In this document: positions 1 to 64,000 of the stretch, piece after piece
Layout: each line of letters opens with the position of its first letter
How positions within the stretch are numbered: position 1 is the stretch's first letter
NCBI GenBank assembly: GCA_902780135.1
Contig: CACZEK010000013.1
Coordinates: forward strand, 46,470-110,469
Source of the DNA: an uncultured bacterium
GTDB lineage: Bacteria > Verrucomicrobiota > Lentisphaeria > Victivallales > UBA1829
Reading direction: 5' to 3'
Length of the DNA: 64,000 bases
Notes under the pieces: generated by a model
Seen by the model: only the letters and a program-made list of their open reading frames with translations
Database searches by the model: none
Told to the model about the DNA's origin: nothing
Made by a program: the position numbers and the translations under genes

Positions 1-249
1 CGGGAAAAATGGCGATAAAGTCGGGAAAAGATGCAGTATATTATTTACAGGAAAAACTCGAATAACAGAAAAACGGAGAATAGTCGGATGAGACAACGAT
101 TCAGGATAGCCGTCACAGTGTACATGAATAGACTGAACTTGTCACCAGTTTGACCTGTGGAATGCTGTGCATTTTTTGTGTGAGAACATTTAAAGCAGGT
201 TTTTTTCCCTCATTTTTGTGTCACGCTCATCAAAAAACCGTCCAAAACC

Positions 250-640
250 CCGGTTTGATGACAGCCAGCGGGGGATAAGGCTCGGTTTTATGACAAGAAA
301 CTCCGAAAAGCGTTTACCGCGATATCGGATTTAAGTTCAAAATCAAATATCATAATCAATAGAATCGGGAGTATTTCGCCTCAAATCCGTGAACTTGGAA
401 ATCAAAAATCGTTCCGGTCAAACTGCCCCGATTTTCCCCCCTCAAATCGGCTCTCACGGCTACCACAAAACTGCTAAAACAGCCCTCGAAAGCTTAGCAG
501 ATTGGCGCTTTTCGGGACCGACGGGGAGTCAGAAAGGGGGATGCCGGGTGACCCGGTTAGCAGATTTTGAGCTCAATTCTGAGGGGAAGATACGAAAAAA
601 GCCCGGTGGAATCCATCGGGCTTGAAGAATCGAATGGTGG
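250..640. repeat. Direct repeat, copy A (~390 bp; has an extra 42-bp segment at 412-453 relative to copy B)
   Basis: Aligned by eye to 12250-12599. Only about a dozen substitutions from 'atgacaagaaactccgaaaag' (290) to 'gaagaatcgaatggtgg' (640). More diverged in the first ~40 bp. Similarity stops abruptly at 640/12599. Confidence 0.9.
595..621 (-). terminator. Rho-independent terminator-like hairpin inside repeat copy A
   Basis: GCCCGGTGG-AAT-CCATCGGGC forms a 9-bp stem with one G-U pair at 601-621. A6 at 595-600 gives a U6 tract after the hairpin on the minus strand. It lies downstream of the minus-strand gene 883-2757. On the plus strand it is followed only by the weak tract TTGAAGAAT. Confidence 0.55.
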
Positions 641-882
641 CAAGGACCGATTATAAGCCTGTGACTGCTAACAACGCACAACTATTTTGCTTGATTTGTG
701 CTCAAATTACATCTTTTAATTGGCTGTTTAGCAATTTCCTGTTAGCAATTATTAGCTAAGTTTCTAAAGCATAGGTTTTGGTGACTTTAGTTTATGGGCT
801 TTTTTGATTGATGGGTACCATTCCCCCAAAAAAAGGAATCCTGCTAATACCACGCCATAGGTACTCGCATCGTTTCTGTCAA

Positions 883-2757
883 TCATCCCACCACGATCTC
901 GACGGACTTGCCACAGAACGCGACCCCGTATTTGAGGACGGAGGACTTTTTCCTCGAGCTCAACTGAGCGTCATAGCGTTTTTCATTGATTTGCTTCAAG
1001 GCTTCTCCGGCCAGTTTTTTCAACTGGGCCTGTGTGCATTTCTGGGCAGCTTTGAGCTCAATCAGGATTCCCGGCAATTGTTCGTTCCCTGGCTTCGGCG
1101 ACAGACAGATGTCGTACCGACCTTCTCCTGCCTCGCGGTTTGAGGAAACTTCGTACCGATTATCCATGACCGTGCAGAGTCCCAACACGAGACCGTGGTA
1201 GAAGTTTTCATGTGCCGTATCAAACGAGCTCACGGATACCAGAAGAAGATTCCGCAGCGCCCCCTCAAGCATAAGCTTGTCGCCGGAGTAAAGCGCCTCC
1301 TGAATCGCGATTGCCGTGGACTGAGGGAAGACGACGTTCATCTTCTGCAGGATTTCCTTGTTGTAGACGAACGTGATTTCCTTGTTTGGCAGGGCCAGTT
1401 CGCAGATGAAGTCGCCGCTGAACGACTGTTCGGACTTGACGATCTTCAAATATCCCGCCACGAGCAGGAAACTGTAGATCGAAGACGGATTGTCGCGGAT
1501 TTGAGGGTAGATCACGCTGGTGTCGATGTAGGAAGTGATGGTTTTCCCCTGAATCAACAGGTTCAGCTTGTCGTACACGCCGTTGTCCGCGGTCGCCAGA
1601 ATCTCGCCGACCACGGAATTGCTGCCGGTCGACTGCCAGTAGGCGCGAGGTTGGCACTCGTTGCCGAAGAAGTTGATGACCGACCACGGATTGAAGATGT
1701 CGGTATTGCCGAAGCGGTAGCCGTCGTACCATTCGCAGATCTCCTGATACTTGTCGTCGGCGCGGTAGTAATGCGCCATGGCCTTGACTTCCTCGTGCGT
1801 GAAGCCGAAATATTCGCTGTAGCGGTTGTCGAGGATGGTGTTGATCTTCGGGTTGTTCAGACCGCTGAATATGCTTTCCTTTGCGACCTTGAGAATCCCG
1901 GTCAGGAATCCGAACGACAGATGGCTGTTGTCCTTGAACCCGCCCGAAAAGAGGTTCCGCATGAAGTGGATAATGGAATCGTAGAATCCCCTCACATGGC
2001 CCTGATGGATGGGCGTGTCGTATTCGTCCACGATGATGATCGGCGCGATCCCGTAATGCTTATGGAGCAGCTCGGAAAGCGTTGAGAACGACGCCTCGAT
2101 CTCCGCTGAGTTCGCGTTCCCGTCCAGGATCGCCTTCATTTTCTTTTTCTCGTAGCTGTTCAGCTTCGGACTCTCCAGCAGCTCCAGATGCCGTTCGAAC
2201 TCGCGCTGAAGGAGATTGCAGATGTTGGTGTAGGTGTCTTCCCAGGTCAGGCACTTCACATCCTTGAACGAGACGAAGATCACGGGGTACTTTCCCTGAT
2301 AATCCCGGTATTTCCGGCCGCATTTCCAGATGTTGCGGTCCCGGAAATAAACGGAGGTGTCCTCCTCGCTGCGCTCGAAAAACGTGCGGAGCATGTCCAT
2401 GTTGAGCGTCTTTCCGAATCTGCGAGGTCGCGTGAAGAGCGAAACAAGCGGGCGTTCATCCAGAATATCGCGGATCAGCAGGGTCTTGTCGACGTAATAG
2501 TATTCCGTGGATGCGAGGCGATAATCCGAGACGCCGATGGGAAGCGGGAGGCTGCCCTGAGCTTGAATCTCCTGCTTTCTGTATGCGCCGTTCCGGATGC
2601 GACGGTCGACGGGCTTTTCCGTATCGGCGGGGATTTGCCACGAGCGTCCCTTCTTCACGGCCCCATGAATCGTTCCGTTGCTGCACAGTTCGCTCACACG
2701 GCGTTCCGTCAGGTTCCACCGTTCCGCCATCGTCCGGGTTGTTTCCATTTTCTTCAT
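883..2757 (-). CDS. AAA-ATPase_like + C-terminal PD-(D/E)XK (PDDEXK_9-type) nuclease-domain protein with an N-terminal HTH
   Basis: 624-aa ORF. N-terminus 'MAERWNLTERRVSELCSNGTIHGAVKKGRSWQIP' is MerR/excisionase-like HTH. 'YYYVDKTLLI..L......SLFTRPRRFGKTLNMDMLRTFFE' and 'IIIVDEYDTP' are the P-loop-like and Walker-B-like signatures of the AAA-ATPase_like family. The C-terminal 'GRYDICL....ILIELK' is typical of PDDEXK_9. Confidence 0.85.
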   Translation of the reverse strand: MKKMETTRTMAERWNLTERRVSELCSNGTIHGAVKKGRSWQIPADTEKPVDRRIRNGAYRKQEIQAQGSLPLPIGVSDYRLASTEYYYVDKTLLIRDILDERPLVSLFTRPRRFGKTLNMDMLRTFFERSEEDTSVYFRDRNIWKCGRKYRDYQGKYPVIFVSFKDVKCLTWEDTYTNICNLLQREFERHLELLESPKLNSYEKKKMKAILDGNANSAEIEASFSTLSELLHKHYGIAPIIIVDEYDTPIHQGHVRGFYDSIIHFMRNLFSGGFKDNSHLSFGFLTGILKVAKESIFSGLNNPKINTILDNRYSEYFGFTHEEVKAMAHYYRADDKYQEICEWYDGYRFGNTDIFNPWSVINFFGNECQPRAYWQSTGSNSVVGEILATADNGVYDKLNLLIQGKTITSYIDTSVIYPQIRDNPSSIYSFLLVAGYLKIVKSEQSFSGDFICELALPNKEITFVYNKEILQKMNVVFPQSTAIAIQEALYSGDKLMLEGALRNLLLVSVSSFDTAHENFYHGLVLGLCTVMDNRYEVSSNREAGEGRYDICLSPKPGNEQLPGILIELKAAQKCTQAQLKKLAGEALKQINEKRYDAQLSSRKKSSVLKYGVAFCGKSVEIVVG

Positions 2758-3202
2758 ATCGACCTCCGATCTTCCGCTGTTTGAACATAACTATACACCC
2801 GATTCGGAACAATGTCAAGTCTTATTCGGAATTATTCCGAAAGAAATGTGATATTGTTCCGAATCATCATGCCGTGCGTGAAGGAAAAGCCTGTGCTTTT
2901 GACCTCTCCAAAAAGGCTATAACAACGGCGATCGGGAAGGGCATGAGCAGATTGGATTGGAAGGGAAACGGGAAATGACATTTTCAAGACAGTGTCGCAA
3001 TCGTGACCGATGTGTCGCCGGTTTTCCTGAACTTGTTTGCCCCGTGATCCTCGCGGAAGCGACAAATCGTTAAAAAAACTTCCGTTTCGGCTTGATTATA
3101 CGGCATTTTAGGACTATAGTATTGCACGATTTGTACTGCACCCGCCTCAACAACCCCTCGTGACCGGGCGACCGACCTCGTTGCCCGGCGAAATGGAATC
3201 CG

Positions 3203-5077
3203 ATGATCAATATCCGCAAGCTGGAAGCCGACCTCTGGGAATCCGCCGATCTACTCCGCGCCGATTCCAAGCTCACCTCGAATCAATACTGCATGCCCGT
3301 CCTGGGGCTGATCTTCCTGCGTTACGCGTACAGCCGGTTCAAGAAGGTTGAGGCGGAGATCCTGAAAAACCGTCCTTCGCGCGGCGGAAAGATCATGCCC
3401 GTGGAGGCCAGCGATTTTGCGGCGAAGAGCGCGCTGTATCTGCCGAGGGAGGCGCAGTACGAGTTCCTGGTCAATCTGCCCGGCGACATCGCGTCCGCAG
3501 GGCTGACCGGCATCGACGGCCACCCGGTCAAAAGCCTCGGCGAGGCGGTGAACAACGCCATGCTGCTGATCGAGGCGCAGAGCGAACAGCTCACCGGCGT
3601 CCTCCCCCAGACCTATACCGACTTTTCCGATGGTCTCCTCGCCGAGCTGCTGCGCATCTTCAACAACGACCAGATCGACTCCGTGGGCGGCGACGTGATC
3701 GGCCGCATCTACGAATACTTCCTGAACAAGTTCGCCAAGAACATCGCATCCGACGACGGCGTATTCTTCACGCCGAAATCCCTGGTGAAGATGATCGTGA
3801 ACGTCCTCGAACCGAAGAAGGGCACCCTGCTGGACCCCGCCTGCGGTTCGGGCGGGATGTTCATTCAGAGCGGCGACTTCGTGAACGCGGCGGGCATGAA
3901 CGCCAACAGCTCCATGACATTCTTCGGGCAGGAGAAGGTGAAGTACAACGCCCAGCTATGCCTCATGAACATGGCCGTGCACGGCCTGACCGGGAAGATC
4001 AAGTCCGGCGACGACGCCAACAGCTTCTACCACGACGCCCACAACCTGAACGGCTGCTGCGACTACGTCATGGCGAATCCGCCGTTCAATGTGGACAAGG
4101 TCAAGGCCGAATCCTGCGAGAACGCGGGGCGTCTCCCGTTCGGGCTCCCCGGCGTGAACAAGAAGACCAAGGAAGTCGGCAACGCCAACTACCTCTGGAT
4201 CTCCTACTTCTACTCCTACCTCAACGAACGCGGCCGGGCGGGCTTCGTCATGGCGTCCTCCGCCACGGACAGCCAGGGCAAGGACAAGGAAATCCGCGAA
4301 AAGCTCGTCCGGACCGGACATGTGGACGTGATGGTCTCGGTCGGGAACAACTTCTTCTACACCAAGTCGCTGCCGTGTTCACTGTGGTTCTTCGACAAGG
4401 CGAAGGGCGAGAAGGCCAAGGGCAAAGTGCTGTTCCTCGACGCCCGGAACTACTACACCGTGGTGGACCGCACCCTGAACGAGTGGAGCGAATGGCAACT
4501 GAAGAACCTGAACGCCATCGTGTGGCTTTATCGCGGCGAGGTGGAGAAATACACGGCCCTGCTGAAAGAATACCGCGCCGATCTCCGCGCGAAGGCCGAG
4601 GCCGCCGACTTCGAGAAGCAGGCGCTGGAAAAAGCCGTTCGTCAGGAAACGTTCGCAGACATCGTGTCCGGCCTGACCGAAGCCCATGCCGCCTTGCAGA
4701 AGACGGCGAAAGCCGAGGTGGAAGCAGCCGAAAAGCGCGAGAAGAAGAAAGTCCAGCAGCTTTTCGAGGACCGGATCGAATACGTTGAAGACATGCTGAC
4801 CGAAGCGAAAGAAGCGCAGTGGCTCGTCGAGAAATTCGGCGACGGCGTTTATACGGACGTGCTCGGCCTCTGCAAGGTGGCGGACATCGACGAGATTGAA
4901 GACAAGGGCTGGTCGCTGACTCCCGGCGCATACGTGGGCGTTGCGCCCGTCCAGGACGATGGTGTGGACTTCGCCGGTCGCATGGCGGAAATCCATCGGG
5001 AACTCCTCGCGCTTCAGGCGGAATCCAACGCCCTCATGGACACCATCTCGAAAAACATGAAGGAGATGGGGCTGTGA
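3203..5077 (+). CDS. hsdM: Type I restriction-modification system, DNA methyltransferase subunit HsdM
   Basis: 624-aa ORF. N-terminal HsdM_N-like 'LWESADLLRADSKLTSNQYCMPVLGLIFLRY'. SAM motif 'LLDPACGSGGMF'. Catalytic N6-adenine motif 'VMANPPFNV'. Overlaps the hsdS start (GTGA at 5074-5077). Confidence 0.95.
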   Translation: MINIRKLEADLWESADLLRADSKLTSNQYCMPVLGLIFLRYAYSRFKKVEAEILKNRPSRGGKIMPVEASDFAAKSALYLPREAQYEFLVNLPGDIASAGLTGIDGHPVKSLGEAVNNAMLLIEAQSEQLTGVLPQTYTDFSDGLLAELLRIFNNDQIDSVGGDVIGRIYEYFLNKFAKNIASDDGVFFTPKSLVKMIVNVLEPKKGTLLDPACGSGGMFIQSGDFVNAAGMNANSSMTFFGQEKVKYNAQLCLMNMAVHGLTGKIKSGDDANSFYHDAHNLNGCCDYVMANPPFNVDKVKAESCENAGRLPFGLPGVNKKTKEVGNANYLWISYFYSYLNERGRAGFVMASSATDSQGKDKEIREKLVRTGHVDVMVSVGNNFFYTKSLPCSLWFFDKAKGEKAKGKVLFLDARNYYTVVDRTLNEWSEWQLKNLNAIVWLYRGEVEKYTALLKEYRADLRAKAEAADFEKQALEKAVRQETFADIVSGLTEAHAALQKTAKAEVEAAEKREKKKVQQLFEDRIEYVEDMLTEAKEAQWLVEKFGDGVYTDVLGLCKVADIDEIEDKGWSLTPGAYVGVAPVQDDGVDFAGRMAEIHRELLALQAESNALMDTISKNMKEMGL

Positions 5078-6213
5078 TTAAGACTACTGTGCGAGAACTG
5101 GGAAGAGTGGTAACGGGGCATACTCCTCCAACAACAAAAAAGGAATACTATGGGGATAAATATCTTTTCCTAAAACCGACAGATATGGTTATAGGACAAA
5201 AACACGCTTATACAACGGAAGAAGGCTACTCAGAACTCGCAGCAACTAAATATAAGAGCAGTTTAATTCCAAAAGGTTCGACCTGTGTTGTATGCATTGG
5301 AACTCTTGGTGAAAAAATGGCAATGGCCCATTGCGATCTTTTTACAAATCAATCTGTCAATTCAATTATACCAAATGACAATTATGACCCTGATTATGTG
5401 TATTATCTCTTAAAGCATAACCTACATAAAGTAAAAGCCTTAAATAAAGGAACAGCATCTGGCCGAGAATTTGTTTCAAAGACCACATTTTTAGATCTTG
5501 AAATAGAGGTAATAGACAATTTAAATATCCAAAGAAAAGTGAGTAGCATTCTTTCCTCTTTTGACGATTTGATCGAAAACAATCGGAAGCAGATCAAATT
5601 GCTGGAAGAGGCGGCGCAGTGGCTTTATAAAGAATGGTTTATCGATCTCCATTTCCCCGGTTATGAAACCACCCCCATCCACGATGGCATCCCTGAAGGA
5701 TGGCGGAAGGAAGGATTAGGTGGTTTGGCACCCATTATTACTGGAAAGAAAGATGCAAATTTCGGAACTGAGGACGGAGTTTTTCCATTCTTTACATGTG
5801 CGCAAGAACCAATAAAAGCACCATCGTATTCCTTTGATTGCAATGCGGTTATCCTTGCAGGAAATGGGGACTTTAATGTAAAAATATACAGAGGGAAGTT
5901 TGAGGCTTATCAACGAACGTATGTGCTTTCACCCAAAGATGACAAACATCTTTTTTTATTATTCCACGCTGTCCGGGGAAACATGATGCATCTTTTTAAG
6001 GCGGCAAGCGGTTCAACGATAAAATTCTTGACAAAAGGCATGTTGGAGAATATCCCGGTATTCGTTCCTTCCGAGGATATTTTGAATATGTACTATGCCA
6101 TCTGCGAAGCAATCCAATGTTCGATAGAATGTCTAAAACAACAAATATCCTATTCTCAAGAAGCCCGCAATCGTCTTCTTCCCAAACTCATGAATGGAGA
6201 AATGGAGGTTTAG
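5074..6213 (+). CDS. hsdS: Type I R-M specificity subunit HsdS
   Basis: 379-aa ORF with a GTG start overlapping the hsdM stop. It has two variable halves separated by the conserved helical spacer 'FDDLIENNRKQIKLLEEAAQWLYKEWF', and ends with the second conserved helix 'ARNRLLPKLMNGEMEV'. AT-rich, as is usual for hsdS. Confidence 0.9.
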   Translation: MIKTTVRELGRVVTGHTPPTTKKEYYGDKYLFLKPTDMVIGQKHAYTTEEGYSELAATKYKSSLIPKGSTCVVCIGTLGEKMAMAHCDLFTNQSVNSIIPNDNYDPDYVYYLLKHNLHKVKALNKGTASGREFVSKTTFLDLEIEVIDNLNIQRKVSSILSSFDDLIENNRKQIKLLEEAAQWLYKEWFIDLHFPGYETTPIHDGIPEGWRKEGLGGLAPIITGKKDANFGTEDGVFPFFTCAQEPIKAPSYSFDCNAVILAGNGDFNVKIYRGKFEAYQRTYVLSPKDDKHLFLLFHAVRGNMMHLFKAASGSTIKFLTKGMLENIPVFVPSEDILNMYYAICEAIQCSIECLKQQISYSQEARNRLLPKLMNGEMEV

Positions 6214-6216
6214 AAA

Positions 6217-7950
6217 ATGGAACATCACACTCTCGACAATTGGAGTAAGGATTTTAGGCCTGACGGGCTCTTATACTTTACACAGCGCATTGAAGAAATG
6301 TTAACCCCCTCTACCGACCACATCTTTAAAATGCCGGTTCTTAATACGGCTTTATTGGTTGACGAATATTTGGAAAATGCAAAATTAGTTCGAGAAGGCA
6401 TAATCGATCCTATTCATTTAGAGCATATTATGGAAGAGTTTCGAGCTTCGTTCGAAGATGACATTGTCCTCAAAAAGAATCTTAAAGAGCAAGACAAACG
6501 ATCTGTTCTTCAAAAGATCGAAAGTAAAGAAGATAATTATGAAAATGTATTGGGATATGTAAAGCTTCTTCTTCGAGATTATCAGGTGTGGTGTAAGGAG
6601 ATGCTGCTGGATTATGTTCCGCAGGACAACAAAAAAAAGGAAATAGAGCAATTGATCAGATGTTATATTCCGGGATTGATCTCTTCCGGATACAGCAGTG
6701 AATTTGTCTGTCGTTACAATACAAAGATATTCAACACGGAGCCTGTGAATTCTTTTGATTCGCTTAATGCTTTTCTAAATCGGTTTGACTTCAAAAAAAG
6801 GAAATACGCTGTATATATTGCAATTGATGCCAACGTCATCAAATTCCGAAAAGTACTTGAAAAACGATTAAGCGTTGATTTCGAGCCATTCAAAGACAAT
6901 ATAGACATTCCGTATGACAAAGAGAAATATATCCTAAGCAGGATTCAAATCACCGACCTGGATGAACAATCTGCGGCAAAGAAAGCATATAAACATCTAA
7001 ATACCTTTTTTACCTACTATCGTCTTTTGGGGGAACAGGAAGAGAATTGGTACTTTAACGATGTGCGGGTTGTTGATGAAAAAAAACAGATTTCTAAAGC
7101 TGTATTAAAAACCTCTGGATTAAATCGTTCCAACAATCAAAATACAGAGGTTCTGGCAAGTTATGCCGATTACTACATAATTTCGCTGCAATCGAATGCC
7201 AGGAAAGCATATCAGCAAATCAATCGGGCAATTGATTTGCATAACATAGCAATTGACGATATTGATATAAAAAACCGTTTCCTTAATTTTTGGTCGACTT
7301 TGGAAATATTGTTCGTTTCGGATAAAAACATGCCCACAATTAATGAGATTATATATAAAATGGTGCCAATTTTACAAAAGGATTATTTGGATTATCTTTT
7401 TTACTGGTTTAATACTGAAATACTTAAACTAAAAGAGCAGCTAGGTCTTGATTCTCTTGCAGAACAGATTGAGGAGGACAAAAATGATATCTTGTGGCCT
7501 ATTTATATTGCTGCATTAAACAAGTATTCAGCACAACGCGACGAACTGTATTTATTTCTTAAGGATTATCCGTTATTACGCAATAGGCTTTTTCAACTAA
7601 ATGAGATGTGTCACAACAAGGCAAGACTTGCAAAGATTGTAAACGAACACGGAGAGAGAGTTTCCTGGCATATAAAACGCTTGTACAGGACGAGGAATGC
7701 TATTGTCCATTCTGGAATATGCCCCAACAATCTTCAAGAACTAACAGATCATCTCCATGGTTATGCAGACCAGTGTTTGAATGAATTAATAATCCTGTTA
7801 TCTAGAAAAAGACAATTAGAAAGTATTTCTAATGCACTAATTGACGTCCAATTCCGAACCGAAGAGATCATGGCCACATTACATGATCAATCACCAATTA
7901 ACAAAGATGAGCTGTTATCCATCTTATATTTTTGGTCTCAATTCTCGTAA
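6217..7950 (+). CDS. Uncharacterised 577-aa protein with a C-terminal HEPN-like R-x4-H motif (Abi-like)
   Basis: The ATG is 4 nt after the hsdS stop. Very AT-rich: sampled 60-nt lines give roughly 27-42% G+C, against ~60% in hsdM/hsdR. 'RLYRTRNAIVHSG' (about 7678-7716) matches the HEPN Rx4-6H signature, and is preceded by a helical region ('INRAIDLHNIAI...FLNFWSTLEILF'). I recognise no other domain. Confidence 0.7.
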   Translation: MEHHTLDNWSKDFRPDGLLYFTQRIEEMLTPSTDHIFKMPVLNTALLVDEYLENAKLVREGIIDPIHLEHIMEEFRASFEDDIVLKKNLKEQDKRSVLQKIESKEDNYENVLGYVKLLLRDYQVWCKEMLLDYVPQDNKKKEIEQLIRCYIPGLISSGYSSEFVCRYNTKIFNTEPVNSFDSLNAFLNRFDFKKRKYAVYIAIDANVIKFRKVLEKRLSVDFEPFKDNIDIPYDKEKYILSRIQITDLDEQSAAKKAYKHLNTFFTYYRLLGEQEENWYFNDVRVVDEKKQISKAVLKTSGLNRSNNQNTEVLASYADYYIISLQSNARKAYQQINRAIDLHNIAIDDIDIKNRFLNFWSTLEILFVSDKNMPTINEIIYKMVPILQKDYLDYLFYWFNTEILKLKEQLGLDSLAEQIEEDKNDILWPIYIAALNKYSAQRDELYLFLKDYPLLRNRLFQLNEMCHNKARLAKIVNEHGERVSWHIKRLYRTRNAIVHSGICPNNLQELTDHLHGYADQCLNELIILLSRKRQLESISNALIDVQFRTEEIMATLHDQSPINKDELLSILYFWSQFS

Positions 7951-8219
7951 TTGTATTTATGTGTCGCATTTTTTAAACTGTAATACAATGTATGAGACAA
8001 GATTGCGTTATTCTTGGAGCAAACAATTAAAGAAATGAGGAATAACATGATAAAACAACCAAGATGGAAAACGGTTGAGTATTCCCGAACAAGAATAAAA
8101 GCGCGGGATCAACCGTAAAAAACAAACAAGCTTCTGAACAGGAAATAGATGAAGCAAGAAAAGTTATCGACAATTGGCGTGCCGCTCATGCCTTTCCTCT
8201 TCATGTTTTATACGTTCAT

Positions 8220-9098
8220 TTGCGGAGAATGGCAAAAGGTCGAAATGGCATTATTGTTGCAGAAAGACTGAAAAGACTGAAATCCATTGTAAAAAAACTA
8301 AGGAAAGGACATGCAAACAACCTCTTGACGATGCAGGATTTAGGGGGATGTCGTGTTGTTGTTCCAACAATAAGCGACGTCTATCAATATGCCTCGGATT
8401 ATGACAAATCAAAGAAACGTCATGTCCGGATGCCTGATGATGACTATATAATGAATCCGAAAGCTTCAGGATACCGAAGCCTGCACAGAGTTTACAAGTA
8501 CTGCAGCGACAGGAATCCGAAATACAATGGCATGTTGATCGAAGTTCAGTTCAGAACGCATCTTCAGCACATTTGGGCTACGGCGGTCGAAACAATGGGG
8601 TTGTTTACTGGCAAGGATATTAAATCGGGAGAAGGCTCTCCGGATGTCAAACGTTTTTTTGCACTAGTCTCTTCCTTGTTTGCTATTAAGGAAAAACAGC
8701 CGGTTGTTCCCGGAACGTCAGACCAGATTGACGAACTTGTGAATGAGCTTAAAACAATTGAGAGCAGAAGGCGTTATTTGGATCATCTCAATGGATTTAA
8801 AGTCGTGGTCGAAGCTAATTTGCACCAATATAAGAGGGATCCCCCCTATGTTATCTTATTTTTGGACTACAAAAAGAAGCATCTCGTGGTCATGCCATTC
8901 AAATCCAGTGAAATTGAAACGGCAAACGTCAATTACAGCGAAATAGAAATAGGTAAAGACGCATCAAGGGTTGACGCGGTGCTGGTTCGTGTGTCTTCCG
9001 ATATCAACGAACTGAAAAAAGCCTATCCGAACTATTTCTCCGATATTGAAGAATTTGTAACTCTTGTAAAAAAATACCTGGAAGGGGACGCATCATGA
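8220..9098 (+). CDS. RelA/SpoT-homolog (RSH) nucleotidyltransferase-domain protein. The ORF as tracked is N-terminally short; the full gene is probably 8047-9098 with a frame change near 8097-8100.
   Basis: Synthetase-domain signatures are 'LGGCRVVV', 'ASGYRSLHRVYKY' and 'IEVQFRTHLQHIWATAVE'. A ~150-aa C-terminal extension of unknown function follows. The stop overlaps the hsdR start (ATGA at 9095-9098). See the frameshift finding. Confidence 0.8.
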   Translation: MRRMAKGRNGIIVAERLKRLKSIVKKLRKGHANNLLTMQDLGGCRVVVPTISDVYQYASDYDKSKKRHVRMPDDDYIMNPKASGYRSLHRVYKYCSDRNPKYNGMLIEVQFRTHLQHIWATAVETMGLFTGKDIKSGEGSPDVKRFFALVSSLFAIKEKQPVVPGTSDQIDELVNELKTIESRRRYLDHLNGFKVVVEANLHQYKRDPPYVILFLDYKKKHLVVMPFKSSEIETANVNYSEIEIGKDASRVDAVLVRVSSDINELKKAYPNYFSDIEEFVTLVKKYLEGDAS

Positions 9099-12000
9099 GT
9101 TGGGATTATTCTGAAAATATCCTTGTTCAGGAAAGCGCGGGGAAACTGCTTCAGGATGAGCTTGGCTGGAATGTCAAGTTCGCGTACAACACGGAGGAGC
9201 TGGGCGTTGACGGGACTTTCGGACGGAAGTCGTACCGGGACATCCTGCTCGTGCGGTATTTCCGCGAAGCGCTGAAACGGCTCAACCCGTGGATGACCGA
9301 GGATCAGATATCGGAAGCTCAGAAGAAACTGGAAAACCGCCTGTCCACCGCGTCGCTGCTGCAGACGAACGAGGAGAAGTATTTCCTGATCCGCGACGGC
9401 ATCCCGGTGACGGTCAAGAAGCCTGACGGGAAGACGGAGACGAAGACCGCCACGGTGATCGACTTCCGGACCCCGGAGAACAACGAATTCCTGGCGATCA
9501 AGGAGCTGAAGATCCACGGAGAGCTGTACCGGAGGCGGACGGACATCGTGGGCTTCGTGAACGGCCTTCCGCTGCTCTTCGTGGAGCTGAAGAAGACGGC
9601 GGTGGACGTGCGGCACGCCTATGAGGACAATTACACCGACTACCTGGACACGATCCCGCATCTTTTCTACTACAACGCGTTCCTAATCCTCTCCAATGGC
9701 ATGGAGGCGAAGGTGGGGACGCTCGGCAGCAAGTACGGGTTCTTCCACGAATGGAAGCGTCTGGCGGAAAAGGACCCGGGCAACGTGGAGCTCCAGACCA
9801 TGCTGCGCGGCATCTGCCGGAAGGAAAACTTCCTCGACCTCCTCGAAAACTTCATCCTCTACGACCGGTCCAACGGGACCACGGCCAAAATCCTTGCCCA
9901 AAACCACCAGTACCTCGGCGTGAACGAGGCTGTCAGGGCGTACGAGTCGCGCAAGCTCAACAGCGGGAAGCTGGGCGTCTTCTGGCACACGCAGGGATCC
10001 GGCAAGAGTTATTCCATGGTCTTCCTCGCGAAGAAGATCCGCCGCAAATTCGCGGGATCGCCGACGATCGTGGTGCTGACCGACCGCGACGAGTTGAACA
10101 ACCAGATCAGCGAGACGTTCGAGAACTGCGGATTGCTCGGCAATACGAAGGCGGAGACGTTCATTGCCACCAGCGGCGATAACCTTGTCCAGAAGCTGAA
10201 AGGAAACCCCGGGTTCATTTTCACGCTGATCCAGAAATTCAACAAGCCGGACGAAACGCCGATCCGCCCCGACCACGATATCATCATTTTTTCGGACGAG
10301 GCGCACCGGAGCCAGTACGGCATTTTCGCAAGCAACATGGTGAACCTGCTCCCGACGGCCGCACGCATCGGTTTCACCGGGACGCCGCTGCTTTCCAGCG
10401 ACAACATCACCGCCCGCACCTTCGGCGGCTACGTCTCCGTGTACGACTTCAAGCGCGCCGTGGAGGACGGTGCAACCGTCCCGCTGTATTACGAGAACCG
10501 GGGCGAGAAGATCCAGAACCTGCACAACCCGGAGATCACGGACCGCATTCTGGACGCGATCGAGAACGCGGACATCGACGTTGACCAGCAGGCCAAACTG
10601 GAAGCCGAGTTCGCGAAGGAAATCCACCTGATGACCGCCGAACCGCGCCTGCGGTCCATCGCCAAGGACTTCGCAGGACATTATTCCGACCTGTGGACCA
10701 GCGGGAAAGCGATGTTCGTGTGCCTGAACAAGGTCACGTGCGTCCGCATGTACAACTATGTGCGGGAGTATTGGGACAAGGAGATCGAGGCGCTGAAGGC
10801 GCAGATCAAGACGGCCACGCAGCAGGAGGCGATGGAGCTGGGGCGCAAGCTCAAGTGGATGCAGGAAACGGAGATGGCCGTGGTCATCAGTCAGGAGCAG
10901 AACGAAATCCAGACCTTCGAGAAATGGGGCCTCGACATCAAGTATCACCGCGAGAAGATGGAGAAACGGAAGCTCGATAAGGAGTTCAAGGATCCCGCGA
11001 ATCCGCTCCGCGTGGTCTTCGTCTGCGCCATGTGGCTGACCGGGTTCGACGTGAAGTGTCTCTCCTGCCTGTACCTCGACAAGCCGTTGAAAGCGCACAC
11101 ACTGATGCAGACGATCGCGCGCGCCAACCGCGTGAGCGAGGGGAAGAGCAACGGACTGATCCTCGACTACATCGGCATCGTCAAGGCCCTTCGCAAGGCG
11201 CTCGCCGACTACACGGCGAACGTCGGCGGTCAGGGCGGCGATGATCCCGCCGTGGACAAGAGCAAGCTGATCGAACACATCCTCGCCACGATCCGGACGG
11301 CAAGGGCGTTCCTGAAAGCCCATGATTTCGAGCTGAACGACCTGATCGCCGCCACCGGGTTCGATAAGATGTATCTGCTGAAGAAGGCGGCGGACGCCGT
11401 TTGCACGAATATGGAGGACCGGAAGACGTTCTGCACCTGTGCGGCGGAGCTGAAGCGGCTCATGAAGTGCGCCGACCGCGATGACGTCACGCAGGAAACG
11501 CGCAAGGAATACGACGCGATCACGGCGATCTATGCCGAACTTCAGAAGAAGCGCATCCACGCCGACACGACCGATCTGATGGTCCAGATCAACTCGATCA
11601 TCAGCGAATACGTCGAGCTGGAGGACGCACCGGCCGGAGGAGATAAGAAGCCGCCCCGGATCGACATCAGCAAGATCGACTTTGACCGCCTGCGCCGCGA
11701 ATTCGAGAAGGTCAAAACGAAGCATCTGGTCATGAAGGAACTGGAGGAGCTGATTCAGCAGGGGTTGGCGCGCATGCTGCTGTCGAATCCGAACCGCATC
11801 AACTATTACGAACGGTATCAGAAAATCATCGAGGCGTACAACAGCGAACAGGACCGCGCCACGATCGAAAAGACCTTCATGGACCTGATGGCCCTGGCGG
11901 ACAGCCTGAACGAGGAAGAGCAGCGGTATGTGCGGGAAGGATTTTCCAGCGACGAGGAGCTGTCCATGTACGACATGCTGTTCCGGGACGACCTGTCGAA

Positions 12001-12232
12001 GAGTGATATTCAGAAGCTCAAGAAGGTCGCCGTCGATCTGCTCCGGAAGGTCAAGGCGAAGATCGCTGAGTTCGATCACTGGACGGACAAGCAGTCCACC
12101 AAGTCGGCGGTTGACAATCTGATTCGGGATATCCTGTGGAACGGATTGCCGGAGAGCTACGACGAATACATTGCCGAGTACCGCCAGAAAGTCTATGAGT
12201 ACGTCTACACGCGCTACAAGGAAGTGTCGTGA
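9095..12232 (+). CDS. hsdR: Type I restriction enzyme, endonuclease/translocase subunit HsdR
   Basis: 1045-aa ORF. Walker A 'WHTQGSGKSYSMVFLA'. DEAH box 'IIFSDEAHRSQYG'. Helicase motif VI 'QTIARANRV'. N-terminal nuclease region 'DIVGFVNGLPLLFVELKK'. Confidence 0.95.
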   Translation: MSWDYSENILVQESAGKLLQDELGWNVKFAYNTEELGVDGTFGRKSYRDILLVRYFREALKRLNPWMTEDQISEAQKKLENRLSTASLLQTNEEKYFLIRDGIPVTVKKPDGKTETKTATVIDFRTPENNEFLAIKELKIHGELYRRRTDIVGFVNGLPLLFVELKKTAVDVRHAYEDNYTDYLDTIPHLFYYNAFLILSNGMEAKVGTLGSKYGFFHEWKRLAEKDPGNVELQTMLRGICRKENFLDLLENFILYDRSNGTTAKILAQNHQYLGVNEAVRAYESRKLNSGKLGVFWHTQGSGKSYSMVFLAKKIRRKFAGSPTIVVLTDRDELNNQISETFENCGLLGNTKAETFIATSGDNLVQKLKGNPGFIFTLIQKFNKPDETPIRPDHDIIIFSDEAHRSQYGIFASNMVNLLPTAARIGFTGTPLLSSDNITARTFGGYVSVYDFKRAVEDGATVPLYYENRGEKIQNLHNPEITDRILDAIENADIDVDQQAKLEAEFAKEIHLMTAEPRLRSIAKDFAGHYSDLWTSGKAMFVCLNKVTCVRMYNYVREYWDKEIEALKAQIKTATQQEAMELGRKLKWMQETEMAVVISQEQNEIQTFEKWGLDIKYHREKMEKRKLDKEFKDPANPLRVVFVCAMWLTGFDVKCLSCLYLDKPLKAHTLMQTIARANRVSEGKSNGLILDYIGIVKALRKALADYTANVGGQGGDDPAVDKSKLIEHILATIRTARAFLKAHDFELNDLIAATGFDKMYLLKKAADAVCTNMEDRKTFCTCAAELKRLMKCADRDDVTQETRKEYDAITAIYAELQKKRIHADTTDLMVQINSIISEYVELEDAPAGGDKKPPRIDISKIDFDRLRREFEKVKTKHLVMKELEELIQQGLARMLLSNPNRINYYERYQKIIEAYNSEQDRATIEKTFMDLMALADSLNEEEQRYVREGFSSDEELSMYDMLFRDDLSKSDIQKLKKVAVDLLRKVKAKIAEFDHWTDKQSTKSAVDNLIRDILWNGLPESYDEYIAEYRQKVYEYVYTRYKEVS

Positions 12233-12249
12233 CGGACACGACGGTGAAG

Positions 12250-12599
12250 CCTGTTTTATCGACCATTGCCGTGGGGTAAGGCTCTGTCTTATGACAAGAA
12301 ACTCCGAAAAGCATTTACCGCGATATCGGATTTAAGTTCAAAATCAAATATCATAATCAATAGAATCGGGAGTATTTCGCCTCAAATCCGTGAACTTGGA
12401 AATCAAAAATCGTCACGGCTGCCACAAAACTGCTAAACCAGCCCTCGAAATCTTAGCAAATTGGCGCTTTTCGGGACCGACAGGGAGTCAGAAAGGGGGA
12501 TGCCGGACGTCCCGGTTAGCAGATTTTGAGCTCAATTTTGAGGGGAAGATACGAAAAAAGCCCGGTGGAATCCATCGGGCTTGAAGAATCGAATGGTGG
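12250..12599. repeat. Direct repeat, copy B (~350 bp), immediately after the hsdR stop
   Basis: See copy A. Begins ~18 nt after the hsdR stop codon. Lacks the 42-bp segment. Confidence 0.9.
12554..12580 (-). terminator. Terminator-like hairpin inside repeat copy B (same hairpin as 601-621)
   Basis: Identical GCCCGGTGG-AAT-CCATCGGGC hairpin at 12560-12580, preceded by an A6 tract. It may also stop plus-strand hsdR transcripts, but the plus-strand U tract is weak. Confidence 0.5.
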
Positions 12600-12852
12600 A
12601 GTATTCCATTCAAAAATAGAAAACCGCTAATGACCGCACGGGAATAAACGGATAATCGTCATGTCAAATAAAGAGAGCGATTCCCGCTTCAAGAAAGCAT
12701 GAATAACGCTTATCTTTCCGCTAATGTCCAACTCGGCCAACGGGGTGAACGTTAGCTGTCTTCAAAAATGAGATAATTTCTTTGGGGGTGTCTGCTTTTG
12801 TGGTATCGACGTCTTTGGGGGTCAGGTCGCGCAATCATCCTCTGCAAAAAGA

Positions 12853-13185
12853 CTAAAGATTGTAGAATTGTCGGAGCATCGCCAAAAGTTCAACTTCAGT
12901 TTCAATGAGTGCTGTTTCGGCAATTCGGTTCAGTGCTTCCGTTGTGACAGCTGCGACTTTTTCTGGCAAGGGAAAAGATCCGTCCGGCAAACCGTCAGCA
13001 AGACGAAAAATATCCTGTCGATGTTTTTCAATGTTGGCAAAGTCTTTCTGGGAAGGATTCTCTTTCCGTGACAGATCTAGCAATGCACAGCATTTCAACG
13101 TCATCAGTCCTTCCAGACACATGTAGGAAATGTTATCGGAAATCTTGTATATTCCATCGTAAAAAGCCGGGAAGCTGTGAAGCAT
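12853..13185 (-). CDS. Hypothetical 110-aa protein (weak call)
   Basis: Isolated ORF in a lower-GC gap between repeat copy B and tssC2. No recognisable motif and no obvious RBS checked. Confidence 0.3.
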   Translation of the reverse strand: MLHSFPAFYDGIYKISDNISYMCLEGLMTLKCCALLDLSRKENPSQKDFANIEKHRQDIFRLADGLPDGSFPLPEKVAAVTTEALNRIAETALIETEVELLAMLRQFYNL

Positions 13186-13364
13186 CGCTCCTGCAGCTCA
13201 GAGCCGGTTCTTGCTGTTGATGGGTGTGTAGTTTTCTTTTCATTTTCCCGATAGTGCCCCTTGAAAATGGAACGTTCCGCAATATATTAAAGGTAGATAG
13301 GTCTTTTTCGAGACGCAATCCCCCCCCATGAAGTAACATCCCATGAACAGGCAGGCCATACGAA

Positions 13365-14885
13365 ATGAAACCATCGGCTTATGCGGAAGAAGTCAAAGCA
13401 GAAGTGACTGCGCCTGCCGGAATTGAACAAGTTCGGGATGATCCTCCGCCTGAGCGGACGGAAGATCCCTTCGGGCTTCTCCTCGCTGAAAAAAGAGATG
13501 AAGAGGAGCGTCAAACGGGGATAGCGGCGCTGCTGAAAACGATTCTGCAGAACAGCAGCATGGCTGACGGGACAACGGACCCCGAGGAACTGATCGCCGG
13601 CATCATCGCCGAGATCGACAAGCGGCTTTCGGCACAGATCAACTTGATCCTGCACAATGAAGCATTCCAGCGGCTTGAGGGCACATGGCGCGGGCTTCAC
13701 TATCTCGTTTTTCAGTCTCCCACCGCCAACGACATCAAAATACGGGTCCTGAACCTATCGTTTCACGAGATGTTCAGCTGCCTGAAAAAATATCCCGGAA
13801 CGACCTGGGATCAGAGTCCCCTGTTCAAACTGATCTACGAATCCGAATTCGGGACGGCGGGCGGCGAGCCGTTCGGCTGCCTGATCGGGGATTATTATTT
13901 CGACGAAACGCCACCCCGCGTGGAAACGCTGAAGAGGATCGCGAAAATCGCGAGCGCAGCACACGTCCCGTTCATCTCGGGGACGTCGCCGGCGGTGATG
14001 AATATGGATTCCTGGCAGGAGCTCGCCAACCCCAGGGATTACAGCCGCATCTTCAATTCGCCCGAATATCTGACATGGCGGAACCTGCGGGACAATCCGG
14101 ACAGCCGGTATATCGCACTGACGCTGCCGAGAGTCCTGGCGCGCATCCCGTACGGGAGCCGGACTTCGCCTGTCAACGGAATGGATTTCGAGGAAGACGT
14201 GGGTGCTGGAGTCCCGCACAATCACTGCTGGATGAATGCGGCGTTCGTCATGGGGGGCAACGTGATCCGGGCGTATGCGAAATATGGCTGGTGCGTCCGC
14301 ATCTACGGATTCGACGGCGGAAGCTGCACGGATCTACTGCCATCCGGGCAATACCCGTTTTACGAGGATTCCCCGGTCCCGTCCCCGCTGGAGATCGCGA
14401 TCACGGACCAGCGCGAGACGGAGCTTTCCCGCAACGGTTTTCTGGCACTGTGCAGCCTGAAAAACACGAACCGCGCGGTATTCCAGAGCGGACAGACGCT
14501 GTATAAAGCCAAAACGTTTTCAACCAATGCGGCCACAAAGAACGAGGAATTGTCTTCCAAACTGCCCTGCGTATTCGCTGTAAGCCGTTTCGCGCACTAC
14601 CTGAAGTGCATCCTGAGAGACAAGATCGGCGGATTCCAGGCCCCGAAGGAAATGGAACGATGGCTGAACGACTGGCTGGCGGACTATGTATCCGGGGACC
14701 CGGACGCCCCGGACGAGATCAAGGCGAAATACCCCATGGCCGAGGCGCGCGTCAGAGTGGTCCCGCATCGGGATAAACCCGGTCACTTCGAAGCGGAGAT
14801 ATACCTTCGTCCGCACTATCAGCTCGACGGCCTGACAGCGGCAATCAAACTGATCGCGCAAATTCCGGAAAGAGATAAGATCTGA
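13365..14885 (+). CDS. tssC: T6SS contractile sheath large subunit TssC/VipB, second paralog (no adjacent tssB)
   Basis: 506 aa. Collinear with the 495-aa TssC at 34268-35755, with shared blocks such as 'TAGGEPFGCLIGDYYF', 'MNMDSWQ', 'RFAHYLKCI.RDKIG.F' and 'YLRPHYQL.GLT'. Identity is roughly 55-65% by eye after the first ~75 residues, which are unalignable. Confidence 0.9.
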   Translation: MKPSAYAEEVKAEVTAPAGIEQVRDDPPPERTEDPFGLLLAEKRDEEERQTGIAALLKTILQNSSMADGTTDPEELIAGIIAEIDKRLSAQINLILHNEAFQRLEGTWRGLHYLVFQSPTANDIKIRVLNLSFHEMFSCLKKYPGTTWDQSPLFKLIYESEFGTAGGEPFGCLIGDYYFDETPPRVETLKRIAKIASAAHVPFISGTSPAVMNMDSWQELANPRDYSRIFNSPEYLTWRNLRDNPDSRYIALTLPRVLARIPYGSRTSPVNGMDFEEDVGAGVPHNHCWMNAAFVMGGNVIRAYAKYGWCVRIYGFDGGSCTDLLPSGQYPFYEDSPVPSPLEIAITDQRETELSRNGFLALCSLKNTNRAVFQSGQTLYKAKTFSTNAATKNEELSSKLPCVFAVSRFAHYLKCILRDKIGGFQAPKEMERWLNDWLADYVSGDPDAPDEIKAKYPMAEARVRVVPHRDKPGHFEAEIYLRPHYQLDGLTAAIKLIAQIPERDKI

Positions 14886-14887
14886 GC

Positions 14888-15421
14888 ATGGAAAACCAAA
14901 CCGTTCAATACCGCTCACCCAAAAAACAGGACCGGTTTCTGCCGTGCCTGATGGCGCGGCTTACGGACAACGAGCCGCAGAACCGAATCGATCATATCCC
15001 GCAGATGTTCACGGTGGAGCAGCTGAAAAAGAACATCCTGAAGAACCTGGAGATGATCCTGAATTCAAGTTCGCGCCTGTCCGTGGACGAAAAGGAATGC
15101 GGCGCCATCGTCCGGGATTCCGTGCTGTTTCTGGGGCTCCCGAATTTTTCCGGCCGTCCGAGCAGCAAAGACGCCATCGACGAGCTCCGACAGGAGATCA
15201 TACATCAGATTCATTGTTTCGAACCTCGGATCAAAGCCGACACCCTGGAAGTCGAACTGGAGGAAACACCTGAATTCGGGGACGAGTATATCCTCCGCAT
15301 TTCTGGAACGGTCATGGCGGATCCGATCAACGAGTTCATCGTATTCGAGCAGAAAGTACTCTGGGACGCGGGATCCCTTTCCATCCTTCCCGAAGCGCAG
15401 AACGGAGGCAATCATGGATAA
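14888..15421 (+). CDS. tssE: T6SS baseplate subunit TssE (gp25-like)
   Basis: 177 aa. 'LMARLTDNEP', 'LKKNILKNLEMILNSSSR', 'SVLFLGLPNFSG' and 'FEPRI' are typical of the TssE/GPW_gp25 family. Confidence 0.9.
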   Translation: MENQTVQYRSPKKQDRFLPCLMARLTDNEPQNRIDHIPQMFTVEQLKKNILKNLEMILNSSSRLSVDEKECGAIVRDSVLFLGLPNFSGRPSSKDAIDELRQEIIHQIHCFEPRIKADTLEVELEETPEFGDEYILRISGTVMADPINEFIVFEQKVLWDAGSLSILPEAQNGGNHG

Positions 15422-17213
15422 ATCTTTGTTGGATTACTATCAGGAGAATCTGGAATATCTGCGGGATCAGGGAAGAGATTTTGCAAGAGAGTTTCCAAAG
15501 ATCGCGTCCCGACTGGAGATCACGGAAAATGAATGTGCGGATCCCTACGTCGAGCGCATTCTGGAAGGAACCGCTTTTCTGGCATCTAAAGTGGAACGCG
15601 AGCTGGACGAGAGCATGCCCAGGATGCTGGAATCCTTTTGGGGTAATACGATGCCCGTGGCTCTGGATCTGATCCCGTCGTTCTCGATTGCCGAGCTGAA
15701 GGATCTGGACCGGAGCAGCATCCCGGCGCATCCCGGGGGGCTCCCGGCGGGCAACCGTTTCGAGATCATGATGGAAGGCGTCAAGTCTCCATGCACGTTC
15801 TCCACGATGATACCTCTTTCCGTCCAGCCCGTGTCCTTGCAGGAGGTGCGTTATCTCAGTCTGGAGCTGGGAAAGTACGATCTGACAGCCAACGCCGGGC
15901 TGTATCTGAATTTTCAGCGGCTCGCGGACATCCCGCTCAAAGAATACCCCGACGATCTTCTAGTCTATCTGGATATGCCGGGGGAAATGGCGTCCAGGCT
16001 GCAGCAGCATCTCCAGACGGAATGTACGGCGATCTATGCCCTTGTCGACGGGCGGCCGCAGGCCGTGGACGGGATTCGTTTTACCATCCCGATGCTTGCC
16101 GAAGACGGGGAACCGACCTGGCCGGAGATTAAGGCTTCCGAACAGAAGTCTCTCTATCAGTTTGCCGTGTTCCAGCCCATGTTCCGTTTTATCCGAATTC
16201 ACGGATTCGGCCGGGTCCTGAAGAAAACCGCCGGCGAATCGCTGGAACTGATCATTACGTTCCGGAACCGCTGTTCCGACTTCATCCAGGTGATCGAGAA
16301 AAAAAACCTGCGCCTCAACTGCGTCCCGGTCTGCAATCTTTTCCGGAAAAAGTCCGACAGGATGCTGCTCGGGATGAAAGTACAGCACCATCTGGTCCCC
16401 GACCGGACCGCGCCGCTGGATTTCGAAGTGTCGCGCGTCCTCGGCGTTTCGATTTTCGACAACGGGAACCGGAAGCTGCTGGATCTGCACCGGCTGTTCG
16501 ACGCGGATTTTACGGCGGACGGGGAGGACTCGTTCAATTTCTTCTCCGTGCAGAGAGTCCCCCGGCTGAGGGGCGACACGGAGAAACGGCGTTCGACCTA
16601 TTCCGGGCAGGAAGTCTTCCTGTCGTTCAGCGGAGAGAAGTATCTGGAAATCCAGCAGAACGCCGTTCAGTTTTCGGCGGAAATGCTTTGCACAAACCGG
16701 GATCTTCCGCTGTTCCTGCGGAACGGCGCGGCACTGAAGGCAAAGGATTCCGGGCTGTTCAGGTCTGCGGTTCTGGTGACCTCCCCGACCGCGCCCGGGG
16801 CTCCGCTTCTGAGCGGGTTCGGGAAGGAATATGCGGAGAAAGCGGCATTTTATCTGCTTCATTTCTCCGACATGCTCTGGTGCGACAAGACGACATCCGG
16901 GGAGATGCTTCAGAAGATCATCCACATGCACATCCCGCGCAACCGGGAAGAGCTGTCCGGGCTGGAACGCAGTGTCATCACGATGGAGAGTACAAAAGAA
17001 GTATTCCGCTATGTTCTCCGCGGGCAGGTGTTCTTCGAGTCCGGCTGGAAAGTCCGTCTGGTTTTGGACGAGCTCGCATGCGCCGGTATCGGGTATTACA
17101 CGTTCGGCTGTGTCCTGCGGGAAATCCTGCGGAATTACAAGCCCGTCAATATGCCGGCGAAAATCATACTGGAAACAAAACAGCAGGGAGTGATCGCGGA
17201 ATGGATGATCTGA
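15414..17213 (+). CDS. tssF: T6SS baseplate subunit TssF (ImpG/VasA)
   Basis: 599 aa. N-terminus 'LLDYYQENLEYLRDQGRDFAREFPKIASRLE...DPYVERILEGTAFLASKV' is the canonical TssF start. Overlaps the tssE stop and the tssG start. Confidence 0.92.
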   Translation: MDKSLLDYYQENLEYLRDQGRDFAREFPKIASRLEITENECADPYVERILEGTAFLASKVERELDESMPRMLESFWGNTMPVALDLIPSFSIAELKDLDRSSIPAHPGGLPAGNRFEIMMEGVKSPCTFSTMIPLSVQPVSLQEVRYLSLELGKYDLTANAGLYLNFQRLADIPLKEYPDDLLVYLDMPGEMASRLQQHLQTECTAIYALVDGRPQAVDGIRFTIPMLAEDGEPTWPEIKASEQKSLYQFAVFQPMFRFIRIHGFGRVLKKTAGESLELIITFRNRCSDFIQVIEKKNLRLNCVPVCNLFRKKSDRMLLGMKVQHHLVPDRTAPLDFEVSRVLGVSIFDNGNRKLLDLHRLFDADFTADGEDSFNFFSVQRVPRLRGDTEKRRSTYSGQEVFLSFSGEKYLEIQQNAVQFSAEMLCTNRDLPLFLRNGAALKAKDSGLFRSAVLVTSPTAPGAPLLSGFGKEYAEKAAFYLLHFSDMLWCDKTTSGEMLQKIIHMHIPRNREELSGLERSVITMESTKEVFRYVLRGQVFFESGWKVRLVLDELACAGIGYYTFGCVLREILRNYKPVNMPAKIILETKQQGVIAEWMI

Positions 17214-18259
17214 AACGGTTCCACAAACAGATCGCATCCCTGCTGTCGTCCGGGAAGATGGAGCCGGACTTCTTTGAAGTGGTCCGGCAGTTCGAGCAGC
17301 AGCATCCAGAGCTTCCCCGCATCGGTTATGCCAGGCGGAGCAGCCAGGAGGCGCTGCGGTTCGGGCAGACGCCGTCGCTGCATTTCTCGGAAACGGTGAT
17401 GGATTCCCTGCAGGAGGGGCCGGACGGCGCGATGCGGCTGTTCGTCAATTTCTTCGGGCTGTGCGGGGTGAACGGGCCGATGCCGCTGGAGTTCACGTCC
17501 ACGGTCTTCCAGCGTTCCCACAACCATTACGACCGCACTATCCAGCGTTTTCTGGACATCGTGAATCATCCTTTTCTCCGGTTGTATTACCGGGCTTACG
17601 CGGATCATACCGCGGCGATCTGCTGCGACCGTCCGAAGGAGAGCTTCGTGGAACGGCTCTTCAAGGTCCTGCTCGCGCAGCCGGACGGAATCGCGGACAG
17701 CAGAAAAAAGAAAAACCTGTGGTTTGCCGAAAGCGCCCATCTCGTCAGCACACGGCGAAGCCGCGGCGGTCTGTTCCGGGTCCTGTCCGATGTTCTGCAT
17801 ATTCCGGTTTCCATCGAGGAGCGTGTGACGGGACATTACGACATCCCGCGGCATTATCTGTGCCGTCTCGGGACGGACAGGCAATCCCAACTGGGGGTCA
17901 ACACGCAAATCGGCAGGCATTTCCTCAGCAACACGAAGAAGATCGGGATCCATTTCGGGCCTATCGATTTCAGGCGGTACTGCTGCTTCCTGCCGGAACG
18001 CGAATCGTTCTCCCTGATCGCGTCGGTGACCAGCCGCTTTTTTGAGAACCCGATGGAATACGATTTCATCTTCTGTCTGAAGACCGATACTCTGCCTCCT
18101 GCCACACTGAACCGGACCGTCGCCCTGGGGCACAGCGCCTGGCTGGGGCGTCCCCGGGGGCAGGAAACATCCGTCAGGCTGGACGCCAGCCGGATCTTCA
18201 CGGAACTGCACAAGAAAAAACAGACATCTCAACCTCCCGTAACAGTAAGGAGTCTTTAA
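17201..18259 (+). CDS. tssG: T6SS baseplate subunit TssG (ImpH/VasB)
   Basis: The tracked ORF (16688-18259) is open far upstream inside tssF. The in-frame ATG at 17201 ('MDDLKRFHKQIASLL...FFEVVRQFEQ...PRIGYA....EALRFGQTPSLHF') gives a 352-aa TssG-like protein overlapping tssF by 13 nt. Confidence 0.88.
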   Translation: MDDLKRFHKQIASLLSSGKMEPDFFEVVRQFEQQHPELPRIGYARRSSQEALRFGQTPSLHFSETVMDSLQEGPDGAMRLFVNFFGLCGVNGPMPLEFTSTVFQRSHNHYDRTIQRFLDIVNHPFLRLYYRAYADHTAAICCDRPKESFVERLFKVLLAQPDGIADSRKKKNLWFAESAHLVSTRRSRGGLFRVLSDVLHIPVSIEERVTGHYDIPRHYLCRLGTDRQSQLGVNTQIGRHFLSNTKKIGIHFGPIDFRRYCCFLPERESFSLIASVTSRFFENPMEYDFIFCLKTDTLPPATLNRTVALGHSAWLGRPRGQETSVRLDASRIFTELHKKKQTSQPPVTVRSL

Positions 18260-18260
18260 A

Positions 18261-18551
18261 ATGCCCATGCCGATCGCTGTTATGACATCGCACACCGGAA
18301 CCGGAGACACCGTGGTCGGGCCCGGTTCCACGAAAGTCCTGTGTAAGGGAAAACCCGCCGTGACCATGGGGGCATCCGTCACGGGAGCCGCATGCGTCGG
18401 GACGGCGGCGGTCAATCCAAACCCGCAGGTCCTGGTCGAGAACAAACCTGTGCTGCACCTGACGTCCCAGGCGACCGGCAGCAATCCCGCAACGGGCGCT
18501 CCTGTTACAACTCCCATTATCGACACTTCGGCCACGACGATCCTGTCGTAA
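18261..18551 (+). CDS. PAAR-like (DUF4150-type) spike-tip protein
   Basis: 96 aa, Gly/Thr/Val-rich with short beta-strand repeats ('VLCKGKPAVTMG', 'VLVENKPVLHLTS'). Sits directly between tssG and vgrG. Confidence 0.75.
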   Translation: MPMPIAVMTSHTGTGDTVVGPGSTKVLCKGKPAVTMGASVTGAACVGTAAVNPNPQVLVENKPVLHLTSQATGSNPATGAPVTTPIIDTSATTILS

Positions 18552-18564
18552 GAAAACGAGGTCC

Positions 18565-21500
18565 ATGATGCCAAGAACAATCAAGACAAGATACTGCAAG
18601 CTGCTGATTGGGCCAACGCAGTCCGGGGCGGGAACCACGGAGGAAGCGTTCGACGCCAGCAGCATGGAAGATGATTTCCTGACGGAAAAAGTCCGGGTCT
18701 CGGAAGGGATCTCCATGATCCCGTTTGCCGAAATCGAAGCGTATTCCGGCAAGAGCACGAAAAACTACCAGGAACTCTGCGAACTGCTGGACCAGCCCGC
18801 CCGCCTGATCCTGCGGCAGAAAAACGGCGAAAGCCGCACGATCGTCGGCAAGGTCTCGCACGTCACGCACCTCGGAATCTGCCGGGCCAATCCGCGCATG
18901 GCTCCGATTTACCGTTACCGCCTTACGGTTTCGTCCGTCCTGAACGATATGCGGTTCGTGCGGCAGTCCAGGACCTTCGAGCAGCAGACATTCGAAGCCG
19001 TGATCCGGGCGGTCCTGAGTTATTACGGCATCACCCCGACATTCCGTTGCACGACGCCCGAAAACACCGATTTCTACAACAAACAGCACAATTTCTACCA
19101 GCGGAGCGAATCCGATTACGATTTCTTCCGGCGGGTCCTGTTCGACGCCGGATGGAGCTTCCGCATCTATACGACGGGCGAGGAACAGCTGACGGCTCAG
19201 GAGGCCGTCCTGATCACCGACGGCAATTATTTCTCCGCGGCGGGCGACGATACGGAATTCACGGCGTCCTGGAACGTGAAAGACGATGACCTGACGGTCA
19301 ACGTCAGAGACTGGAGCATGGAGCAGGACGTCGGGATCGATTCCCTTGTGACCGATTCCTCCGTTTTCGACGCCAACGATGGAAAACGCACGTGGTTTCT
19401 GAACGCGACGGGTTCGCTCTTCGCCGCGGATACCGGCGACGACGCCAAAAAGGAATACGAGGATCATCGGGCGGACAATCTGGACCGGTTCCTGACATTC
19501 AACCGGCAGTGCTGCAAAGGCATTGCCACCTCCCTGAACCTCTACCCCGGATGCGTGATCAATCTGAGCGATTTCTATGGACCGTCCGACGAAGTCATCC
19601 GCTCCAGGATCACGAAACTGGAAATCAACATCACGGACCGCCTGCCGGAAGGATACCCGGTTTCCGGCCTTCCCCCCGAACTGACGATTCAACTCAGGGG
19701 AATCGACACGTCTTCCGAAAAGGTCCCGCTGTTCGCGGACGACATGGAGTCGGCGGAACAGCAACGGAACACGGTTCATGCGGAGAAGACCGTCGGAGCC
19801 GCCGCCGTGGCGGCTGTCTCGACAGCTGCGGCGGAGACGGTCGGCGCGATCCGGCAGACCGTTTTCACCGCTACGGTCAGCACGAAGGACGGAAATACGA
19901 AGGACAATCACAATTCCGTCTGCACCATGGTGACGGACGAGAACACGAAAGGGATGTTCTTCTATGCCGTCCTGGACGGGTCGACAAAAGCTTTCCTCAT
20001 TCAGTTCACGATGCCGCTCGGCGGATTCGGGCAGGGCCTGTACCGTCTGCCCCGGCTGGGAGACAGGATCGTAGTCATGGCGGTCACCGAGAACCGTTAT
20101 GTGCTGGTCAGCTATATCCCCTCCCCCGATTCGATGCCGTTCGTCGACAAGGGTCATGTCGGGAATTCCCAGAAGATGACGGTGCTGCGGCACAACGTCC
20201 CCGGCACAGTGCCCAGTTACTACGGCACTGCCGCGGACAATCCGGACCCCACGATATACAAGAGCCTCAAGTACAGCGAAATCGGGATGTACAGCGAAGA
20301 CGACAGGGAGGTCATGCGTCTCCAGACGCCGGGCTACCGGTATGACCATGCGGAAAAGGATTCGATCGCCACGGCCGCGAACTTCCTGTTCTCCACGCCG
20401 GACAACAACAAGGGGGAATTCCATGTCGCCAAGGTCAACAAGATCAATCTTCAGGCGGACGAGGAAATCCGCATCCAGGTCGGGCGCACGTGCATCACCC
20501 TCAACGAAAAGATGGTCGAATTCCGGATCCGCCAGGCAAAAGGCGCCGGGGGACCGCAGGATTCCGTGCTCTACATGAATCCCTTCGGGATATTCATGAG
20601 CGCATCCAAGATCAACGTGATCGGGCAGAACAGGATCGACATGGAAGCCGGACTGGGCGAGGTCCTCAGCATGTCCGGCGGCGTGGTCTGCCTGGCCGGA
20701 CGGTACATCAATCTGTCGACCGTCGACACGACCTACCTGACCCTCTCCCAGACACTCAATGCGGCCCTGGGGGTGCTGAACGCCGCGTCGTTCGCAGTCG
20801 GAATCGTCGATGATGCCGGCATCAGTAAACGCACCTATGCCGATGCGGTCAAGGGCGGCAAGATCGATACCGATAAACTGCGGGCGATGGAATCAAGTCC
20901 GCTTGATGTCTATACGCAGCTCCTGTACATGGGCGGCGGCATGACGTCCTCGATCGTTTTCTTCTTAGATGCTACCCTCTCGAAAATGCACTGGACGCCG
21001 TTCTTTGCTACCGGAGACAATTCCTCCAATATCGCAGGCGCCACCCTCAGTATTCTGGATGCGGCCGCCTCCGTCACCCTGTCCGGTCTGCTGTGGGCAA
21101 TCACGAATCAGACGGCACGGGCAATCGCCTGCGATTCCCTGATCTTTGCACTTACCGAAGCAAAATACATCTATCTGTGCACAAGAGCGCAATCGATCAA
21201 GATCAAAAAGAATCAGGTCAGCTATCTCCGCCTGAGCGGAGAGATGACGGAGTTCTGGACGAAGGAAATGCTGGCGGATACGGGGAAACTCACCATGAAC
21301 GTGTATGACATTCCGACCGTTGCCGCAAAAACCTCCGACATGAGTCTTTCCCAAAACGAATTCTCGCTTTTGTCGCAGATCCTCGCCGCTCCCTCCAATT
21401 ACGCGCAATCCATGGCGCATGCGCTTGTCGTGGAAGAAGCGCTTGCCGCGACCCAGGAGATGAAACGGCAAATGGCAAAGGTCCAGATCCAAATGGATTC

Positions 21501-21765
21501 CTCGTCGATGAGTCACATGAGTCCGAAATGGGATGCGGAGATGGACAATGTCACCTTCAAGTCCAAAACGAAGATCGATGTTACGGTCGGAGCGCAGTCG
21601 AAGATCACGATCGATTCGTCCGGGCTGACGGAAAAAGTGGCCAAGCTGACGCAGAAATTGACGACCCTTGAGATCAAGGCAACAAAAATGACCACGACTG
21701 CCAACTGCTATACAGTCAAATTCACCCAGAGTAGAATGCAGGGGCAGATGATGCAACTCGGATAA
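18565..21765 (+). CDS. vgrG: VgrG (TssI) spike protein with a long non-canonical C-terminal extension
   Basis: 1066 aa. The N-terminal ~650 aa are gp27/gp5-like in layout ('ARLILRQKNGESRTIVGKVSHVTHLG', 'GLYRLPRLGDRIVVMAV', and beta-helix-like 'INLQADEEIRIQVGRTCITLNEKMVEFRI'). Residues ~690-1066 are hydrophobic/helical, then return to beta-repeat character. Confidence 0.85.
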   Translation: MMPRTIKTRYCKLLIGPTQSGAGTTEEAFDASSMEDDFLTEKVRVSEGISMIPFAEIEAYSGKSTKNYQELCELLDQPARLILRQKNGESRTIVGKVSHVTHLGICRANPRMAPIYRYRLTVSSVLNDMRFVRQSRTFEQQTFEAVIRAVLSYYGITPTFRCTTPENTDFYNKQHNFYQRSESDYDFFRRVLFDAGWSFRIYTTGEEQLTAQEAVLITDGNYFSAAGDDTEFTASWNVKDDDLTVNVRDWSMEQDVGIDSLVTDSSVFDANDGKRTWFLNATGSLFAADTGDDAKKEYEDHRADNLDRFLTFNRQCCKGIATSLNLYPGCVINLSDFYGPSDEVIRSRITKLEINITDRLPEGYPVSGLPPELTIQLRGIDTSSEKVPLFADDMESAEQQRNTVHAEKTVGAAAVAAVSTAAAETVGAIRQTVFTATVSTKDGNTKDNHNSVCTMVTDENTKGMFFYAVLDGSTKAFLIQFTMPLGGFGQGLYRLPRLGDRIVVMAVTENRYVLVSYIPSPDSMPFVDKGHVGNSQKMTVLRHNVPGTVPSYYGTAADNPDPTIYKSLKYSEIGMYSEDDREVMRLQTPGYRYDHAEKDSIATAANFLFSTPDNNKGEFHVAKVNKINLQADEEIRIQVGRTCITLNEKMVEFRIRQAKGAGGPQDSVLYMNPFGIFMSASKINVIGQNRIDMEAGLGEVLSMSGGVVCLAGRYINLSTVDTTYLTLSQTLNAALGVLNAASFAVGIVDDAGISKRTYADAVKGGKIDTDKLRAMESSPLDVYTQLLYMGGGMTSSIVFFLDATLSKMHWTPFFATGDNSSNIAGATLSILDAAASVTLSGLLWAITNQTARAIACDSLIFALTEAKYIYLCTRAQSIKIKKNQVSYLRLSGEMTEFWTKEMLADTGKLTMNVYDIPTVAAKTSDMSLSQNEFSLLSQILAAPSNYAQSMAHALVVEEALAATQEMKRQMAKVQIQMDSSSMSHMSPKWDAEMDNVTFKSKTKIDVTVGAQSKITIDSSGLTEKVAKLTQKLTTLEIKATKMTTTANCYTVKFTQSRMQGQMMQLG

Positions 21766-21776
21766 AGGAGCGAAAC

Positions 21777-22916
21777 ATGTCGGATCAGTTGAACTGGATG
21801 AATCAGCATTTGATTCTGTTGAAATACAAGACCGTCGAGGAACTGGTTTCCCAGGGCGGATACGAACTTGCACCGAAATACGGCCCCCTCTGCAAACCGG
21901 GGATGTCCGTCGAGGACTTCATGACGGCGCTTGTGCGGGCAAATGCGATCCGCGACGCCGCTTCCGTCCTCGCCTACGCGATCCACCGCCGCGCCGGCGT
22001 CTGGTGGGGCGTCTGCTGTTTCAGGAAACTCTACGCCGAGCTTGCCGAGGCGGAAAAGAAACAGGCGGAACAGGCGAAGCTCGACGCCCAGAAGAAGGAG
22101 GAGGAAGCCGCCGCGGCTGCCGCGGAGGCGAAGGAGAAAGCGAAGGAGGAGGAGGCACAGGAGGCGGAGGCCGCCGCCCAGGAGAAGAAGATCGCGGAGA
22201 TGCAGGAAGCCGCTATGAAGAAAATCGAGGAGGCGAAGAGCAAATTCACGCCGGAGCAGAAAAAAATATACGATGAAGCCCGGGCAAAGTTTGATGCGGA
22301 ATGCGTGAAGCTGACCGGCCTTCCCGTGATGGCATTCATCAACGACATGGTGAAGAAGGAAGCGGAATCCGAGGCGGCGAAACAGAGCCTGAAGCAGAAG
22401 CCGGAGAAAAAGGACGCGCCGCCTGCGCCGGTCGAGGAGAATGCCGACACTTCGGACGACCCGATGCCGCCCGAAATGCTGGCGCAGCTGAAGCGGAAAG
22501 CCTTTGAGATCACCTGCCAATGGGTCGTCGATCCGTCCGCGGAAAACTCCATCATGGCGGACAATATCGCGAACCAGATCGAAGACGAATCGGAAGGCAT
22601 GCTGGCGCGTACCGCGTTCTGGAGCTACGGCAATCTATCCGTGGCGGAAAAGGACGGCAGCAACGTTCCGGTCCCCGCCGGACTGGCCGCGAACGGTCTG
22701 CGGACAGCACTCCTGATGGCGATGCTGACGGAGGGCGGTCTCTATTCGCTACCGGAACGCGCCGCACAGTATCTTTCGCTGGGCATCGAGATCGCCTGCG
22801 GAAGGAACAACTGGACTGCCCCGGAAACGGAACAGAATGCTCCGTCCGCGCGGGAGCCGGAGGCATCCCACGGAACGGAAAAACTCGGGGAAGAGGTTTA
22901 TCGCAAATGGAAATGA
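21777..22916 (+). CDS. Hypothetical T6SS-associated protein with a central Glu/Ala/Lys-rich low-complexity region
   Basis: 379-aa ORF 12 nt after vgrG. The folded-looking N-terminus has 'AIHRRAGVWWGVCCF'. The centre is 'AEAEKKQAEQAKLDAQKKEEEAAAAAAEAKEKAKEEEAQEAEAAAQEKK'. The C-terminal ~140 aa look structured. I recognise no domain. Confidence 0.6.
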   Translation: MSDQLNWMNQHLILLKYKTVEELVSQGGYELAPKYGPLCKPGMSVEDFMTALVRANAIRDAASVLAYAIHRRAGVWWGVCCFRKLYAELAEAEKKQAEQAKLDAQKKEEEAAAAAAEAKEKAKEEEAQEAEAAAQEKKIAEMQEAAMKKIEEAKSKFTPEQKKIYDEARAKFDAECVKLTGLPVMAFINDMVKKEAESEAAKQSLKQKPEKKDAPPAPVEENADTSDDPMPPEMLAQLKRKAFEITCQWVVDPSAENSIMADNIANQIEDESEGMLARTAFWSYGNLSVAEKDGSNVPVPAGLAANGLRTALLMAMLTEGGLYSLPERAAQYLSLGIEIACGRNNWTAPETEQNAPSAREPEASHGTEKLGEEVYRKWK

Positions 22917-23051
22917 CCGTGTCTTGCAAACGTACGAACGCATGCTATATTATTAATTATAGCTCCGTTTCAGCTTCCAACCGGATAATTACGCTCAGTC
23001 GTGGAAGCGGTCTATCCCGCTTTTCCACGTTCATTCAGGAGATTGGATAAC

Positions 23052-23606
23052 ATGAAAAAAACAGAGTTGCTTTTCGGTATCCCGCTGGCTCTGCTGATGC
23101 TTGCCGGATGCTCTTCCCCGGCTTACGACATCGAGGTGTACATGTCGCCGAAAGTGAAGGAAAAATACCAGATCCGCCCCTCCCTCGAGGTGGATATCGT
23201 CGGAGTCAGCCAGTCCGGGGACGAGCATTTCCAGGCTGTCCCGGTTAATGACTACTTCACGCCGGGCAATGCGCTCCGGGACGGCACGGAACACGCGACG
23301 CTTCATTTCTCCGAGGCGAACGGTGCTCCGAAGCTCCTTCCGAAATCGGACGAGATCTGGAAAAAGTTTGCGGACAGTTCCTCCGCCAAGCTCTATCTGC
23401 TGGTCAATCTGCCTTTGCCGACCGACAGCAAACAGAAAACCGATCCCCGGAAAGTCGCGATCCCCCTGGAAAGCACCGGCTGGTTCGGCTCCGATACTCG
23501 TTACTTCGAAATCTCCACGTCGGGGTTGAACCCGCTGAAAAAACGCCCGGACTACGCAACCGAAGAAATCCAGACCGAAAAGAAGGAGGAAAATCATGAG
23601 ATTTGA
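23052..23606 (+). CDS. tssJ: Outer-membrane lipoprotein, TssJ-like
   Basis: The in-frame ATG at 23052 gives 'MKKTELLFGIPLALLMLAGC|SS', a lipobox signal peptide. The 184-aa size and the position immediately upstream of tssK-tssL-tssM fit TssJ. Sequence similarity to TssJ is judged only loosely ('PSLEVDIVGVS...F'). Confidence 0.55.
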   Translation: MKKTELLFGIPLALLMLAGCSSPAYDIEVYMSPKVKEKYQIRPSLEVDIVGVSQSGDEHFQAVPVNDYFTPGNALRDGTEHATLHFSEANGAPKLLPKSDEIWKKFADSSSAKLYLLVNLPLPTDSKQKTDPRKVAIPLESTGWFGSDTRYFEISTSGLNPLKKRPDYATEEIQTEKKEENHEI

Positions 23607-24978
23607 AAAAGCATTGCACTGGTCGGAAGGTCTTTTCCTTCAGCAGCACCATTTCCAATATTTCCAGCGGTTCCTGCAGAACCGGGACCGCCAGGACCGG
23701 GAACTCGTCCTGTCCTATCCCTGGGGGTTCATCGATTATGAAGTCGATACGGAGGCGCTGGAGAATCTCCGCGTCACGGTGAAACGAGTCACGGCGATCT
23801 TCCCGGAAGGCGAAGAAGTCAGCATGCCCGGAAACGCCGTGGTTCCGCCGCTGGACCTGAAGGGCCTTCTTGCGGACGTCCACGACCCCTTCATGGTCTA
23901 TCTGGCGCTGCCGCTCCACAGTAAAAACGACAGCAATCTCGCTGAGGCCCCGGGCGAAAAACGGATGTATCTCCCCGAGGAAGTGTCCTGCTGTGACGAT
24001 TATACTGGGCGCAGCGAGATCACCATGGTCGAAGACCGCCTGAACGTCTGGATCACGACGTCCCTGCAGGACAACGCGGATCTGGACCTGCTTCCCCTGA
24101 TGCGCCTGATCCCGCAGAGCAACGGCATCTCGGAGATCAAAGTGGAGATCGACCGGAACTATATCCCGCCCTATCTTCTGATCTCGTCCTGCTCCGTCTG
24201 CATGAACCGATTCCGGGAGCTGATCAGCCTGATGGAACGCCGCCGCGACAAGATTCTGAACGATCTTCAGGTTATGGGCTATACGCCGGACATGTTTACG
24301 GGCGCGGTCGGACATTCCATCATGCAGCTTTCGATCCTGAACGAATGCATCGGCCGGTTCGTCTCCATCGCCGAACATTGCGCTTTGACGCCGTATGAAA
24401 TGTATTTGCAGCTCGGCTCGCTGGCCGGCAAATTGTCGGCGTTCCGGCCGTTGCGGAAATGGGAGGATATTTCCCGGTACGAACATGAAAACTTCGCCCC
24501 GCAGTTCAACGAATTGATCTTGTGGATACGGGCCATGCTCCTCGCGGACGGGGACACGATCTTCCTGCGCCTCGACTTTGCTCCCGACCGGGACGAGCGC
24601 CATCTCTCCGTGGAACTCACCGACGACAACCTCAACCGCGCCGACGAGTTCTATCTGGCGGTCCATTGTCAGGGGAACGCCCGCGAAATCGTCGATGCGG
24701 TGGAGAAAGGCGACAACCTGCGCCTTACCGGACTCAAGATGGCAGATCGGCGCATTCGCGGCGTCAAACTGACCGAAATGCGTTATCCGCCTCGCTATTT
24801 CCCCGCTCTTCCCGATACGGTCTGGTTCCTGCTCGACCGGGGCGAAGCGTCCGCCCCGTTCTGGCGGATGATCCGCGAGGACCACACGGTCATTCTGGAC
24901 TGGGCACGATCCGTCTTCCCTGATCTGGAAGCCAGCCTGTTCATTACGCTTTCCGAACATGGGGACACCGCGAAATGA
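23596..24978 (+). CDS. tssK: T6SS baseplate subunit TssK (ImpJ/VasE)
   Basis: 460 aa. The start 'MRFEKALHWSEGLFLQQHHFQYFQRF' is the canonical TssK N-terminus. RBS aggagga lies upstream. Confidence 0.9.
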   Translation: MRFEKALHWSEGLFLQQHHFQYFQRFLQNRDRQDRELVLSYPWGFIDYEVDTEALENLRVTVKRVTAIFPEGEEVSMPGNAVVPPLDLKGLLADVHDPFMVYLALPLHSKNDSNLAEAPGEKRMYLPEEVSCCDDYTGRSEITMVEDRLNVWITTSLQDNADLDLLPLMRLIPQSNGISEIKVEIDRNYIPPYLLISSCSVCMNRFRELISLMERRRDKILNDLQVMGYTPDMFTGAVGHSIMQLSILNECIGRFVSIAEHCALTPYEMYLQLGSLAGKLSAFRPLRKWEDISRYEHENFAPQFNELILWIRAMLLADGDTIFLRLDFAPDRDERHLSVELTDDNLNRADEFYLAVHCQGNAREIVDAVEKGDNLRLTGLKMADRRIRGVKLTEMRYPPRYFPALPDTVWFLLDRGEASAPFWRMIREDHTVILDWARSVFPDLEASLFITLSEHGDTAK

Positions 24979-26051
24979 GAGAGCTGGAACAGCTTTGTCG
25001 CCCGCTGGTCCGGTCGCTCTGCGAATACTGGTATTATGCCTGCCGCGGAGTCTCGCTGGACATGGAGGTCGTCAATCATTCTCTGCGGGAGCACCTGATC
25101 CGGATCCGCGAACAGGTCGAAGATGACGGTCGCCTGAAACGGGAATTCCAGAAGATCGAACAGCCGCTGGTATTCTTCATCGACTATACCGTCAAGGAAG
25201 GACATTTCCCGTTCCGGGACCAGTGGACGGAAATCGCCCGGGACTACAACGAGCTGTCCGGCGACGAAAAGTTTTTCGACCTGCTGTCGGACAGTCTGGA
25301 CGATCCCGATTCCTCGGAACAGTTGATGATGTTTTACCTGTTCATGGGACTTGGATTCGACGGGTGCCATGTCGACGACCGCGAATATGTCCAGCGGCGG
25401 ATGAAGGTCTGCTCCGCCCGGATCCAGCTCCCCGCCGCGTCGGAGGAGACCTTGTCGTCTGAGGATATTGATGAGCGGCCGGCGTATTTCATGAAAAGCC
25501 GCTTCCGCTTCTTTTCTGTCTATACGCTGTTGACGATTCTTACCATTTGTCTGCTGGGCTCTCTGGGCTGGAATTTCTGGGTTCTGTATCAGGAAACCGG
25601 AGATTTTCGTGATGCACTGGGCAAAGCCGTGAAAGCCGCGGGAAAAGTGTCCCTTTCTTCGCCCGCGAAAACGACGCAGCAGGAGACAAAGCCGCAATCG
25701 CAGCCCGTACAGCCGCCGGACATCAAGCCGATGCCGCAGCCGACGCAGCAGATGGATGCTCAACACCTGAAGCAGCAGATGGAGGCATCGCTGATGCCGC
25801 AACAGGACACCAAGACGAATCAGCAGTCCTCTGATGCACAACTGACGCAACAACCGAACGCGCCGCAGACGCAACAGCCGGAGGGGCTGGCTCAACAACT
25901 GGAGACTCTGCTGGAGCAACAGCAGAAGGCACAGGCGGAACAACTCCAGAAGGCCCAGGCCGCACAACAGCCGGACACACAGGCCGCACAACAGCCGGAT
26001 GCTCAGGTGCAACAGCCGGATGCAAAGCAGCAGTCGAAGGAGGGCAATTGA
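24975..26051 (+). CDS. tssL: T6SS membrane-complex subunit TssL (DotU/ImpK) with a Q/P-rich C-terminal tail
   Basis: 358 aa. DotU-like cytoplasmic domain ('LVFFIDYTVKE', 'MFYLFMGLGFDG'). One TM segment ('FFSVYTLLTILTICLLGSLGWNFWVLY'). Then ~130 aa of Gln/Pro-rich low complexity with no OmpA-like peptidoglycan-binding motif. Confidence 0.85.
   Translation: MRELEQLCRPLVRSLCEYWYYACRGVSLDMEVVNHSLREHLIRIREQVEDDGRLKREFQKIEQPLVFFIDYTVKEGHFPFRDQWTEIARDYNELSGDEKFFDLLSDSLDDPDSSEQLMMFYLFMGLGFDGCHVDDREYVQRRMKVCSARIQLPAASEETLSSEDIDERPAYFMKSRFRFFSVYTLLTILTICLLGSLGWNFWVLYQETGDFRDALGKAVKAAGKVSLSSPAKTTQQETKPQSQPVQPPDIKPMPQPTQQMDAQHLKQQMEASLMPQQDTKTNQQSSDAQLTQQPNAPQTQQPEGLAQQLETLLEQQQKAQAEQLQKAQAAQQPDTQAAQQPDAQVQQPDAKQQSKEGN
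25962..26030 (+). repeat. Short imperfect tandem repeat (GCACAACAGCCGGA-type unit, 3 copies) encoding AQQPD repeats in the TssL tail
   Basis: 'gcacaacagccggac', 'gcacaacagccggat' and 'gcaacagccggat' occur at ~23-24-nt spacing. Confidence 0.6.
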
Positions 26052-26052
26052 T

Positions 26053-29000
26053 ATGAAACCACCCATATTGCAGCAGCCCCTGGCATTCGACTGGATTCCA
26101 AAAATATCCCGGACGGAATGGATCCTGATCCTGGCCGGGATCGTGATCCTTCTTCTGCTTCTTTTCCTGCTTCTGCGTCCGCTGCTGACCAAACGCAAAA
26201 TGAAAAAGAAGAACGAAGAGGCGACCGCACTTCAGCAGAAAGACCTGATGTCCTGGCAGAATATCGCGGCGATGGCGGCCGACCAGACCAAACGCGATAC
26301 CGTGAAGCAGTCGCTTTCCTCCAAGCTGAAAACGATCCGGATGCTGTTCCAGCAGGGACTTGACATGCAGCGGAAATCCGGAAGGAACCGCGGTCTGCCC
26401 TGGCTCGTGTTGCTCGGCGAACCCGGCAGCGGGAAATCCGAACTGCTCGGAAACAGCGATCTTTCCCTGAAGTGTTCCGCCGAAGAAAACGAGACGGAAG
26501 AAGGTTCCCTGCCTCTTCGTTTCTGGCTCGGCAGAGGGCTGACGCTCGATGTCAGCGGACACATCTTCTTCGACCGCTGGTTCAACGGGAGCTGTGCGGA
26601 GTGGATCCTCATCCGCGATTTGATCAGAAAAAAGCATCATAAAGTGCCCGTGAACGGGATCATCCTCGTGATCCCGGCGGACGCCCTCATCGCCGATTCC
26701 GATGAACTCACCAAACGGAAAGTTTCCCTGATCGCAACCGAACTGAACAATTTCCTGTTCGGGCTCGGAATGATCCTGCCATGCTACGTCGTGATCACGA
26801 AGTTGGATATGATCCTCGGGTTCCAGGAGTATTTCCGCAAACTCGACGATCAGCACAGAGAAAAAGCCTGGGGATGGCGCAATCCCGCATCCAACGGCTG
26901 TTTTGACGCTGTATCGTTCACGGAGTATTTCGACGGGCTGAGGAACAAACTCAGAAACGGGTCGTTCTCCCTGCTTATGGACGAGAGCGGCGAAAACCGT
27001 CTGGATACGACCAGCGGCATGTATCTTTTCCCGGACGAATTCGCCCGGATACGCCGCAATCTGCTGACTTATCTGAACAATCTTTTCGGACGCAGGTCGT
27101 GGATGGACGGCAATTGCGCCAAAATGGCGGGCGTGTATTTCACCGCGTCCAAATGCGGACACCACATCCTGTCTCCTGATTTCGCGGGACTTCAGCAGAA
27201 ACCGGTCGAAGAAGCGGTCCTGACGAACCGGAACGCCGGCCCGCAGCATTCCTTCTTCGTGAAAGAGCTGCTGGACGATCTGATCTTCTCCAACCGGAAA
27301 TGCTATGAATTTACGGCGGCGGAACAGTTCCGCAGAAATCTTGGAAAGTATGTCCTCTGCATCCTCATGGCGGCGGTCTCGATCTGGTTTACGGTCACGG
27401 CGTGGAACAGCAACGGAAAGATCAGGGATCTTCTGGCGACACGGTCCGCTTATTATGCTAAAACCGCGGAGTTCTTCGACAAGGGGATCCTATCCCGGTC
27501 GCCGATGATTACACGAGGCAAGGCCCCGGACCGGATTGCCGTTTCCCATGATGAAAGCCTGGCGGATCACGACGAGATCAACCGACTGATGTATTTCTAC
27601 GAATCCCAGCTGACGCCAGGTAAAAACAGCATGGTCCCGTGGGGATTCCGGACATCGCAGTTCCTGCTGTTCCGGGATTTCAACTGCGATCAGGAGGAAC
27701 AGGACTTCGTTTCGTCCCGGATTCAGACTGAGATGGTCTTCAAGCCCGCCTTCCGGCTGTTTACCGATTTCCTCGTGACCACTGAGGCGGAAAAGGAATC
27801 CTTTACGGACGTCAAACGCGAGGCTTTCATCCAAATGCACCGTCTGAAAGGATTCCTGCCCGGCGGCAAACATGCCTCGTCGCCGAAACTGATCACGGAA
27901 CCCTATCTCCGCTATCTGGCTCCGGGGCTGTCCGTCGAACAGCTCGACCTCTTCAATATGCGGGCGGGCAAGGTCAGCGAAGCGGACCGGAACGACATCG
28001 CGGAACTGGTTTACAGTCTGGATTACCAGAAGGCGAGTCTGGCCGTCACCAGGCAGTTCCTGTCCGCGTGGAAATCGCTTGAGATCTATCCGAACGACGA
28101 ATACAATCTGTTGCGCCAGGTCATCCGGAAAGCATATGAAATGCACGAGAACTACGGCAAGATCCATACGCTGGCGGTCAATGTCGCGATCAATCCGAAT
28201 CCGGAAAAGATGCTTGCCGAGCTTCAGAGCTTGATCGAACAGCAGAACAGGCTGATCGCGGACGTGAACATGTATCTCGCCTCTCCGTCGATCCGGGAGG
28301 CGCTCCAGCCGCAACAGGAAAAAACGGACAAGGTCAAGGAGATCAAACGGAAGGTTCTCATTCAGGATATTTTCTCCGGATATGAAAAGCGGATGAAAGC
28401 GGATTTCGGACTCATCCGGACTTACGGCGCACCCGGTGCGCTCTCGTCTTCCCTGACGTCCTCGCCGGAAACCGGAAACGATATTCTGGAAAGCGTCCTG
28501 CATGACGCGCAGGGACTTTTTGCGACGGAGAAAGACGAACTGACGAAAAAGTTCTCCACGCTTCAGGCGACGTCGTTCTTCATGACCGCCCTCCCGAAAG
28601 CGGAAGACGGAACTGTCGTGGATACGGCATACGTCGGGCAAGTCCAGCTTGAGCTTCTGAATCTTCTCATCCGTCCGTGGCAGCGGAAAGCCGGCAGGAT
28701 GGAATCGCCTTCCGATTTCATAGACCGTTTCCAAGCGTTGCAGAAGGCGCGCGCGGAAGACGAAAAGACGTTCAATGACTTTGCCGCCCGGTATGCTGCA
28801 AACAAGGACATCGCGGCTCTTGCCAAAGAGTATCAGGCGTTTATCAGTCTTCAGTACACCTGTCTAAACAACGACCTCATCAAAGAGCTGTTTGCGTTCT
28901 ATCCAGCCACGCCGGAACAGTTCATGAACGACATCGCCGCCACTTCCGGGAACGTCGATCCCGAAAGCATCGGCATGAAGCCCGACCTGGCAAAGGAAAG

Positions 29001-30966
29001 CTTCGGCGACCTGACGATCTCGAAGTATTATACGGCTCAGACCGCGTTGGCGTTCGTGGCTCCCGTCACCACACTGCTGGAAGCGGCCAAGAACAAGAAG
29101 GGGATCTCCGCGGAGCAACAGGCGGAAATCACTCGGATCGCCAGAATGCTGGATTCCTATTTCGACCAGTATATCCAGTATTGGGGGACGTTTACGGACA
29201 AGATCCCGGTCAGTTTCGCATCCTGGACGGAGTTCCGCGAGGAAAGCCGGACCCGGAAAGCCTACCAGACGAACACCCTGCTTCTTGCGTCGTACGTCCA
29301 ATGCCGTGACAACATCCAGCAGATCCCGGATCAGGTCCTTTCGAAAGCCGTGGCCGCAAAGAAGAAACAGATGATCGCACTCCTGAACACCCGGATCCAG
29401 ATCCTGTCGCCGGATTTCGCCCAGAGTTGCGCCAACGTCTGCAATGCCTGGGCCACGCTGCCGAAGGAAGCGGACGCGGCATTCGGGATACTGCAGAGCC
29501 TGTCCCCGAAACAGCTGAGGACCGACTACCTGCTGGTCTTTGGCGAAGGCGCAAAAGGCGATATCCCGTGGTGGAGCAACTGGATGAAGGCCGGCTTGTC
29601 CCTGCTGTTCCGGGATGCGAAGGAACAGCTCTACAAGCAGTTTGAAACGTACCGTCCCAAACTCTTCTCGTTCCCGCTCTGCAAGGATGCCCCGTATACG
29701 ACGGTTCTGAATGAAGCGGAGCTGCTGGATGTTTCCCAGTACCTCGCCGCTCTGGGCTGCCCCGTGCCGAGCTCGGACGCTTCGGACCAGAAAGCCGGAA
29801 CCGCGGAGGAAAACAAGGATAAAGCTCCCGCCGCAGCGGAGGAGAAAAAGCAGGATGACGCGCCCGGCAAGGATCAGGCCGCGACCGAAAAGGAACAGGC
29901 GGAAAAAGATGCCCTGGAACAGCTTTTCGGGAAAGACATGGAGTCCCTGAAGGAGTGGACCACATGGGGCGGAAAGATCCAGGTACTGCTGGACGGCCTG
30001 GCCAACAAGGTCAAACCGCTGACATACACGCTGACGATCCCGTCCGAAGCCGAACAGAAGAATCTCACGGCGAAAATGGAACGGCCCCTGCCGCTGGCGA
30101 TTTACCGGTTCCCGTATATCCGGGCGTCGAATCAAACCAACGGGACGGAGACCCCGCAGTTCCATTTGAACGGGGATGAGATTCCGAAACTTCTCTCCGG
30201 GCTGGTCTCCGATCCGTCATTGAAACTCGAATTCAACAGCTTCTCCGCGGATTCCACGCCGGACTGCACCAGGTCGTTCGAAGGAGAATGGGCGGTCCTG
30301 AAGCTGTATCTTTCCGACGATTCCGGTTTCGACCCGAAGACGAAGAAGGCTTTCTCCGCCCTGATCCTTCAGGACGACACAGGGAAATCCTATGTCCTCT
30401 GGATCGGATTCGAGTTCAACAAGGCGATCCCGCTTCCGTCCGAATGGCCAAGCGCGGACAACTGCCCCGATTTTTCCCAAACGCAGACCGCCGCCCGCAA
30501 GAAGCCCCTGAACGCCCAGCAGTGGAGTCAGGAAATCCAGAAGGCCGGGACCGGAGACGCCGGATACGACAAGCTCCAGGAGGCGGTCCGCACGTATCCA
30601 GCCGATCTTTTCCCCGCATGCAAAATCGTTACCGATGGCAATCTGGAAACGGAACTGCTCGAAACGCCCTTCTTGGAGGTCGTTTCTCCGAACGACACGG
30701 TCCGTATTCCGGTCCTAGTCTCAGGGAAGACGATCCCCTTGGATTTGAACGTGACGCGTTATGAGATCCGGCTGTATCGTTTTTCCGACGATAAGGAGCC
30801 TGTTTCCTCGGCCACGATCAGCGGTCCACACGCTCTGCTGCGGCTGCTGACGGGAGAGAACAGGAAACTTGATAAGGACGTGCTGGTGGTCCCGGTGCCG
30901 ATGAAGCCCGCCGACGGGAGCAAGCCGACGAATCTGAATCTACGAATCCAGATCGGCGGACGCTGA
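26053..30966 (+). CDS. tssM: T6SS membrane-complex subunit TssM (IcmF), unusually long (1637 aa)
   Basis: The in-frame ATG at 26053, 2 nt after the tssL stop, gives 'MKPPILQQ...WILILAGIVILLLLLFLLL' (TM). Walker A 'LVLLGEPGSGKSELL'. A second TM segment 'YVLCILMAAVSIWFTVTAW'. A long periplasmic region includes an acidic low-complexity insert ('AEENKDKAPAAAEEKKQDDAPGKDQAATEKEQAEKD'). Confidence 0.88.
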   Translation: MKPPILQQPLAFDWIPKISRTEWILILAGIVILLLLLFLLLRPLLTKRKMKKKNEEATALQQKDLMSWQNIAAMAADQTKRDTVKQSLSSKLKTIRMLFQQGLDMQRKSGRNRGLPWLVLLGEPGSGKSELLGNSDLSLKCSAEENETEEGSLPLRFWLGRGLTLDVSGHIFFDRWFNGSCAEWILIRDLIRKKHHKVPVNGIILVIPADALIADSDELTKRKVSLIATELNNFLFGLGMILPCYVVITKLDMILGFQEYFRKLDDQHREKAWGWRNPASNGCFDAVSFTEYFDGLRNKLRNGSFSLLMDESGENRLDTTSGMYLFPDEFARIRRNLLTYLNNLFGRRSWMDGNCAKMAGVYFTASKCGHHILSPDFAGLQQKPVEEAVLTNRNAGPQHSFFVKELLDDLIFSNRKCYEFTAAEQFRRNLGKYVLCILMAAVSIWFTVTAWNSNGKIRDLLATRSAYYAKTAEFFDKGILSRSPMITRGKAPDRIAVSHDESLADHDEINRLMYFYESQLTPGKNSMVPWGFRTSQFLLFRDFNCDQEEQDFVSSRIQTEMVFKPAFRLFTDFLVTTEAEKESFTDVKREAFIQMHRLKGFLPGGKHASSPKLITEPYLRYLAPGLSVEQLDLFNMRAGKVSEADRNDIAELVYSLDYQKASLAVTRQFLSAWKSLEIYPNDEYNLLRQVIRKAYEMHENYGKIHTLAVNVAINPNPEKMLAELQSLIEQQNRLIADVNMYLASPSIREALQPQQEKTDKVKEIKRKVLIQDIFSGYEKRMKADFGLIRTYGAPGALSSSLTSSPETGNDILESVLHDAQGLFATEKDELTKKFSTLQATSFFMTALPKAEDGTVVDTAYVGQVQLELLNLLIRPWQRKAGRMESPSDFIDRFQALQKARAEDEKTFNDFAARYAANKDIAALAKEYQAFISLQYTCLNNDLIKELFAFYPATPEQFMNDIAATSGNVDPESIGMKPDLAKESFGDLTISKYYTAQTALAFVAPVTTLLEAAKNKKGISAEQQAEITRIARMLDSYFDQYIQYWGTFTDKIPVSFASWTEFREESRTRKAYQTNTLLLASYVQCRDNIQQIPDQVLSKAVAAKKKQMIALLNTRIQILSPDFAQSCANVCNAWATLPKEADAAFGILQSLSPKQLRTDYLLVFGEGAKGDIPWWSNWMKAGLSLLFRDAKEQLYKQFETYRPKLFSFPLCKDAPYTTVLNEAELLDVSQYLAALGCPVPSSDASDQKAGTAEENKDKAPAAAEEKKQDDAPGKDQAATEKEQAEKDALEQLFGKDMESLKEWTTWGGKIQVLLDGLANKVKPLTYTLTIPSEAEQKNLTAKMERPLPLAIYRFPYIRASNQTNGTETPQFHLNGDEIPKLLSGLVSDPSLKLEFNSFSADSTPDCTRSFEGEWAVLKLYLSDDSGFDPKTKKAFSALILQDDTGKSYVLWIGFEFNKAIPLPSEWPSADNCPDFSQTQTAARKKPLNAQQWSQEIQKAGTGDAGYDKLQEAVRTYPADLFPACKIVTDGNLETELLETPFLEVVSPNDTVRIPVLVSGKTIPLDLNVTRYEIRLYRFSDDKEPVSSATISGPHALLRLLTGENRKLDKDVLVVPVPMKPADGSKPTNLNLRIQIGGR

Positions 30967-30978
30967 CAGGCTGTCGAT

Positions 30979-31018
30979 AAAAAACGACCGGTCTCCGCGT
31001 TACGGCAGAGGCCGGTCG
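30979..31018 (-). terminator. Strong hairpin terminator between convergent tssM and clpV
   Basis: CGACCGGTCTC (30985-30995) pairs with GAGGCCGGTCG (31008-31018) in an 11-bp stem with one G-U. A-run 30979-30984 on the plus strand gives a U-tract after the hairpin on the minus strand, downstream of the clpV stop at 31035. Confidence 0.7.
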
Positions 31019-31034
31019 AAAAATATAGGCGGGT

Positions 31035-33668
31035 TTATTCGAAATTGTAAATAAACTTGCCATCCTTTGCGTCAAACGAGATCTTTTTCAGGACGCGGCC
31101 GTCCATGGTCTTCCGCAGGAACTCGGCGCTGATCTCCGGCAGCAGTTCATTGTTGACCACGGCATCGATCAGCCGTGCGCCCGATTCCAAATTGTTGCAG
31201 CGGCGGAGGATTTCGTCGCGGACGGCGTCATTGTACTCGAATCCTGCCTTGTAGTTCTCTGCGACGCGCTTGCGAATCTTGTTCAGCTTCAGGTCCACGA
31301 TGTTTCGGAGGACCTTCTTGCCGAGCGGATAATACGGCACGATCGAGATGCGGCCGAGGAGAGCCGCCGGGAACCTCTTCAGCATGGCGGGACGAACGGC
31401 CTGTTCGAGCGTCCGCACGTCCGGGAGATGATCTTCGTCCTGACACAGGTCCATGATCGCCTGATCGCCGACGTTGGTCGTCAGGATGATGACCGTGTTG
31501 CGGAAATTGATGACGCGGCCCGAACCGTCTTCCATCTGGCCTTTATCGAAGACCTGGAAGAAGATCTCGTGAACGTCCGGGTGCGCCTTCTCGACTTCGT
31601 CCAGCAGGACGACGCTGTACGGTTTCCTGCGGACGGCTTCGGTCAGGACGCCGCCTTCGCCGTACCCGACGTAGCCGGGAGGTGCGCCCTTGAGCGTGGA
31701 AACAGTGTGCGCTTCCTGGAATTCGCTCATATTGATGGTGACGATGTTGGTCTCGCTGCCGTAGACCTGTTCCGCCAGAGCCAGCGCGGTTTCCGTTTTG
31801 CCGACGCCGCTGGGGCCTGCGAGCATGATGACGGCGATCGGGCGGTTCGGATCCGCAAGATTGGCACGGGAGGTCGTGATCCGCCTTGCGATGATGTCCA
31901 GACCGTGTTTCTGGCCCATCACGCGTTTGTTCATCTCTTCGCTCAGAGTCAGGATGGAGCTGATCTCGTTCCGCGCCATGCGTCCAAGCGGGATCCCGGT
32001 CCACTCGGAAATGATGCAGTTGACGGACTGCGCGCCGACGAGCGGAAGGACGAGCGGACTTTCGCCTTGGACCTTCTGAAGCTCTTCCTGTTTTTTCCTG
32101 ATGGCGGTCCGGGTCTTTTTGTTTTCGGGGTCCTGGCAGACTTTCTCACGGAGTTCCAGAAACTCTTTTGCAAGAGTCTTTTCCTTGTTCAGCTTCGTGT
32201 TCAGTTCTTCCAGCTTCTTCTGTTCGTCCGCGAGCTGGGAAGCGATTTTTTTCAGCTTGTCCGCATGGTCCGTCCCCGCGTTCTGTTCGCGGGTCAGGAT
32301 GTCCTGTTCCAGCTTCAGCGCGTCAATGCGATGACGCGTGTATTCGAGCTCGGCAGGTTCCGAACTCTGGCTCAACGCGACGCGGGCGCACGCGGTGTCC
32401 AGGATGCTGACGGCCTTGTCCGGCAGAAGACGGGCAGGGATATAACGCCGGGACTGCTTGACGGCCGCCTCGATTGCTTCGTCGAGGATACAGACATGAT
32501 GATGCTCTTCGAGCTTCGCCGTGACGCCCCGAAGCATCTGGATCGCCTTCGGATCGTCCGGCTCATCAATCAGAATGTTCTGGAATCGGCGCGCGAGAGC
32601 GGGATCCTTCTCGAAATACTTGGTGTACTCCATCCACGTGGTGGCGGCAATACAGCGGAGTTCTCCGCGGGCCAGAGCGGGTTTCAGGAGATTCGCGGCA
32701 TCGTTCTGCCCGGCCGCGCCGCCCGCACCGATCAGGGTGTGCGCTTCGTCGATGAACAGGATGATCGGCACTTCCGAGCTTCGGACTTCTTCGATGACCT
32801 GTTTCAGGCGGTTTTCGAACTCGCCCTTCATGCTCGCGCCCGCCTGGAGGAGTCCCACGTCCAGAGACCGCAGGACAGTCCCCTTCAGGCAATCGGGCAC
32901 TTCCCCAGCCGCAAGGCGTTGTGCGAACCCCTCCACGACCGCGGTCTTGCCGACGCCCGCTTCGCCCGTAATGATCGGGTTATTCTGGCGACGGCGCAGC
33001 AGGATGTCGATGATCTTGCGGATTTCCTCGTCGCGGCCGACGATGGGGTCCGATTTTCCTTCCCGCGCCTTTTCCGTCATGTCGATCGTGTAAAGCCGGA
33101 GCGCCTCGTTTTTCCCCATTGCCGGAGAGGACATCATCTGCCCGGCCTGACCAGTGGCGGCATTCTCTCCCGCGGGGGTGACGGCGCTGATCTCGGCGGA
33201 AGCCTGCGTGATGTCCTTGAAATTCTCCTGCAGAAGGTCCGCGTTGATCTTCGTAAACTCTTTGCTCATGTCCAGCAGACAGCGGGAGAGTTCCTGATGA
33301 TTCCGCAATGCAATCAGAAGATGTCCTGTGCGGATCGCGGGTTCGTTGAACACAAGCGACGTGATCATCCAGGCTTCCTTGATGGCGATCTCAATGCTGT
33401 TGGCAAAGTCGGAAATGCTGCTGGCGCCCCGTGGCAGACGGTCCATCGCGCTTGTGAGGTCTTTCGCAAGTTTCGCCTGATCGATCTCAAAATGGTCGAT
33501 CGCACAATGGAAATCGGTGTTGTCGGACAACACAATCTGATTGACCCAGTGTACCAGTTCGACGTAGGGATTGCCGCGGGTTTTGCAAAGAATCGTGGCG
33601 CTTTCCATCGCCTGGTAGGCGGTACGGTCAAGCTTGCTGAACATCTGAATGCGTTTTAATTTTGCCAT
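31035..33668 (-). CDS. clpV: T6SS AAA+ disassembly ATPase ClpV (TssH)
   Basis: 877 aa. Clp N-domain. Two Walker A motifs, 'GEAGVGKTAVVEG' and 'LAGPSGVGKTETA'. Walker B 'ILFIDEAH' and 'VVLLDEVEKAH'. Confidence 0.95.
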   Translation of the reverse strand: MAKLKRIQMFSKLDRTAYQAMESATILCKTRGNPYVELVHWVNQIVLSDNTDFHCAIDHFEIDQAKLAKDLTSAMDRLPRGASSISDFANSIEIAIKEAWMITSLVFNEPAIRTGHLLIALRNHQELSRCLLDMSKEFTKINADLLQENFKDITQASAEISAVTPAGENAATGQAGQMMSSPAMGKNEALRLYTIDMTEKAREGKSDPIVGRDEEIRKIIDILLRRRQNNPIITGEAGVGKTAVVEGFAQRLAAGEVPDCLKGTVLRSLDVGLLQAGASMKGEFENRLKQVIEEVRSSEVPIILFIDEAHTLIGAGGAAGQNDAANLLKPALARGELRCIAATTWMEYTKYFEKDPALARRFQNILIDEPDDPKAIQMLRGVTAKLEEHHHVCILDEAIEAAVKQSRRYIPARLLPDKAVSILDTACARVALSQSSEPAELEYTRHRIDALKLEQDILTREQNAGTDHADKLKKIASQLADEQKKLEELNTKLNKEKTLAKEFLELREKVCQDPENKKTRTAIRKKQEELQKVQGESPLVLPLVGAQSVNCIISEWTGIPLGRMARNEISSILTLSEEMNKRVMGQKHGLDIIARRITTSRANLADPNRPIAVIMLAGPSGVGKTETALALAEQVYGSETNIVTINMSEFQEAHTVSTLKGAPPGYVGYGEGGVLTEAVRRKPYSVVLLDEVEKAHPDVHEIFFQVFDKGQMEDGSGRVINFRNTVIILTTNVGDQAIMDLCQDEDHLPDVRTLEQAVRPAMLKRFPAALLGRISIVPYYPLGKKVLRNIVDLKLNKIRKRVAENYKAGFEYNDAVRDEILRRCNNLESGARLIDAVVNNELLPEISAEFLRKTMDGRVLKKISFDAKDGKFIYNFE

Positions 33669-33754
33669 GGGGATATCCCTGTTAAGTGGACTCTGAACTC
33701 AAACAAAGAAAAAAAAAGAGCCGGAAAACCAGTTCCGGCTCTGCGATCAAAAAA

Positions 33755-34243
33755 TTAGCTGTTGGAGATTTGATCGAAGGATGCTTCGATTGCACCGTCC
33801 TTAGTATTGTCCTCCTTGATCGGGGTGACTTTCCAGGTGATCTTTCCGGCGACGAGATCGACCTCCTCGACAGGTTCCGCGTCAGCGGCTTCGGTCGCGC
33901 GGATGGTCTTGATCTCAGCTCGGGCAATCTTCACGTTTTCGAGCTTGACCTCGAGCGTGACGACCTGAGCGCCGGCGATCGCACGGCAGACGTTGAACTC
34001 GACCTTGGCGACCTTCTGCCCGTTCATGCAGAACTGCTGCAGTTTCGGTGTGGCCTTGTCCACGAGGTGCGTGAAGGAGAAGGGGAGGAACTCGCCTCTT
34101 CCGGCGACGTCGGCACCGCGGGCCAGAGTCACACTCTGCTTGCTGCCGAAATCAAAATCCGTGACTTCAATCCACTTTCCGTGGTTCTTGTCCGCGGACT
34201 GTCCGTCGATTCCGTCGATCTTGATGAAGAAATCCTGTGCCAT
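33755..34243 (-). CDS. hcp: T6SS inner tube protein Hcp (TssD)
   Basis: 162 aa. 'MAQDFFIKIDGIDGQSADKNHGKWIEVTDFDFG' is the canonical Hcp start. Confidence 0.93.
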   Translation of the reverse strand: MAQDFFIKIDGIDGQSADKNHGKWIEVTDFDFGSKQSVTLARGADVAGRGEFLPFSFTHLVDKATPKLQQFCMNGQKVAKVEFNVCRAIAGAQVVTLEVKLENVKIARAEIKTIRATEAADAEPVEEVDLVAGKITWKVTPIKEDNTKDGAIEASFDQISNS

Positions 34244-34267
34244 TTTTCGAGCCTTTCTTAGGTTAGA

Positions 34268-35755
34268 TTATTTTGCGCTGGGGACCTTGCTGACGAGACG
34301 AAGCGACGTCGTGAGGCCTTCCAGCTGATAGTGCGGACGCAGATAGAACTTGGCGTTGTAGTAGCCGGGTTGTCCTTCCACTTCTTCGATTTCGACCTTC
34401 GCTTCCGCGAGAGGATATTTCGCCTTCACTTCCTCGGATGCGTTCGGATCGCTGGTCACGTAATTGGCGATCCAGTCGCTCAGCCAGCGCTGCATGTCGG
34501 CGGCTTCCTTGAAGGAACCGATTTTGTCACGGACGATGCACTTCAGGTAGTGGGCGAAACGGCAGGTCGCGAAAATGTAGGGCAGACGTGCGGAAAGATT
34601 GGCATTTGCCGTTGCATCGGGGTTGTCGTACTCCATCGGCTTGTTGACGGTCTGGCCGCCGAGGAACACCGCATAGTCCGTGTTCTTCCAGTGGCAGAGC
34701 GGCAGGAAACCGTTCTTGGAAAGTTCGGCCTCGCGGCGGTCGGTGATCGCGATCTCGGTCGGGCACTTCATCGCCTTGCCGCCGTCGTCGGTCGGGAAAA
34801 CGTGGGTCGGCAGACCTTCGACCGCGCCACCGGATTCCACGCCACGGATGCGGGCGCACCAGCCGTACTGGGTGAAGGAACGGTCGATGTTGGCGCCCAT
34901 GGCGAATGCGGCGTTCATCCAGGTGTACTTCTCGCTGGCGCCGGCACCGGTGTCTTCCTCAAAGTTGAATTCCTCGACCGGGTTGGTCGTGGCGCCGTAG
35001 GGCATGCGGCTGAGCACGCGGGGCATGGTCAGTGCAACGTAACGGCTGTCTTCCGACTCGCGGAAGCTTCTCCAGGCCGCATATTCCGGGGTGGAGAAGA
35101 TCTTCGTGAGGTCGCGCGGATTGGAGAGATCCTGCCAGGAATCCATGTTCATGATGGACGGTGCGGCCGCGGAAATGAACGGCATGTGGGCCGCGGCGGA
35201 AATCTGGGCCATGCCTTTGAGGATTTCGAGGTCCGGAGCCGTGTGATTAAAATAATAGTCGCCGATGAGGCAGCCGAACGGTTCGCCGCCGGCGGTTCCG
35301 TATTCATCTTCGTAAAGGCGCTTGAAGATCGGACTCTGGTCCCAGGCCGTGCCTTTGTATTTCTTCAAAGTCTTGGCGAGGTCCTTTTTGGAGACATTCA
35401 TCACGCGGATCTTCATGTTTTCGCTGGTCTCGGTATTGTTCACGAGATAACTCAGGCCGCGCCACGAACTTTCAAGTTCCTGGAATTTGTCATTGTGAAT
35501 GATCAGGTTGACCTGGGCGCTGAGTTTCTTGTCCAGTTCCGCGATGATGCCTTCAATGGTCTTGACCGCGTTGTCGGAAACGAGATTGGCGTTTTCCAGT
35601 GCCTGACCGACGAGCGTTTTCACCGCGCTCTGTACAGCCAGATTGGCCTCGTCGGATTTCGGTTTGAACTCCTGGTTCAGAAGTTTCTCGAAATCGGACA
35701 TCTCAACGGTTTCGGCCTTGAGATCCTGAACGGAAAGTTTGTTTGCATCAGCCAT
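34268..35755 (-). CDS. tssC: T6SS sheath large subunit TssC/VipB (paired with tssB)
   Basis: 495 aa, directly downstream of tssB. Conserved blocks as listed for 13365-14885. Confidence 0.95.
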   Translation of the reverse strand: MADANKLSVQDLKAETVEMSDFEKLLNQEFKPKSDEANLAVQSAVKTLVGQALENANLVSDNAVKTIEGIIAELDKKLSAQVNLIIHNDKFQELESSWRGLSYLVNNTETSENMKIRVMNVSKKDLAKTLKKYKGTAWDQSPIFKRLYEDEYGTAGGEPFGCLIGDYYFNHTAPDLEILKGMAQISAAAHMPFISAAAPSIMNMDSWQDLSNPRDLTKIFSTPEYAAWRSFRESEDSRYVALTMPRVLSRMPYGATTNPVEEFNFEEDTGAGASEKYTWMNAAFAMGANIDRSFTQYGWCARIRGVESGGAVEGLPTHVFPTDDGGKAMKCPTEIAITDRREAELSKNGFLPLCHWKNTDYAVFLGGQTVNKPMEYDNPDATANANLSARLPYIFATCRFAHYLKCIVRDKIGSFKEAADMQRWLSDWIANYVTSDPNASEEVKAKYPLAEAKVEIEEVEGQPGYYNAKFYLRPHYQLEGLTTSLRLVSKVPSAK

Positions 35756-35761
35756 GATTCG

Positions 35762-36283
35762 TTATTCCCCTTTCTCTTTCTTTTCCGTGACTTCTTTCGC
35801 TTTCGCAGACAGAGCCTTGAGAAGAGCGGGATCTTCCAGAATCTTGTTCAGGAGATCTTCCGCGCCGGACTTGCCGTCCATGTAGGAAAGCAGATTGGCG
35901 AGTTCCTGACGTGCCTTGAGGAGCTCCTTCAGGCCTTCGACTTTTTCCGCGACCTTGGCCGGAGAAAAATCGTCCAGGCTTTCGAACGTCATGTCGACGG
36001 CGATGTTGCCTTCGCCGGAAATCACGTTCGGGACCTGCATGGTCACGCGGGGCTTCATGCTTTTCAGACGGTCATCGAAATTGTCGCAGTCGATCTCCAC
36101 AAACTTGCGGTCATCGACCTTGGGCAGCGGTTCCGCGGGATTGCCGGACAAGTCAGCCATCACGCCTGTTACAAAGGGCAGATTGACCTTTTTCTCTGCC
36201 CCGTACAGCTCCACGTCGTACTCGACCTGGACTCGCGGAGCGCGGTTGTTTCCGATAAACTTCTGTCCGCTCTTCTTTGCCAT
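35762..36283 (-). CDS. tssB: T6SS sheath small subunit TssB/VipA
   Basis: 173 aa. 'RVQVEYDVELYGAEKKVNLPFVTGVMADLSG' is the canonical TssB motif. Confidence 0.93.
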   Translation of the reverse strand: MAKKSGQKFIGNNRAPRVQVEYDVELYGAEKKVNLPFVTGVMADLSGNPAEPLPKVDDRKFVEIDCDNFDDRLKSMKPRVTMQVPNVISGEGNIAVDMTFESLDDFSPAKVAEKVEGLKELLKARQELANLLSYMDGKSGAEDLLNKILEDPALLKALSAKAKEVTEKKEKGE

Positions 36284-36321
36284 AGTTTTTCTCCTGGGTT
36301 ATTTGAGAGGTTTAGGTTAGT

Positions 36322-37380
36322 TCATTCTTCGCCGGAATCAGGCTTGACGCCGAAGATTTCCCGGCCTTTCTCCAGTGCGTTCGGTTCAACGTCGCCGAGC
36401 AGATCCAGGAATGACATGTTCGCCATCCGGATCGCACGGTTGACCAGCAGCGGGACGGGATTCGTCGGTTCCGCAGACTGGAAATACTCCGCGCCTTTTT
36501 TCAGCATCAGCATCGCTTCCGTCCGGTTGGACGGCACAAACGAGTTCAAGTCGAAAAAAGCATTGGCGGAACGGTTTGCCGCCCGAACCGGGGCGGATTC
36601 GTCCGAGCCGGAAGCGGCTTCTGACTCCTGCGCGGTATCCTGCACAAGCAGGTAGGTCTCGTAGAATTTCTGAAGCGTGTTGAGCTCGTCCGTCAGGGAA
36701 GAGAAGGATAGGCTGCCGTCCGAAACAAACCCATTGACCGTTTCCTCGATATGGCTCAGCTGGGCTCTGATCTTGACCACGAGGTCCTTGCCCTGTTGCA
36801 TCTCGACGACCGGAACAGACCGCATTTCACCCTGGAACAGGACTGGATCGACTTTTTCTTCGCTGACATCCAGCTCGCCGTTGACGATCAGGAGATCCCG
36901 GAGCGTGTATTTCTTTCCTTCGATCAGCCGGAGCATCCTGAACTTGCTGATGAACATCATCGGATCGCTGTACGAACGTGGCGGCGGCGCGATCATCGCG
37001 AAAATGTTCAGCCGCTCTGTCGGGTCGTTGTTGTCGTCCGCATCCAGGAGCGGATAGAAATTATCCCAGTGCTTTTCGACAAGATATTCCAGCACGGCCA
37101 GTGCGTCGGACATGCCTTTCAGTCCGTCAAGGGAGAATTCCGCGATGCACAGATAGATCGCGACACGAAGATCGCGAGTCGTTTCCCATAGTTTGAGGCA
37201 GGCATTGCGGAGACCATACCAGTCCGGCTCAGTCCCTTCGATGATGGAGTCGCCCATGGTGCTGGCAGGTTTTCCCATCGCCAGTTCATCCAGCTGAAGA
37301 TAAAGCTGATTGTATTCTTCCAGCGTTCCGGCTGGATGCTCCCCGGACACGGGAACAAGCATTTTTTCAAGATCCAGCAT
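36322..37380 (-). CDS. tssA: T6SS protein TssA (ImpA N-terminal domain family)
   Basis: 352 aa. ImpA_N-like start 'LEKMLVPVSGEHPAGTLEEYNQLYLQLDEL'. C-terminal 'PVPLLVNRAIRMANMSFLDLLGDV' is typical of TssA. Confidence 0.85.
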   Translation of the reverse strand: MLDLEKMLVPVSGEHPAGTLEEYNQLYLQLDELAMGKPASTMGDSIIEGTEPDWYGLRNACLKLWETTRDLRVAIYLCIAEFSLDGLKGMSDALAVLEYLVEKHWDNFYPLLDADDNNDPTERLNIFAMIAPPPRSYSDPMMFISKFRMLRLIEGKKYTLRDLLIVNGELDVSEEKVDPVLFQGEMRSVPVVEMQQGKDLVVKIRAQLSHIEETVNGFVSDGSLSFSSLTDELNTLQKFYETYLLVQDTAQESEAASGSDESAPVRAANRSANAFFDLNSFVPSNRTEAMLMLKKGAEYFQSAEPTNPVPLLVNRAIRMANMSFLDLLGDVEPNALEKGREIFGVKPDSGEE

Positions 37381-37590
37381 TCATTCAGCCCCTGATTCGG
37401 TTTGTTGAAGATTCCCCCTTGCCTGAACTCATTTTGAGGTGACAGACAAGGTACGATCCATATTTTAACCATAATATATCAAGCAAGACGGAAAAAGTCA
37501 AGCAAAAAAAAACGGTTTGATAATCTTTTTTCGAACTTTTTTCCAAGTGCCATTTGAAAAAAGTAAACGCACGGGGAGGAAAGCGGGAGG

Positions 37591-37661
37591 GTGCGTTTAG
37601 TCTGACAAAGGGGGTACGTGCGTTTAGTCTGACAAACAGGGAGAGTGCGTTTAGTCTGACA
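37591..37661. promoter_or_regulatory. Three exact copies of GTGCGTTTAGTCTGACA at 27-bp phasing, 211-281 bp upstream of the tssA start; putative regulator-binding array
   Basis: Exact 17-mers at 37591-37607, 37618-37634 and 37645-37661. Non-coding context upstream of the minus-strand tssA-tssB-tssC-hcp-clpV arm. Confidence 0.45.
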
Positions 37662-38299
37662 CGGAGACTTTGATTGAGACATGAAAATTCGGGATGATGG
37701 GGTAATTGATACTATAAAAAATATTCTATCCTGTATCCACTCCACCGAAGCTTTTTATTTCGATAAAGCCATTTAAAATCATGTTCAGGTCTTCCCAACA
37801 TATTATTGGCTATTTTCCATATCATAGAAAGTGAAAAAAGGTCTAAAACACCATTACACTGAATTGAAAGTGTAATGCACCCCATTTTTCAAGGGTGACA
37901 TTACGGAAAAGCGGGAAAAAAGTTTGTTTCCGCGGTTTAAGGAAATCCTTAATATAGCACATCTCTTATAGGGGTGCAATATATTCCGGCTGTCCAAAAC
38001 CGTATTCCATTATAAGGAACAAATCAGCGAAAACCTGAAACACTGAAACGACACGCCTCATGATTCTCATCGCAAGACACGGCATTGGAATACGTTTTGT
38101 GCCGCAGCAGCACGAGCGGACGAGACGGACGTGAAAAACAGACCTTTTATCTGTCTATTTCTATTGCCCTACCATCAGTTCTCCATTCGCGCATGTCAGG
38201 TGTTCAAAAAACACGTCCGCAACGTCCGGGCTATTTATTATGAGGAGCACGGCAAGGCTGTGCCGGATGAGGCGGAAAAAAACAGGGGGAAGGAAACCG

Positions 38300-38611
38300 T
38301 TACCCTCTGTCCAGCATGATTGAGCCCAGATTCCGGATGGAATCCAGCGTCGGTTCGAGCATGGCGCGTTCCTCATCCGTCATATCCGGGCCGATCTCCA
38401 GTTCGATGGCCTCGACGTTGTTCAGCATGTTCGTAGCGTTCGCGACTGCTTCATCCCTCTGTTCGGGAGTCATGTCCCCCATCCAGTTGTCGGCGGTATT
38501 GCCCATCATGTTGATCATGCTGCTCATGAACGTCATCATCATCCGCGTTCTTGCCTGGTCCTCCGGCGACATTTCGCGATAGGTGTCGAGTCCCTGCCAG
38601 ACAGTTTCCAC
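38300..38611 (-). CDS. Hypothetical Met-rich protein; probably the 3' part of a gene truncated at its 5' end
   Basis: The only start is a GTG at 38611. The same frame stays open upstream to 38884 with coding-like composition but no ATG/GTG/TTG. See the finding. Confidence 0.35.
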   Translation of the reverse strand: METVWQGLDTYREMSPEDQARTRMMMTFMSSMINMMGNTADNWMGDMTPEQRDEAVANATNMLNNVEAIELEIGPDMTDEERAMLEPTLDSIRNLGSIMLDRG

Positions 38612-38938
38612 GGCTTCTTCCGGGGTCTGCTTGTGGAACTCCTTCTGCGGCCCCTGAGGTTGTTCTGCCGGTTGATCGCCCCAACCCTGGTTGGAACCGC
38701 CAAAATCGGAGAACGTCGAGGCGAGGTCGACTTTCTTCTTGACCTTCGGACCGTGACGGCGGACCTTCGGCGGAGCATCTTCATCCTCTGCATGATCCGC
38801 CTCGGCTGTCGAGGGCGGAATCTGTCTCGTTAGAGAATGCTCCTTCGTTTTGAACAGAAAAGACCACTGCTGTCCGGGGAATGTTCAGGCCGGGAAATTT
38901 CTTCGACAAAAAGAAAAATAGCACCATTCTCTCAAAAG

Positions 38939-39119
38939 TCAAACTTTCTTCATGAGGTGCTGCTTCCATCGCTGCAACCTGATCAGGATGAATCTGATAC
39001 TTGCTCGCAATCTCGGCAATGGTCAATTCCCCGCGCAACGCTTCCAGCGCCACACGGCTCTTGAACTTGCTGTCGTATGTCTTTTCCGGATTTCTCGAAG
39101 ATGCTTTCCGAGGCAGCAT
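38939..39119 (-). mobile_element. Degenerate remnant of an IS3-family transposase orfA (N-terminal HTH part only, frameshifted)
   Basis: 'KTYDSKFKSRVALEALRGELTIAEIASKYQIHPDQV' resembles the IS3-family OrfA (Transposase_8) N-terminus. The expected continuation 'WKQHLMKKV*' is found in a different frame after a 1-nt shift. No orfB, no inverted repeats identified. Confidence 0.6.
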
Positions 39120-39296
39120 CGAAGTATGCGGCAGATAAAGACTGCAGGAGAAGGCAGAGGATTAATCACTTCAATTATCGATTTTTGCGACAACACAGAA
39201 AATATTGAAAAAATGCTTGCTTTTTATCCTCGAGCGTTTATATTAGTGTAGTATAGGCTAACACAAACCACTTTCTTTGAGCTCAAGGAGCCTGCT

Positions 39297-42200
39297 TTGA
39301 ATCAACAATTCAGTTCGGCAAACAAGGCGAAGATCACGATCCTGATCCTCGGTCTTCTGACATTATCCCTGCTCGGATTCCTCTTTTTCAACCTGAACAG
39401 GATGAACCGCAATACCGAAGAGACGAAACGGACCCACGACTATTTCATGGACTGCCACGCGGCGGGCGCTCTGATCCGCCACGGCTCGGACGTCATGACG
39501 AACGCCGTGGAACGCTACGTCATCACGGGGAACTACGTTTTCCGGGACCTTTTCTTCAAGGAAGCGAATATGGACCGGAACCGCGACAAGGGTCTGGAAA
39601 AGGTGAAGGACCTGCCGAACGGTCTGACCGTGCGGCGCGACCTGGAGAACGCCATGCGATATTCCGTGGAGCTGATGGGCCTCGAATTCCACGCCATGCG
39701 CCTGGTCATCTCCGACAAGGAACTGACCGAGCCCGACTGCCCGCCCGAGGTGCGCGACTACATCCTGCCGGAGGACGAGAAATCCGCCTCGCTCGAAGAG
39801 CGGAGGAAGATCGCGGAGAACATCATCTTCGGCCTGAACTATCTCACGTACAAGGACCACATCTATGCCGCCATCGACAAGAGCCTGGACGACGCGGAGA
39901 AATTCCTGACCGACTACCGCAAGAGCCTCACGGACCAATACAAGCGCCTGTTTTTCTACCAGCTTTGCGGATATGCCGGATTCTTCCTGTCCCTGCTCAC
40001 CCTCGTGACGTTCCTGATCCGCCAGCACGGCCGCGCGAACGCGTTTCTCCGCAAGGTGCTGGACAATATCCCGATGCTCTTCTACATCAAGGACGCCCGT
40101 TCGCAGCGTTACGTGGACTGCAACATCGCGTTTTCGCGTTTCGCCTGCCGGAACACGGTCGCGGAAGTGGTCGGCAACAGGGACGCCGAAATCTTCGACG
40201 AAGCCACCGCGCTGCAGATTGAGGAGGACGACAGCAAAACGCTCTCCGTCGACGCGGCCAATTCGTATATCGAGAACACACTCGACGCGCAGGGGAAGCC
40301 GTGCAGTTTCCTGACGACCAAGCTCAAAATCTCCGACCTGGACGGCCACACCTGCATTTTCGGCATGTCCCAGGACGTAACCGAAACCACGCAGAAACAG
40401 CGCAACAACGAGGCGCTGGCCGAAGCTCTGCTCGCTCTTCAGACCAATGAAGCGGTCTCCCATCCGCAGAAGGTGATCGAGGTCATCCGCAAACGCCTCG
40501 ACGCGGACTTCTGCCACCTGATCCGCGTCGACGAGGCGGCCGGCCAGGCGATCGTCGAGCCGGACTGCCATGCCCACCTCGATCCCGCGACCCCCTGCGA
40601 ACGGGTCGTCGCCGACCTGGACGATTTCCTCTATTTCACCAAGCGCGTCGTCGCCCTGGAGCCGTTCGAGATCGACGAACATGCTCCGCTCGAAATCCTC
40701 CGCATGTACGCCGTGCTGGACGCGGAGAACGGCGCATGGCAGCCGACCACGACGTACTCCATGCCGGTCGTCTGCAACGACGACATCTTCGGGTCGCTGG
40801 CGATCGGCTATGCGAAGAAACGCATCCTCTCCGAAAGCGAAAAGGAGTTCATCCAGACGAGCGTGAAGATCCTGGAGAACGCGCTGGAACGCCAGAAGAC
40901 CTACAGAGACCTCAGCGTGGCGAACTCCCGGATCAACCGCGAGTTCGATTTCGTGAACAACATCTTCGAGATCATGCCCATCCCGTGCGCTATCAAGGAC
41001 GTCGAGAACGACTACCGCTGCATCCGCTGCAACGACGCCTACGCCAAACTGTTCCATAAGGACCAGTCGGAGGTCGCCGGAATGAACAGCGCAGACCTTT
41101 TCGCGCCGGAAATCGCGCAGCGCCTCCGCAAGGCCGACAAGGAGGCCGTGCGCGAGAACAAGATGATCTTCGAGGAGCTGGTCTGCGTCTTCCCGGACGG
41201 CGTGGAGCACACGTTCCTCTACCGCCGCGGCCCGATGAACCTGCCGGACGGCCGCCTGGTGCTGTTCTGCGTGGCGGAAGACATCACGGAGCTCCGTCTC
41301 CAGACCAACAAGGTGATCCAGATCAACGAACAGCTTCAGGGCGAATACCAGCGCGCCGTCAACGCCGAGGAGGCCGAGACGTTCTTCGCCAAATCGCTCA
41401 AGTCCATCCTGGCGATGCCGCCCGACCAGGACGCGATCATCCCGAGCATCGAGGAAGTCGGCAAATACATCGACGCCGACCGCTGCTTCATTTATTACAG
41501 TAATAAAAACGACGACGGCGAAGTGCGCTGGAACCTCGCCTACGAATGGTGCGCAGAGGACATCGAACGCAAATTCCAGGGCATATACGACATCCACATG
41601 TTCCCCGACGTCTGCGAGGCGCTCGAAAAAGGCGAGGACTACCTCGCCGCCGACGTGCAGCAGATCAACCCCGTCACGTGCTCCTGGCTCCAGATGCAGA
41701 AGGTCCAGTCGCTCATCATCACGCCGCTCTGCAACGAGAACAACGAGCTCTTCGGCTTCATCGGGTTCGATTTCGTGCGGCAGGCGCAGGAGCGCTTCTC
41801 CGAACGCATCCTCCGAAGCGTGCACGAGGCCGCCGACGTGATCCTGATCTGCCGCGAACGCAACAAGCGCCAGGAGATCATGTTCAGGGCCGTCGCCGAG
41901 GAGAAGCTCCGTTCGGAGATCTTCGAAAGCGCCGCCATCCCGCTTCTGCTCTTCAAGCCGGACGGAGAGGTCGTGACCGCGAACTCGGCCGCGCTCAAGG
42001 CGTTCGGCAACGATCTCCAGCACGTCGTCGGCTGCAAATGCCACGACTTCGTCTGCCAGTACGACTCTCCCCCGGAGAAATGCCCGCTGCGCCATCCCGA
42101 GCAGGATTCGCAGTCGTTCCTGCTCCACCGACGCGACGGCCGGTATTTCGCGATCAAGACGCAGACGATCCGCGACGAAAACGGCGATCCGCAGTACATC

Positions 42201-44054
42201 CTGGAATGCGCGGTCGACATGACGGAGACCCACGAGCTCCACGAGAACGCCGAGGCCATCGCACAGTCGCTCTTCGCACTCCAGTCCGAAAACGTCATTT
42301 CCAGTCCGATCCATGTCCTGAGCATCATCCTGAAACGCCTCTCCGCCGACGCCGTCTACATCGCGCAGTACGACCAGCAGAACGGCGTCGCGTTCATGGA
42401 ACCGGAATACACGCTCTTCAGGAACGGAGGCGTTCTCGAAAAACGCACCGAGGCAAAGCTCGATGATCTCGCCGTCTTCCTCAACCAACTCCAGGACGAA
42501 GGCGTCTGCGAGTTCCACGGCAGCAGCCGCAGCCTGATCGTCAGCGCCTACGAGAAGCATTCCCCCGGCGTTCATATCCCGCCGTGCGAGACCCTCGTAC
42601 TCGTCCCGCTGGAAGTCCGCGGAAAGAGCTGGGGCAACCTCGGCATCTCCTACGCCGCGCACCGTTCCCTCGGCATCCACGAAAAAGACTTCTTCATCCG
42701 CTGCCGCGAAGTGCTCGAAGCCGCGCTGGACCGCAAGCTCACCGACAGCGATCTGCATGCCGCGCTCGACAAGGAGATCGAGGCGGAACGCGCCAAGAGC
42801 TTCTTCTTCTCGGCGGTCAGCCACGACATCCGCACCCCGCTCAACGCCATCATCGGCTACTCCGAACTGCTCATCTGCGGGATCTTGGACGAACAGGAAC
42901 GCTCCAAAGCGCTGTCCGCCATCTCCACCAGCGGCCAGACATTGCTCCAGCTCATCAACGACGTGCTGGACCTTTCCAAGCTCGAATCCGACCGGATGGT
43001 CATCACGCCCGTGCTCACGGACGTCCGCGAACTCGCCTCCTCCGTGCTGCACTCGTTCGACGTGTCCGTCATGAACACCGACGTGGAGCTGAAGGAGGAT
43101 TTCGGTCCCATGCCGCTGCTCGAAGTCGACCCGCAGCGCATCCGCCAGATCCTGTTCAACCTCATCGGCAATGCCGTCAAGTATACGGAACACGGGGAAA
43201 TCCGCGTCAGCGCCGTGTTCCGGAACGACATCGGCGACGAGAAGGGCGTCTTCACGCTCTCCGTCTCGGACACCGGGTGCGGCATCCCGGACGAGGAGAA
43301 GGAAAAGCTTATGAGCCCGTTCGCGAAGGCGGGCGCCGACGCGAAAACCAAGGGAACCGGACTCGGCCTCACCATCTGCAGGCAGCTTGCGGCACGCATG
43401 GGCGGCCATTTCTCGTTCGTATCCGAACTCGGCAAAGGCTCCACGTTCACGCTCGAACTGCGCGACGTGAAGAGCGCACGGCGTTCGCCGGAGACCAACA
43501 AGAAGATCGCCGCCGGACAGGAACTCATCCGCGAACGCATGAAGCGAAGCGAAGCGGCCAAGGGGAAAAAACCGGCTGAGGAACAGAAAATCACGCAGCC
43601 CGCGGAGAAAAAGACGGCTGAGGAACAGAAGCCCGCGCCGCCCGCGGAGAAAAAGCAGAAAAGCGCTCCGATCGCCGTGACGAACAACATGCCGGAACGG
43701 AAGTGCCGCACACTGATCGCGGACGACGTTCCGCTGAACCTCGCGGTCCTGAAGGCGCTCCTCGCGAAGATCGGCATCCGCGACGTCGTGACCGCCGTGG
43801 ACGGAAAGGACGCGTGGGACAAGCTCCAGGCGTCGGAAAAACCGGTCGAGCTGATCCTGACCGACATCTGGATGCCGGAAATGGATGGCCGGGAGTTCGT
43901 CGCAAAGATACGCGCGGACGAACGGTTCAAGGAGCTTCCCGTCTATGCCGTCACCGCCGACATCGAGGAACAGAAACTTTTCGTCGAACACGGATTCACG
44001 GGGATTCTCCTGAAGCCGGTTACCGTCGACAAACTGTCCGGGATTTTCAACTGA
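39297..44054 (+). CDS. Hybrid sensor histidine kinase/response regulator with multiple PAS/GAF-type sensor modules
   Basis: 1585 aa. TTG start with RBS aaggag 6 nt upstream. N-terminal TM 'ITILILGLLTLSLLGFLFF' and a second TM 'FYQLCGYAGFFLSLLTLVTFLI'. HisKA H-box 'FFFSAVSHDIRTPLNAIIGYSELL'. HATPase_c 'GNAVKYTEHG...DTGCGIP...GTGLGLTICRQL'. REC 'TLIADDVPLNLAVLKALL...LILTDIWMPEMDG...AVTAD'. Confidence 0.92.
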   Translation: MNQQFSSANKAKITILILGLLTLSLLGFLFFNLNRMNRNTEETKRTHDYFMDCHAAGALIRHGSDVMTNAVERYVITGNYVFRDLFFKEANMDRNRDKGLEKVKDLPNGLTVRRDLENAMRYSVELMGLEFHAMRLVISDKELTEPDCPPEVRDYILPEDEKSASLEERRKIAENIIFGLNYLTYKDHIYAAIDKSLDDAEKFLTDYRKSLTDQYKRLFFYQLCGYAGFFLSLLTLVTFLIRQHGRANAFLRKVLDNIPMLFYIKDARSQRYVDCNIAFSRFACRNTVAEVVGNRDAEIFDEATALQIEEDDSKTLSVDAANSYIENTLDAQGKPCSFLTTKLKISDLDGHTCIFGMSQDVTETTQKQRNNEALAEALLALQTNEAVSHPQKVIEVIRKRLDADFCHLIRVDEAAGQAIVEPDCHAHLDPATPCERVVADLDDFLYFTKRVVALEPFEIDEHAPLEILRMYAVLDAENGAWQPTTTYSMPVVCNDDIFGSLAIGYAKKRILSESEKEFIQTSVKILENALERQKTYRDLSVANSRINREFDFVNNIFEIMPIPCAIKDVENDYRCIRCNDAYAKLFHKDQSEVAGMNSADLFAPEIAQRLRKADKEAVRENKMIFEELVCVFPDGVEHTFLYRRGPMNLPDGRLVLFCVAEDITELRLQTNKVIQINEQLQGEYQRAVNAEEAETFFAKSLKSILAMPPDQDAIIPSIEEVGKYIDADRCFIYYSNKNDDGEVRWNLAYEWCAEDIERKFQGIYDIHMFPDVCEALEKGEDYLAADVQQINPVTCSWLQMQKVQSLIITPLCNENNELFGFIGFDFVRQAQERFSERILRSVHEAADVILICRERNKRQEIMFRAVAEEKLRSEIFESAAIPLLLFKPDGEVVTANSAALKAFGNDLQHVVGCKCHDFVCQYDSPPEKCPLRHPEQDSQSFLLHRRDGRYFAIKTQTIRDENGDPQYILECAVDMTETHELHENAEAIAQSLFALQSENVISSPIHVLSIILKRLSADAVYIAQYDQQNGVAFMEPEYTLFRNGGVLEKRTEAKLDDLAVFLNQLQDEGVCEFHGSSRSLIVSAYEKHSPGVHIPPCETLVLVPLEVRGKSWGNLGISYAAHRSLGIHEKDFFIRCREVLEAALDRKLTDSDLHAALDKEIEAERAKSFFFSAVSHDIRTPLNAIIGYSELLICGILDEQERSKALSAISTSGQTLLQLINDVLDLSKLESDRMVITPVLTDVRELASSVLHSFDVSVMNTDVELKEDFGPMPLLEVDPQRIRQILFNLIGNAVKYTEHGEIRVSAVFRNDIGDEKGVFTLSVSDTGCGIPDEEKEKLMSPFAKAGADAKTKGTGLGLTICRQLAARMGGHFSFVSELGKGSTFTLELRDVKSARRSPETNKKIAAGQELIRERMKRSEAAKGKKPAEEQKITQPAEKKTAEEQKPAPPAEKKQKSAPIAVTNNMPERKCRTLIADDVPLNLAVLKALLAKIGIRDVVTAVDGKDAWDKLQASEKPVELILTDIWMPEMDGREFVAKIRADERFKELPVYAVTADIEEQKLFVEHGFTGILLKPVTVDKLSGIFN

Positions 44055-44095
44055 ACGAGGTGTCTCCAAACCAGCTTTTGTAACTTGCAGGAGGA

Positions 44096-47002
44096 ATGGA
44101 TTTGAAAACGGAAGACTTGAACCCGTCATCCGGCGGACTCACTCACTATCTGTCTACTTTGGGCGCGCTTGCGCTCTCCTTCGGTTACGCGGTCGGCTGG
44201 GGCGCGTTCGTAATGCCCGGAACGACCTTCCTGCCCGGCGCGGGACCGCTCGGCACCGTGATCGGCGTGCTCTTCGGTGCACTGGCGATGGGGATATTCG
44301 CCGTCAACTACCATCGCCTGACGAACCGGTATTCCGGCCCCGGCGGCGCGGCGACCTTCGCGCAGAGGGTGTTCGGCGAAGACCACGGCTTCGTCGTCGC
44401 ATGGTTTCTCTGGCTGACTTATATCGCCATCCTCTGGGCGAACGCCACTGCCATGATCCTGATCGTGCGCTTCACGCTCGGCGACGTTCTCCAGTTCGGC
44501 TTCCATTACACCGTCGCCGGATTCGATGTGTATTTCGGCGAAGTGCTGCTCGCCATCATCTCGGTCCTTGTCTGCGGCGGAATCTGCCTTGTGAGCAAAA
44601 AGCTTGCCATAATCACGCAGATCGTCTTCGCCCTGATCCTCGCCGGAGGCGTGTTTTACATCTTTTTCTTCGCGCTTGCGCATCACACGGGCGGCATGTC
44701 GGCCATGGCGCCCGCGTTCATGGACGACGTCAACCCCGTTATGCAGATTTCGCGTATCCTGGCGCTGATGCCGTGGGCTTTCGTCGGCTTCGAGGCCATC
44801 ACGCACTCTTCGGGTGAATTCCGTTTCCCGCTGAAAAGGACGGCGGCCATCCTGATCGCCGCAATCGTCATCTCCACCTTTGTCTATCTCTTCCTGGCCC
44901 TGCTGCCGGTCGTCACGCTGGACGCCGACCATCGGTCCTGGATCGAGCACATCAAGGAACTGCCGAACCTTTCCGGCATCAGGAGCGTGCCCGTGTTCGC
45001 CTCGGCGGAACATCTCCTGGGACGGAAGGGTGTCGCGCTGATGTGCACGCTGATGATCGCAGGCCAGATCACGGGCATCATCGCGTCGATCATTGCGATC
45101 AGCCGCCTTATGCACGCCATGTCCAAATCGAATATCCTGCCGAAACGGCTGGGAGAGCTCAACGCCGCCGGGATCCCCAGAAACGCCATCCTCTTCATCG
45201 TCGGCATCTCCTGCGTGATCCCGTTCTTCGGTCGCACCGCTATCGGCTGGCCCGTGGACGTCTCCAGCATCGGCGCGGCGATCGCGTACGGCTACACGTC
45301 CGCGGCGGCGTTCCGGATCCGCGACAACAGCGAAAAATACAGGCATCTCTTCATCAAGGGCTCCGGCCTGGTCGGCGTGCTCTTCTCGATCCTTTTCTGC
45401 CTCCTGCTGGTGATCCCGAACTACATCACGGGCAGCGTCATGGCGGCGCCGTCCTATCTGCTCCTCGCCGTCTGGTGCATCCTGGGCTTCCTTCTCTACC
45501 ACAGAGTGTTCAGGGAGGGACACCAGCACCGTTTCGGACGCTCCATGGTGGTCTGGAATTCCCTCGTCGTCACCATCATCTTTGCCTCCCTGATGTGGGT
45601 GCGCCAGTCCTCGTTCGAAAGCGCCAAGTCCACCATTTACGAGTGCATGACCTTGATCGCCGGGAACGACGGAGCCGAAAAGGAACAGACCATCGAAAAA
45701 CTCGGCTCGCTCAACGTCTCCATGCTCTGCAGTGCGGTCGTCGAGATGACCCTGCTCCTGATCTCGCTTGGGATCCTGTACAGCCTGATTTCCATCCTGC
45801 GCAAACGCGAGCTGAGACTGGCGTCGGAAAAGGCGAAGATCGAGGAGATGAACAAGACAAAAAGCTTTTTCTTCTCGTCCGTGTCCCACGACATCCGCAC
45901 GCCGCTCAACGCCATCATCGGCTACGCCGAGCTCCTGCTCGACGGCATCGACGACCGGGACGAACGGGACAAGGCGCTGTCCGCCATTTCCACCAGCGGC
46001 CAGACCCTGCTTCAGCTCATCAACGATGTGCTGGACCTCTCCAAGCTCGAATCCGGCAAGATGGACATCAAGCCGGAACTCACCGACGTCCGCGAGATCG
46101 TTTCCGCCGTGCTCCACTCCTTCGACGTGACCACCCGGAACAGCGACGTGGAGCTGAAGGAGGAATTCGGCCCGATGCCGCTGCTCGAAGTCGACCCGCA
46201 GCGCATCCGCCAGATACTTTTCAACCTCATCGGCAACGCCGTCAAGTTCACGGAACACGGCGAAATCCGCGTCCGCGCCTCCTTCTGGAACAAGCTGGGC
46301 GGGGAGAACGGCGGCGTTTTCGTTCTCTCCGTCTCGGATACAGGGTGCGGCATCCCGGACGAGGCAAAGGACAAACTGATGAATCCGTTTGTGCAGGTCG
46401 ACACGGATGCGAAGATCAAGGGGACCGGACTCGGCCTCGCCATCTGCAAACAGTTTGCGGCCCGGATGGGTGGCGATCTGTCGTTCGTCTCCGAACTCGG
46501 CAAAGGTTCCACGTTCACGCTGGAACTGCGCAACGTGAAGTTCGCCGCTAAAGCCCCGGATGATGACAAAAAGGCCTCGGACGTCAGGAAAGATATCGAA
46601 AAGGCAAAGAACTGTGCGAACGCGCTCCTCGCGAAGCAGCGCATGCGGAGCTGCCGCATGCTGGTCGTCGACGACGTCCCGCTGAACCTCGCCGTCCTGA
46701 AGGCGCTCCTCACAAGGATCGGTCTGCGCGATGTCGCGACCGCCGTCGACGGGCAGGACGCATGGGAAAAGATTCAGGCGTCGGACAAGCCGTTCGATCT
46801 GATCCTGACCGACATGTGGATGCCGAAGATGAACGGCAGGGACCTGGTCGCGAAGATACGCACGGACGAACGGTTCAAAGACATTCCCGTCTACGCCGTC
46901 ACCGCCGACACCGAGGCGCGGAAGACATTTGCAAAATACGGCTTCACGGGGATTCTCCTGAAGCCGCTGACCATAGACAAACTGTCCGAACTGTTCAACT
47001 GA
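44096..47002 (+). CDS. APC-family amino acid permease domain fused to HisKA-HATPase_c-REC (transporter-hybrid histidine kinase)
   Basis: 968 aa with RBS aggagg. The N-terminal ~560 aa contain >=12 hydrophobic segments with an APC-like start 'LSTLGALALSFGYAVGWGAFVMPG'. A short coiled linker ('RKRELRLASEKAKIEEMNKTK') follows, then H-box 'FFFSSVSHDIRTPLNAIIGYAELL', HATPase_c, and REC ('MLVVDDVPLN...LILTDMWMPKMNG'). Confidence 0.88.
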   Translation: MDLKTEDLNPSSGGLTHYLSTLGALALSFGYAVGWGAFVMPGTTFLPGAGPLGTVIGVLFGALAMGIFAVNYHRLTNRYSGPGGAATFAQRVFGEDHGFVVAWFLWLTYIAILWANATAMILIVRFTLGDVLQFGFHYTVAGFDVYFGEVLLAIISVLVCGGICLVSKKLAIITQIVFALILAGGVFYIFFFALAHHTGGMSAMAPAFMDDVNPVMQISRILALMPWAFVGFEAITHSSGEFRFPLKRTAAILIAAIVISTFVYLFLALLPVVTLDADHRSWIEHIKELPNLSGIRSVPVFASAEHLLGRKGVALMCTLMIAGQITGIIASIIAISRLMHAMSKSNILPKRLGELNAAGIPRNAILFIVGISCVIPFFGRTAIGWPVDVSSIGAAIAYGYTSAAAFRIRDNSEKYRHLFIKGSGLVGVLFSILFCLLLVIPNYITGSVMAAPSYLLLAVWCILGFLLYHRVFREGHQHRFGRSMVVWNSLVVTIIFASLMWVRQSSFESAKSTIYECMTLIAGNDGAEKEQTIEKLGSLNVSMLCSAVVEMTLLLISLGILYSLISILRKRELRLASEKAKIEEMNKTKSFFFSSVSHDIRTPLNAIIGYAELLLDGIDDRDERDKALSAISTSGQTLLQLINDVLDLSKLESGKMDIKPELTDVREIVSAVLHSFDVTTRNSDVELKEEFGPMPLLEVDPQRIRQILFNLIGNAVKFTEHGEIRVRASFWNKLGGENGGVFVLSVSDTGCGIPDEAKDKLMNPFVQVDTDAKIKGTGLGLAICKQFAARMGGDLSFVSELGKGSTFTLELRNVKFAAKAPDDDKKASDVRKDIEKAKNCANALLAKQRMRSCRMLVVDDVPLNLAVLKALLTRIGLRDVATAVDGQDAWEKIQASDKPFDLILTDMWMPKMNGRDLVAKIRTDERFKDIPVYAVTADTEARKTFAKYGFTGILLKPLTIDKLSELFN

Positions 47003-47005
47003 ATG

Positions 47006-47230
47006 TCATAGAGTGGCGAGGGTGTCTTTCCCCATTTCCTCGAAGATTCGTTCCGAGGTGAAGTCGAGGGAAGCACCCGCTTGTGCAAGCATGGCATGCT
47101 GTTCGGAACCATCGCCGCAAAACTTGAGCGTAATTTCACTCGTGCCGGTGACCTTGACGCTGTTCGCGCCATCCGTGTAAGTCAGCGTTTTTGCGTCCCT
47201 GTTCGTTTCACTGCCTGACGCTATCCAAGA
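47006..47230 (-). pseudogene. Orphan 3' fragment homologous to the C-terminal ~75 aa of the giant RTX protease (51506-56701)
   Basis: '[39 protein letters not shown]...LDFTSERIFEEMGKDTLATL*' aligns with 'LWFASGSEENWDADNLTYTDGENNVTVSG..QITLKFGNDR...LEFSSQRIFEESGKGILASL*'. No start codon or upstream homology. The upstream part of the tracked ORF overlaps the kinase gene in another frame. Confidence 0.65.
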
Positions 47231-50200
47231 TGGATCGGTCCACTGCTGTCGCCCGTTTCCCTGTCTTCGATGATGCGTTTGACCATGTTGGAGAGTTTTT
47301 CCTTGGTGAGGGGCTTCAGGATGATGGCGTTGAAATGCGACATATCGAAATTGGCGCTTGTTTCGACATCGGCAGTCTGCGCGACGATCGGAATATGAGC
47401 GAATCTGGGATTGTTCTTCACTTCGACAGAGAGCTGCATGCCGTTCATTTCCGGCATCCACATATCGGAAAGGATCAGGTCAACAGGCTGTTTGTCGAGA
47501 AAAACGAGAGCCTCCTTGCCAGAACCGGCGGTGAAGACATTGCTGAATCCGATCTTGTTGAAGAGCGCCTTTGCGACGCGGAGATTCATCGGGACGTCGT
47601 CGACAATGAGAATGCTGATCTTCTTCACATCGCGCGCAAGAGTTTCCTCCGCCTTAGCTTGTGGCTTGGACTGCGCCTTATCCGGCTGGACAGCCTTTGC
47701 ACGGTACCGCACGGTGTTGAGCGTCACCGTGAACGTGCTGCCTTCGCCAATACTACTGGAGCAGGTCAGTTCGCCGTTCATACGGGTTGCCAGACGTTTG
47801 GAGATGGAGAGACCGAGACCAGTACCGTTGTTCGTAGCATTCGTGCCACGTAAATTGGAGAGCTGGACGAACGGTTCCATGAGCTTCTTTTGGTCGTCCT
47901 CGGAAATGCCGATACCGGTGTCGCTGACGGCACATTTGAGCGTACCGGTGTCCACGGAATCCGAATCGGGCGTGAAGGAGACATGGAGCGTAATGGTTCC
48001 ATTCTTTGTGAACTTGACGGCGTTGCCGAGCAAGTTGATAAGGATCTGGCGGATGTGAATGTTGTCGACGTCAAGTTCCGGCAGGTCTTCGGGCACGTCT
48101 GAGACAAGTTTATTGTCGTTCTCCTGGGCTCGGAACATGAAGATGAGCAGGACCTCGCGACAGAGGTCATTGAAGTCGGTGAACGCGGTGATGATCTGCA
48201 TCTGGTTCGCCTCAAGCTTGGAGAGGTCGAGCACGTCATTGATGAGCATGAGCAGGGCGTTTGCCGAGGAGGAAATAGCGTCGAAGTACTCTTTCTCCTG
48301 TTTGGGGGATGCGCCGCCGTCGCGGAGGAGTTCGGCGAATCCGATGACGGAGTTCAGCGGCGTACGGATTTCGTGACTGACGCTGGCGATGAAGAAGCTC
48401 TTCGCCTTGTCGGCGGCCTGGGCGCGGGCAAGTGCATCCATGATGAGCGCCTTGGCGCGTTTCCTGGAGAGGACGACTTCAACGATGTGGACCGTGGCGC
48501 GCAGGAGAGAGAGATCGTTCTCTGTGAATGAATGATCGACGCCCTCGAAGTTGAACCCGATGGCACCCCAGATTTCGCCATTGCAGGTGATGTTCGACAG
48601 GAACATCGCCCGAAGATCGAACCGAATGACAGTCTGATGCATCTCTTCCGCAACTTTACTCCAGTCAAGGGTCTTGAAGTCGCTGCATATGAACATGCGA
48701 TTGTTATCCGTCGCCCCCATGAGTCCGCCGGTACGGCTGAACCTGCGGTTAAGCATTCTGAAGTTGGCATAGGAATGTTTCGGTTCGACGTATTCGGAGA
48801 TGCATTGCACCATATTCCCGTCGCTCTCGTGCTTCATCAAGCTGCCGCGACTGGCACCAAGGATCTTGCAGACACTTTCCAGCGTGCGCTGGATGCACAA
48901 GTCGAAATCGTCCTCACCAATGATGTCCTCAAGCAAGTTGTTGACGAGTTTCTGGTTCTGCAGGATCCTGTGCATGTCCGTGACGTCGCTGCCCGCCGCC
49001 AGGAGCAGACGGTGTCCCCGTGCGTCCTTGAACACCCTCATGAGAGTCTTGATGTAACGCAGATCGCCGTTTCCGTCTTTGAGCTCGCCTGCGATCTCCA
49101 TGAGGCCGTCTGTTCCGGTCGTCGAGGAATTGATCTGGTCGGCGAAACCGAGGATCGTATCGTCGTGGAAGATTTCGTGGTCCGTCTTGCCGACGATCTC
49201 TTCAGGCGAAAAGCTGAAGCCCTTTACAAATGCCTTGTTGCAGAGAAGATACCGGAAATCGTCGTCCATATCCTTCACCGTGAACATGATGGGGATGGCG
49301 TTGATTGCGGCGTCCCACAGGGCCTGGGTGTCTTTCAGCTTCAACATATTCACCGCAAGTTCGGTCACGTCCTGCATGATGCCGGTAACCATGGGCACCT
49401 CAGGTTTGCTCAGATCGAGCTTGACTTTCATGCGATAGTAATGGATATTGTCGGCCGGACCAACCCGGAACGAGAACTGCACAGTCTCGTTTGCCACATT
49501 CTTTCCGATCAGAGAGTTCATGTTTTCTTTGAAGACCGGAAGGTCTTCCGGATGGACCCATTGCTCCTCGGGAATTGCTTCTCCGTTCTCGTCCACGGGC
49601 CACAGTTCGTTAATCAGGCTGGACCCGGTGCGTTTGTGCGAGTATATCTCATAGTGGAACGATGCCAGACGGGCTATTTCGGACGCGCCTTCGAGGTCTT
49701 CCTGTTTCCTTTCGAGGTCCAGCCGCTGTTTTTCGATGGTTTCGGAGTTTTCCTTCATTTCCCGGTATGCGACCTCCAGTTCCCGGTTCATCCTCGTCAG
49801 TTTCCTGTTGCTGATCCGGTTGCCGACTATCAAAACGATCAGGGTAAGCAGGACTATGATCGTGCCGTGGAACAACAGGAAATGGTCGCGGATAAAGTCC
49901 AGGATCGAGTAGGAGTAAAACTGTCCCAGATAGGAATACGCCCTCTTGTTGACAAAAGCGGAATCAAGCAGCGTCAGTCCGCGGTTCATCAGCAGCATCA
50001 GGCCAACGTTTTCATCCGAAAACGCCATGTAGAAGATATAATCTGTCTGGGCCTGAGCCTTCTTGATGGAATGGTATTTTTTCGGTTTTAACAGTGCCTC
50101 GGACCTGAGCCCGTTCAGGAATGTTCCGTCCGACGTCCCGTCCAGCAGTCCATCGAGACATTCCTGGATACTGTCATAGAACACGACTTCCGAGTAGGGA

Positions 50201-51423
50201 TAGGAATCCCTGCTGTTGTAGTACTGCATCAGGTTGTGCCTGTTGACGCCGATGCGTTTGCCCCTGCCGTCCCCGAAATCGTCCAGGAATGCAAGGTCGC
50301 TTGTAAGCGTGGCGAGGATCTTTCCGCCCATGATGCGGAAATCATGTTTGACCGACGTGCTGATATAGGCGGGAAGCATGATGTCGACTTCCCCGGATTC
50401 GACGGCCTGATATCCCGTTCTCTGATCGCTGTAGCAGATGAACTCGACTTTCAGCGTGTCTTCCAAGTTCAGTTTTTTGACGATTTCTTTGACCGCTTCG
50501 ATGCATGCGCCGGTCGGGTTGCCGTTCCTGTCCAGAGAAGAAAACGGAAGGTAATTGTCGAAAAATCCGACGCGCAGCACTTTGTGATTCGCGATCCAGT
50601 TCTTTTCCTCCACTGTCAGATTGTAACTCAATATGGTATCGGAAAAGTACCGTTCTTGAATCCTGGAGAAATAGAAAAGATCGTTGTTCAGCACTTTGTC
50701 CAGCGCGGAATTGATGTCTTCGATCAGATCGGGTCTTGTTTTGTTTGCGACCAGATAGTAGACGGAAGAGCCGATTTTTTCAATTGCCGAGATATTGGGC
50801 TTCGCCAGCATGTTCACTTCCAGATCGAGATCGAGCTTGCCGGCGATCAGATCCGCCTCTTTGTCCGGAATGGATTTGTACTCGACAAACTTCAAATCCA
50901 CGTTTTTCTTTTTGCACCATTCCTTCAGGAGTTCGATCTGCAGCGTTCCGATCGTGACGCCGACTGTCTTGCCATTCAGCGACGTATAATCGCCAGGAGT
51001 AATAGAGGTATTCTGATCCGATGCGTACAGATAGTAGTATTCTTTTGCCATCGGTTCGTCCGGGTACAAGATCTCTTTTGTGCGTTCCTCCGTAAAGCTG
51101 ATGTCATACATGAGATCGACTTCGCCCGCAAGAAGCGCCTCCACGCTGGAGGAAAAACTGTCGCAGTAAACAAATTCGATATCCCATCCCGCATAGGTCC
51201 CGATAGCCTGAATATACTCGTAGGCATATCCTGATACCGGACGATTGTTTTCATCCAATATCATCTGTCTTTCAAAGGCGGCACAGGGAACACGGACGAC
51301 TTTCCTGGGTTTGCTATCCGCACCCCAAACCGCTCCGGACAAAAGAAAAAGCATCATGCAGAAAAGCGTGACGGAACAACGCCCCAAAAGCCGAAACTGT
51401 CTCCATTGATTGGTATAGGTCAT
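47221..51423 (-). CDS. Hybrid sensor histidine kinase with two periplasmic solute-binding (SBP_bac_3-like) domains, PAS/GAF, HisKA, HATPase_c and REC
   Basis: 1400 aa. Signal/TM '[19 protein letters not shown]'. SBP-like blocks '[33 protein letters not shown]' and '[27 protein letters not shown]'. TM '[13 protein letters not shown]'. H-box '[24 protein letters not shown]'. '[12 protein letters not shown]'. REC '[18 protein letters not shown]...[13 protein letters not shown]'. Confidence 0.92.
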
Positions 51424-51505
51424 GTTTTATCTCTCTGAAGCAAGACTCATTTTGAAAAATTTCCTATAATATAAAACGTCTTTTAGAATATGTCAAGTGC
51501 CACGA

Positions 51506-54500
51506 CTACAGACTCGCGAGTATCCCCTTGCCGGATTCCTCGAAGATGCGCTGCGAACTGAACTCAAGGAACCCGCCGGCCAGCGTCACCTCCGAATAGA
51601 GCATGGACCGGTCGTTGCCGAATTTAAGCGTAATCTGATCGGCGGTTACGCCGGAGACCGTGACGTTGTTTTCGCCATCGGTGTAGGTCAGATTGTCGGC
51701 GTCCCAGTTCTCCTCACTGCCGGATGCGAACCACAGCAGGACCGAACCGTCCGCGAGCTGTTCCACGGTGTCCGTGCCCCAGTTTTCGCAGAACGTGAAG
51801 ATGTCGTCTCCGCCGCCGCCGTGCATGCGGTCGTTTCCGATGCCGCCCACGATGAAATCGTATCCGGACGATCCGATGATCCGGTCGTCTCCGGCATCGC
51901 CGAACAGCTGATTGTCGCCCGAATTCGCCCAGATGACGTCGTTGCCGTCGCCGCCGTGAATGCCAGTCAGGTCGCCCGTATACGCGAACCGCTGGCTGGT
52001 CATATCCACGATGTCGTCGCCCGCGCCGGCATATATCTCGGAGATCTGGAACAATCTGGCCGTCTTTTCCGCGATCCCCTCCGGCGAACCGGTGTACACG
52101 TCGTCCACAAACAGCGCATCGCCGTTCTCCGAATCCGTCAGGTACAGCATACTCACGTCCGCCGATCCGAAGAAGAGGTTCTGGATACGGCCTTTTCCTT
52201 TGGCGGAAACGAGTTCATTCGTCCCCGTCCAGCCGCCGGAGGAGCCGACGTGCTTCGCGCAATAGGTTTTGTTCCATGTCCCGGCCGGAGAGGCGAAGAA
52301 CATGTCCGTATTCCCATCTGCGTTCGACTGCACGATCTTCGGCGCACCGGGCGTGTTGTCGGACACGATCTCGTTTCCGGAGAACCATTCGCCGTCCTCC
52401 CCGATCGTGTTCCCCTCCTCATCCACGTCCGCCAGGACTTTCACGCGCCACTGATACGTTCCCTCGGGCAGTTCCGGCGTGTCGAATCCCCACCCCGACG
52501 TCTGCACGGAAAGGACGTGCTCGAAACCGTCCGTGGAGTATTCCGCGCGGAACAGATGATCCACCTCGGACGCTTCCCACAATGCACCGTCCTTCGTCCC
52601 GGTCAGCTTGCTCAGGACGACCGGCGTTTCCTCGTAGGGGATGACCGTAATGGAATATGCGTTGACCTGATCCTTGTCCAAATTGGCGTCACCCTCCACG
52701 AATAGACGGTCTCCGACGCTCATTGTCAGGGTATAGACGCCCTCTTTGTATTTGGATCCCGTGCCGGGAATTCCCTTCGGGCTGAACGCGCGCACATGAA
52801 GGCAATCTCCATTGAGACTTTCCACGGCGATCCTGACCTGGTCGGTCCCGGTGTTTACGAACTCATAGAAATCGCTGTCGCCCATGCTCGTGAGCAGGCC
52901 GGAATAATACCCCGTGCTCAACACGCTTGCCGTGTCGGGCGTCGCGTTGCCGTTGGCGTGTTTCTCGTTGCTCCCGCTCCCGGCGTAATCGAAACGGTCC
53001 ACGCCCGTCAGCCAGTCCGCATCGAACGAAAGCGCGACGTCGCACTTCGTTTCGCTGGCAAGACGCAGGAAATATTCGCCTGCAGCAAGGTCACTGAACA
53101 TTATGACATTATCTCCGGTCACGAGGGCCGAGCCATCACTGGCGAGCAGGGAGACCGAAACGGAAACTCCGGCATCGTTCACGACCCGAATGCCGCCCGC
53201 GGATTTGTCCGCCGCTGTGACGGTGAATCCGAAGTTAACGTCTCTGTCCAGCGTGACGCCGTCGATCGTTTCGCCACGCCCGGAGAAACAGCCCAGCTCG
53301 TTGACCTGGACGACCTTACCGTCCACGAGATCGGGTTTGTCGACCACATCGAACACGGCGGTCCGGGTTCCAGCGTTCCGCGCCAGATACGTCCCGGCAA
53401 GCTCGTGCAGCAAATCCGCCCATTCCGGATTGGAGCCGTACCAGGTGGTCAGATAGTCCAGGATGATCCTGTCGACCTTGTCCGCCGTATATCCGAGGCC
53501 AAGATATTCTTTGGACACTTCGATCATATTGGCGAAGCCGATGCTGTGACCGCTGTCGCCGGGGGCGCTCCGGTAATCCAGCACCACCGCGTTCAAAGTC
53601 GATTCCACGCCAGCAAGGGCGGACCGGAATCCATCGGACGTGCCGGAATAACCGGGATCCGCCTTGACCTGGAGGATCATGTCTTTCAGGTCGGATTGCA
53701 TCACTTTACCACCTGTATAGAGGCAGCGGCGCTGCGGAGCCGTCAGCATGGCATCGATGAGGACGTTTTGGTCTTCGATGTTGCCGGATACGAGCACGGC
53801 CTCGGCGAGAACTTTCAGCGAATCGGCAAGCCGGGTGTCCGTCACATCGATCGCCGTGAGCATGGACGGATACGGCATATCCGACGCTTCCCGAACGTTC
53901 TGGACCAGGACCTCCGCCATTTCTCGTGCCGTCATATCCGCGGTGATCGTGTTGAAGAACGGCCGGTAGGCATAGGTTGTGCCGCTTGACATGGACGGCG
54001 ATTCCGGGGCCACCATCACGTCCGTGCCTCCCGCCATCAGCGTGGTCGCGATGTCCGAAGCGTTCAGGCAGCTGTTGAAGATGACGAGCGGGATGTTCCC
54101 GTTCTTCTTCACGACCTCGGACACGTCCGATACCGTGAGGCAGGCGTTCAAATCCGGATCCGTCGTGAAGTCGTAGCAGAGCGTGGCGAATTCCTCGCCG
54201 TGGTCCCACAGGACCAGCGCGTAGTTCTCGGCCGGAGACTCCGCTTGAACCCATTTCACGAACCGGTCCAGAGTTTCGGCGGACCCCGTGTCGAGCTCTC
54301 CCCACGATTCCCAGTCCACCGTCACAGTCAGGCCGGAATCGTGCTTGATTTTGCCCACGCGGGTGTCCGTCCACAGCGAATCCCACCTGTATGTGCCGTT
54401 CACCGTCGGCACGTCGCCTTCCTCATAGTCCCACGGGTACTCCGGACGGTCGACCAGCACATACACGTCAATCCGTTCGTCGATGTTCGCCCGCTGGATC

Positions 54501-56626
54501 GAGATCAGGTCGTCCAGAGCCGAGGCATCCAGGTCGTTGTCCGCCGCGAAATACATCAGGTACGTCCACTTCGGTTTGACGGGTTCCTGTTTCACCCGCA
54601 GTTTTAGGGAATTGTCCTCAAAGATCAGATCGGCATAATCGCTGGTCGAGGTCCCGTTCACGGACAGCGTGAAATCCGCTTCTCCGCTGCCGGTGACGGT
54701 CACGGCCAAGTCCTGCAAATCCGTGATGCCGGTCGCGCCCGGAACGGCGGAAATGAGCGTATAGGTCCCGATTCCGGCTTTCTTCATATCCACGGAGATC
54801 GTCGCATCGGCGCAGAGCACGGATGCAGAAGACTGGATAGTAAACATCGCATGGTCGTCCCGTTCGGTCAGAACGAAATTCAACTTGGTTTTCCCGGTCA
54901 GATCTCCGATGATAGAACTGGTGCTGTCGACTGTGATCGAATCATCTCCGTCGCCTGCGTCGATGGTTCCGTACAATCTGGAATGGCCCGTCAGGGACAG
55001 GACGTCGTCGCCGTCGCCCAGCGAAACGTTTCCGACCGCGATGGAGGAATTGGAAAGGGTAAAAACATCGTTTCCGGTAGAACCGTAAAAACTCCAGCCG
55101 TTGGAATCCAGCAGGTCTTCGGATACTTCCGTGTTGTTGCTCCGGCAGGTCTGAAGAGCCTGCAGCACGGCGGCGGCTCCGTCGGAGTATCTCCCGGCGT
55201 AGATCAAAGCGTTGTCGGCGGTGACCGTGCCGGACAACGCGTCACTCATGTCGAACGCGTGGGTGTATTCGTTCGAGGTGGAAACGATCAGCGAACCGCC
55301 GGAGGCATGGAATGTCAGGATGCCTCCTTTATCTGAATAAACGCCGTATGCGGGCAGTTCATCTGTAAATACGCTGGTCACCAGCACATTCATGTTGAAG
55401 CCGTTTACCGTCGTTTCGTCTGTGACCTTGATGTTATTCTCCAATTCCACTGTCTTTCCGGCAACGGAAGAATCGAAAACGACCGTGTTGGCGCCGGCCA
55501 TTCCGGAAGCCTGTTCGAATGCGCGGAGCATTGTTCCCGTGCCGTATAAACGCGCATCGGTGACCGTGAACGTCTCCACATAATCGACCATCAGATCGTA
55601 GACGAAATCAAAGAGCTGCAGTTCGAAGATTCCTTCACGGGTGTACCATCTGGTCGCCTGGTTGTACCCCCAGCCGAAATTGATATGGAAGGTATCGGTC
55701 TCCCGGTCGTATCCGTCGATGACCAGCGCATGTCCGTGGTAAGCGGCTCCGACCACCCGGCCGGCTTCCAGATTCTCGATCAGGACCTCATACCCGGCAT
55801 CGGAGATATGAATATTGAAATCGTCATCCCAATAGCCCCAGTAATAATAGCCCATGCCCATGTAGGGACCGTCTGTGTTCACGCATTTGAAACCGGACCG
55901 GGTGAAAGTCGATTTTTTCCATGAAGCGCCGGTCGAAGCCGCGGCATATTTCGATTTATGAACCACTCCGCAGGCATAAAGCAGTGCGGCCGCGTGTTCG
56001 GCGGAATCCAGCTCGAAATCCGACAGATACTCGTTGATCGCGGCAAAGGAAAGCGTGCCGGGCGCCGATCCGTCCGACTTGATTTCGATGACAATGGGGT
56101 CGCCTTCTTCGGTGCTGTGGGAGCTTGTGTATTCATCCGAATCCTTCAGCGTCAGCGCCAGATCCAGCCCCTGCTTTTCGATGAAGTAGTAAATGAGCTG
56201 TCCGACCGCGACATTGACGCATCCGACCAGCGAGTGAGTGTCAGGTGTGACGCTCGGATCGTACGGGGTGTACTCGTCATAGCAGACCGTGGTATTGCCG
56301 CCCATCGGGCATACCCCTCTCTGGGTCCACAGGGTGGAAAGCAGAATCCCCGTCGTGTCGATGTTCCCGAACGTGATCTGGCTCGTTCCCTCGTTTCCGG
56401 CTACATCCGTGGCCTTGAAGTAATACGTTTCATTGAACGAGGCTACGATCGGTCCCGTGTATTTCTTCCATGCGCCGGATTCGCTGATGCGGAAATAGAT
56501 CTCGCTGCCGTCGTCGACCGTGGCCGTCAGCGTGGTCTGCTTCAGCACGGTCTCCGTGTCGGCGGTCAGCGTGATTACAGGCTTGGTCGTGTCAATGTTC
56601 GTGACTTCGTAGGTGTTGTCTGCCAT
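51506..56626 (-). CDS. Giant secreted multidomain protein: Ig-like, peptidase C10 (streptopain)-like, beta-helix-like region, peptidase C11 (clostripain)-like, PPC-like, C-terminal RTX Ca2+-binding repeats
   Basis: The ORF is open to 56701 (1731 aa). The ATG at 56626 has a better RBS (gaagggaacgagg) and gives 1706 aa. C10-like: 'LVGCVNVAVGQLIYYF' and 'AAYHGHALVIDGYDRETDTFHINFGWG'. C11-like: 'KWTYLMYFAADNDLD', 'YVLVDR', 'LVLWDHGEEF', 'LVIFNSCLNAS'. PPC-like: 'GDSDFYEF'. RTX: 'GGDGNDVIWANSGDNQLFGDAGDDRIIGSSGYDFIVGGIGNDRMHGGGGDDIFTF'. Confidence 0.85.
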   Translation of the reverse strand: MADNTYEVTNIDTTKPVITLTADTETVLKQTTLTATVDDGSEIYFRISESGAWKKYTGPIVASFNETYYFKATDVAGNEGTSQITFGNIDTTGILLSTLWTQRGVCPMGGNTTVCYDEYTPYDPSVTPDTHSLVGCVNVAVGQLIYYFIEKQGLDLALTLKDSDEYTSSHSTEEGDPIVIEIKSDGSAPGTLSFAAINEYLSDFELDSAEHAAALLYACGVVHKSKYAAASTGASWKKSTFTRSGFKCVNTDGPYMGMGYYYWGYWDDDFNIHISDAGYEVLIENLEAGRVVGAAYHGHALVIDGYDRETDTFHINFGWGYNQATRWYTREGIFELQLFDFVYDLMVDYVETFTVTDARLYGTGTMLRAFEQASGMAGANTVVFDSSVAGKTVELENNIKVTDETTVNGFNMNVLVTSVFTDELPAYGVYSDKGGILTFHASGGSLIVSTSNEYTHAFDMSDALSGTVTADNALIYAGRYSDGAAAVLQALQTCRSNNTEVSEDLLDSNGWSFYGSTGNDVFTLSNSSIAVGNVSLGDGDDVLSLTGHSRLYGTIDAGDGDDSITVDSTSSIIGDLTGKTKLNFVLTERDDHAMFTIQSSASVLCADATISVDMKKAGIGTYTLISAVPGATGITDLQDLAVTVTGSGEADFTLSVNGTSTSDYADLIFEDNSLKLRVKQEPVKPKWTYLMYFAADNDLDASALDDLISIQRANIDERIDVYVLVDRPEYPWDYEEGDVPTVNGTYRWDSLWTDTRVGKIKHDSGLTVTVDWESWGELDTGSAETLDRFVKWVQAESPAENYALVLWDHGEEFATLCYDFTTDPDLNACLTVSDVSEVVKKNGNIPLVIFNSCLNASDIATTLMAGGTDVMVAPESPSMSSGTTYAYRPFFNTITADMTAREMAEVLVQNVREASDMPYPSMLTAIDVTDTRLADSLKVLAEAVLVSGNIEDQNVLIDAMLTAPQRRCLYTGGKVMQSDLKDMILQVKADPGYSGTSDGFRSALAGVESTLNAVVLDYRSAPGDSGHSIGFANMIEVSKEYLGLGYTADKVDRIILDYLTTWYGSNPEWADLLHELAGTYLARNAGTRTAVFDVVDKPDLVDGKVVQVNELGCFSGRGETIDGVTLDRDVNFGFTVTAADKSAGGIRVVNDAGVSVSVSLLASDGSALVTGDNVIMFSDLAAGEYFLRLASETKCDVALSFDADWLTGVDRFDYAGSGSNEKHANGNATPDTASVLSTGYYSGLLTSMGDSDFYEFVNTGTDQVRIAVESLNGDCLHVRAFSPKGIPGTGSKYKEGVYTLTMSVGDRLFVEGDANLDKDQVNAYSITVIPYEETPVVLSKLTGTKDGALWEASEVDHLFRAEYSTDGFEHVLSVQTSGWGFDTPELPEGTYQWRVKVLADVDEEGNTIGEDGEWFSGNEIVSDNTPGAPKIVQSNADGNTDMFFASPAGTWNKTYCAKHVGSSGGWTGTNELVSAKGKGRIQNLFFGSADVSMLYLTDSENGDALFVDDVYTGSPEGIAEKTARLFQISEIYAGAGDDIVDMTSQRFAYTGDLTGIHGGDGNDVIWANSGDNQLFGDAGDDRIIGSSGYDFIVGGIGNDRMHGGGGDDIFTFCENWGTDTVEQLADGSVLLWFASGSEENWDADNLTYTDGENNVTVSGVTADQITLKFGNDRSMLYSEVTLAGGFLEFSSQRIFEESGKGILASL

Positions 56627-57115
56627 CCTCGTTCCCTTCAAAAGATTTTTTTTCCGTTTCGTGTCAACAATATAACACGCACCCGCGAAAAATACAAGCA
56701 TCCTGATGAAAAACGCCGTAACAGATCGCTCTGCTGCGGCGCTGAGGTGATTTTCTCCGTTTTCAAATTAGTATTTTACGTCACCTTGGAAACATCCGAA
56801 ATGTCGTCGCGGTATTCCGGCGCGGACTGGAATTCCACTTTGTAGGTCTGGCCGTATTTGTTGAAATCGTTGAATATAGCGCATCCTCGTATTTTACAAG
56901 TCCCCGGCAAAAAAAAGCAAAAGAACGCGAACATTTTTCCGCGGGTTTCGTTCGGCTTCCGGCGTACAATAGTCAGCCGGATTTCTCTTTTCCCGAATCT
57001 TTTTTCAGGAATGGCGCACTTCCCCTTGATTTTTCGATTTAACCGTGTTATATTTAGGCTGAAATCCATTCGACAACCTCATAACTCAAAGAGAACCAAC
57101 GGAGGACAGTTCTAC

Positions 57116-58045
57116 ATGAGCACGGAAAAAGAATACGGGACCTACGATGCACCCTGGACGAAAACATTCGACCTCGCGTTCCTCTTCATGTGGATTTACG
57201 CCCTCATCGGCCTGAGCGTCTATACGTTCTGGTACGACAGGGGGGGCATCATCGACCGCGACTTCTTCGCGTTCGGCCTGACCAAGATCATCATCGTCGG
57301 CGCGGTCTCGCTGGTCGGCGGCCTCGTCTGCCGGAAATTCTGCGCCACGGACGAAAAAGGCTACATCGTCTACACGCGCCCGACCAAGTTCAAAGTGAAC
57401 TACACGCGCAAGCTGCAGCACTTCGCCGCCTACCTCGCGCCGCTCATCAATCCCTTCGGCAAGCACGAGGGCCTGCTCCCGCACCTGTGGGAGACGCTCT
57501 TCGTGATGCTGACCTTCCTGCTGCTCATCAAGCCGCTGCGCGAGAACTGCCGGTTCTTCATGCTCCAGTTCAACTCCATGGACCGGCCCGAAGACCGCCC
57601 CCACACGCTGAAGTGGATCATCCTCGGCAACCTGCTCCCCGGCCTGCTGCTGAGCGTGATCTTCCAGAACCTCTTCGAGAACACCCTGCACGAGCCGTAC
57701 CTGGTCATGATCATCGTGCTCGCGGTGAGCATCGGCGACGGCCTCGCCGAACCCATCGGGAAGTACCTCGGGAAGCATAAATACACAGTCCCGGCGTGGA
57801 ATTTCAAACGCAGCTACACGCGCTCCTACGAGGGCAGCGCCTGCGTGTTTTTCACTACGCTGATCGCGATCTTCATCTTCCACGGCGAATTCGACACCGC
57901 GCGCCAGTTCATCGCCGCGCTGGTCATCCTCCCGCCGCTGATGACCTTCGCCGAAGCCTTCGCGCCGCACTCCATGGACACCCCGCTCATGATGCTCTCC
58001 GGCTATACCGTGCTCGCGGGCATCTGCTGCTGGAACTGGTTCTGA
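57116..58045 (+). CDS. Polytopic membrane protein of the CTP-dependent polyprenol/phytol kinase-cytidylyltransferase (CTP_transf_1-like) superfamily
   Basis: The ATG at 57116 has RBS ggagga 9 nt upstream; the tracked ORF extends upstream without support. 309 aa with >=7 hydrophobic segments. 'SIGDGLAEPIGKYLGKHKY' and 'RSYEGSACVFFTTL' resemble the dolichol/phytol-kinase-type motifs. Confidence 0.5.
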   Translation: MSTEKEYGTYDAPWTKTFDLAFLFMWIYALIGLSVYTFWYDRGGIIDRDFFAFGLTKIIIVGAVSLVGGLVCRKFCATDEKGYIVYTRPTKFKVNYTRKLQHFAAYLAPLINPFGKHEGLLPHLWETLFVMLTFLLLIKPLRENCRFFMLQFNSMDRPEDRPHTLKWIILGNLLPGLLLSVIFQNLFENTLHEPYLVMIIVLAVSIGDGLAEPIGKYLGKHKYTVPAWNFKRSYTRSYEGSACVFFTTLIAIFIFHGEFDTARQFIAALVILPPLMTFAEAFAPHSMDTPLMMLSGYTVLAGICCWNWF

Positions 58046-58067
58046 GTCGGGGACCGGTTCCGGTTAA

Positions 58068-58262
58068 AGAAGCTATTACCTACTCCATCATCCTGATCGT
58101 CATCGGCATCGTGCTTTTCGGCGGCGGACTCGGATATTTCATCCGGATAAGGTCGCGGCAAAAGGTCTGCCCTCCACCTTCATCAAACAGGCAAAAATGC
58201 GGATGCAGAAAATCAACAACGCATACGAGGCGATTTGCAAGTCGCGCGGAATCCATTCGTGA
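58068..58262 (+). pseudogene. DjlA/DnaJ-like J-domain remnant (no start codon)
   Basis: Frame 0 reads '...AFRRRTRIFHPDKVAAKGLPSTFIKQAKMRMQKINNAYEAICKSRG*'. This is the HPD motif plus J-domain helices III-IV as in DjlA C-termini. A TM-like segment 'IILIVIGIVLFGGGLGYFI' lies just upstream in a different frame. No usable start in either frame. Confidence 0.4.
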
Positions 58263-58413
58263 GTAGCATTTTTATTCAAAAGAAAGCTCGCGTGTAATTT
58301 CAGAAAGTTGACTGCTCCTCAAAGGTATTTGCTAAGTCCTGCATTTGGCAACTTGACGGGATTTCATTCGGCAACTTGGCAAATTTGGTTGTCCCGGTCA
58401 ACCTTTTGCTTTT

Positions 58414-58899
58414 TCAGTCAGCCGCATCAGTATCAAGGACAACACTGAACGTCCAGCCCGGATATTGTGTTTCAAGTTTGGAAACGAGAGAATCACGAAC
58501 TTGACATGCATCGGCTGAAAGATTTACAACAAGATCAAACATCACCGTGTGTGCTGCCTCGTCTCCCAGAAAACCATGTACCTGCAGAATATCAGGACAC
58601 TGCCCGGCGATGGAATTGATGCTCCTGCTGATATCATCAAGCACAGGTGATGAGTCTGTTGAAGCATAAACGCCCAAGGTCAGAACAATCCCCAAACGTT
58701 CGAAAGCCAACAATGCGAGGGATCGGGTGAGAGAATGTATTTCGCGGGCACACAGTCCGTCCGGGACTTCCACATGGGCAATTATTCCGCTAATGTCCAG
58801 CCCGGCAAGTTTCGTGGACGTTAGCTGCCGACAAAAGGCGACCTTGGCATAAGTCAGGCTGTGACAGCTCCTATTCGGGAAAGCATCCAAAACTCGCAA
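58414..58899 (-). CDS. Cation-diffusion-facilitator C-terminal (ZT_dimer-like) domain protein; possibly a 5'-truncated CDF fragment
   Basis: 161 aa with a TTG start. 'ILQVHGFLGDEAAHTVMFDLVVNLSADACQVRDSLVSKLETQYPGWTFSVVLDTD' resembles the cytoplasmic CDF domain. The six-TM transport domain is absent. Confidence 0.4.
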   Translation of the reverse strand: MRVLDAFPNRSCHSLTYAKVAFCRQLTSTKLAGLDISGIIAHVEVPDGLCAREIHSLTRSLALLAFERLGIVLTLGVYASTDSSPVLDDISRSINSIAGQCPDILQVHGFLGDEAAHTVMFDLVVNLSADACQVRDSLVSKLETQYPGWTFSVVLDTDAAD

Positions 58900-58953
58900 G
58901 ATAATCGAATAGATCGCTTGACAAGTTCACCATCTTGGAGTTTCGATAATGTC

Positions 58954-59010
58954 AAAAAAATATACTAAAAAAGTATGCCGTGTCTCAGAGGTTGGTCCTC
59001 AGAGACACGG
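58954..59010 (-). terminator. Rho-independent terminator downstream of the GTPase gene
   Basis: CCGTGTCTCAGAGG (58978-58991) pairs with CCTCAGAGACACGG (58997-59010) in a 14-bp stem with 1 mismatch and loop TTGGT. On the minus strand it is followed by ...CTTTTTTAGTATATTTTTTTGAC. Confidence 0.7.
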
Positions 59011-59039
59011 CAGTGTTATGAACGGGTGATGCGATCGGA

Positions 59040-60131
59040 TCAGATCACGGTCTGATAACGGTAGGTCGGGTTCGGGCGACCGGGCATCAGGCATTTCAGA
59101 TTGATAATGGACGCGGCAACGCCGAAGGACGCAGCCGTTTCCGGGAGAATCTTTTCGACGGTCTTCTGGAGGTCGTCCGGGGACATCTGCACGCGTGCGT
59201 TGAGCGTCATGATGGCGGACGCGCCCTTCACACCGGAATCGCCGCGCATGTTCACGGTGCCGCCAATGGATCCGACGTTGCCGAGGATGACCTTGCCTTC
59301 GCTGGTGAGCGAGAGCTTGACGTGTCCGATCTCCGCCTTGTCGGCGAGGAACGCGTCTTTGAGCTTCGCGAGCAGGGATTCCGCAAACGCGTTCCAGTCG
59401 GTGTCAGCTGCGCCGGAAAGATTGATCGCGGCGTTCAGCCAGCCCAGGACGGCTTCGCCGTGGGCGTAGCGGTCATAATCCACCTCGGTCAGATGTGCGC
59501 CGGGCTTTCCGCCCGCGAGGATCTCGTCGATCCAGGCGTCGACGCCGTCGCCTTTGAGCGCGGAGACGGCCGTGGCGGGCGCGGCGAAGTTCTGCTTGAG
59601 CAGGGCGAGTTCTTCCTGAATCTGCGCGTCGGACAGCGTGTCGGCCTTGTTCAGCAGGATGCGGTCGGCTTCTTCGAGCTGACGCTTCACGATGTAGAGG
59701 GCGTCCGGGTGCGTGAGCGTCTGGACAAGCTCCAAGGCTTCTTTCAGGCGGACGGGGTCGACCAGCACGGTCAGCGGAGCCAGGTCGAGGTCCGGGAATT
59801 TGTCCTTGATCGGCTGGAGGATGGTGGCAGAGAGGTCGGTGCAGCTGCCGACTGGTTCCGCCACGATCAGGTTCGCGCCTGCGTCGATCAGTGACTGGAC
59901 GGCGGCCATGAATCCGGGGAAGTTGCAGCAGAAGCAGCTGCCGGATACTTCACGGACATCCACGCCCGTGCGGGTCAGGATGGCGGTGTCGACGAGGTCG
60001 GCAGCCTGGTCGTTGGTGATCAGGCCGACCTTGAAGCCGCGCCCGGTGAAACGTCCGGCGAGAGCGTTCAGCATGGTGGTTTTTCCGGCGGCCAGGAATC
60101 CGCCGACGAGGATCAGTTTGGTTTTGCTCAT
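59040..60131 (-). CDS. G3E-family P-loop GTPase (CobW/HypB/UreG-like) with a C-terminal domain
   Basis: 363 aa. P-loop 'LVGGFLAAGKTTML'. 'ITNDQA'. 'SGSCFCCNF' (the CobW-type GCxCC region). 'LLNKAD' (NKxD). Confidence 0.8.
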   Translation of the reverse strand: MSKTKLILVGGFLAAGKTTMLNALAGRFTGRGFKVGLITNDQAADLVDTAILTRTGVDVREVSGSCFCCNFPGFMAAVQSLIDAGANLIVAEPVGSCTDLSATILQPIKDKFPDLDLAPLTVLVDPVRLKEALELVQTLTHPDALYIVKRQLEEADRILLNKADTLSDAQIQEELALLKQNFAAPATAVSALKGDGVDAWIDEILAGGKPGAHLTEVDYDRYAHGEAVLGWLNAAINLSGAADTDWNAFAESLLAKLKDAFLADKAEIGHVKLSLTSEGKVILGNVGSIGGTVNMRGDSGVKGASAIMTLNARVQMSPDDLQKTVEKILPETAASFGVAASIINLKCLMPGRPNPTYRYQTVI

Positions 60132-60135
60132 GGTA

Positions 60136-60945
60136 TCAGTCTTTCTTTTTTCCGCAGCAGCAGTCGCTGCTTTGTCTGTTCATCAGGGGTTCGTAGAGTT
60201 TCGTGAAGAGGATCGAGGCGACAATGCCGCCGATGATCGGCGCCAGGATGTACACCCAGAAGGCTCCGCCGCAGGAATCGGGCTGCGCGGCCTTGCCCCA
60301 GCCCATGATCATGGCGACCACGCGGGGACCGAAGTCGCGCGCGGGGTTCAGTCCGGCCTGCGTCAGAGGCGCGACCAGGCAGATCACGGAGGACACGGTC
60401 AGGCCGATCCAGAGCGGCGCGGAGTCGCTGGAGGGACGTCCGACGTTGCAGCCTTCCGTGAGGGCGAAGATCAGGAAGACCAGCAGGAACGTGCCGAATC
60501 CCTCCGCGAAGCACGCCAGCCAGAACGGAACGGTCGCCGTCGGGTAATATTCGCCGAACATTCGCCCGGTTTTCACGGACGCTTCCGTGCCGCGTACGAT
60601 AGCGTGCGTTGTCTCGAAGTCCTGAATGGACGTGAAGAACAGCAGGTAAATGATCCAGCCCGCGGCGAACGCACCGAGGAACTGCGCGACCAGGTAGGTC
60701 GGGACCTTTTTCCAAGCCATGCGGCCGCTGCATGCCATCGCCATCGTGACGGCGGGGTTGAGGTGGGCGCAGCACAGATGCCGCGTCAGGTAAATGGAGA
60801 GGGTCACGCCGATGCCCCAGAACAGGGCGATCAGCGCCAGGCTCATGTGTGCTCCGAACAATGTATCGACCGCGACGGTGCCGCAGCCGAAGAGGACCAG
60901 GAGGAAGGTCCCCGAAAATTCACCGACAAAATCTCGTAATTTCAT
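60136..60945 (-). CDS. glpF: MIP-family channel, aquaglyceroporin (GlpF-like)
   Basis: 269 aa with six hydrophobic segments. Two NPA boxes, 'HLNPAVT' and 'GLNPARDFGPR'; the latter is GlpF-like. Confidence 0.85.
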   Translation of the reverse strand: MKLRDFVGEFSGTFLLVLFGCGTVAVDTLFGAHMSLALIALFWGIGVTLSIYLTRHLCCAHLNPAVTMAMACSGRMAWKKVPTYLVAQFLGAFAAGWIIYLLFFTSIQDFETTHAIVRGTEASVKTGRMFGEYYPTATVPFWLACFAEGFGTFLLVFLIFALTEGCNVGRPSSDSAPLWIGLTVSSVICLVAPLTQAGLNPARDFGPRVVAMIMGWGKAAQPDSCGGAFWVYILAPIIGGIVASILFTKLYEPLMNRQSSDCCCGKKKD

Positions 60946-61073
60946 AGGTTTTCAAACGTAATGGAATGTTGGGGGGATGCCGCGGAAAAACGCGGCAACG
61001 TGTGGAAACAGGCATGCATAATGCGCCCGTTTCCGAAGATGTGTGGGGGGGGAAATAGTGTTTCCGTGCCGGG

Positions 61074-63920
61074 TCAGCACGGAGGATCGCGCGCTTTTTT
61101 GTGCGGGATGCGATGGGACATGCTCCGCTGTTCATACCGGAAACACGTGTTTCCGTAACAGAGCGACTTCAGATAGAATCGTTTCAGATAAACGCCGTTG
61201 CAGGGCAGGAAATACAGTTCGATCATCCCCGCGATCATCAGGATTCCGGCGGCGGTCAGGAACACGAATCCGCCCAGCAGCACGGCGAGATTCAGCGACG
61301 CAAACGCCGCCAGCAGCAGGAGCAGAAGCAGGGAGACGCCCGCACTGCCGAGGAAAAGACACAGGTTTTCGGTCAGATACAGCATCACGAGCATCCGGCG
61401 CGACCAGCCGGTTTCTGCAAGCAGGACGGTCTCCGCCTCGCGGGCACGGAGATTCCGCATCATGAGCAGGACCAGCGCGCCGAATCCGAGCAGCGCGCCG
61501 AGCAGACCGAGTTGCAGGAAGATCGCCAGATAACGGTTCTGGAAGCGTTCTGCGCGGTTCATGAATTCGTCGGTTGAGCAGAGATTGAGGCCGAACGGCT
61601 CCAGATATTCGCGCCAGGCCACAACATCGGATTCACTTCGGATCAGGAAGAATTGTGCGCCCTCCGTTCCCGGGAAAAGCTTTTCAAAAGTATCAAGTCC
61701 GGTCAGGATGCCGCCCTGGAAGACCGACGCTTTCAGCACGCGGTCCAGCGTGAGCGAGCCGTTCGGATAGTCCACGGGATCGTGCTGTTTTTTCTGAAGA
61801 ATCCACACGAGCGAGCCCTCGTCGATCGCCGCCGAACCGTTATTCAAGAATCCGGGATCGCCGGTCAGCGCTTCGAGATCGACGCCGTACACGGTCGGAT
61901 TGGTCGCGAGCAGCAGATTGGAACAGTCCGCGCGGTCAGCGGCATGGACACGCACCGGGAGTCCGCCCGCCGGGAACGGTGCATCGTAGTCGGGGACGAC
62001 CGGCAGAAGCGTCATCGCGACGAACTGATATCCGAACGCGTCCTCGCCGCGCGACTTGATCCCGAACGCACCGACCCCGAGCGTGCCGAGATACCCCAGC
62101 ACCAGCAGGACTGCGCAGAGCGAATACTGGCGGCAGAGGCGCACGAACGACAGCATCCCGATCCGCCAGATCGGACGCACACAGGAGGAACGAGGCAAAG
62201 CGAGTTTTGTTTGATTCGAACTTGTCCGGCGGACGGAAAGCATCACGACCGTCCATGCGCACACCGCCGAAACGACAAACGCGATGAAGTAGGAAAGCGG
62301 GCGTCCGTGGAACCGGATGTGTTCCATCAGGACAATGCCGTTCCAGGAGTGTTCCAGCAGGAAGATCTGGATCCGGCACAGGAGTGTGCCGACCGCGAGT
62401 CCGGCAAGCATTCCGGGGATCAGGACGGCGGCGAACTCCGCGAGCAGGAACCGCCGTACACGCCTCAGCGGCATGTAGTCGCAGAGCAGCGCGAGTTCGG
62501 CGGCGCGGTCCTGAATGTGGAGTTTCAGGAGCATCGCCAGCACAAGCAACCCGGAAATGATGAGGAAGAAGCTCAGGCCGAGGAACAGAGGCGCGAACGG
62601 GACACCACGATTCACTTTGTCCGCCGTCGTGTTCATCAGATCATCCACGCGCTTGTATTCCGGCATGGTCCGAAGCGTTTTCAGCGTCTCCTGCCGGACG
62701 CGTTCCGCAGTCCAGTCTGGGGGAAAGAGCGCGGCCGTGCAGAGTCCGGGCGCGAACATCTCCTGCGCTTCTTCAAAGTTCAAATATACCTTCGGCTTGC
62801 TCCGGTACTCGTTCCAGTACGCCTCGTCCTCGTCCTTGATCCGATCGAAGTCGATCGGGATCGCAGCCTCCCAGCCGGAACAATCCGCGGAATCCGTCAG
62901 ACCGGGTATCTCCGGCGAAAGTACATCCGTGATCCTGGAATCGTCGATGGTTCCGGCGTGTTCGATTTTCGTCGTCTTCCGCTGAATCGTACGGAAAGAA
63001 CCGGATGTGAAATAGGAAAGCTCAACGGGGCCATTGAAATGCTCTTTCATGCCGGATGACACCAGCACATGGCCGCGTTCGACCGGGACAGGATCGCCGC
63101 GGATCGCTCCCGCGAAACAGTACGACAGGCTCGTTTTGCCGTCGGACAGCGTTTCCACGAACAGCGTCAGGACCGGCGTGGCCTCTTTCGGCAGAGCGTC
63201 CGAAACGGCTTTCGGCAGGAAATAGGATTTGCATTTCAGGACAGGATGTCCGTCCCATTCGTCCAGCGTCAACCCGGAAAGCTCCCACAGAAGATCGGCG
63301 GACGGGACCTCCGGTTCCCGCATCCAGACCTCGTTCACGGCGTTTTCCGGCAGGTCCAGCGCCTGCGTGAGTGCCTCGCGGCTCACGAAAAGATTGTCCG
63401 GCGGCAGTTGCGGATCGTCGAAATTGAGTTCGCTTTCGGGCCCGATCCACTCTCCGCACCACACAAACGGCGTCTGTTTAAGTTCGGGCGGCTTCCCCAT
63501 GGCGCTTTCCGCCGGGATCGTGCTCAATTCCGGGATGCGGACGGAAAGCATTTCGCCGGGCTTGAGGTTCAGCTTTTTCGCCAGTGCCGAACTGCCCCGG
63601 GCATCTCGTCCGGAAATGTCGTTGTCCGGCAGCGCATACACGTCGACCGGGATGCCGTCCTTCGTGAAACCTTTCACATGGAGCACGCCGCGTCCATTCT
63701 TCTGGACCGGACTGGTCACGGGGATCGCGAATCTCTGACGGTACCGCGCGACCGCCGCGTTGTTCGTCACGTTGTCCATCAACGTCCCGCGCACGCTGTC
63801 GCCGATCAGGAACGCACCCGTCAGGACCGCGCAGATCAGGCATGCCGCCGCGGTCAGCGACGCAAGCCCTTTCCAGTGATACCGGAGATCGCGCAGGAAC
63901 AGACGGGAGAGAGAGGTCAT
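61074..63920 (-). CDS. ABC transporter permease, FtsX/MacB-type with two FtsX domains
   Basis: 948 aa. The N-terminus 'FLRDLRYHWKGLASLTAAACLICAVLTGAFLIGDSVRGTL' is typical of FtsX-family permeases. There are large extracytoplasmic segments and two 4-TM clusters. The start overlaps the upstream ATPase stop (ATGA). Confidence 0.85.
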   Translation of the reverse strand: MTSLSRLFLRDLRYHWKGLASLTAAACLICAVLTGAFLIGDSVRGTLMDNVTNNAAVARYRQRFAIPVTSPVQKNGRGVLHVKGFTKDGIPVDVYALPDNDISGRDARGSSALAKKLNLKPGEMLSVRIPELSTIPAESAMGKPPELKQTPFVWCGEWIGPESELNFDDPQLPPDNLFVSREALTQALDLPENAVNEVWMREPEVPSADLLWELSGLTLDEWDGHPVLKCKSYFLPKAVSDALPKEATPVLTLFVETLSDGKTSLSYCFAGAIRGDPVPVERGHVLVSSGMKEHFNGPVELSYFTSGSFRTIQRKTTKIEHAGTIDDSRITDVLSPEIPGLTDSADCSGWEAAIPIDFDRIKDEDEAYWNEYRSKPKVYLNFEEAQEMFAPGLCTAALFPPDWTAERVRQETLKTLRTMPEYKRVDDLMNTTADKVNRGVPFAPLFLGLSFFLIISGLLVLAMLLKLHIQDRAAELALLCDYMPLRRVRRFLLAEFAAVLIPGMLAGLAVGTLLCRIQIFLLEHSWNGIVLMEHIRFHGRPLSYFIAFVVSAVCAWTVVMLSVRRTSSNQTKLALPRSSCVRPIWRIGMLSFVRLCRQYSLCAVLLVLGYLGTLGVGAFGIKSRGEDAFGYQFVAMTLLPVVPDYDAPFPAGGLPVRVHAADRADCSNLLLATNPTVYGVDLEALTGDPGFLNNGSAAIDEGSLVWILQKKQHDPVDYPNGSLTLDRVLKASVFQGGILTGLDTFEKLFPGTEGAQFFLIRSESDVVAWREYLEPFGLNLCSTDEFMNRAERFQNRYLAIFLQLGLLGALLGFGALVLLMMRNLRAREAETVLLAETGWSRRMLVMLYLTENLCLFLGSAGVSLLLLLLLAAFASLNLAVLLGGFVFLTAAGILMIAGMIELYFLPCNGVYLKRFYLKSLCYGNTCFRYEQRSMSHRIPHKKARDPPC

Positions 63921-64000
63921 AAGCTCATCGATCGGGGGAAGAAGTCGAGCACGCGCGGATTGTGTGTGACCATCAGGATCGCGGTCCCGTGCGTGCGGTT
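63917..64000 (-). CDS. ABC transporter ATP-binding protein, 3' end only (partial at the window edge)
   Basis: The reverse translation ends '...NRTHGTAILMVTHNPRVLDFFPRSMSL*', the H-loop region typical of MacB/LolD-type ATPases. The stop overlaps the permease ATG. Confidence 0.8.
   Translation of the reverse strand, partial: NRTHGTAILMVTHNPRVLDFFPRSMSL

Follow-up and report, generated by a model that had tools for sequence, protein, structure and literature searches.

Long direct repeats around a defence islet in a Lentisphaeria-like lineage correspond to the 3' flank of tRNA-Phe(GAA)

The window, the whole 64-kb stretch of DNA that was analysed, carries an islet of defence-type genes between two long direct repeats, termed here copy A and copy B, with T6SS-side DNA to the right of copy B. 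The features of the locus are as follows.

140-246, no strand: left extension of the repeated block, at copy A only, absent from copy B
247-640, no strand: repeat copy A, tRNA-Phe 3'-flanking block
412-453, no strand: mid-unit indel hotspot, 42 nt in copy A, missing in copy B
595-621, minus strand: tRNA-Phe intrinsic terminator (tRNA lost), hairpin 601-621, then TTTTTT at 595-600
635-648, minus strand: tRNA-Phe(GAA) remnant, last 14 nt, GGTCCTTGCCACCA; putative att-type junction, islet left end
649-882, no strand: non-coding islet end (spacer), four TTAGCA/TGCTAA motifs at 666, 728, 742 and 842
883-2757, minus strand: AAA-ATPase_like and PDDEXK_9 protein, 624 aa, homologues with a weak HTH_17 match
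3203-12232, plus strand: type I R-M operon (gene annotation, PADLOC)
3203-5077, plus strand: hsdM
5074-6213, plus strand: hsdS
6217-7950, plus strand: 577-aa orphan within the operon
8220-9098, plus strand: RelA_SpoT-like protein (PADLOC PDC-S33) within the operon
9095-12232, plus strand: hsdR
12247-12599, no strand: repeat copy B, left-truncated at the hsdR junction, hairpin 12560-12580
12594-12599, minus strand: CCACCA, all that copy B retains of the tRNA-Phe 3' end, with divergence directly after it (AGTATTCC...)
12600-13223, no strand: flank from copy B to the start of the conserved T6SS cluster, absent from a relative with 89% TssC (L012/L013)

An earlier sequence-only reading of this DNA had taken everything between the repeats for defence cargo, and the annotated genes (AAA-ATPase_like+PDDEXK_9, hsdM, hsdS, the orphan, RelA_SpoT-like and hsdR) agree with this. 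The GC content is 0.38 in 5074-9098 versus 0.55 in the whole window. The islet has neither integration nor transfer genes: no recombinase domain was detected in its proteins or in the other window ORFs scanned, no integrase occurs among the annotated ORFs or the called genes of overlapping contigs, as that reading had also found for the window, and none is present among the called genes of L003, L010, L016, L017 and L018, block-bearing relatives included.

The same reading had described direct repeats of ~350-390 bp that bracket the islet and differ by about a dozen substitutions and one 42-bp indel. This description holds. The repeat search of the window gave the pairs 269-417/12270-12418 and 454-640/12413-12599 (95% each), sensitive self-BLAST of the 64 kb recovered the unit as A and B only, and global alignment over 269-640 yielded 14 substitutions plus the 42-nt indel at 412-453, with a longest perfect match of 99 nt (313-411). 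Copy B does start close behind the hsdR stop codon (12230-12232), but homology to outside copies sets its left edge at 12247, 14 nt past the stop rather than the ~18 nt claimed. On the right, both copies end in TGGTGG (635-640 and 12594-12599). The identity between A and B changes sharply along the unit, from 68% in 247-296 to 99% in 297-417 and 95% in 459-640; in the first of these segments copy B is 98% identical to the lineage of contig L008, and in the last A, B and L008 are mutually equidistant. These values exclude a recent in-situ duplication, and judged by alignment the two copies are homeologous. The left extension, which is 87-89% identical to L008 and L007, begins with TGTCACCAGTT (140-150), which matches positions 45-55 of tRNA-Phe over 11 nt in inverted orientation, and the same inverted GTCACCAGTT stands at the left edge of the block in L007, L008, L016 and L018. 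Compared to the full-length unit (ERZ27280320, L008, L009 and L018), copy A is without a 25-nt palindrome, TATCATGCACCTTCGTTTGCATTAT, just before 412, and copy B is without 67 nt mid-unit; the indel site 412-453 is also where contigs L006 and L007 end.

Homology identifies the repeated unit as a conserved non-coding block that lies immediately 3' of tRNA-Phe(GAA) in a Lentisphaeria-like lineage. In the related metagenome contigs L008 and L009, the block occurs once and stands directly next to an intact tRNA-Phe(GAA); in L017 the tRNA-Phe is intact and the block has diverged. The block consists of the tRNA terminator hairpin and ~330-500 nt rich in TTAGCA, CCTCAAAT and TTGAGCTCAA repeats. The hairpin GCCCGGTGGAATCCATCGGGC is found in both copies (601-621 and 12560-12580), the terminator directly follows the intact tRNA-Phe in L008, L009 and L017, and its stem pairing is kept despite changes in L017 and L016. 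The sequence-only reading had correctly seen a terminator-like hairpin at the end of both copies and had missed that it is the tRNA-Phe terminator, on the minus strand; it had likewise overlooked that the unit is the tRNA-Phe(GAA) 3' flank, each copy ending in the tRNA 3' terminus. Each of the eight outside copies stands next to tRNA-Phe or what remains of it, unless its contig ends first. A 20-mer from the unit has no true match in 185,579 GTDB species genomes. With these results and two copies in 64 kb, a REP/MITE-like dispersed repeat, the possibility that would have undercut the earlier reading, was rejected.

At copy A, positions 635-648 match the last 14 nt of tRNA-Phe at 14 of 14 positions, which is the best tRNA-Phe match in the window (E 0.013), and this remnant occupies the position of the intact tRNA in L008, L009 and L017. 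At the right boundary only CCACCA is left, and ~96% of the repeat is DNA from downstream of the tRNA. It is worth noting that AATGGTGG is invariant across 6/6 aligned copies, and the sequence after it varies: CAAGGACC, AGTATTCC, TGTACCCC and TCAAAAGC across copy A, copy B, L016 and L018. Four different contexts after one invariant motif suggest that breaks recur at the CCA end. Both copies still close with the tRNA 3' terminus, so the islet appears to occupy a classic hotspot of tRNA-linked insertion and not to be bracketed by a new kind of element.

The related contigs show the site in different states. It is empty in L008 and L009, where the block stands beside the tRNA, and occupied in copy A, L016 and L018; single-copy empty sites, which the sequence-only reading had proposed to look for, thus exist, but in other lineages (block identity 85-96%) and not in the same species. 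L018 has an L008-type block (96%), with tRNA-like T-arm remnants and an AAA-ATPase gene at the position of the L008 tRNA, and the two contigs look like one site with an insertion (L018) and without it (L008). Both L018 and L017 have repeated T-arm remnants. The AAA module (649-2940, gene plus flanks) also lies beside tRNA-Phe remnants in other lineages together with different defence cargo. It has 93% nucleotide identity with L016, whose cargo beyond the module differs (C5 methylase, HATPase_c_3 and HipA_C), and HTH/HipA is the cargo in L017 and L018. The whole 464-2939 alignment to L016 is at 93%, and the identity step (93% in the module versus ~73% in the block) falls exactly at the tRNA remnant; the spacer 649-882 is ~92% identical by eye, and the adjoining unit only ~73%. 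More distant AAA-ATPase homologues (70-81%) are not linked to a tRNA. As for the T6SS side, a related cluster of this type, in L014, has a Phage_integrase as its neighbour, next to the 3' end of tmRNA.

Based on these results, the best explanation, which we hold with moderate confidence, is that the islet (649-12246) and copy B form a genomic islet without an integrase, part of a tandem array that occupies a tRNA-Phe integration hotspot. A circular element, of which no excised form was seen, would have carried its own tRNA 3'-end core and block and recombined with the resident tRNA-Phe and block, through a site-specific step at the CCA end or close to it, or else by homologous recombination within the block. 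The resident block with its 14-nt tRNA remnant would have been left as copy A, and the incoming block would have come to lie on the tRNA side as copy B. In a further event with the same CCA-end breakpoint, T6SS-side DNA would have replaced the tRNA body, and gene conversion may then have homogenised 297-417. Several observations weigh against the tRNA-Phe hotspot: the window and the related block contigs are devoid of an integrase or recombinase, ARAGORN found no intact tRNA in the 64-kb window or in ~10 kb further right (L010), so the proposed array is without a visible anchor, the empty sites are those of other lineages, the tRNA remnant of copy B is only 6 nt, most of the repeat lies outside the tRNA, unlike in classical tRNA islands, the block is absent from the phage, plasmid and viral collections searched, and the AAA-ATPase homologues at 70-81% are without a tRNA link.

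A purely homologous exchange, never site-specific, is rather unlikely. The block would then be a chromosomal flank, the islet and a copy of this flank would have arrived in circularised form by transformation or conjugation and integrated Campbell-style, and the tRNA remnants would be deletion scars. A single crossover indeed leaves long repeats that are homeologous and share a perfectly identical core, and no integrase was found in the window or in the related block contigs. On the other hand, four independent junctions lie directly after the same TGGTGG, L018 and L017 carry repeated T-arm remnants, and the L016 identity step is sharp and exactly at the tRNA remnant, all of which fits site-specific events at the 3' end of a tRNA better.

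That the unit functions as an RNA gene, for an sRNA or as a tRNA-Phe 3' trailer, and that this function accounts for its conservation and duplication, is improbable, and the suggestion of the sequence-only reading that it could encode an RNA gains little from the data. The block is kept at 85-96% while both flanks change, its most conserved stretch holds a sigma-70-like TTCAAA-N18-TAGAAT (336-365 and 12337-12366), and it contains one compensatory pair in CTGCTAA...TTAGCAG and a CCGG-loop-CCGG hairpin with a variable loop. However, Rfam gave no match at gathering score in the window and, on the full-length L008 block at E<=10, matched the tRNA only. Folding z-scores are -0.5 to -2.1, no U-tract follows the hairpin on the plus strand, and the window copies tolerate mid-unit deletions of 25 and 67 nt. 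Covariation is confined to the tRNA terminator and the one CTGCTAA/TTAGCAG pairing, a motif that recurs in direct and inverted form as a protein-binding site would, and concerted change of such a repeated motif accounts for the pairing equally well.

We regard it as highly improbable that the islet, on inserting into one intergenic element, duplicated ~370 bp in situ, as a giant target site or replicatively. The same orientation, the same TGGTGG ends and the 99-nt identical core would fit, but the segment 247-296 is only 68% identical and resembles another lineage in copy B, the 99% segment is followed by one in which A, B and L008 are equidistant, copy B has nothing of 140-246, and the tRNA remnants differ in length (14 versus 6 nt). 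To our knowledge, no transposition mechanism duplicates 370 bp. Of the earlier proposal that the islet had duplicated a pre-existing element, the conserved intergenic element therefore stands and the duplication does not.

An assembly artefact or episome, in which the islet is a ~12-kb circle with one unit or is present in some cells only and the contig path reflects graph resolution, is about equally improbable. The independent assembly ERZ27280320 does break exactly at the two repeats: its islet contig (12,149 bp) has the same 123 nt of the unit at both ends, and its 80-kb T6SS contig starts inside the unit. With the repeats collapsed, an assembly graph looks the same for an integrated islet as for a circle and an empty site. 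Nevertheless, only 99 nt separate the distinguishing site 312 from the differing deletions of the two copies, a distance that ordinary reads can span, copy-specific SNPs agree between both assemblies, and the same proteins lie on the 138,788-nt NCBI contig. Hardly credible is a small basic protein encoded by the plus-strand ORF 389-625/12390-12584 (86-99 aa in full-length units): the frame is open in copy A, copy B, L008, L009 and L018, and the 25- and 67-nt deletions with an extra C in a C-run restore it relative to L008 (net -24 and -66 nt), but variable sites fall 6/12/6 by codon position, 15 of 18 variable codons alter the amino acid as in control frames, a Shine-Dalgarno sequence is missing, the stop position varies, ERZ27280320 has the frame shifted, and no contig has the ORF called as a gene.

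Islands of tyrosine integrases insert at the 3' end of tRNA or tmRNA genes with sublocation preferences, and in classical tRNA islands the direct repeats consist of 15-50 nt of tRNA sequence. The present islet resembles them in its foreign cargo of deviant GC beside a tRNA 3'-end remnant, in breakpoints that recur at the tRNA 3' terminus, in sites empty or occupied by lineage and in the tandem layout. It differs in that the repeats are 350-390 nt long with only 6-14 nt of tRNA, that they are homeologous (68-99% by segment) and not copies of one att core, and that neither an integrase nor, within at least 64 kb (~74 kb with L010), an intact tRNA is nearby. Defence islands and hotspots combine variable defence or toxin-antitoxin cargo with a conserved anchor. 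Similarly, type I R-M and PDC-S33 are the cargo here, C5-MTase/HATPase/HipA in L016 and HTH/HipA in L017/L018, but the anchor is the tRNA-Phe flank block plus an AAA-ATPase/PD-(D/E)XK gene with no PADLOC match. Campbell-type integration also leaves long direct homology repeats around an insert, reversible by recombination; alone, it does not explain CCA-end breakpoints in four contexts or repeated T-arm remnants. In the ssrA islands of Dehalococcoides, ~85 bp are conserved around each 20-bp repeat, and some islands have no integration module (PMC3146451). CIMEs (cis-mobilizable elements) arise by site-specific accretion, as with ICESt1/CIME in Streptococcus (PMC5704250), and tandem tRNA/tmRNA islands with integrase-less CIMEs formed by accretion are established (PMC5704250; PMC3146451). 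Like a CIME, the islet is without integration and transfer genes, keeps flanking att-like repeats and, where the target gene ends, forms a tandem with other inserted DNA. The differences are that no cognate ICE or IME integrase was identified, that the att sites are putative sequence remnants only, and that the repeats are an order of magnitude longer with a motif-rich block outside the target gene.

The two copies have the same orientation and match perfectly over up to 99 nt, and RecA-dependent recombination between them can therefore delete the islet or excise it as a ~12-kb circle. The repeats are long and similar enough that they can now serve as recombination handles, as had been proposed. 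TTAGCA is over-represented in the unit as well as in the end spacer (7 observed versus 0.3 expected; reached by 0 of 1000 shuffles), the pattern expected of two arms of one att region; in the spacer itself 4 are observed versus 0.36 expected (no shuffle of 1000 reaches 4). As a long shot, the block and the end spacer might be the two att arms of integrase-less, tRNA-Phe-specific defence islets whose HTH/AAA-ATPase/PD-(D/E)XK protein, the sole conserved gene product, would take the place of a tyrosine or serine recombinase, bind the TTAGCA arrays and mediate insertion by the CCA end, with the lost palindrome as part of the reaction site. This palindrome is present in ERZ27280320 and lost from both window copies; if the AAA protein were the inserter and the palindrome belonged to the reaction site, the islet of the present strain would be locked in.

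The repeat search of the window paired 269-417 with 12270-12418 and 454-640 with 12413-12599 (95% identity each). MAFFT and global alignment of copy A (247-640) with copy B (12247-12599) gave 14 substitutions in 269-640, a sole 42-nt indel at 412-453, present in copy A, and a longest mismatch-free stretch of 99 nt at 313-411. These results confirm the sequence-only reading of two near-identical repeats bracketing the islet (649-12246) and differing by about a dozen substitutions and a 42-bp indel; sensitive self-BLAST of the 64 kb found these two copies and no third. The left edge of copy B (12247) lies just past hsdR, as had been stated, at 14 nt from the stop codon rather than about 18. The hairpin GCCCGGTGGAATCCATCGGGC is found in each copy (601-621 and 12560-12580), as is the right-hand end AATGGTGG (633-640 and 12592-12599). 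The gene content between them is the defence-type cargo described earlier, including hsdMSR with an embedded pair.

Genes of the islet
883-2757, minus strand: AAA-ATPase_like + PDDEXK_9
3203-5077: hsdM
5074-6213: hsdS
6217-7950: 577-aa protein without Pfam or PADLOC match
8220-9098: RelA_SpoT-like protein, matching PADLOC candidate PDC-S33
9095-12232: hsdR

The GC content of hsdS and the two embedded genes (5074-9098) is 0.34-0.44, versus 0.56-0.62 in hsdM and hsdR, and the 577-aa orphan is the sole member of its 90% cluster. This low GC, together with the orphan and PDC-S33-type genes, suggests that 5074-9098 is a cassette inserted into the R-M operon. In the divergent AAA-ATPase/hsdM promoter region (2760-2940), TTCGGAA/TTCCGAA palindromes are repeated (for example TTATTCGGAATTATTCCGAA); since they are kept in L016 and L017, two contigs carrying AAA-ATPase homologues, they may form an operator for the AAA-ATPase gene.

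The nature of the repeat emerged from related metagenome contigs, four of which were obtained by scanning JGI metagenomes with a 22-mer of the unit. L008 and L009 have one unit each, whose right end adjoins an intact tRNA-Phe(GAA) on the opposite strand (67.9 bits with the Rfam tRNA model). Since it leads straight into this tRNA, the unit is shown by sequence comparison to be the DNA directly 3' of tRNA-Phe. The terminator-like hairpin noticed earlier is indeed shared by the two copies, and its identity can now be given: as TTTTTT (595-600, window minus strand) follows it, it is the tRNA's own terminator, and its stem pairing is kept despite base changes in the diverged copies of L016 and L017. 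Beyond TGGTGG, copy A reads CAAGGACC, and 635-648 is the top tRNA-Phe match of the window (14/14, E 0.013). Both copies terminate in the tRNA terminus.

Remnants of the tRNA-Phe 3' end
Copy A, 635-648, minus strand: reverse complement of the tRNA's final 14 nt (GGTCCTTGCCACCA)
Copy B: CCACCA only, divergent right after

ARAGORN found no tRNA in the window or in about 10 kb past its right end, and when the opposite end of a putative array was sought, no tRNA-Phe fragment turned up elsewhere in the window. The conserved block exceeds the repeat, with 140-246 also common to L007, L008 and L018 (87-89%). Its left edge (window 140-150) is an inverted 11-12-nt copy of the tRNA T-arm, GTCACCAGTT, and the block is therefore bounded by tRNA-derived sequence on both sides. 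An inverted 10-12-nt variable-loop/T-stem sequence (GTGTCACCAGTT) occupies this edge at window 140-150 and also at L007 273-282, L008 11219-11228, L016 11537-11546 and L018 5923-5932; extra direct copies occur at L017 8234-8243 and at L018 5125-5134 and 5384-5393.

Three contigs reached via homologues of the islet AAA-ATPase (L016, L017 and L018) show the gene in other settings. In L016 the AAA-ATPase is 98% identical in amino acids, and nucleotide identity is 93% overall across window 464-2939. High identity is limited to 649-2940, comprising the AAA gene, its promoter region and a 230-nt spacer; the adjoining block is about 73% identical, and the 8 nt past TGGTGG differ (TGTACCCC). Past 2940, L016 carries two unknown proteins, an 803-aa HATPase_c_3 protein, a C5 DNA methylase and HipA_C. 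In L018 (AAA-ATPase 88% in amino acids; block 96% identical to that of L008), the position of the L008 tRNA holds TGGTGG, TCAAAAGC and a 19-nt T-arm remnant, followed by a second T-arm-like fragment and then the AAA-ATPase gene; L018 looks like the L008 site in an occupied state. In L017 (likewise 88%) the tRNA-Phe is intact, the diverged block has a T-arm fragment inside, and a small HTH gene, the AAA-ATPase and HipA_C are present. After the invariant AATGGTGG, four different versions of sequence follow (copy A, copy B, L016 and L018), and a breakpoint that recurs in this way at the CCA end of the tRNA typifies site-specific insertion at the 3' ends of tRNAs. Empty, single-copy sites (L008 and L009) and differently occupied ones (L016 and L018) exist in related lineages. 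A general tRNA linkage of the AAA-ATPase family was not supported, as 70-81% homologues lie in other defence or toxin-antitoxin contexts, adjoining AbiEii, Bro-N or helicase genes. Because these distant homologues lack tRNA linkage, the gene is a common defence-island resident and not a proven mobility gene.

The organism is probably an uncultured member of the Lentisphaeria from the gut. The related contigs come from human-gut metagenomes, and the cluster members (at least 90% identity) and the 69% homologues are named as Lentisphaeria/Victivallales MAGs. HsdR proteins of at least 90% identity occur on other contigs, for instance MDD6337952.1 on a Lentisphaeria contig of 108 kb. Among GTDB species representatives, a 20-mer of the unit gave one match only, a chance 23-nt match in a Herbinix MAG; therefore, the lineage is absent from that set. 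No block copies were found in viral contigs (three scans) or in phages and plasmids (BLAST).

The identity of the two copies changes from segment to segment.

Identity by segment (copy A coordinates)
247-296: A versus B 68%; copy B versus L008/L007 98%
297-417: A versus B 99%; each copy versus L008 just 86-87%
459-640: A versus B 95%; A, B and L008 mutually about 95%

Such a mosaic is at odds with a recent duplication caused by insertion of the islet, which had been one of the earlier alternatives. It does fit a history in which two diverged block versions would have been brought together and the central segment then converted. Similarity of the right flanks (641-900 versus 12600-12860) was not significant (z = 2.3).

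Other readings of the unit fared less well, and the earlier interpretation as a whole is partly supported. A plus-strand ORF (389-625 / 12390-12584) stays open in several copies, and in both window copies the deletions (25 and 67 nt), with an extra C, bring it back in frame relative to L008; as a small protein gene it was rejected, since its variable sites by codon position (6/12/6) lack a coding signature and 15 of 18 variable codons alter the amino acid, like control frames. The suggestion that the unit encodes an RNA was not borne out either: Rfam scans (gathering-score for the window, permissive for the full-length block) returned nothing but tRNA, and single-sequence folding z-scores on both strands were weak (-0.5 to -2.1). 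RNAalifold on six copies did find covariation, limited to the terminator and one pair of the CTGCTAA...TTAGCAG helix, with none in the rest of the unit; the same pair would be seen if the copies of a repeated binding motif changed in concert.

Such motifs are concentrated around the repeats, with 15 of the 24 TTAGC/GCTAA occurrences in the window falling within 0-1 kb and 12-13 kb. TTAGCA occurs seven times in 250-883 (three in the unit, four in the islet end spacer) versus 0.30 expected, a count reached by none of 1000 dinucleotide shuffles. The motif AAAACTGCTA(A/T), the palindrome TTGAGCTCAA and CCTCAAAT are found in all lineages. These arrays look like protein-binding sites, such as att arms. 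The blocks of L016 and L017 carry the ATAGCA form and the L016 spacer the TTAGCA form, which suggests that the spacer module derives from a TTAGCA-type lineage. At the window 412 region, the full-length unit carries the palindrome ATAATGCA-CCTTCGTT-TGCATTAT.

Positions of the mid-unit palindrome
L001 12047-12064
L003 86-103
L008 10936-10953
L009 357-374

Compared to ERZ27280320, an independent assembly of a near-identical strain that includes L001 and L003, both window copies have lost it through the 25- and 67-nt deletions, which have a common left edge; contigs L006 and L007 also stop at this site. A dif/lox-like role was rejected, as there are no other copies and shape is its only support.

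Past copy B, the window continues with a type VI secretion cluster (13365-37380). Contigs L012 and L013, with an 89%-identical TssC relative, have sequence in common with the window from 13224 onward only, and L014 has a 67%-identical cluster of the same gene order next to IS66 and a Phage_integrase gene abutting the tmRNA 3' end (L014 1-4955); for these reasons, the window cluster is plausibly inserted DNA too. It opens with a second TssC-like sheath gene (13365-14885) with no adjacent tssB, and the canonical tssB-tssC pair (34268-36283) is on the other strand. A 52-nt element, holding the inverted repeat GCTAATGTCCA...TG(A/G)ACGTTAGC, occurs upstream of the cluster (12716-12767) and, 77% alike, in an intergenic region near cobW (58785-58836); it may act as the operator of some regulator recognising the TTAGC motif enriched in the unit. 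Elsewhere, two neighbouring genes for hybrid histidine kinases (39297-44054 and 44096-47002) share about 1.1 kb at 81% identity (42795-43997 and 45860-46945); their HisKA-HATPase-receiver modules are paralogous.

Taken together, it is modestly probable that the islet is an integrase-less element of the cis-mobilizable (CIME) type that forms part of a tandem array at a tRNA-Phe hotspot. It would have entered as a circle with its own core and block; a further event at this core would have placed the T6SS-side DNA there, and conversion in 297-417 would have come after. Tandem accretion and CIMEs are an established framework (PMC5704250), as are tandem ssrA islands, in which the surroundings of every repeat are conserved and some of which lack integration modules (PMC3146451). 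Compared to such islands, the repeats here are unusually long and homeologous, some 96% of the length of each falls outside the tRNA, and integrase and tRNA are both absent. Through these direct repeats, RecA-dependent recombination can delete the islet or excise it as a circle. ERZ27280320 splits exactly at the repeats: L001 is a 12,149-bp islet with the same 123 nt of the unit at both ends, and the 80-kb contig L003 begins within the unit and runs into the T6SS genes. This assembly graph is compatible with repeat-mediated deletion or excision and does not prove it.

The unexplained long repeats thereby become a recognisable architecture, a tRNA-Phe-anchored hotspot swapping defence cargo (type I R-M enclosing a RelA/SpoT-like candidate system, sets of C5-methylase and ATPase genes, and HipA toxins) in an almost unstudied gut Lentisphaeria lineage. 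If the motif-rich block were the att arm of a non-canonical enzyme, this would be new biology, though nothing in the evidence so far calls for it. Long homeologous blocks outside the tRNA can bound an island that has neither an integrase nor a remaining tRNA, and island-finders using tRNA, integrase and short direct repeats would overlook such islets. From the repeats, the 12-kb islet is predicted to be lost spontaneously or to be excised as a circle.

What the first reader, a model, noticed from the sequence alone, without database searches (positions are those of the whole stretch)
13365..14885. Second, tssB-less tssC paralog heading the baseplate/membrane arm, with an unrelated N-terminus
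Two full-length TssC genes occur in one cluster, at 13365-14885 and 34268-35755, but there is only one tssB. The paralogs align over ~430 aa at roughly 55-65% identity by eye. Their first ~75 residues are unalignable: the paralog has an acidic/Pro-rich N-terminus, 'EVTAPAGIEQVRDDPPPERTEDPFGLLLAEKRDEEERQ'.

Established knowledge: sheath assembly needs TssB-TssC heterodimers, and the TssC N-terminal region is the handle recognised by ClpV for disassembly.

Inference: TssC2 could co-polymerise with the single TssB to make a sheath with altered recycling, or act as a sheath cap, initiator or regulator. It could also be a duplicated gene on its way to a new function.
Basis: partly seen in the sequence, partly recalled or inferred. 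Interest (0 to 1): 0.6.

Follow-up and report, generated by a model that had tools for sequence, protein, structure and literature searches.

The report
Diverged second T6SS sheath subunit
A type VI secretion gene cluster from a gut Lentisphaeria bacterium has a second, fast-evolving copy of the large sheath protein at the head of its baseplate operon; second copies like this are already known in Agrobacterium and Rhizobium, so this is a new variant, most likely a low-copy sheath subunit that works at the baseplate.

Summary
tssC2 (13365-14885, +) and tssC1 (34268-35755, -) are both full-length TssC genes, 54% identical over 453 aa, and the window has only one tssB.

Only about the first 46-49 residues of TssC2 fail to align, not 75. 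A weak colinear remnant of the canonical N-terminal helix survives there.

TssC2 is not a decaying duplicate. dN/dS is 0.03-0.08. It defines a metagenome-only clade, always found as tssC2-tssE-tssF-tssG-PAAR-vgrG..., never with tssB beside it.

Between two Lentisphaeria lineages, TssC1 is 92% identical and TssC2 only 69%. That matches baseplate proteins. TssC2's codon usage also matches the baseplate genes.

The extra divergence lies in the N-terminal tail and the C-terminal, handshake-containing part. The helix that packs against TssB in the P. aeruginosa structure is well conserved.

The two-tssC, one-tssB layout is already known (Agrobacterium TssC41/TssC40, Rhizobium ImpC/ImpD, Tateyamaria). 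ImpD-type proteins arose independently. They also sit just before tssE, lack the N-terminal region and evolve faster.

Best reading, inferred and not shown: a low-copy sheath paralog forming the baseplate-proximal ring, like Pvc4 in extracellular contractile injection systems. This is a new variant of a known kind.

The parts
13261..13288 (+). sigma-70-like promoter candidate for the tssC2-led operon (TTGAAA, 16 nt spacer, TATATT)
   Evidence: Matches 10 of 12 consensus positions. The block is conserved in the 89%-identical relatives L089 and L090, whereas similarity upstream of about 13225 is lost. This is a consensus match only; function is not shown.
13365..14885 (+). tssC2: diverged paralog of the T6SS large sheath subunit, 506 aa
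   Evidence: Pfam VipB 80-379 and VipB_2 390-500. TIGR03355 542.7 bits. 54% identical to TssC1. Best solved relative is 5n8n_B, P. aeruginosa TssC1, E 6e-152. Fold match TM 0.74-0.87. dN/dS 0.08 against L089.
13365..13502 (+). N-terminal tail of TssC2, residues 1-46: acidic, Pro-rich and variable
   Evidence: No BLAST similarity to TssC1. AF2 pLDDT below 50 for residues 1-50. dN/dS 0.30 for residues 1-49, with in-frame indels only. Length and sequence vary across the TssC2 clade. The canonical columns F22, L25, F30 and P32, at least 95% conserved in 109 canonical TssC, are not kept.
13464..13496 (+). DPFGLLLAEKR (residues 34-44): possible remnant of the canonical N-terminal helix SDFEKLLNQEF
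   Evidence: Aligned colinearly by a global hhalign run, with low column confidence. Conserved as EDPFxxLLAEK in five close relatives, L089 and L094-L097. Absent from the other TssC2 sublineages.
13503..13646 (+). Residues 47-94: equivalents of P. aeruginosa TssC1 helix H1 (E39-E54), the following loop, and helix S66-M86, which packs on a TssB helix
   Evidence: The phmmer alignment maps TssC2 50-502 to P. aeruginosa TssC1 42-494. Helix definitions come from PMC5807055. I81, A82, E83, D85, R87, A90, N93, I95, L96 and H97 are invariant in the TssC2 clade.
14295..14384 (+). Most remodelled structured segment of TssC2 (about residues 311-340, equivalent to TssC1 301-330)
   Evidence: 10 of 15 canonical near-invariant columns are changed and window identity drops to 23%. 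AF2 pLDDT is below 50 at residues 317-337. Its place in the sheath lattice was not mapped.
14888..15421 (+). tssE (gp25-like baseplate protein), starting 2 nt after the tssC2 stop codon
   Evidence: Pfam GPW_gp25. The same 0-7 nt spacing or overlap is seen in L081, L082, L095-L098 and L092. In L091 a 102-aa ORF overlaps the tssC2 stop.
15414..18259 (+). tssF (15414-17213) and tssG (about 17201-18259)
   Evidence: Pfam T6SS_TssF and T6SS_TssG. Gene calls in L092.
18261..21765 (+). PAAR-like gene (18261-18551) and vgrG (18565-21765)
   Evidence: Pfam PAAR_motif is weak, E 5.5e-4 and below the gathering score. Phage_GPD.
21777..30966 (+). DUF6931 gene (21777-22916), unassigned 201-aa ORF (23001-23606), tssK (23596-24978), tssL (24975-26051), tssM (25999-30966)
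   Evidence: Pfam DUF6931 and T6SS_VasE. Pfam DotU and IcmF-related_N.
31035..34243 (-). clpV (31035-33668) and hcp (33755-34243)
   Evidence: Pfam AAA_2, AAA_lid_9, ClpB_D2-small and T6SS_HCP.
34268..35755 (-). tssC1: canonical large sheath subunit, 495 aa, starting 6 nt after the tssB stop codon
   Evidence: Pfam VipB + VipB_2. TIGR03355 725.7 bits over profile positions 2-473. 84-86% identical to TssC of the gut Alphaproteobacteria MAG loci L001-L006 and 92% to a second Lentisphaeria lineage.
35762..37380 (-). tssB (35762-36283), the only tssB in the window, and tssA (36322-37380)
   Evidence: Pfam T6SS_VipA and ImpA_N. Six-frame tblastn and HMM searches find no second tssB.

Best explanation
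TssC2 is a functional, selectively maintained paralog of the T6SS large sheath subunit, in a cluster whose closest solved relative is the P. aeruginosa H1 sheath. The host is a gut or rumen Lentisphaeria bacterium.

It is the first gene of the baseplate and membrane-complex operon and is tightly coupled to tssE.

Most likely mechanism (inferred): TssC2 pairs with the single TssB. It is made in baseplate-like, low amounts. It forms the sheath ring that docks on TssE and the TssF/G/K wedge, and bulk TssB-TssC1 polymerises on that ring. Because its N-terminal handle is degenerate, this ring is not recognised, or is recognised differently, by ClpV.

This is the role a dedicated sheath paralog (Pvc4) plays next to the gp25-like protein in extracellular contractile injection systems. 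It would also explain why the independently evolved second TssC of Agrobacterium (TssC40/ImpD) is essential but not redundant with TssC41.

Shown here: identity, fold, selection, synteny, relative evolutionary rates and where the divergence lies. Inferred: binding to TssB, low copy number, position in the machine and the relation to ClpV.
For: 1. It is a real TssC under selection.
- Pfam and TIGR03355 hits and the fold match.
- dN/dS is 0.03-0.045 in the core and 0.30 in the N-terminal tail.

2. The architecture is conserved.
- At least 8 distinct genomic contexts share it: the window, L081, L082, L086, L089, L091, L096/L097 and L098. Wherever the downstream DNA is held, tssC2 is followed directly by tssE-F-G-PAAR-vgrG-DUF6931-x-tssK.
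- Unrelated genes lie upstream and no tssB is nearby.
- A promoter-like site lies upstream and is conserved in close relatives.
- tssC2 stops 2 nt before tssE, while tssC1 starts 6 nt after tssB.

3. It evolves at the rate of baseplate proteins. Window against a second lineage whose whole cluster was reconstructed (L098 + L115, which overlap over 2589 bp at 100%):
- TssB 96%, TssC1 92%, Hcp 84%.
- TssC2 69%.
- TssK 71%, TssF 64%, TssG 64%.
- In 213 canonical locus pairs with TssF 60-70% identical, TssC is 81-95% identical. TssC2 orthologs are 63-68%.

4. Codon usage resembles the baseplate genes.
- Effective number of codons (ENC) is 43.0 for TssC2 and 35.6 for TssC1.
- The sheath-versus-baseplate codon log-likelihood is -0.122 for TssC2, equal to TssE and TssK. 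It is 0.003 for TssC1.

5. The divergence is not evenly spread.
- Canonical near-invariant columns changed: 22 of 107 in TssC1 residues 76-300, against 53 of 121 in residues 301-500. Fisher p = 2e-4.
- Canonical orthologs show the opposite gradient.
- The equivalent of the P. aeruginosa helix that packs on TssB is among the best conserved segments.

6. There is a convergent precedent. Rhizobium ImpD is only 35% identical to TssC2, whereas TssC2 is 54% identical to TssC1, so ImpD arose separately.
- ImpD sits before tagJ-tssE.
- It lacks the first ~55 residues.
- It evolves about twice as fast as ImpC: 81.6% against 90.5% identity between two Rhizobium species.
- Agrobacterium TssC40 is essential for Hcp secretion, and TssB and TssC41 still accumulate without it (PMC3702570).

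7. There is a mechanistic analogue. Pvc4 is the 'sheath initiator', joined by beta-strand exchange to the gp25-like Pvc9 (PMC12546770).
Against: - No experiment or complex model places TssC2 at the baseplate.
- From my own knowledge, not checked here: well-studied T6SSs such as V. cholerae, P. aeruginosa H1 and EAEC assemble TssB/TssC directly on TssE without a dedicated paralog.
- In the P0011 lineage, tssC2 follows clpV (L086). Adjacency to tssE could not be seen there because the contig ends.
- The window's own sublineage keeps a conserved EDPFxxLLAEK motif. The tail may therefore still bind something, possibly ClpV.
- L089 and L090 carry a 1-nt deletion that splits the gene. If real, some strains tolerate its loss.
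- Codon usage and rate arguments are indirect. A minor co-polymerising subunit could show the same signals.
- Mapping divergence onto 'lattice contacts' rests on domain descriptions in a paper, not on coordinates.
Confidence: 0.4

Rival explanations
1. TssC2 is a minor co-polymerising sheath subunit. TssB-TssC2 protomers are scattered along the TssB-TssC1 sheath and alter ClpV recycling, stability or contraction.
For: - TssC2 keeps the whole TssC fold, the C-terminal arm and the equivalent of the TssB-packing helix.
- There is only one TssB to pair with.
Against: - A subunit occupying ordinary lattice positions should be constrained like TssC1. Instead it evolves about 4 times faster, and 86 of 247 near-invariant canonical columns are changed, concentrated in the handshake-containing C-terminal part.
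- Its codon usage and operon position match low-copy baseplate genes, not tssB, tssC1 or hcp.
Confidence: 0.2
2. TssC2 works at the distal end of the sheath, in a terminal ring that interacts with TssA to control polymerisation or length.
For: - A terminal ring also has non-equivalent lattice contacts and low copy number, so it fits the rate, codon and divergence patterns equally well.
- The cluster encodes a TssA with an ImpA_N domain.
Against: - Gene linkage is to tssE-F-G in every lineage where the downstream DNA is held, not to tssA. In the colinear cluster, tssA lies next to tssB-tssC1, about 18 kb from tssC2.
- Rhizobium ImpD is likewise next to tagJ-tssE.
Confidence: 0.1
3. TssC2 no longer works as a lattice subunit. 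It is an assembly factor or regulator that uses the sheath fold to bind TssB, TssE or ClpV, for example as a chaperone or decoy that times sheath polymerisation.
For: - Constraint on lattice-forming parts is relaxed while the equivalent of the TssB-packing helix is retained.
- The tail is acidic and predicted with low confidence, and carries a motif conserved within one sublineage.
Against: - The core is still under very strong purifying selection, dN/dS 0.03-0.045, including the C-terminal gp25-like domain.
- That domain and the C-terminal arm are kept at full length in all intact clade members aligned. This level of preservation is more than simple binding would need.
Confidence: 0.1
4. TssC2 is a redundant or decaying duplicate, or a leftover of a cluster fusion, with no role of its own.
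For: - L089 and L090 have a frameshift allele.
- The sheath arm and the baseplate arm of the window show discordant similarity to gut Alphaproteobacteria clusters: TssC1 86% against TssF 36%.
Against: - dN/dS is 0.08 overall, and 0.045 even downstream of the frameshift.
- The ORF is intact and synteny is conserved in lineages down to 62% identity.
- Within Lentisphaeria, TssC1 and TssF divergence is concordant: 92% and 64%, on the canonical trend.
- The analogous Agrobacterium TssC40 is essential.
Confidence: 0.05

Closest known systems
Agrobacterium tumefaciens TssC40 (Atu4340) / Rhizobium ImpD: the second TssC of the imp cluster
   Same: - It is a second TssC-family gene in a cluster with a single tssB, lying immediately 5' of the baseplate genes (tssC-tssC-tagJ-tssE-F-G).
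- The canonical N-terminal region is missing: the TIGR03355 match starts at profile position 48.
- It evolves faster than the first copy: 81.6% against 90.5% identity between two Rhizobium species.
- In Agrobacterium it is essential for Hcp secretion, and TssB and TssC41 still accumulate without it (PMC3702570).
   Different: - The origin is independent. TssC2 is 54% identical to its own TssC1 but 35% to ImpD, and ImpD is 34-37% identical to ImpC and to TssC1.
- In shared-character counts, TssC2 sides 11:0 with the canonical proteins of its own subfamily against ImpC + ImpD.
- ImpD is adjacent to the first tssC, and tagJ separates it from tssE. TssC2 is about 18-19 kb from tssC1, heads its own operon, and no TagJ was detected.
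- ImpD is N-terminally truncated (462 aa). TssC2 keeps a variable tail of about 46 aa plus the H1-like helix.
Canonical TssC of H1-type T6SS (P. aeruginosa TssC1, PDB 5N8N; the window's own TssC1)
   Same: - Same fold and domain order: E 6e-152 to 5n8n_B and TM 0.74-0.81.
- The equivalents of helix H1, the TssB-packing helix, the gp25-like C-terminal domain and the C-terminal arm are all present.
   Different: - The conserved N-terminal motif is lost.
- 86 of 247 near-invariant columns are changed.
- The rate is about 4 times higher.
- It is not adjacent to tssB or hcp but to tssE.
- Its codon usage is unlike tssB, tssC1 and hcp.
Sheath-initiator paralog of extracellular contractile injection systems (Pvc4 of Photorhabdus PVC)
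   Same: This is a similarity of function only. One of several sheath paralogs forms the single layer that joins the gp25-like adaptor (Pvc9, the TssE counterpart) by beta-strand exchange, and it nucleates the bulk sheath (PMC12546770).
   Different: - Nothing beyond the shared sheath fold links them: Foldseek TM 0.27-0.33 to PVC and AFP sheath chains.
- Those systems are not recycled by ClpV and have no TssB-like small subunit.
- The role of TssC2 is inferred, not observed.
Roseobacter TssCL, and Tateyamaria clusters with two tssC and one tssB
   Same: These are further reports of extra TssC-family genes in one T6SS cluster with a single tssB (PMC9515649).
   Different: - TssCL is a 1684-aa protein with two VipA domains and one VipB domain.
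- The Tateyamaria pairs are 34-37% identical.
- They were not compared here at the sequence level.

Membership tests
TssC / VipB family (T6SS large sheath subunit) | VipB N-terminal domain plus gpW/gp25-like C-terminal domain | tested here: met
   PF05943 E 1.5e-107 (residues 80-379) and PF18945 E 3.3e-39 (residues 390-500).
TssC / VipB family (T6SS large sheath subunit) | Score above the curated cut-off of the NCBIfam equivalog TIGR03355 | tested here: met
   542.7 bits against a cut-off of 271.5. The match covers profile positions 18-473 only.
TssC / VipB family (T6SS large sheath subunit) | Sheath fold like solved TssC chains | tested here: met
   AF2 model has mean pLDDT 72.6 and pTM 0.74. 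Foldseek gives E 3e-46 and TM 0.74/0.81 to 5n8n_B, and TM up to 0.87 to M. xanthus and V. cholerae sheaths.
TssC / VipB family (T6SS large sheath subunit) | Encoded within a T6SS gene cluster | tested here: met
   It is the first gene of tssC2-E-F-G-PAAR-vgrG-...-K-L-M. tssA-B-C1-hcp-clpV lies on the other strand.
TssC / VipB family (T6SS large sheath subunit) | Forms a heterodimer with TssB and polymerises into a contractile sheath | not testable with these tools
   No multimer prediction or experiment was available. The only indirect support is conservation of the equivalent of the TssB-packing helix.
Canonical (orthologous, bulk) TssC of this T6SS subfamily | Conserved N-terminal motif [S/D]-[D/E]-F-E-x-L-L-x-x-E-F-K-P-K; columns F22, L25, F30 and P32 are at least 95% conserved in 109 proteins | tested here: not met
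   The motif columns are not conserved in the TssC2 clade. Only a weak, sublineage-specific remnant, DPFxxLLAEK, is present.
Canonical (orthologous, bulk) TssC of this T6SS subfamily | Gene immediately downstream of tssB, and the slow evolutionary rate typical of TssC | tested here: not met
   No tssB lies within 10 kb. TssC2 orthologs are 63-69% identical where canonical TssC is 81-95%.
ImpD / TssC40-type second TssC (Rhizobiaceae) | Belongs to the ImpD sequence clade | tested here: not met
   35% identity to R. phaseoli ImpD against 54% to its own TssC1. In shared-character counts TssC2 sides 11:0 with the canonical group of its own subfamily.
ImpD / TssC40-type second TssC (Rhizobiaceae) | Second tssC, with one tssB, placed just upstream of the tssE-F-G genes | tested here: met
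   The window and related loci. Rhizobium loci for comparison. tagJ is absent here.
ImpD / TssC40-type second TssC (Rhizobiaceae) | Essential for Hcp secretion and not redundant with the first TssC | not testable with these tools
   Known only for Agrobacterium (PMC3702570).
Sheath initiator of contractile injection systems (Pvc4-like role) | Forms the single sheath layer bound to the gp25-like adaptor | not testable with these tools
   Analogy only (PMC12546770). Supported indirectly by the tssC2-tssE coupling and the rate and codon data.

The most novel reading that the evidence does not exclude
Some T6SSs have a dedicated sheath-initiator ring made of a specialised TssC paralog that is poorly recognised by ClpV and is paired with the common TssB. 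This solution evolved at least twice, as Lentisphaeria-type TssC2 and Rhizobiaceae ImpD/TssC40. It would give those T6SSs the tiered sheath seen in extracellular contractile injection systems, and would explain the unexplained essentiality of Agrobacterium TssC40.
Probability: 0.3. Interest if true: 0.7.

Novelty: new variant of a known kind. Interest (0 to 1): 0.45.

Why it matters
How the first sheath ring is built on the T6SS baseplate, and what happens to it when ClpV strips the contracted sheath, is not well understood. The function of the second TssC in Agrobacterium and Rhizobium was not explained in any of the papers read here.

This window adds an independently evolved second TssC with the same three signatures:
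- a position next to tssE
- a degenerated N-terminal handle
- an accelerated, baseplate-like rate of evolution

That convergence turns a curiosity of one model organism into a testable general hypothesis: a specialised junction subunit. The test can be run in a tractable system, Agrobacterium TssC40, even though the Lentisphaeria host is uncultured.

If the hypothesis is wrong and TssC2 co-polymerises along the sheath, it would be a natural example of a mixed sheath with tuned recycling, which is also useful. In either case automatic annotation calls both genes simply 'tssC', so the distinction is currently invisible in databases.

Tried and rejected
1. AlphaFold with the 17-sequence alignment A1 gave mean pLDDT 44 and was discarded. 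The 118-sequence alignment A2 gave a usable monomer. No multimer could be run, so the TssB-TssC2, TssC2-TssE and ClpV-peptide questions remain open.

2. The scan of 185,579 representative genomes found only canonical TssC, at most 55% identical. None of the 80 loci kept had a second tssC within 10 kb. The TssC2 clade appears only in metagenome assemblies. The patterns used were exact 8-mers, so divergent TssC2-like genes could have been missed.

3. A neighbour-joining tree rooted on ImpD places the TssC2 clade (bootstrap 100) outside all canonical TssC, including ImpC. I reject that position as long-branch attraction, for two reasons:
   - TssC2 identity falls in the same order as TssC1 identity: own TssC1 and gut Alphaproteobacteria, then Kiritimatiellota, Akkermansia, Betaproteobacteria, ImpC.
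   - Shared-character counts favour an origin inside the gut-associated subclade: 11:0, 5:1 and 10:3. The numbers are small, so the branch point stays uncertain.

4. I considered a cluster-fusion origin, in which TssC2 is the old TssC of the baseplate arm. The reason was that TssC1 is 86% identical to Alphaproteobacteria clusters while TssF is only 36%. Within Lentisphaeria the two arms are concordant, and TssC2 is far more diverged than any canonical pair. Fusion alone therefore does not explain it. It is not excluded as the origin.

5. The frameshift in L089 and L090 was checked as evidence of pseudogenisation. The sequence downstream is still under purifying selection, and the change is a 1-nt loss in an A5 run. 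It is either recent or an assembly error.

6. Placing the remodelled TssC1 301-330 loop in the sheath lattice failed. No coordinates were available, and a literature search for the Azotobacter extended-sheath structure found nothing usable.

7. The Neorhizobium galegae locus L118 was too fragmented for a rate comparison. Rhizobium tumorigenes L119 was used instead.

8. Literature searches for 'tssC2' mostly returned TssC proteins of separate clusters, not in-cluster paralogs.
Full report
**Observation**

The window holds a complete T6SS cluster in two convergent arms.
- The + strand carries tssC2 (13365-14885), tssE, tssF, tssG, a PAAR-like gene, vgrG, a DUF6931 gene, an unassigned ORF, tssK, tssL and tssM.
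- The - strand carries tssA, tssB (35762-36283), tssC1 (34268-35755), hcp and clpV.

Both TssC proteins have the Pfam VipB and VipB_2 domains. Both pass the NCBIfam TssC equivalog: TssC2 542.7 bits, TssC1 725.7 bits, cut-off 271.5. They are 54% identical over 453 residues, TssC2 50-501 against TssC1 42-492.

A six-frame tblastn and a TssB profile HMM find exactly one tssB in the 64 kb. Upstream of tssC2 lie the end of a type I restriction gene (hsdR), then 1.1 kb of lower-GC DNA with one unassigned 110-aa ORF on the other strand.

Two numbers need adjusting: identity is 54%, and the part with no detectable similarity is about 46-49 residues, not 75.

**What the N-terminus is**

The closest solved structure is the P. 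aeruginosa H1-T6SS sheath (5N8N; E 6e-152). TssC2 residues 50-502 align to P. aeruginosa TssC1 residues 42-494.

In that structure, residues 1-37 are unresolved. Helix H1 (E39-E54) and helix S66-M86 form the outer three-helix bundle together with a TssB helix (PMC5807055). TssC2 keeps the equivalents of both helices, at about residues 47-62 and 74-94. The second is one of the most conserved segments of the TssC2 clade.

What has changed is the flexible extreme N-terminus. In other T6SSs this carries the helix that ClpV grasps (PMC5048182).

In 109 canonical relatives this stretch contains a nearly invariant motif, SDFEKLLNQEFKPK. In the TssC2 clade those columns are not conserved, and the tail varies widely in length and sequence.

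In the window's own sublineage a colinear remnant, EDPFxxLLAEK, persists. It is preceded by about 33 acidic, proline-rich residues. AlphaFold confidence is below 50 for residues 1-50.

The tail is translated:
- Against an 89%-identical relative its dN/dS is 0.30, and all indels are in frame.
- The upstream AGG-rich stretch and the start codon are conserved.

**Is it a working gene?**

Yes, on the evidence available.
- dN/dS is 0.08 overall and 0.03-0.045 in the structured core.
- Ten further protein clusters at 60-89% identity form a clade that is distinct from canonical TssC, which is about 50-55% identical. The clade has 100% bootstrap support.
- All members come from metagenome assemblies. 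A scan of 185,579 representative genomes found none.
- Proteins at least 90% identical to the window's other genes are named 'Lentisphaeria bacterium'.

**Conserved architecture**

In every related contig where the downstream DNA is held, tssC2 is followed within a few nucleotides by tssE-tssF-tssG-PAAR-vgrG-DUF6931-x-tssK.

Upstream there is something unrelated each time: an IS66 transposase, an aldolase, a Sel1 protein, a 1238-aa protein, or 10 kb without any T6SS gene. A TssB HMM finds nothing near tssC2 in any of them.

A sigma-70-like site at 13261-13288 is conserved in close relatives, while the sequence further upstream is not.

One lineage, sharing 69% TssC2 identity with the window, could be reconstructed completely from two loci that overlap over 2589 bp at 100%. 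It is colinear: tssC2-E-F-G-PAAR-vgrG-...-K-L-M-tssA-tssB-tssC1-hcp-clpV, with one tssB. In the window, the tssA-to-clpV block is inverted relative to this.

In another lineage (P0011), tssC2 follows hcp-clpV, which is the same cyclic gene order.

**Rate and expression proxies**

Ortholog identities between the window and the reconstructed lineage:

| Protein | Identity |
|---|---|
| TssB | 96% |
| TssC1 | 92% |
| Hcp | 84% |
| ClpV | 83% |
| TssA | 72% |
| TssK | 71% |
| TssC2 | 69% |
| TssF | 64% |
| TssG | 64% |
| TssE | 55% |
| TssM | 53% |

In 213 pairs of canonical clusters whose TssF is 60-70% identical, TssC is 81-95% identical, mean 90.8%. TssC2 orthologs at the same TssF distance are 63-68%. 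TssC2 therefore changes about four times faster than a bulk sheath subunit, at the pace of baseplate proteins.

Its codon usage points the same way:
- The effective number of codons (ENC) is 43.0, against 35.6 for tssC1.
- The sheath-versus-baseplate codon log-likelihood is -0.122, the same as tssE and tssK. For tssC1 it is 0.003.

**Where it diverged**

Of 247 columns that are at least 95% conserved in canonical TssC, 154 are retained in the TssC2 clade. The consensus has changed in 86.

The changes are unevenly spread:

| TssC1 residues | Conserved columns changed |
|---|---|
| 1-75 | 11 of 19 |
| 76-300 | 22 of 107 |
| 301-500 | 53 of 121 |

The contrast between residues 76-300 and 301-500 gives Fisher p = 2e-4.

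Canonical orthologs show the opposite pattern. For them residues 301-495 are the best conserved part: 63-88% against 54-77% for residues 76-300. TssC2 shows 50% against 60%.

The C-terminal part contains the gp25-like domain whose strands form the inter-subunit 'handshake' (PMC5807055).

My reading, which is an inference, is that contacts inside the TssB-TssC protomer are preserved while contacts with lattice neighbours have been remodelled.

**Comparison with what is known**

The two-tssC, one-tssB layout is not new.
- Rhizobium impC and impD were listed together as COG3517 genes in 2009 (PMC2660368).
- Agrobacterium TssC41 and TssC40 are both essential for Hcp secretion. TssB and TssC41 stabilise each other but still accumulate without TssC40 (PMC3702570).
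- Annotated Rhizobium plasmids show tssA-tssB-tssC-tssC-tagJ-tssE-F-G.
- Tateyamaria clusters have two tssC and one tssB (PMC9515649).

The window's TssC2 is not an ImpD ortholog. It is 35% identical to ImpD but 54% to its own TssC1, and shared characters place it with the canonical proteins of its own subfamily.

The two paralog lineages nevertheless share three traits:
- Both lie just before tssE.
- Both have lost the canonical N-terminal region. ImpD starts about 55 residues in.
- Both evolve faster. ImpD is 81.6% identical between two Rhizobium species where ImpC is 90.5%.

**Mechanism proposed**

Taken together, the best-supported model is a low-copy, specialised sheath subunit. It pairs with the common TssB, forms the ring seated on TssE and the baseplate, and nucleates the TssB-TssC1 polymer. 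Its degenerate handle would leave it outside normal ClpV recycling.

A sheath paralog with this job exists in extracellular contractile injection systems. Pvc4, the 'sheath initiator', exchanges strands with the gp25-like Pvc9 (PMC12546770).

I give this model 0.4. The rivals are:
- a scattered minor co-polymer (0.2)
- a distal-end ring (0.1)
- a non-lattice assembly factor (0.1)
- a decaying duplicate (0.05)

The data do not settle where TssC2 sits in the machine. All evidence for its position is indirect: gene linkage, evolutionary rates, codon usage and the distribution of substitutions.

**Verdict**

This is a real and correctly located feature. It is a new, independently evolved variant of a known but functionally unexplained kind of gene. 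Interest is moderate. Its main value is the convergence with ImpD/TssC40, which yields a concrete, testable hypothesis about how the sheath is started on the baseplate.

Noticed in passing
window 3203-12232: The type I restriction-modification operon (hsdM 3203-5077, hsdS 5074-6213, hsdR 9095-12232) is interrupted between hsdS and hsdR by a low-GC stretch (35-42% GC). The stretch carries a 577-aa ORF with no Pfam or NCBIfam hit (6217-7950) and a 292-aa ORF with a RelA/SpoT nucleotidyltransferase domain (8220-9098). This may be defence or toxin cargo inside the R-M operon.
   Followed up: no
window 31035-37380 compared with L098 + L115: The tssA-tssB-tssC1-hcp-clpV block is inverted in the window relative to the fully colinear cluster of a second Lentisphaeria lineage. 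A third lineage (L086) has hcp-clpV-tssC2, which is the same cyclic gene order.
   Followed up: partly
window 34268-36283 and 15414-17213, compared with L001-L006: TssC1 and TssB are 84-86% and 82-84% identical to clusters of gut Alphaproteobacteria MAGs, yet TssF is only 32-37% identical. That is about 5 SD above the TssC-versus-TssF trend of the other canonical loci. The sheath arm may have been exchanged between phyla.
   Followed up: partly
L089 4125-5641 and L090 457-1973 (equivalent to window ~14460-14464): The 89%-identical relatives have a 1-nt deletion in an A5 run that splits tssC2 into 404-aa and 101-aa ORFs. The sequence downstream is still under purifying selection, so this is either a recent mutation or an assembly error.
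   Followed up: partly
window 14295-14384 (TssC2 ~311-340; TssC1 301-330): The canonical loop GVESGGAVEGLPTHxFPTDDGG..KCPTE is nearly invariant in 109 canonical TssC. It is the most remodelled structured segment of TssC2, and its role in the sheath lattice could not be mapped.
   Followed up: partly
window 21777-23606 and 25999-30966: Pfam detected no TssJ or TagJ. A DUF6931 protein and an unassigned 201-aa ORF sit between vgrG and tssK in all related clusters. TssM is unusually long at 1655 aa.
   Followed up: no
window 51506-56701 (-): A 1731-aa protein combines Peptidase_C10, Peptidase_C11 (clostripain-like) and RTX calcium-binding repeats. It lies 14 kb from the T6SS cluster.
   Followed up: no
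window 39363-44129 (-) and 44096-47002 (+): A 1588-aa ORF has no Pfam hit. Next to it, a 968-aa protein fuses an amino-acid permease to a histidine kinase and a receiver domain.
   Followed up: no
window ~12265 (L092 starts there): An independent 80-kb assembly of the same organism ends 1.1 kb upstream of tssC2, right at the end of hsdR. This suggests that the R-M region varies between strains.
   Followed up: no

Follow-up and report, generated by a model that had tools for sequence, protein, structure and literature searches.

The known fusions of a transporter to a histidine kinase that come closest to the one studied here are of two kinds. CbrA and CrbS have as transporter part an SLC5 domain, a member of the APC superfamily with the LeuT fold, and CbrA performs histidine transport and signaling in one protein (PMC7918813, PMC13022988). 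In Ks-Amt5, ammonium is bound and not translocated, and binding alters the histidine phosphorylation level (PMC5764959). Prokaryotic transceptors have been portrayed as oddities (PMC11109136), and CbrA was termed a "rare transceptor" in 2026 (PMC13022988). An earlier note on the DNA studied here knew of no characterized APC-fold/hybrid-kinase fusion; CbrA and CrbS qualify this for the LeuT-fold superfamily, but for the APC family proper the statement stands. What sets the protein described here (APC-kinase) apart is the fusion of a kinase to the APC family proper, SLC5-kinase and Amt-kinase fusions being known already. Its gene lies in a 64,000-nucleotide stretch of DNA from an uncultured rumen bacterium of the Verrucomicrobiota, called the window below. 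A search of open-access PMC and bioRxiv found no functional study of the APC-kinase family; one in a subscription journal is possible.

CbrA of Pseudomonas, CrbS/MxtR, and PrlS are SLC5-STAC-PAS sensor kinases that, like APC-kinase, join an N-terminal LeuT-fold transporter to a kinase, and CrbS/MxtR and PrlS share with it the C-terminal receiver of a hybrid kinase. The transporter parts differ (AA_permease_2 with 12 + 2 transmembrane [TM] helices in APC-kinase, SSF type with 13 in the CbrA/CrbS type), as do the junctions, since the last TM helix of APC-kinase runs straight into the DHp domain without the STAC and PAS domains that the CbrA/CrbS type has. The carriers of the APC-kinase family are rumen anaerobes from many phyla, whereas the CbrA/CrbS type belongs to Proteobacteria. 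Ks-Amt5, from "Candidatus Kuenenia stuttgartiensis," resembles APC-kinase in that a transporter fold appears to have been recruited as a sensor with direct coupling to the kinase and, by analogy, is the best mechanistic precedent for a receptor-only variant; however, it is a trimeric Amt/Rh channel rather than a LeuT-fold permease, and its fold, ligand, and oligomeric logic are unrelated. The stand-alone transporters AdiC, GkApcT/CAT, and LAT/SLC7 (TC 2.A.3) have the same fold, belong to the same family, and carry the same TM1 G-x-G and TM6 G-F-(D/E) motifs. APC-kinase adds two TM helices and a kinase to this plan and has Trp in place of the Ser/Thr of their G-S/T-G motif.

APC-kinase is encoded by a single, uninterrupted open frame (Table 1). 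GGAGGA at 44090-44095 immediately precedes the ATG, and a TTG at 44102, two codons further in, is a possible alternative start. From the N terminus, the protein consists of the permease core, two extra TM helices, a helical linker of 28 aa, and the HisKA, HATPase_c, and REC domains. Pfam matched AA_permease_2 (aa 19-442; 98.4 bits against a cut-off of 27, E 5.9e-28) and AA_permease (aa 26-446; 85.7 bits against 24.6), and HisKA, HATPase_c, and Response_reg each scored above their own cut-offs, which identifies a hybrid kinase. Over the whole protein at E ≤ 0.01, Pfam gave no PAS, HAMP, GAF, or STAC domain between permease and kinase and no SSF or Ammonium_transp match. The earlier note had described a permease of about 560 aa with at least 12 TM helices, joined directly to a complete hybrid kinase with no PAS, HAMP, or GAF between them, and this description proved correct: hydropathy and the AlphaFold model agree on 12 core and 2 extra TM helices, TM14 ends at about residue 561, and the kinase is catalytically complete. 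The distribution of Lys and Arg in the sequence obeys the positive-inside rule for an N-in/C-in topology, and the kinase part is therefore placed in the cytoplasm.

Table 1. Features of the APC-kinase gene and its neighbors (positions in the window; aa, residues of APC-kinase unless a protein length is given)
Feature	Position	Strand	Evidence
PAS/GAF hybrid histidine kinase, 1585 aa, upstream	39297..44054	+	Pfam, synteny
APC-permease-fold sensor hybrid histidine kinase (P0001; APC-kinase), 968 aa	44096..47002	+	ORF list, translation, Pfam
APC-family permease core, aa 15-482, 12 TM, LeuT fold	44138..45541	+	Pfam, profile search, Foldseek, VIA
Extra helical hairpin, aa 484-561	45545..45778	+	Hydropathy, model helices, conservation
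Cytoplasmic helical linker, aa 562-588	45779..45859	+	Model helix 528-616; spacing in family
HisKA (DHp), aa 589-654, phospho-acceptor His598	45860..46057	+	Pfam E 5e-21; H598 invariant
HATPase_c, aa 700-812; N714, D748/G750/G752, G776/G778/G780	46193..46531	+	Pfam E 3.8e-27
Receiver, aa 856-965; D859, D860, phospho-acceptor D906, T936, K956	46661..46990	+	Pfam E 4.7e-21
SBP_bac_3-PAS-GAF hybrid histidine kinase, 1400 aa, convergent neighbor	47221..51423	-	Pfam, BLASTP

The earlier note had allowed that the membrane region might be a generic multi-TM sensor and had called for an HMM assignment. AA_permease_2 lies well above its cut-off, and Pfam, profile, and fold matches all identify a true APC-family fold. 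When the first 560 aa were compared as a single sequence with those in the PDB, nothing matched, and a profile search was needed; the subfamily profile matched GkApcT, CAT1, LAT2, and xCT at E values from 1e-24 to 1e-19 (1.9e-24 for GkApcT). The AlphaFold model of residues 15-482 superimposed on AdiC (5j4n) with a Z score of 36.5 and an rmsd of 2.6 Å over 419 of 436 residues (VIA), and Foldseek scored AdiC at TM 0.85 to the permease model. All structural matches of this region, by Foldseek and VIA, were LeuT-fold APC-superfamily transporters.

The unwound TM1 motif is G34-W35-G36, aligned with GkApcT G42-T43-G44, and the TM6 motif W227-A-F-V-G231-F-E233 is aligned with F231...G235-F-D237; these positions are at least 98% conserved in the family. 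Conservation reaches at least 94%, in 187 fused proteins and also in 59 stand-alone relatives, at G34, W35, G36, N116, R125, E149, W227, G231, F232, R337, R380, W385, and D388. Pocket and gate residues are thus strongly conserved, which argues that the ligand site is under selection. The stand-alone relatives, listed as "APC family permease" in metagenome assemblies (those with a name are Bacteroidales), have 460 to 480 aa and 38 to 42% identity, end after TM12, and have no known substrate. They have IGWGAFVMPG, PWAFVGF, and nearly all pocket residues in common with the fused forms. Of the substitutions that distinguish the fused forms, two fall within or next to the pocket segments as aligned: position 233 is Glu in 99% of fused proteins but Asp in 81% of stand-alone ones, and position 331, which aligns with GkApcT Met321, is Thr, Asn, or Ser in fused proteins but Phe in stand-alone ones.

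In the HMMER alignment, T108 and L182 of APC-kinase occupy the positions of the proton-coupling residues Glu115 and Lys191 of GkApcT. To our knowledge, exchangers such as AdiC likewise lack these residues, so their replacement is indecisive on translocation. No named APC subfamily with a known substrate scored above its NCBIfam cut-off, the best match being TIGR00905 (basic amino acid/polyamine antiporter), whose 62 bits fall far short of the required 409. Clusters from the ESM Atlas all bore the generic label "APC family permease," so that names gave no clue to a substrate. Weak hints, namely the GkApcT alignment and the ranking of fold matches, favor a cationic amino acid or amine as ligand.

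The hairpin that follows the core, missing from the stand-alone relatives, consists of TM13 (about residues 484-502), a periplasmic helical stalk of about 40 aa, and TM14 (about 543-561). The 187 fused proteins, and the forms fused to GGDEF (see below), keep W501 and R571 at about 99% and have Glu or Gln at position 550. The AlphaFold model has helices at 484-522 and 528-616, the latter being one unbroken helix from the periplasmic stalk through TM14 and the linker to the H-box, as predicted for a monomer with pLDDT 65 to 90 in that region. The earlier note had described a coiled linker of about 25 aa; a short helical linker was found, but TM14 ends 28 aa before His598, and in the model the linker is part of the continuous helix. 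Of the 187 fused proteins, which come from several phyla, 169 have 27 to 29 aa between TM14 and the phospho-His.

The catalytic part is conserved throughout: H598, the N-, G1-, and G2-box residues, D859/D860, D906, T936, and K956 are invariant in a 52-sequence alignment, and the HATPase_c region gave fold matches to HK853, RetS, and GacS.

The phylogenetic survey that the earlier note had proposed showed the fusion to be widespread, with more than 180 full-length fused homologues, and the family, of roughly 600 members, occurs in rumen metagenome-assembled genomes of at least six phyla. Most members are from Gram-positive rumen bacteria. The APC module with its TM13-TM14 hairpin, W501 and R571 included, is also fused to GGDEF (L058, L068), to HK-REC-Hpt (L037, L031), and to HK-REC-REC (L098, L083). 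Judged from these recombined architectures, the APC-plus-hairpin unit behaves as a portable input domain. In the tree, a well-supported branch separates fused forms from stand-alone relatives, and the fused clade has as its sister group 10 "stand-alone" sequences. Several of these may be truncated gene calls, because all Lachnospiraceae and Selenomonadaceae loci among the 80 taken from genomes are fused; the group was given no weight in the conclusions. In eight loci, mostly of Selenomonadaceae/Selenomonadales, a rhodanese gene lies directly downstream of the fusion; as a clue to a sulfur-containing ligand, this neighbor was rejected as too lineage-restricted.

Next to APC-kinase, in high-GC DNA where neighbors were counted only if BLAST or Pfam confirmed them, lie two further hybrid kinases. 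The upstream PAS/GAF kinase is separated by 41 nt, a gap with no promoter-like or terminator-like site, and the two genes are probably cotranscribed, as judged from this spacing. Its transmitter is a close paralogue of that of APC-kinase (65% protein identity, 81 to 83% DNA identity). The transmitter of the convergent SBP_bac_3 kinase is 45% identical by BLASTP. Synteny with a genome of the same genus (G208) covers only 39202-47003, that is, the pair of PAS/GAF kinase and APC-kinase; a related SBP_bac_3 kinase follows APC-kinase there too, but in the other orientation. The association with other hybrid kinases pointed out in the earlier note is conserved in part, since 6 of 12 loci of the phylum have a second HisKA-HATPase_c-REC kinase within 20 kb.

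Candidate relay partners are more evident in other lineages. Stand-alone Hpt genes adjoin the fusion gene, or the kinase cluster it belongs to, in 16 loci, and REC-GGDEF-EAL genes do so in 12; about a dozen loci have an operon of REC-GGDEF-EAL, Hpt, and APC-HK. The majority of 80 related loci have no relay partner within 4 kb. The genome of the window has about 10 hybrid kinases and a single Hpt candidate, which scores 21 to 22 bits (below the Pfam cut-off of 24.6), lies on another contig unlinked to APC-kinase, and adjoins a REC-SpoIIE-HATPase_c_2 (that is, REC-PP2C-HATPase_c_2) gene. A search of this genome with the REC-GGDEF-EAL protein of locus L064 matched only the REC part, and a c-di-GMP output is therefore not assumed there.

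APC-kinase is probably a sensor with a transporter fold, gated by a ligand and passing its signal into a phosphorelay; its ligand dependence, coupling path, and relay partners are what we infer. A small solute would bind the conserved central pocket (G34-W35-G36 and W227...G231-F-E233), and the binding, or the rocking-bundle movements that result from it, would be passed to the TM13-TM14 hairpin. Movement of TM14 would then set the balance of autophosphorylation and phosphatase activity at His598, a coupling based on the predicted continuity of TM14 with DHp helix 1 and on the measured 27- to 29-aa linker. From there the phosphoryl group would pass to Asp906 of the protein's own receiver, to a stand-alone Hpt protein, and to a terminal response regulator, as the domain set and gene neighbors suggest. 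The output may be of the partner-switching type in this genome, where the Hpt candidate adjoins the REC-PP2C-HATPase_c_2 regulator, and c-di-GMP in other lineages, where a REC-GGDEF-EAL protein shares the operon. The most economical view is that the permease domain gates the kinase directly; this fits the modeled unbroken helix from TM14 into DHp, a linker of nearly constant length, and the pairing of the module with different outputs. By analogy, a domain that still translocates its ligand (a CbrA-like transceptor) and one that only binds it (a Ks-Amt5-like receptor) are about equally likely.

Physical fusion is no proof that the permease does the sensing, because the transporter domain of CbrA is dispensable for kinase signaling: overexpressed CbrA that lacks SLC5 retains autophosphorylation and target activation (PMC7918813). 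The permease domain of APC-kinase might similarly be a working transporter or a membrane anchor, with the kinase answering another signal, cytoplasmic or in the membrane, or acting as a phosphatase or relay partner of the PAS/GAF kinase, so that the fusion merely colocalizes uptake and regulation, a view that has been put forward for CbrA. The equal conservation of pocket residues in stand-alone permeases fits retained transport, and the DHp, CA, and REC domains of the PAS/GAF kinase are so similar that shared partners or mixed dimers are possible. We nevertheless consider this account unlikely. Unlike CbrA, APC-kinase has no PAS, STAC, or other cytoplasmic sensor between membrane and DHp; the linker stays within narrow length limits throughout the family; and recombination of the module with GGDEF and other outputs is hard to square with a mere anchor.

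APC-superfamily transporters can be controlled by cytoplasmic regulatory domains, and KimA-c-di-AMP structures are among the fold matches of the model. Both would suit an arrangement in which control runs the other way, the phosphorylation state of kinase and receiver regulating transport through the fused permease. However, a complete HisKA-HATPase_c-REC set with neighboring Hpt and response-regulator genes is built for onward signaling, and APC-kinase contains nothing that would supply an independent kinase input, which makes reversed control very improbable. Equally hard to credit is a role for APC-kinase in governing the neighboring type VI secretion cluster as its dedicated, nutrient-linked regulator, a link suggested in the earlier note from the position of the gene; tssA, tssC, clpV, and others lie 2 to 13 kb upstream within the window. 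That link found no support: the synteny with G208 leaves out the secretion side, a single TssC protein query gave no match in five further fusion-carrying genomes (two of the same genus), the family has most of its members in Bacillota and other groups, and there is no response regulator connecting APC-kinase with the cluster.

With APC-kinase read as a ligand-gated sensor, a broader proposal can be framed: that APC plus TM13-TM14 is a general plug-in receptor module, nontransporting and of single origin, which gene transfer has carried to rumen and gut anaerobes in at least six phyla, and that it senses a gut-specific cationic metabolite and drives phosphorelays and c-di-GMP enzymes by direct helical coupling. 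We offer this tentatively, as a possibility with the balance against it. If true, it would define a large receptor class in prokaryotes, unstudied in the literature searched and far more numerous than CbrA-type transceptors. Transporter-kinase fusions are still called rare, whereas this family has hundreds of members in ruminant-gut genomes, in which an amino-acid-permease fold is joined to a kinase or diguanylate cyclase with no cytoplasmic sensor domain between. Its single helix, its linker of fixed length, and its exchangeable outputs would make it an unusually clean system for following how LeuT-fold alternating access becomes a signal, and it could reveal a nutrient or amine that rumen bacteria monitor for c-di-GMP or partner-switching control.

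An assembly or gene-calling artifact joining a permease gene to a kinase gene has a negligible chance of being the explanation: no support for it was found, although the genome behind the window is a draft in 29 contigs, and against it stand the uninterrupted frame, the full-length fused homologues (43 to 97% identity), the presence of both permease and kinase domains in all of the best 120 protein-search matches, and the identical arrangement in G208. Among the best 80 genome loci, the frames are of the APC-kinase form except for two APC-GGDEF forms and one cut by a contig end. Contigs of two other, independent ruminant-gut DNA studies span the junction (44824-45915 and 44933-45915, from inside the permease to the H-box) and, together with the fused homologues, exclude the misassembly that the earlier note had named as a possible objection.

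Short contigs from two bovine metatranscriptome runs also map to the APC-kinase gene, some without mismatch; contigs of RNA libraries are no proof of transcription, and stretches left uncovered carry no meaning. Close homologues of APC-kinase are annotated merely as "amino acid permease," and the present analysis corrects the annotation for the gene of this genome.

The gene studied here, termed the APC-kinase gene, is a single unbroken frame (ORF list and translation) in which an APC-family permease fold is joined to a hybrid histidine kinase. Pfam assigned five domains and nothing beyond them at E ≤ 0.01, including no other sensor domain; the direct passage from permease to kinase without PAS, HAMP or GAF, described in the earlier note, was thereby borne out, and the rest of that structural description also proved right by Pfam, hydropathy (∼14 membrane segments) and an AlphaFold model. 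Beyond a core of 12 helices, the full-length model (52 homologues as input; mean pLDDT, 75.7) placed TM13 and an extension of it in a helix at 484-522. From 528 to 616 it showed one unbroken helix, which starts in a periplasmic stalk, passes through TM14 (543-561) and continues via the linker into DHp helix 1 with His598. An N-in/C-in topology agreed with the K/R distribution read from the sequence, and the full set of catalytic residues was present in kinase and receiver. At 44090-44104, a Shine-Dalgarno-like GGAGGA immediately precedes the annotated ATG, leaving no spacer; a TTG at 44102, two codons further on, is more typically spaced and may be the true start.

The membrane domain is a true APC-family fold. 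AA_permease_2 scored 98 bits against a cutoff of 27, and the generic 5TMR/7TMR-like sensor named earlier as a refuting outcome was not seen. In Foldseek, residues 1-480 matched AdiC (TM score, 0.85), GkApcT (0.80) and y+LAT1, and the C-terminal half matched HK853, ShkA, RetS and GacS; realignment to AdiC 5j4n gave Z 36.5 and an rmsd of 2.6 Å over 419 residues (model range 15-482). A profile of the N-terminal domain with stand-alone relatives (APC permeases without kinase) matched GkApcT (E = 1.9e-24) as well as CAT1, CAT4, LAT2 and xCT, aligning the TM1 motif G34-W35-G36 with GkApcT G42-T43-G44 and the TM6 segment W227-A-F-V-G231-F-E233 with F231...G235-F-D237. No NCBIfam subfamily model came near its cutoff (the best, basic amino acid/polyamine antiporter, reached 62 bits versus 409), which makes this a divergent APC subfamily without an assigned substrate.

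The fusion is a real, intact gene and not an artifact. In a protein search, the best 120 matches to residues 1-560 all carried permease and kinase domains (120/120); nearly all were 920 to 1065 aa with a receiver too, at 50 to 97% identity, and the named ones were Lentisphaeria and Kiritimatiellae MAGs. At least 577 relatives emerged when one genome per species was scanned, and in the best 80 of these loci the open frames were APC-kinase fusions, except for two APC-GGDEF frames and one that a contig end truncated. The stretch was present in at least 10 ruminant-gut DNA runs from 8 studies, and contigs from two of those studies covered 44824-45915 and 44933-45915, that is, permease through H-box. 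The misassembly that the earlier note had named as a risk was ruled out by the fused matches, the best 80 loci and the junction-spanning contigs.

The survey of phylogenetic distribution proposed earlier placed the 80 best loci in many groups of rumen and ruminant-gut MAGs: Kiritimatiellae/Verrucomicrobia; Lachnospiraceae, Butyrivibrio and Pseudobutyrivibrio ruminis; Oscillospiraceae and Ruminococcus; Selenomonadaceae, Veillonellaceae and Acidaminococcaceae; Treponema; Synergistales/Fretibacterium; Flexilinea; and Atopobiaceae. The closest was rumen MAG RUG14783 (91%). In the phylum to which the window belongs, occurrence of the gene was patchy: 9 of the 301 genomes sampled carried it, and a single genome had as many as 4 paralogues. 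Subfamily motifs were common to stand-alone permeases of 460 to 480 aa (38 to 42% identity). In a FastTree tree, one branch (support, 100) had all fused forms on one side, a topology compatible with a single origin of the fused forms; a small sister group is of doubtful stand-alone status. The window's genome had just one more long APC-superfamily fusion, which was rejected as a sensor: it is an AA_permease with an SLC12 C-terminal domain, of the cation-chloride-cotransporter type.

Coordinates of the APC-kinase, related fusions and associated genes (L numbers, loci from genomes; plain positions, the window)
Feature	Location	Strand	Length	Remark
APC-kinase (P0001)	44096-47002	+	968 aa	
AA_permease_2	residues 19-442			Pfam
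AA_permease	residues 26-446			Pfam
HisKA	residues 589-654			Pfam
HATPase_c	residues 700-812			Pfam
Response_reg	residues 856-965			Pfam
APC module + GGDEF	L058:2541-4772	+	743 aa	TM13-14 hairpin
APC module + GGDEF	L068:6907-9195	+	762 aa	TM13-14 hairpin; tandem, behind APC-kinase
APC module + HK-REC-Hpt	L037, L031			TM13-14 hairpin
APC module + HK-REC-REC	L098, L083			TM13-14 hairpin
REC-GGDEF-EAL/stand-alone Hpt/APC-kinase operon	L064, L074, L076, L083, L088, L089, L090, L095, L098, L106; also L061, L072			
Hpt-like ORF	window's genome, contig 12, L014:6200-6520	-	106 aa	21-22 bits, below Pfam cutoff 24.6
REC-SpoIIE(PP2C)-HATPase_c_2	window's genome, contig 12, L014:6517-8208	-	563 aa	
Other APC-superfamily fusion	window's genome, contig C19, L107:1240-3504	-	754 aa	
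Peptidase_C10 + Peptidase_C11 + RTX repeats	51506-56701	-	1730 aa	

Several observations make the permease fold a plausible input module, by a mechanism proposed here: the lack of another sensor domain, a fixed linker, reuse with other outputs and a conserved pocket. Of 187 fused proteins, 169 had 27 to 29 residues between TM14 and the phospho-His, and W501 and R571 were kept also in forms with GGDEF, HK-REC-Hpt and HK-REC-REC outputs. Pocket and gate residues (G34, W35, G36, N116, R125, E149, W227, G231, F232, R337, R380, W385 and D388) were at least 94% conserved in both the 187 fused and 59 stand-alone proteins. Comparison of these two sets identified as fusion specific E233 (99% Glu in fused versus 81% Asp in stand-alone proteins), T326, and position 331 (T/N/S versus Phe), which aligns with GkApcT Met321, a residue that we take to limit side-chain size. 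Sequence alignment and fold ranking hint weakly that the ligand is cationic, a doubtful reading that draws on the W35/W227 aromatic pair, the small residue 331, and AdiC and CAT as best fold and profile matches.

Transporter-kinase proteins of other families are known. In CbrA, CrbS and PrlS, an SLC5 LeuT-fold transporter is joined to the kinase via STAC and PAS; CbrA transports histidine, its transporter domain is dispensable for signaling (PMC7918813), and it was still termed a "rare transceptor" in a 2026 structure paper (PMC13022988). Ks-Amt5 couples an Amt domain to a kinase, binds ammonium without translocating it, and has a phospho-histidine level altered by ammonium (PMC5764959). The APC-kinase family differs from both in transporter family and in its predicted direct helical coupling, and from the CbrA type also in lacking STAC and PAS; by analogy, it appears to resemble both in working, but it belongs to neither. 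Judged from its sequence, the APC-kinase is a transporter-fold sensor kinase, a known kind, of a family not previously described in the papers found; no paper on an APC-permease/kinase fusion family was found in the open-access PMC and bioRxiv literature.

Upstream of the APC-kinase, across a 41-nt gap with no promoter-like or terminator-like site, lies a gene for a 1585-aa PAS/GAF hybrid kinase. The two transmitters were 65% identical as protein and 81 to 83% as DNA (42792-43472 versus 45860-46546, 81 to 83%; 43698-44057 versus 46646-47003, 79 to 81%), which suggests that a duplication or gene conversion took place fairly recently; given the likeness of the DHp helices, mixed dimers are conceivable. 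The transmitter of a convergent SBP_bac_3-PAS-GAF kinase was 45% identical to that of the APC-kinase. Three kindred transmitters behind cytoplasmic, membrane-embedded and periplasmic sensors suggest that all three may feed one relay.

The T6SS is a variable neighbor of this kinase unit, and the T6SS-linked control suggested in the earlier note was not upheld. DNA synteny with a same-genus genome (G208, L015) spanned 39202-47003, exactly the two kinase genes (92.7% identity), and excluded the T6SS; the upstream T6SS side and the downstream RTX-protease side were specific to the window's genome in this comparison. G208 also had an inverted match (76%) to 49879-51372, which encodes the sensor half of the SBP_bac_3 kinase. 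TssC of the neighboring T6SS was not found in five other fusion-carrying genomes (including two of the same genus, these at 92 to 94% completeness), so the T6SS is not part of the unit.

In 16 loci, a stand-alone Hpt gene (111 to 133 aa; Pfam Hpt above cutoff in the four members scanned) adjoined the family gene or the kinase cluster around it, and a REC-GGDEF-EAL protein of ∼567 aa occurred in 12, usually in the order REC-GGDEF-EAL, Hpt, APC-kinase. Hosts of this recurrent operon were Lachnospiraceae, Clostridia, Clostridiales, Ruminococcus, Anaerovoracaceae, Mogibacterium, Atopobiaceae and Flexilinea; the Treponema locus L072 had a GGDEF-EAL gene without Hpt. The operon implies that many family members would have a c-di-GMP output. 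An extra HisKA-HATPase_c-REC kinase was nearby (one cluster, 261 to 1037 aa) in 22 of 74 loci with callable neighbors, and a stricter test identified three loci with a sensor-less REC-HisKA-HATPase_c-REC protein of ∼525 aa.

The window's genome encodes ∼10 hybrid kinases and only one Hpt candidate, in which HTMFG replaces the usual H-x-x-K-G. This ORF overlaps the 3' end of the REC-SpoIIE(PP2C)-HATPase_c_2 gene by 4 nt, glycosyltransferase genes flank the pair, and we take the pairing to resemble HptB/HsbR partner switching in Pseudomonas aeruginosa. The candidate scores below cutoff, and the query used matched no REC-GGDEF-EAL homologue in this genome, so the relay output here is an inferred one; the ∼10 kinases could share this pair as their output. 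Elsewhere in the family, a rhodanese gene of ∼130 aa lies directly 3' of the APC-kinase in L047, L052, L057, L069, L079, L096, L101 and L103, mostly from Selenomonadaceae/Selenomonadales, with one from Oscillibacter and one from Oscillospiraceae.
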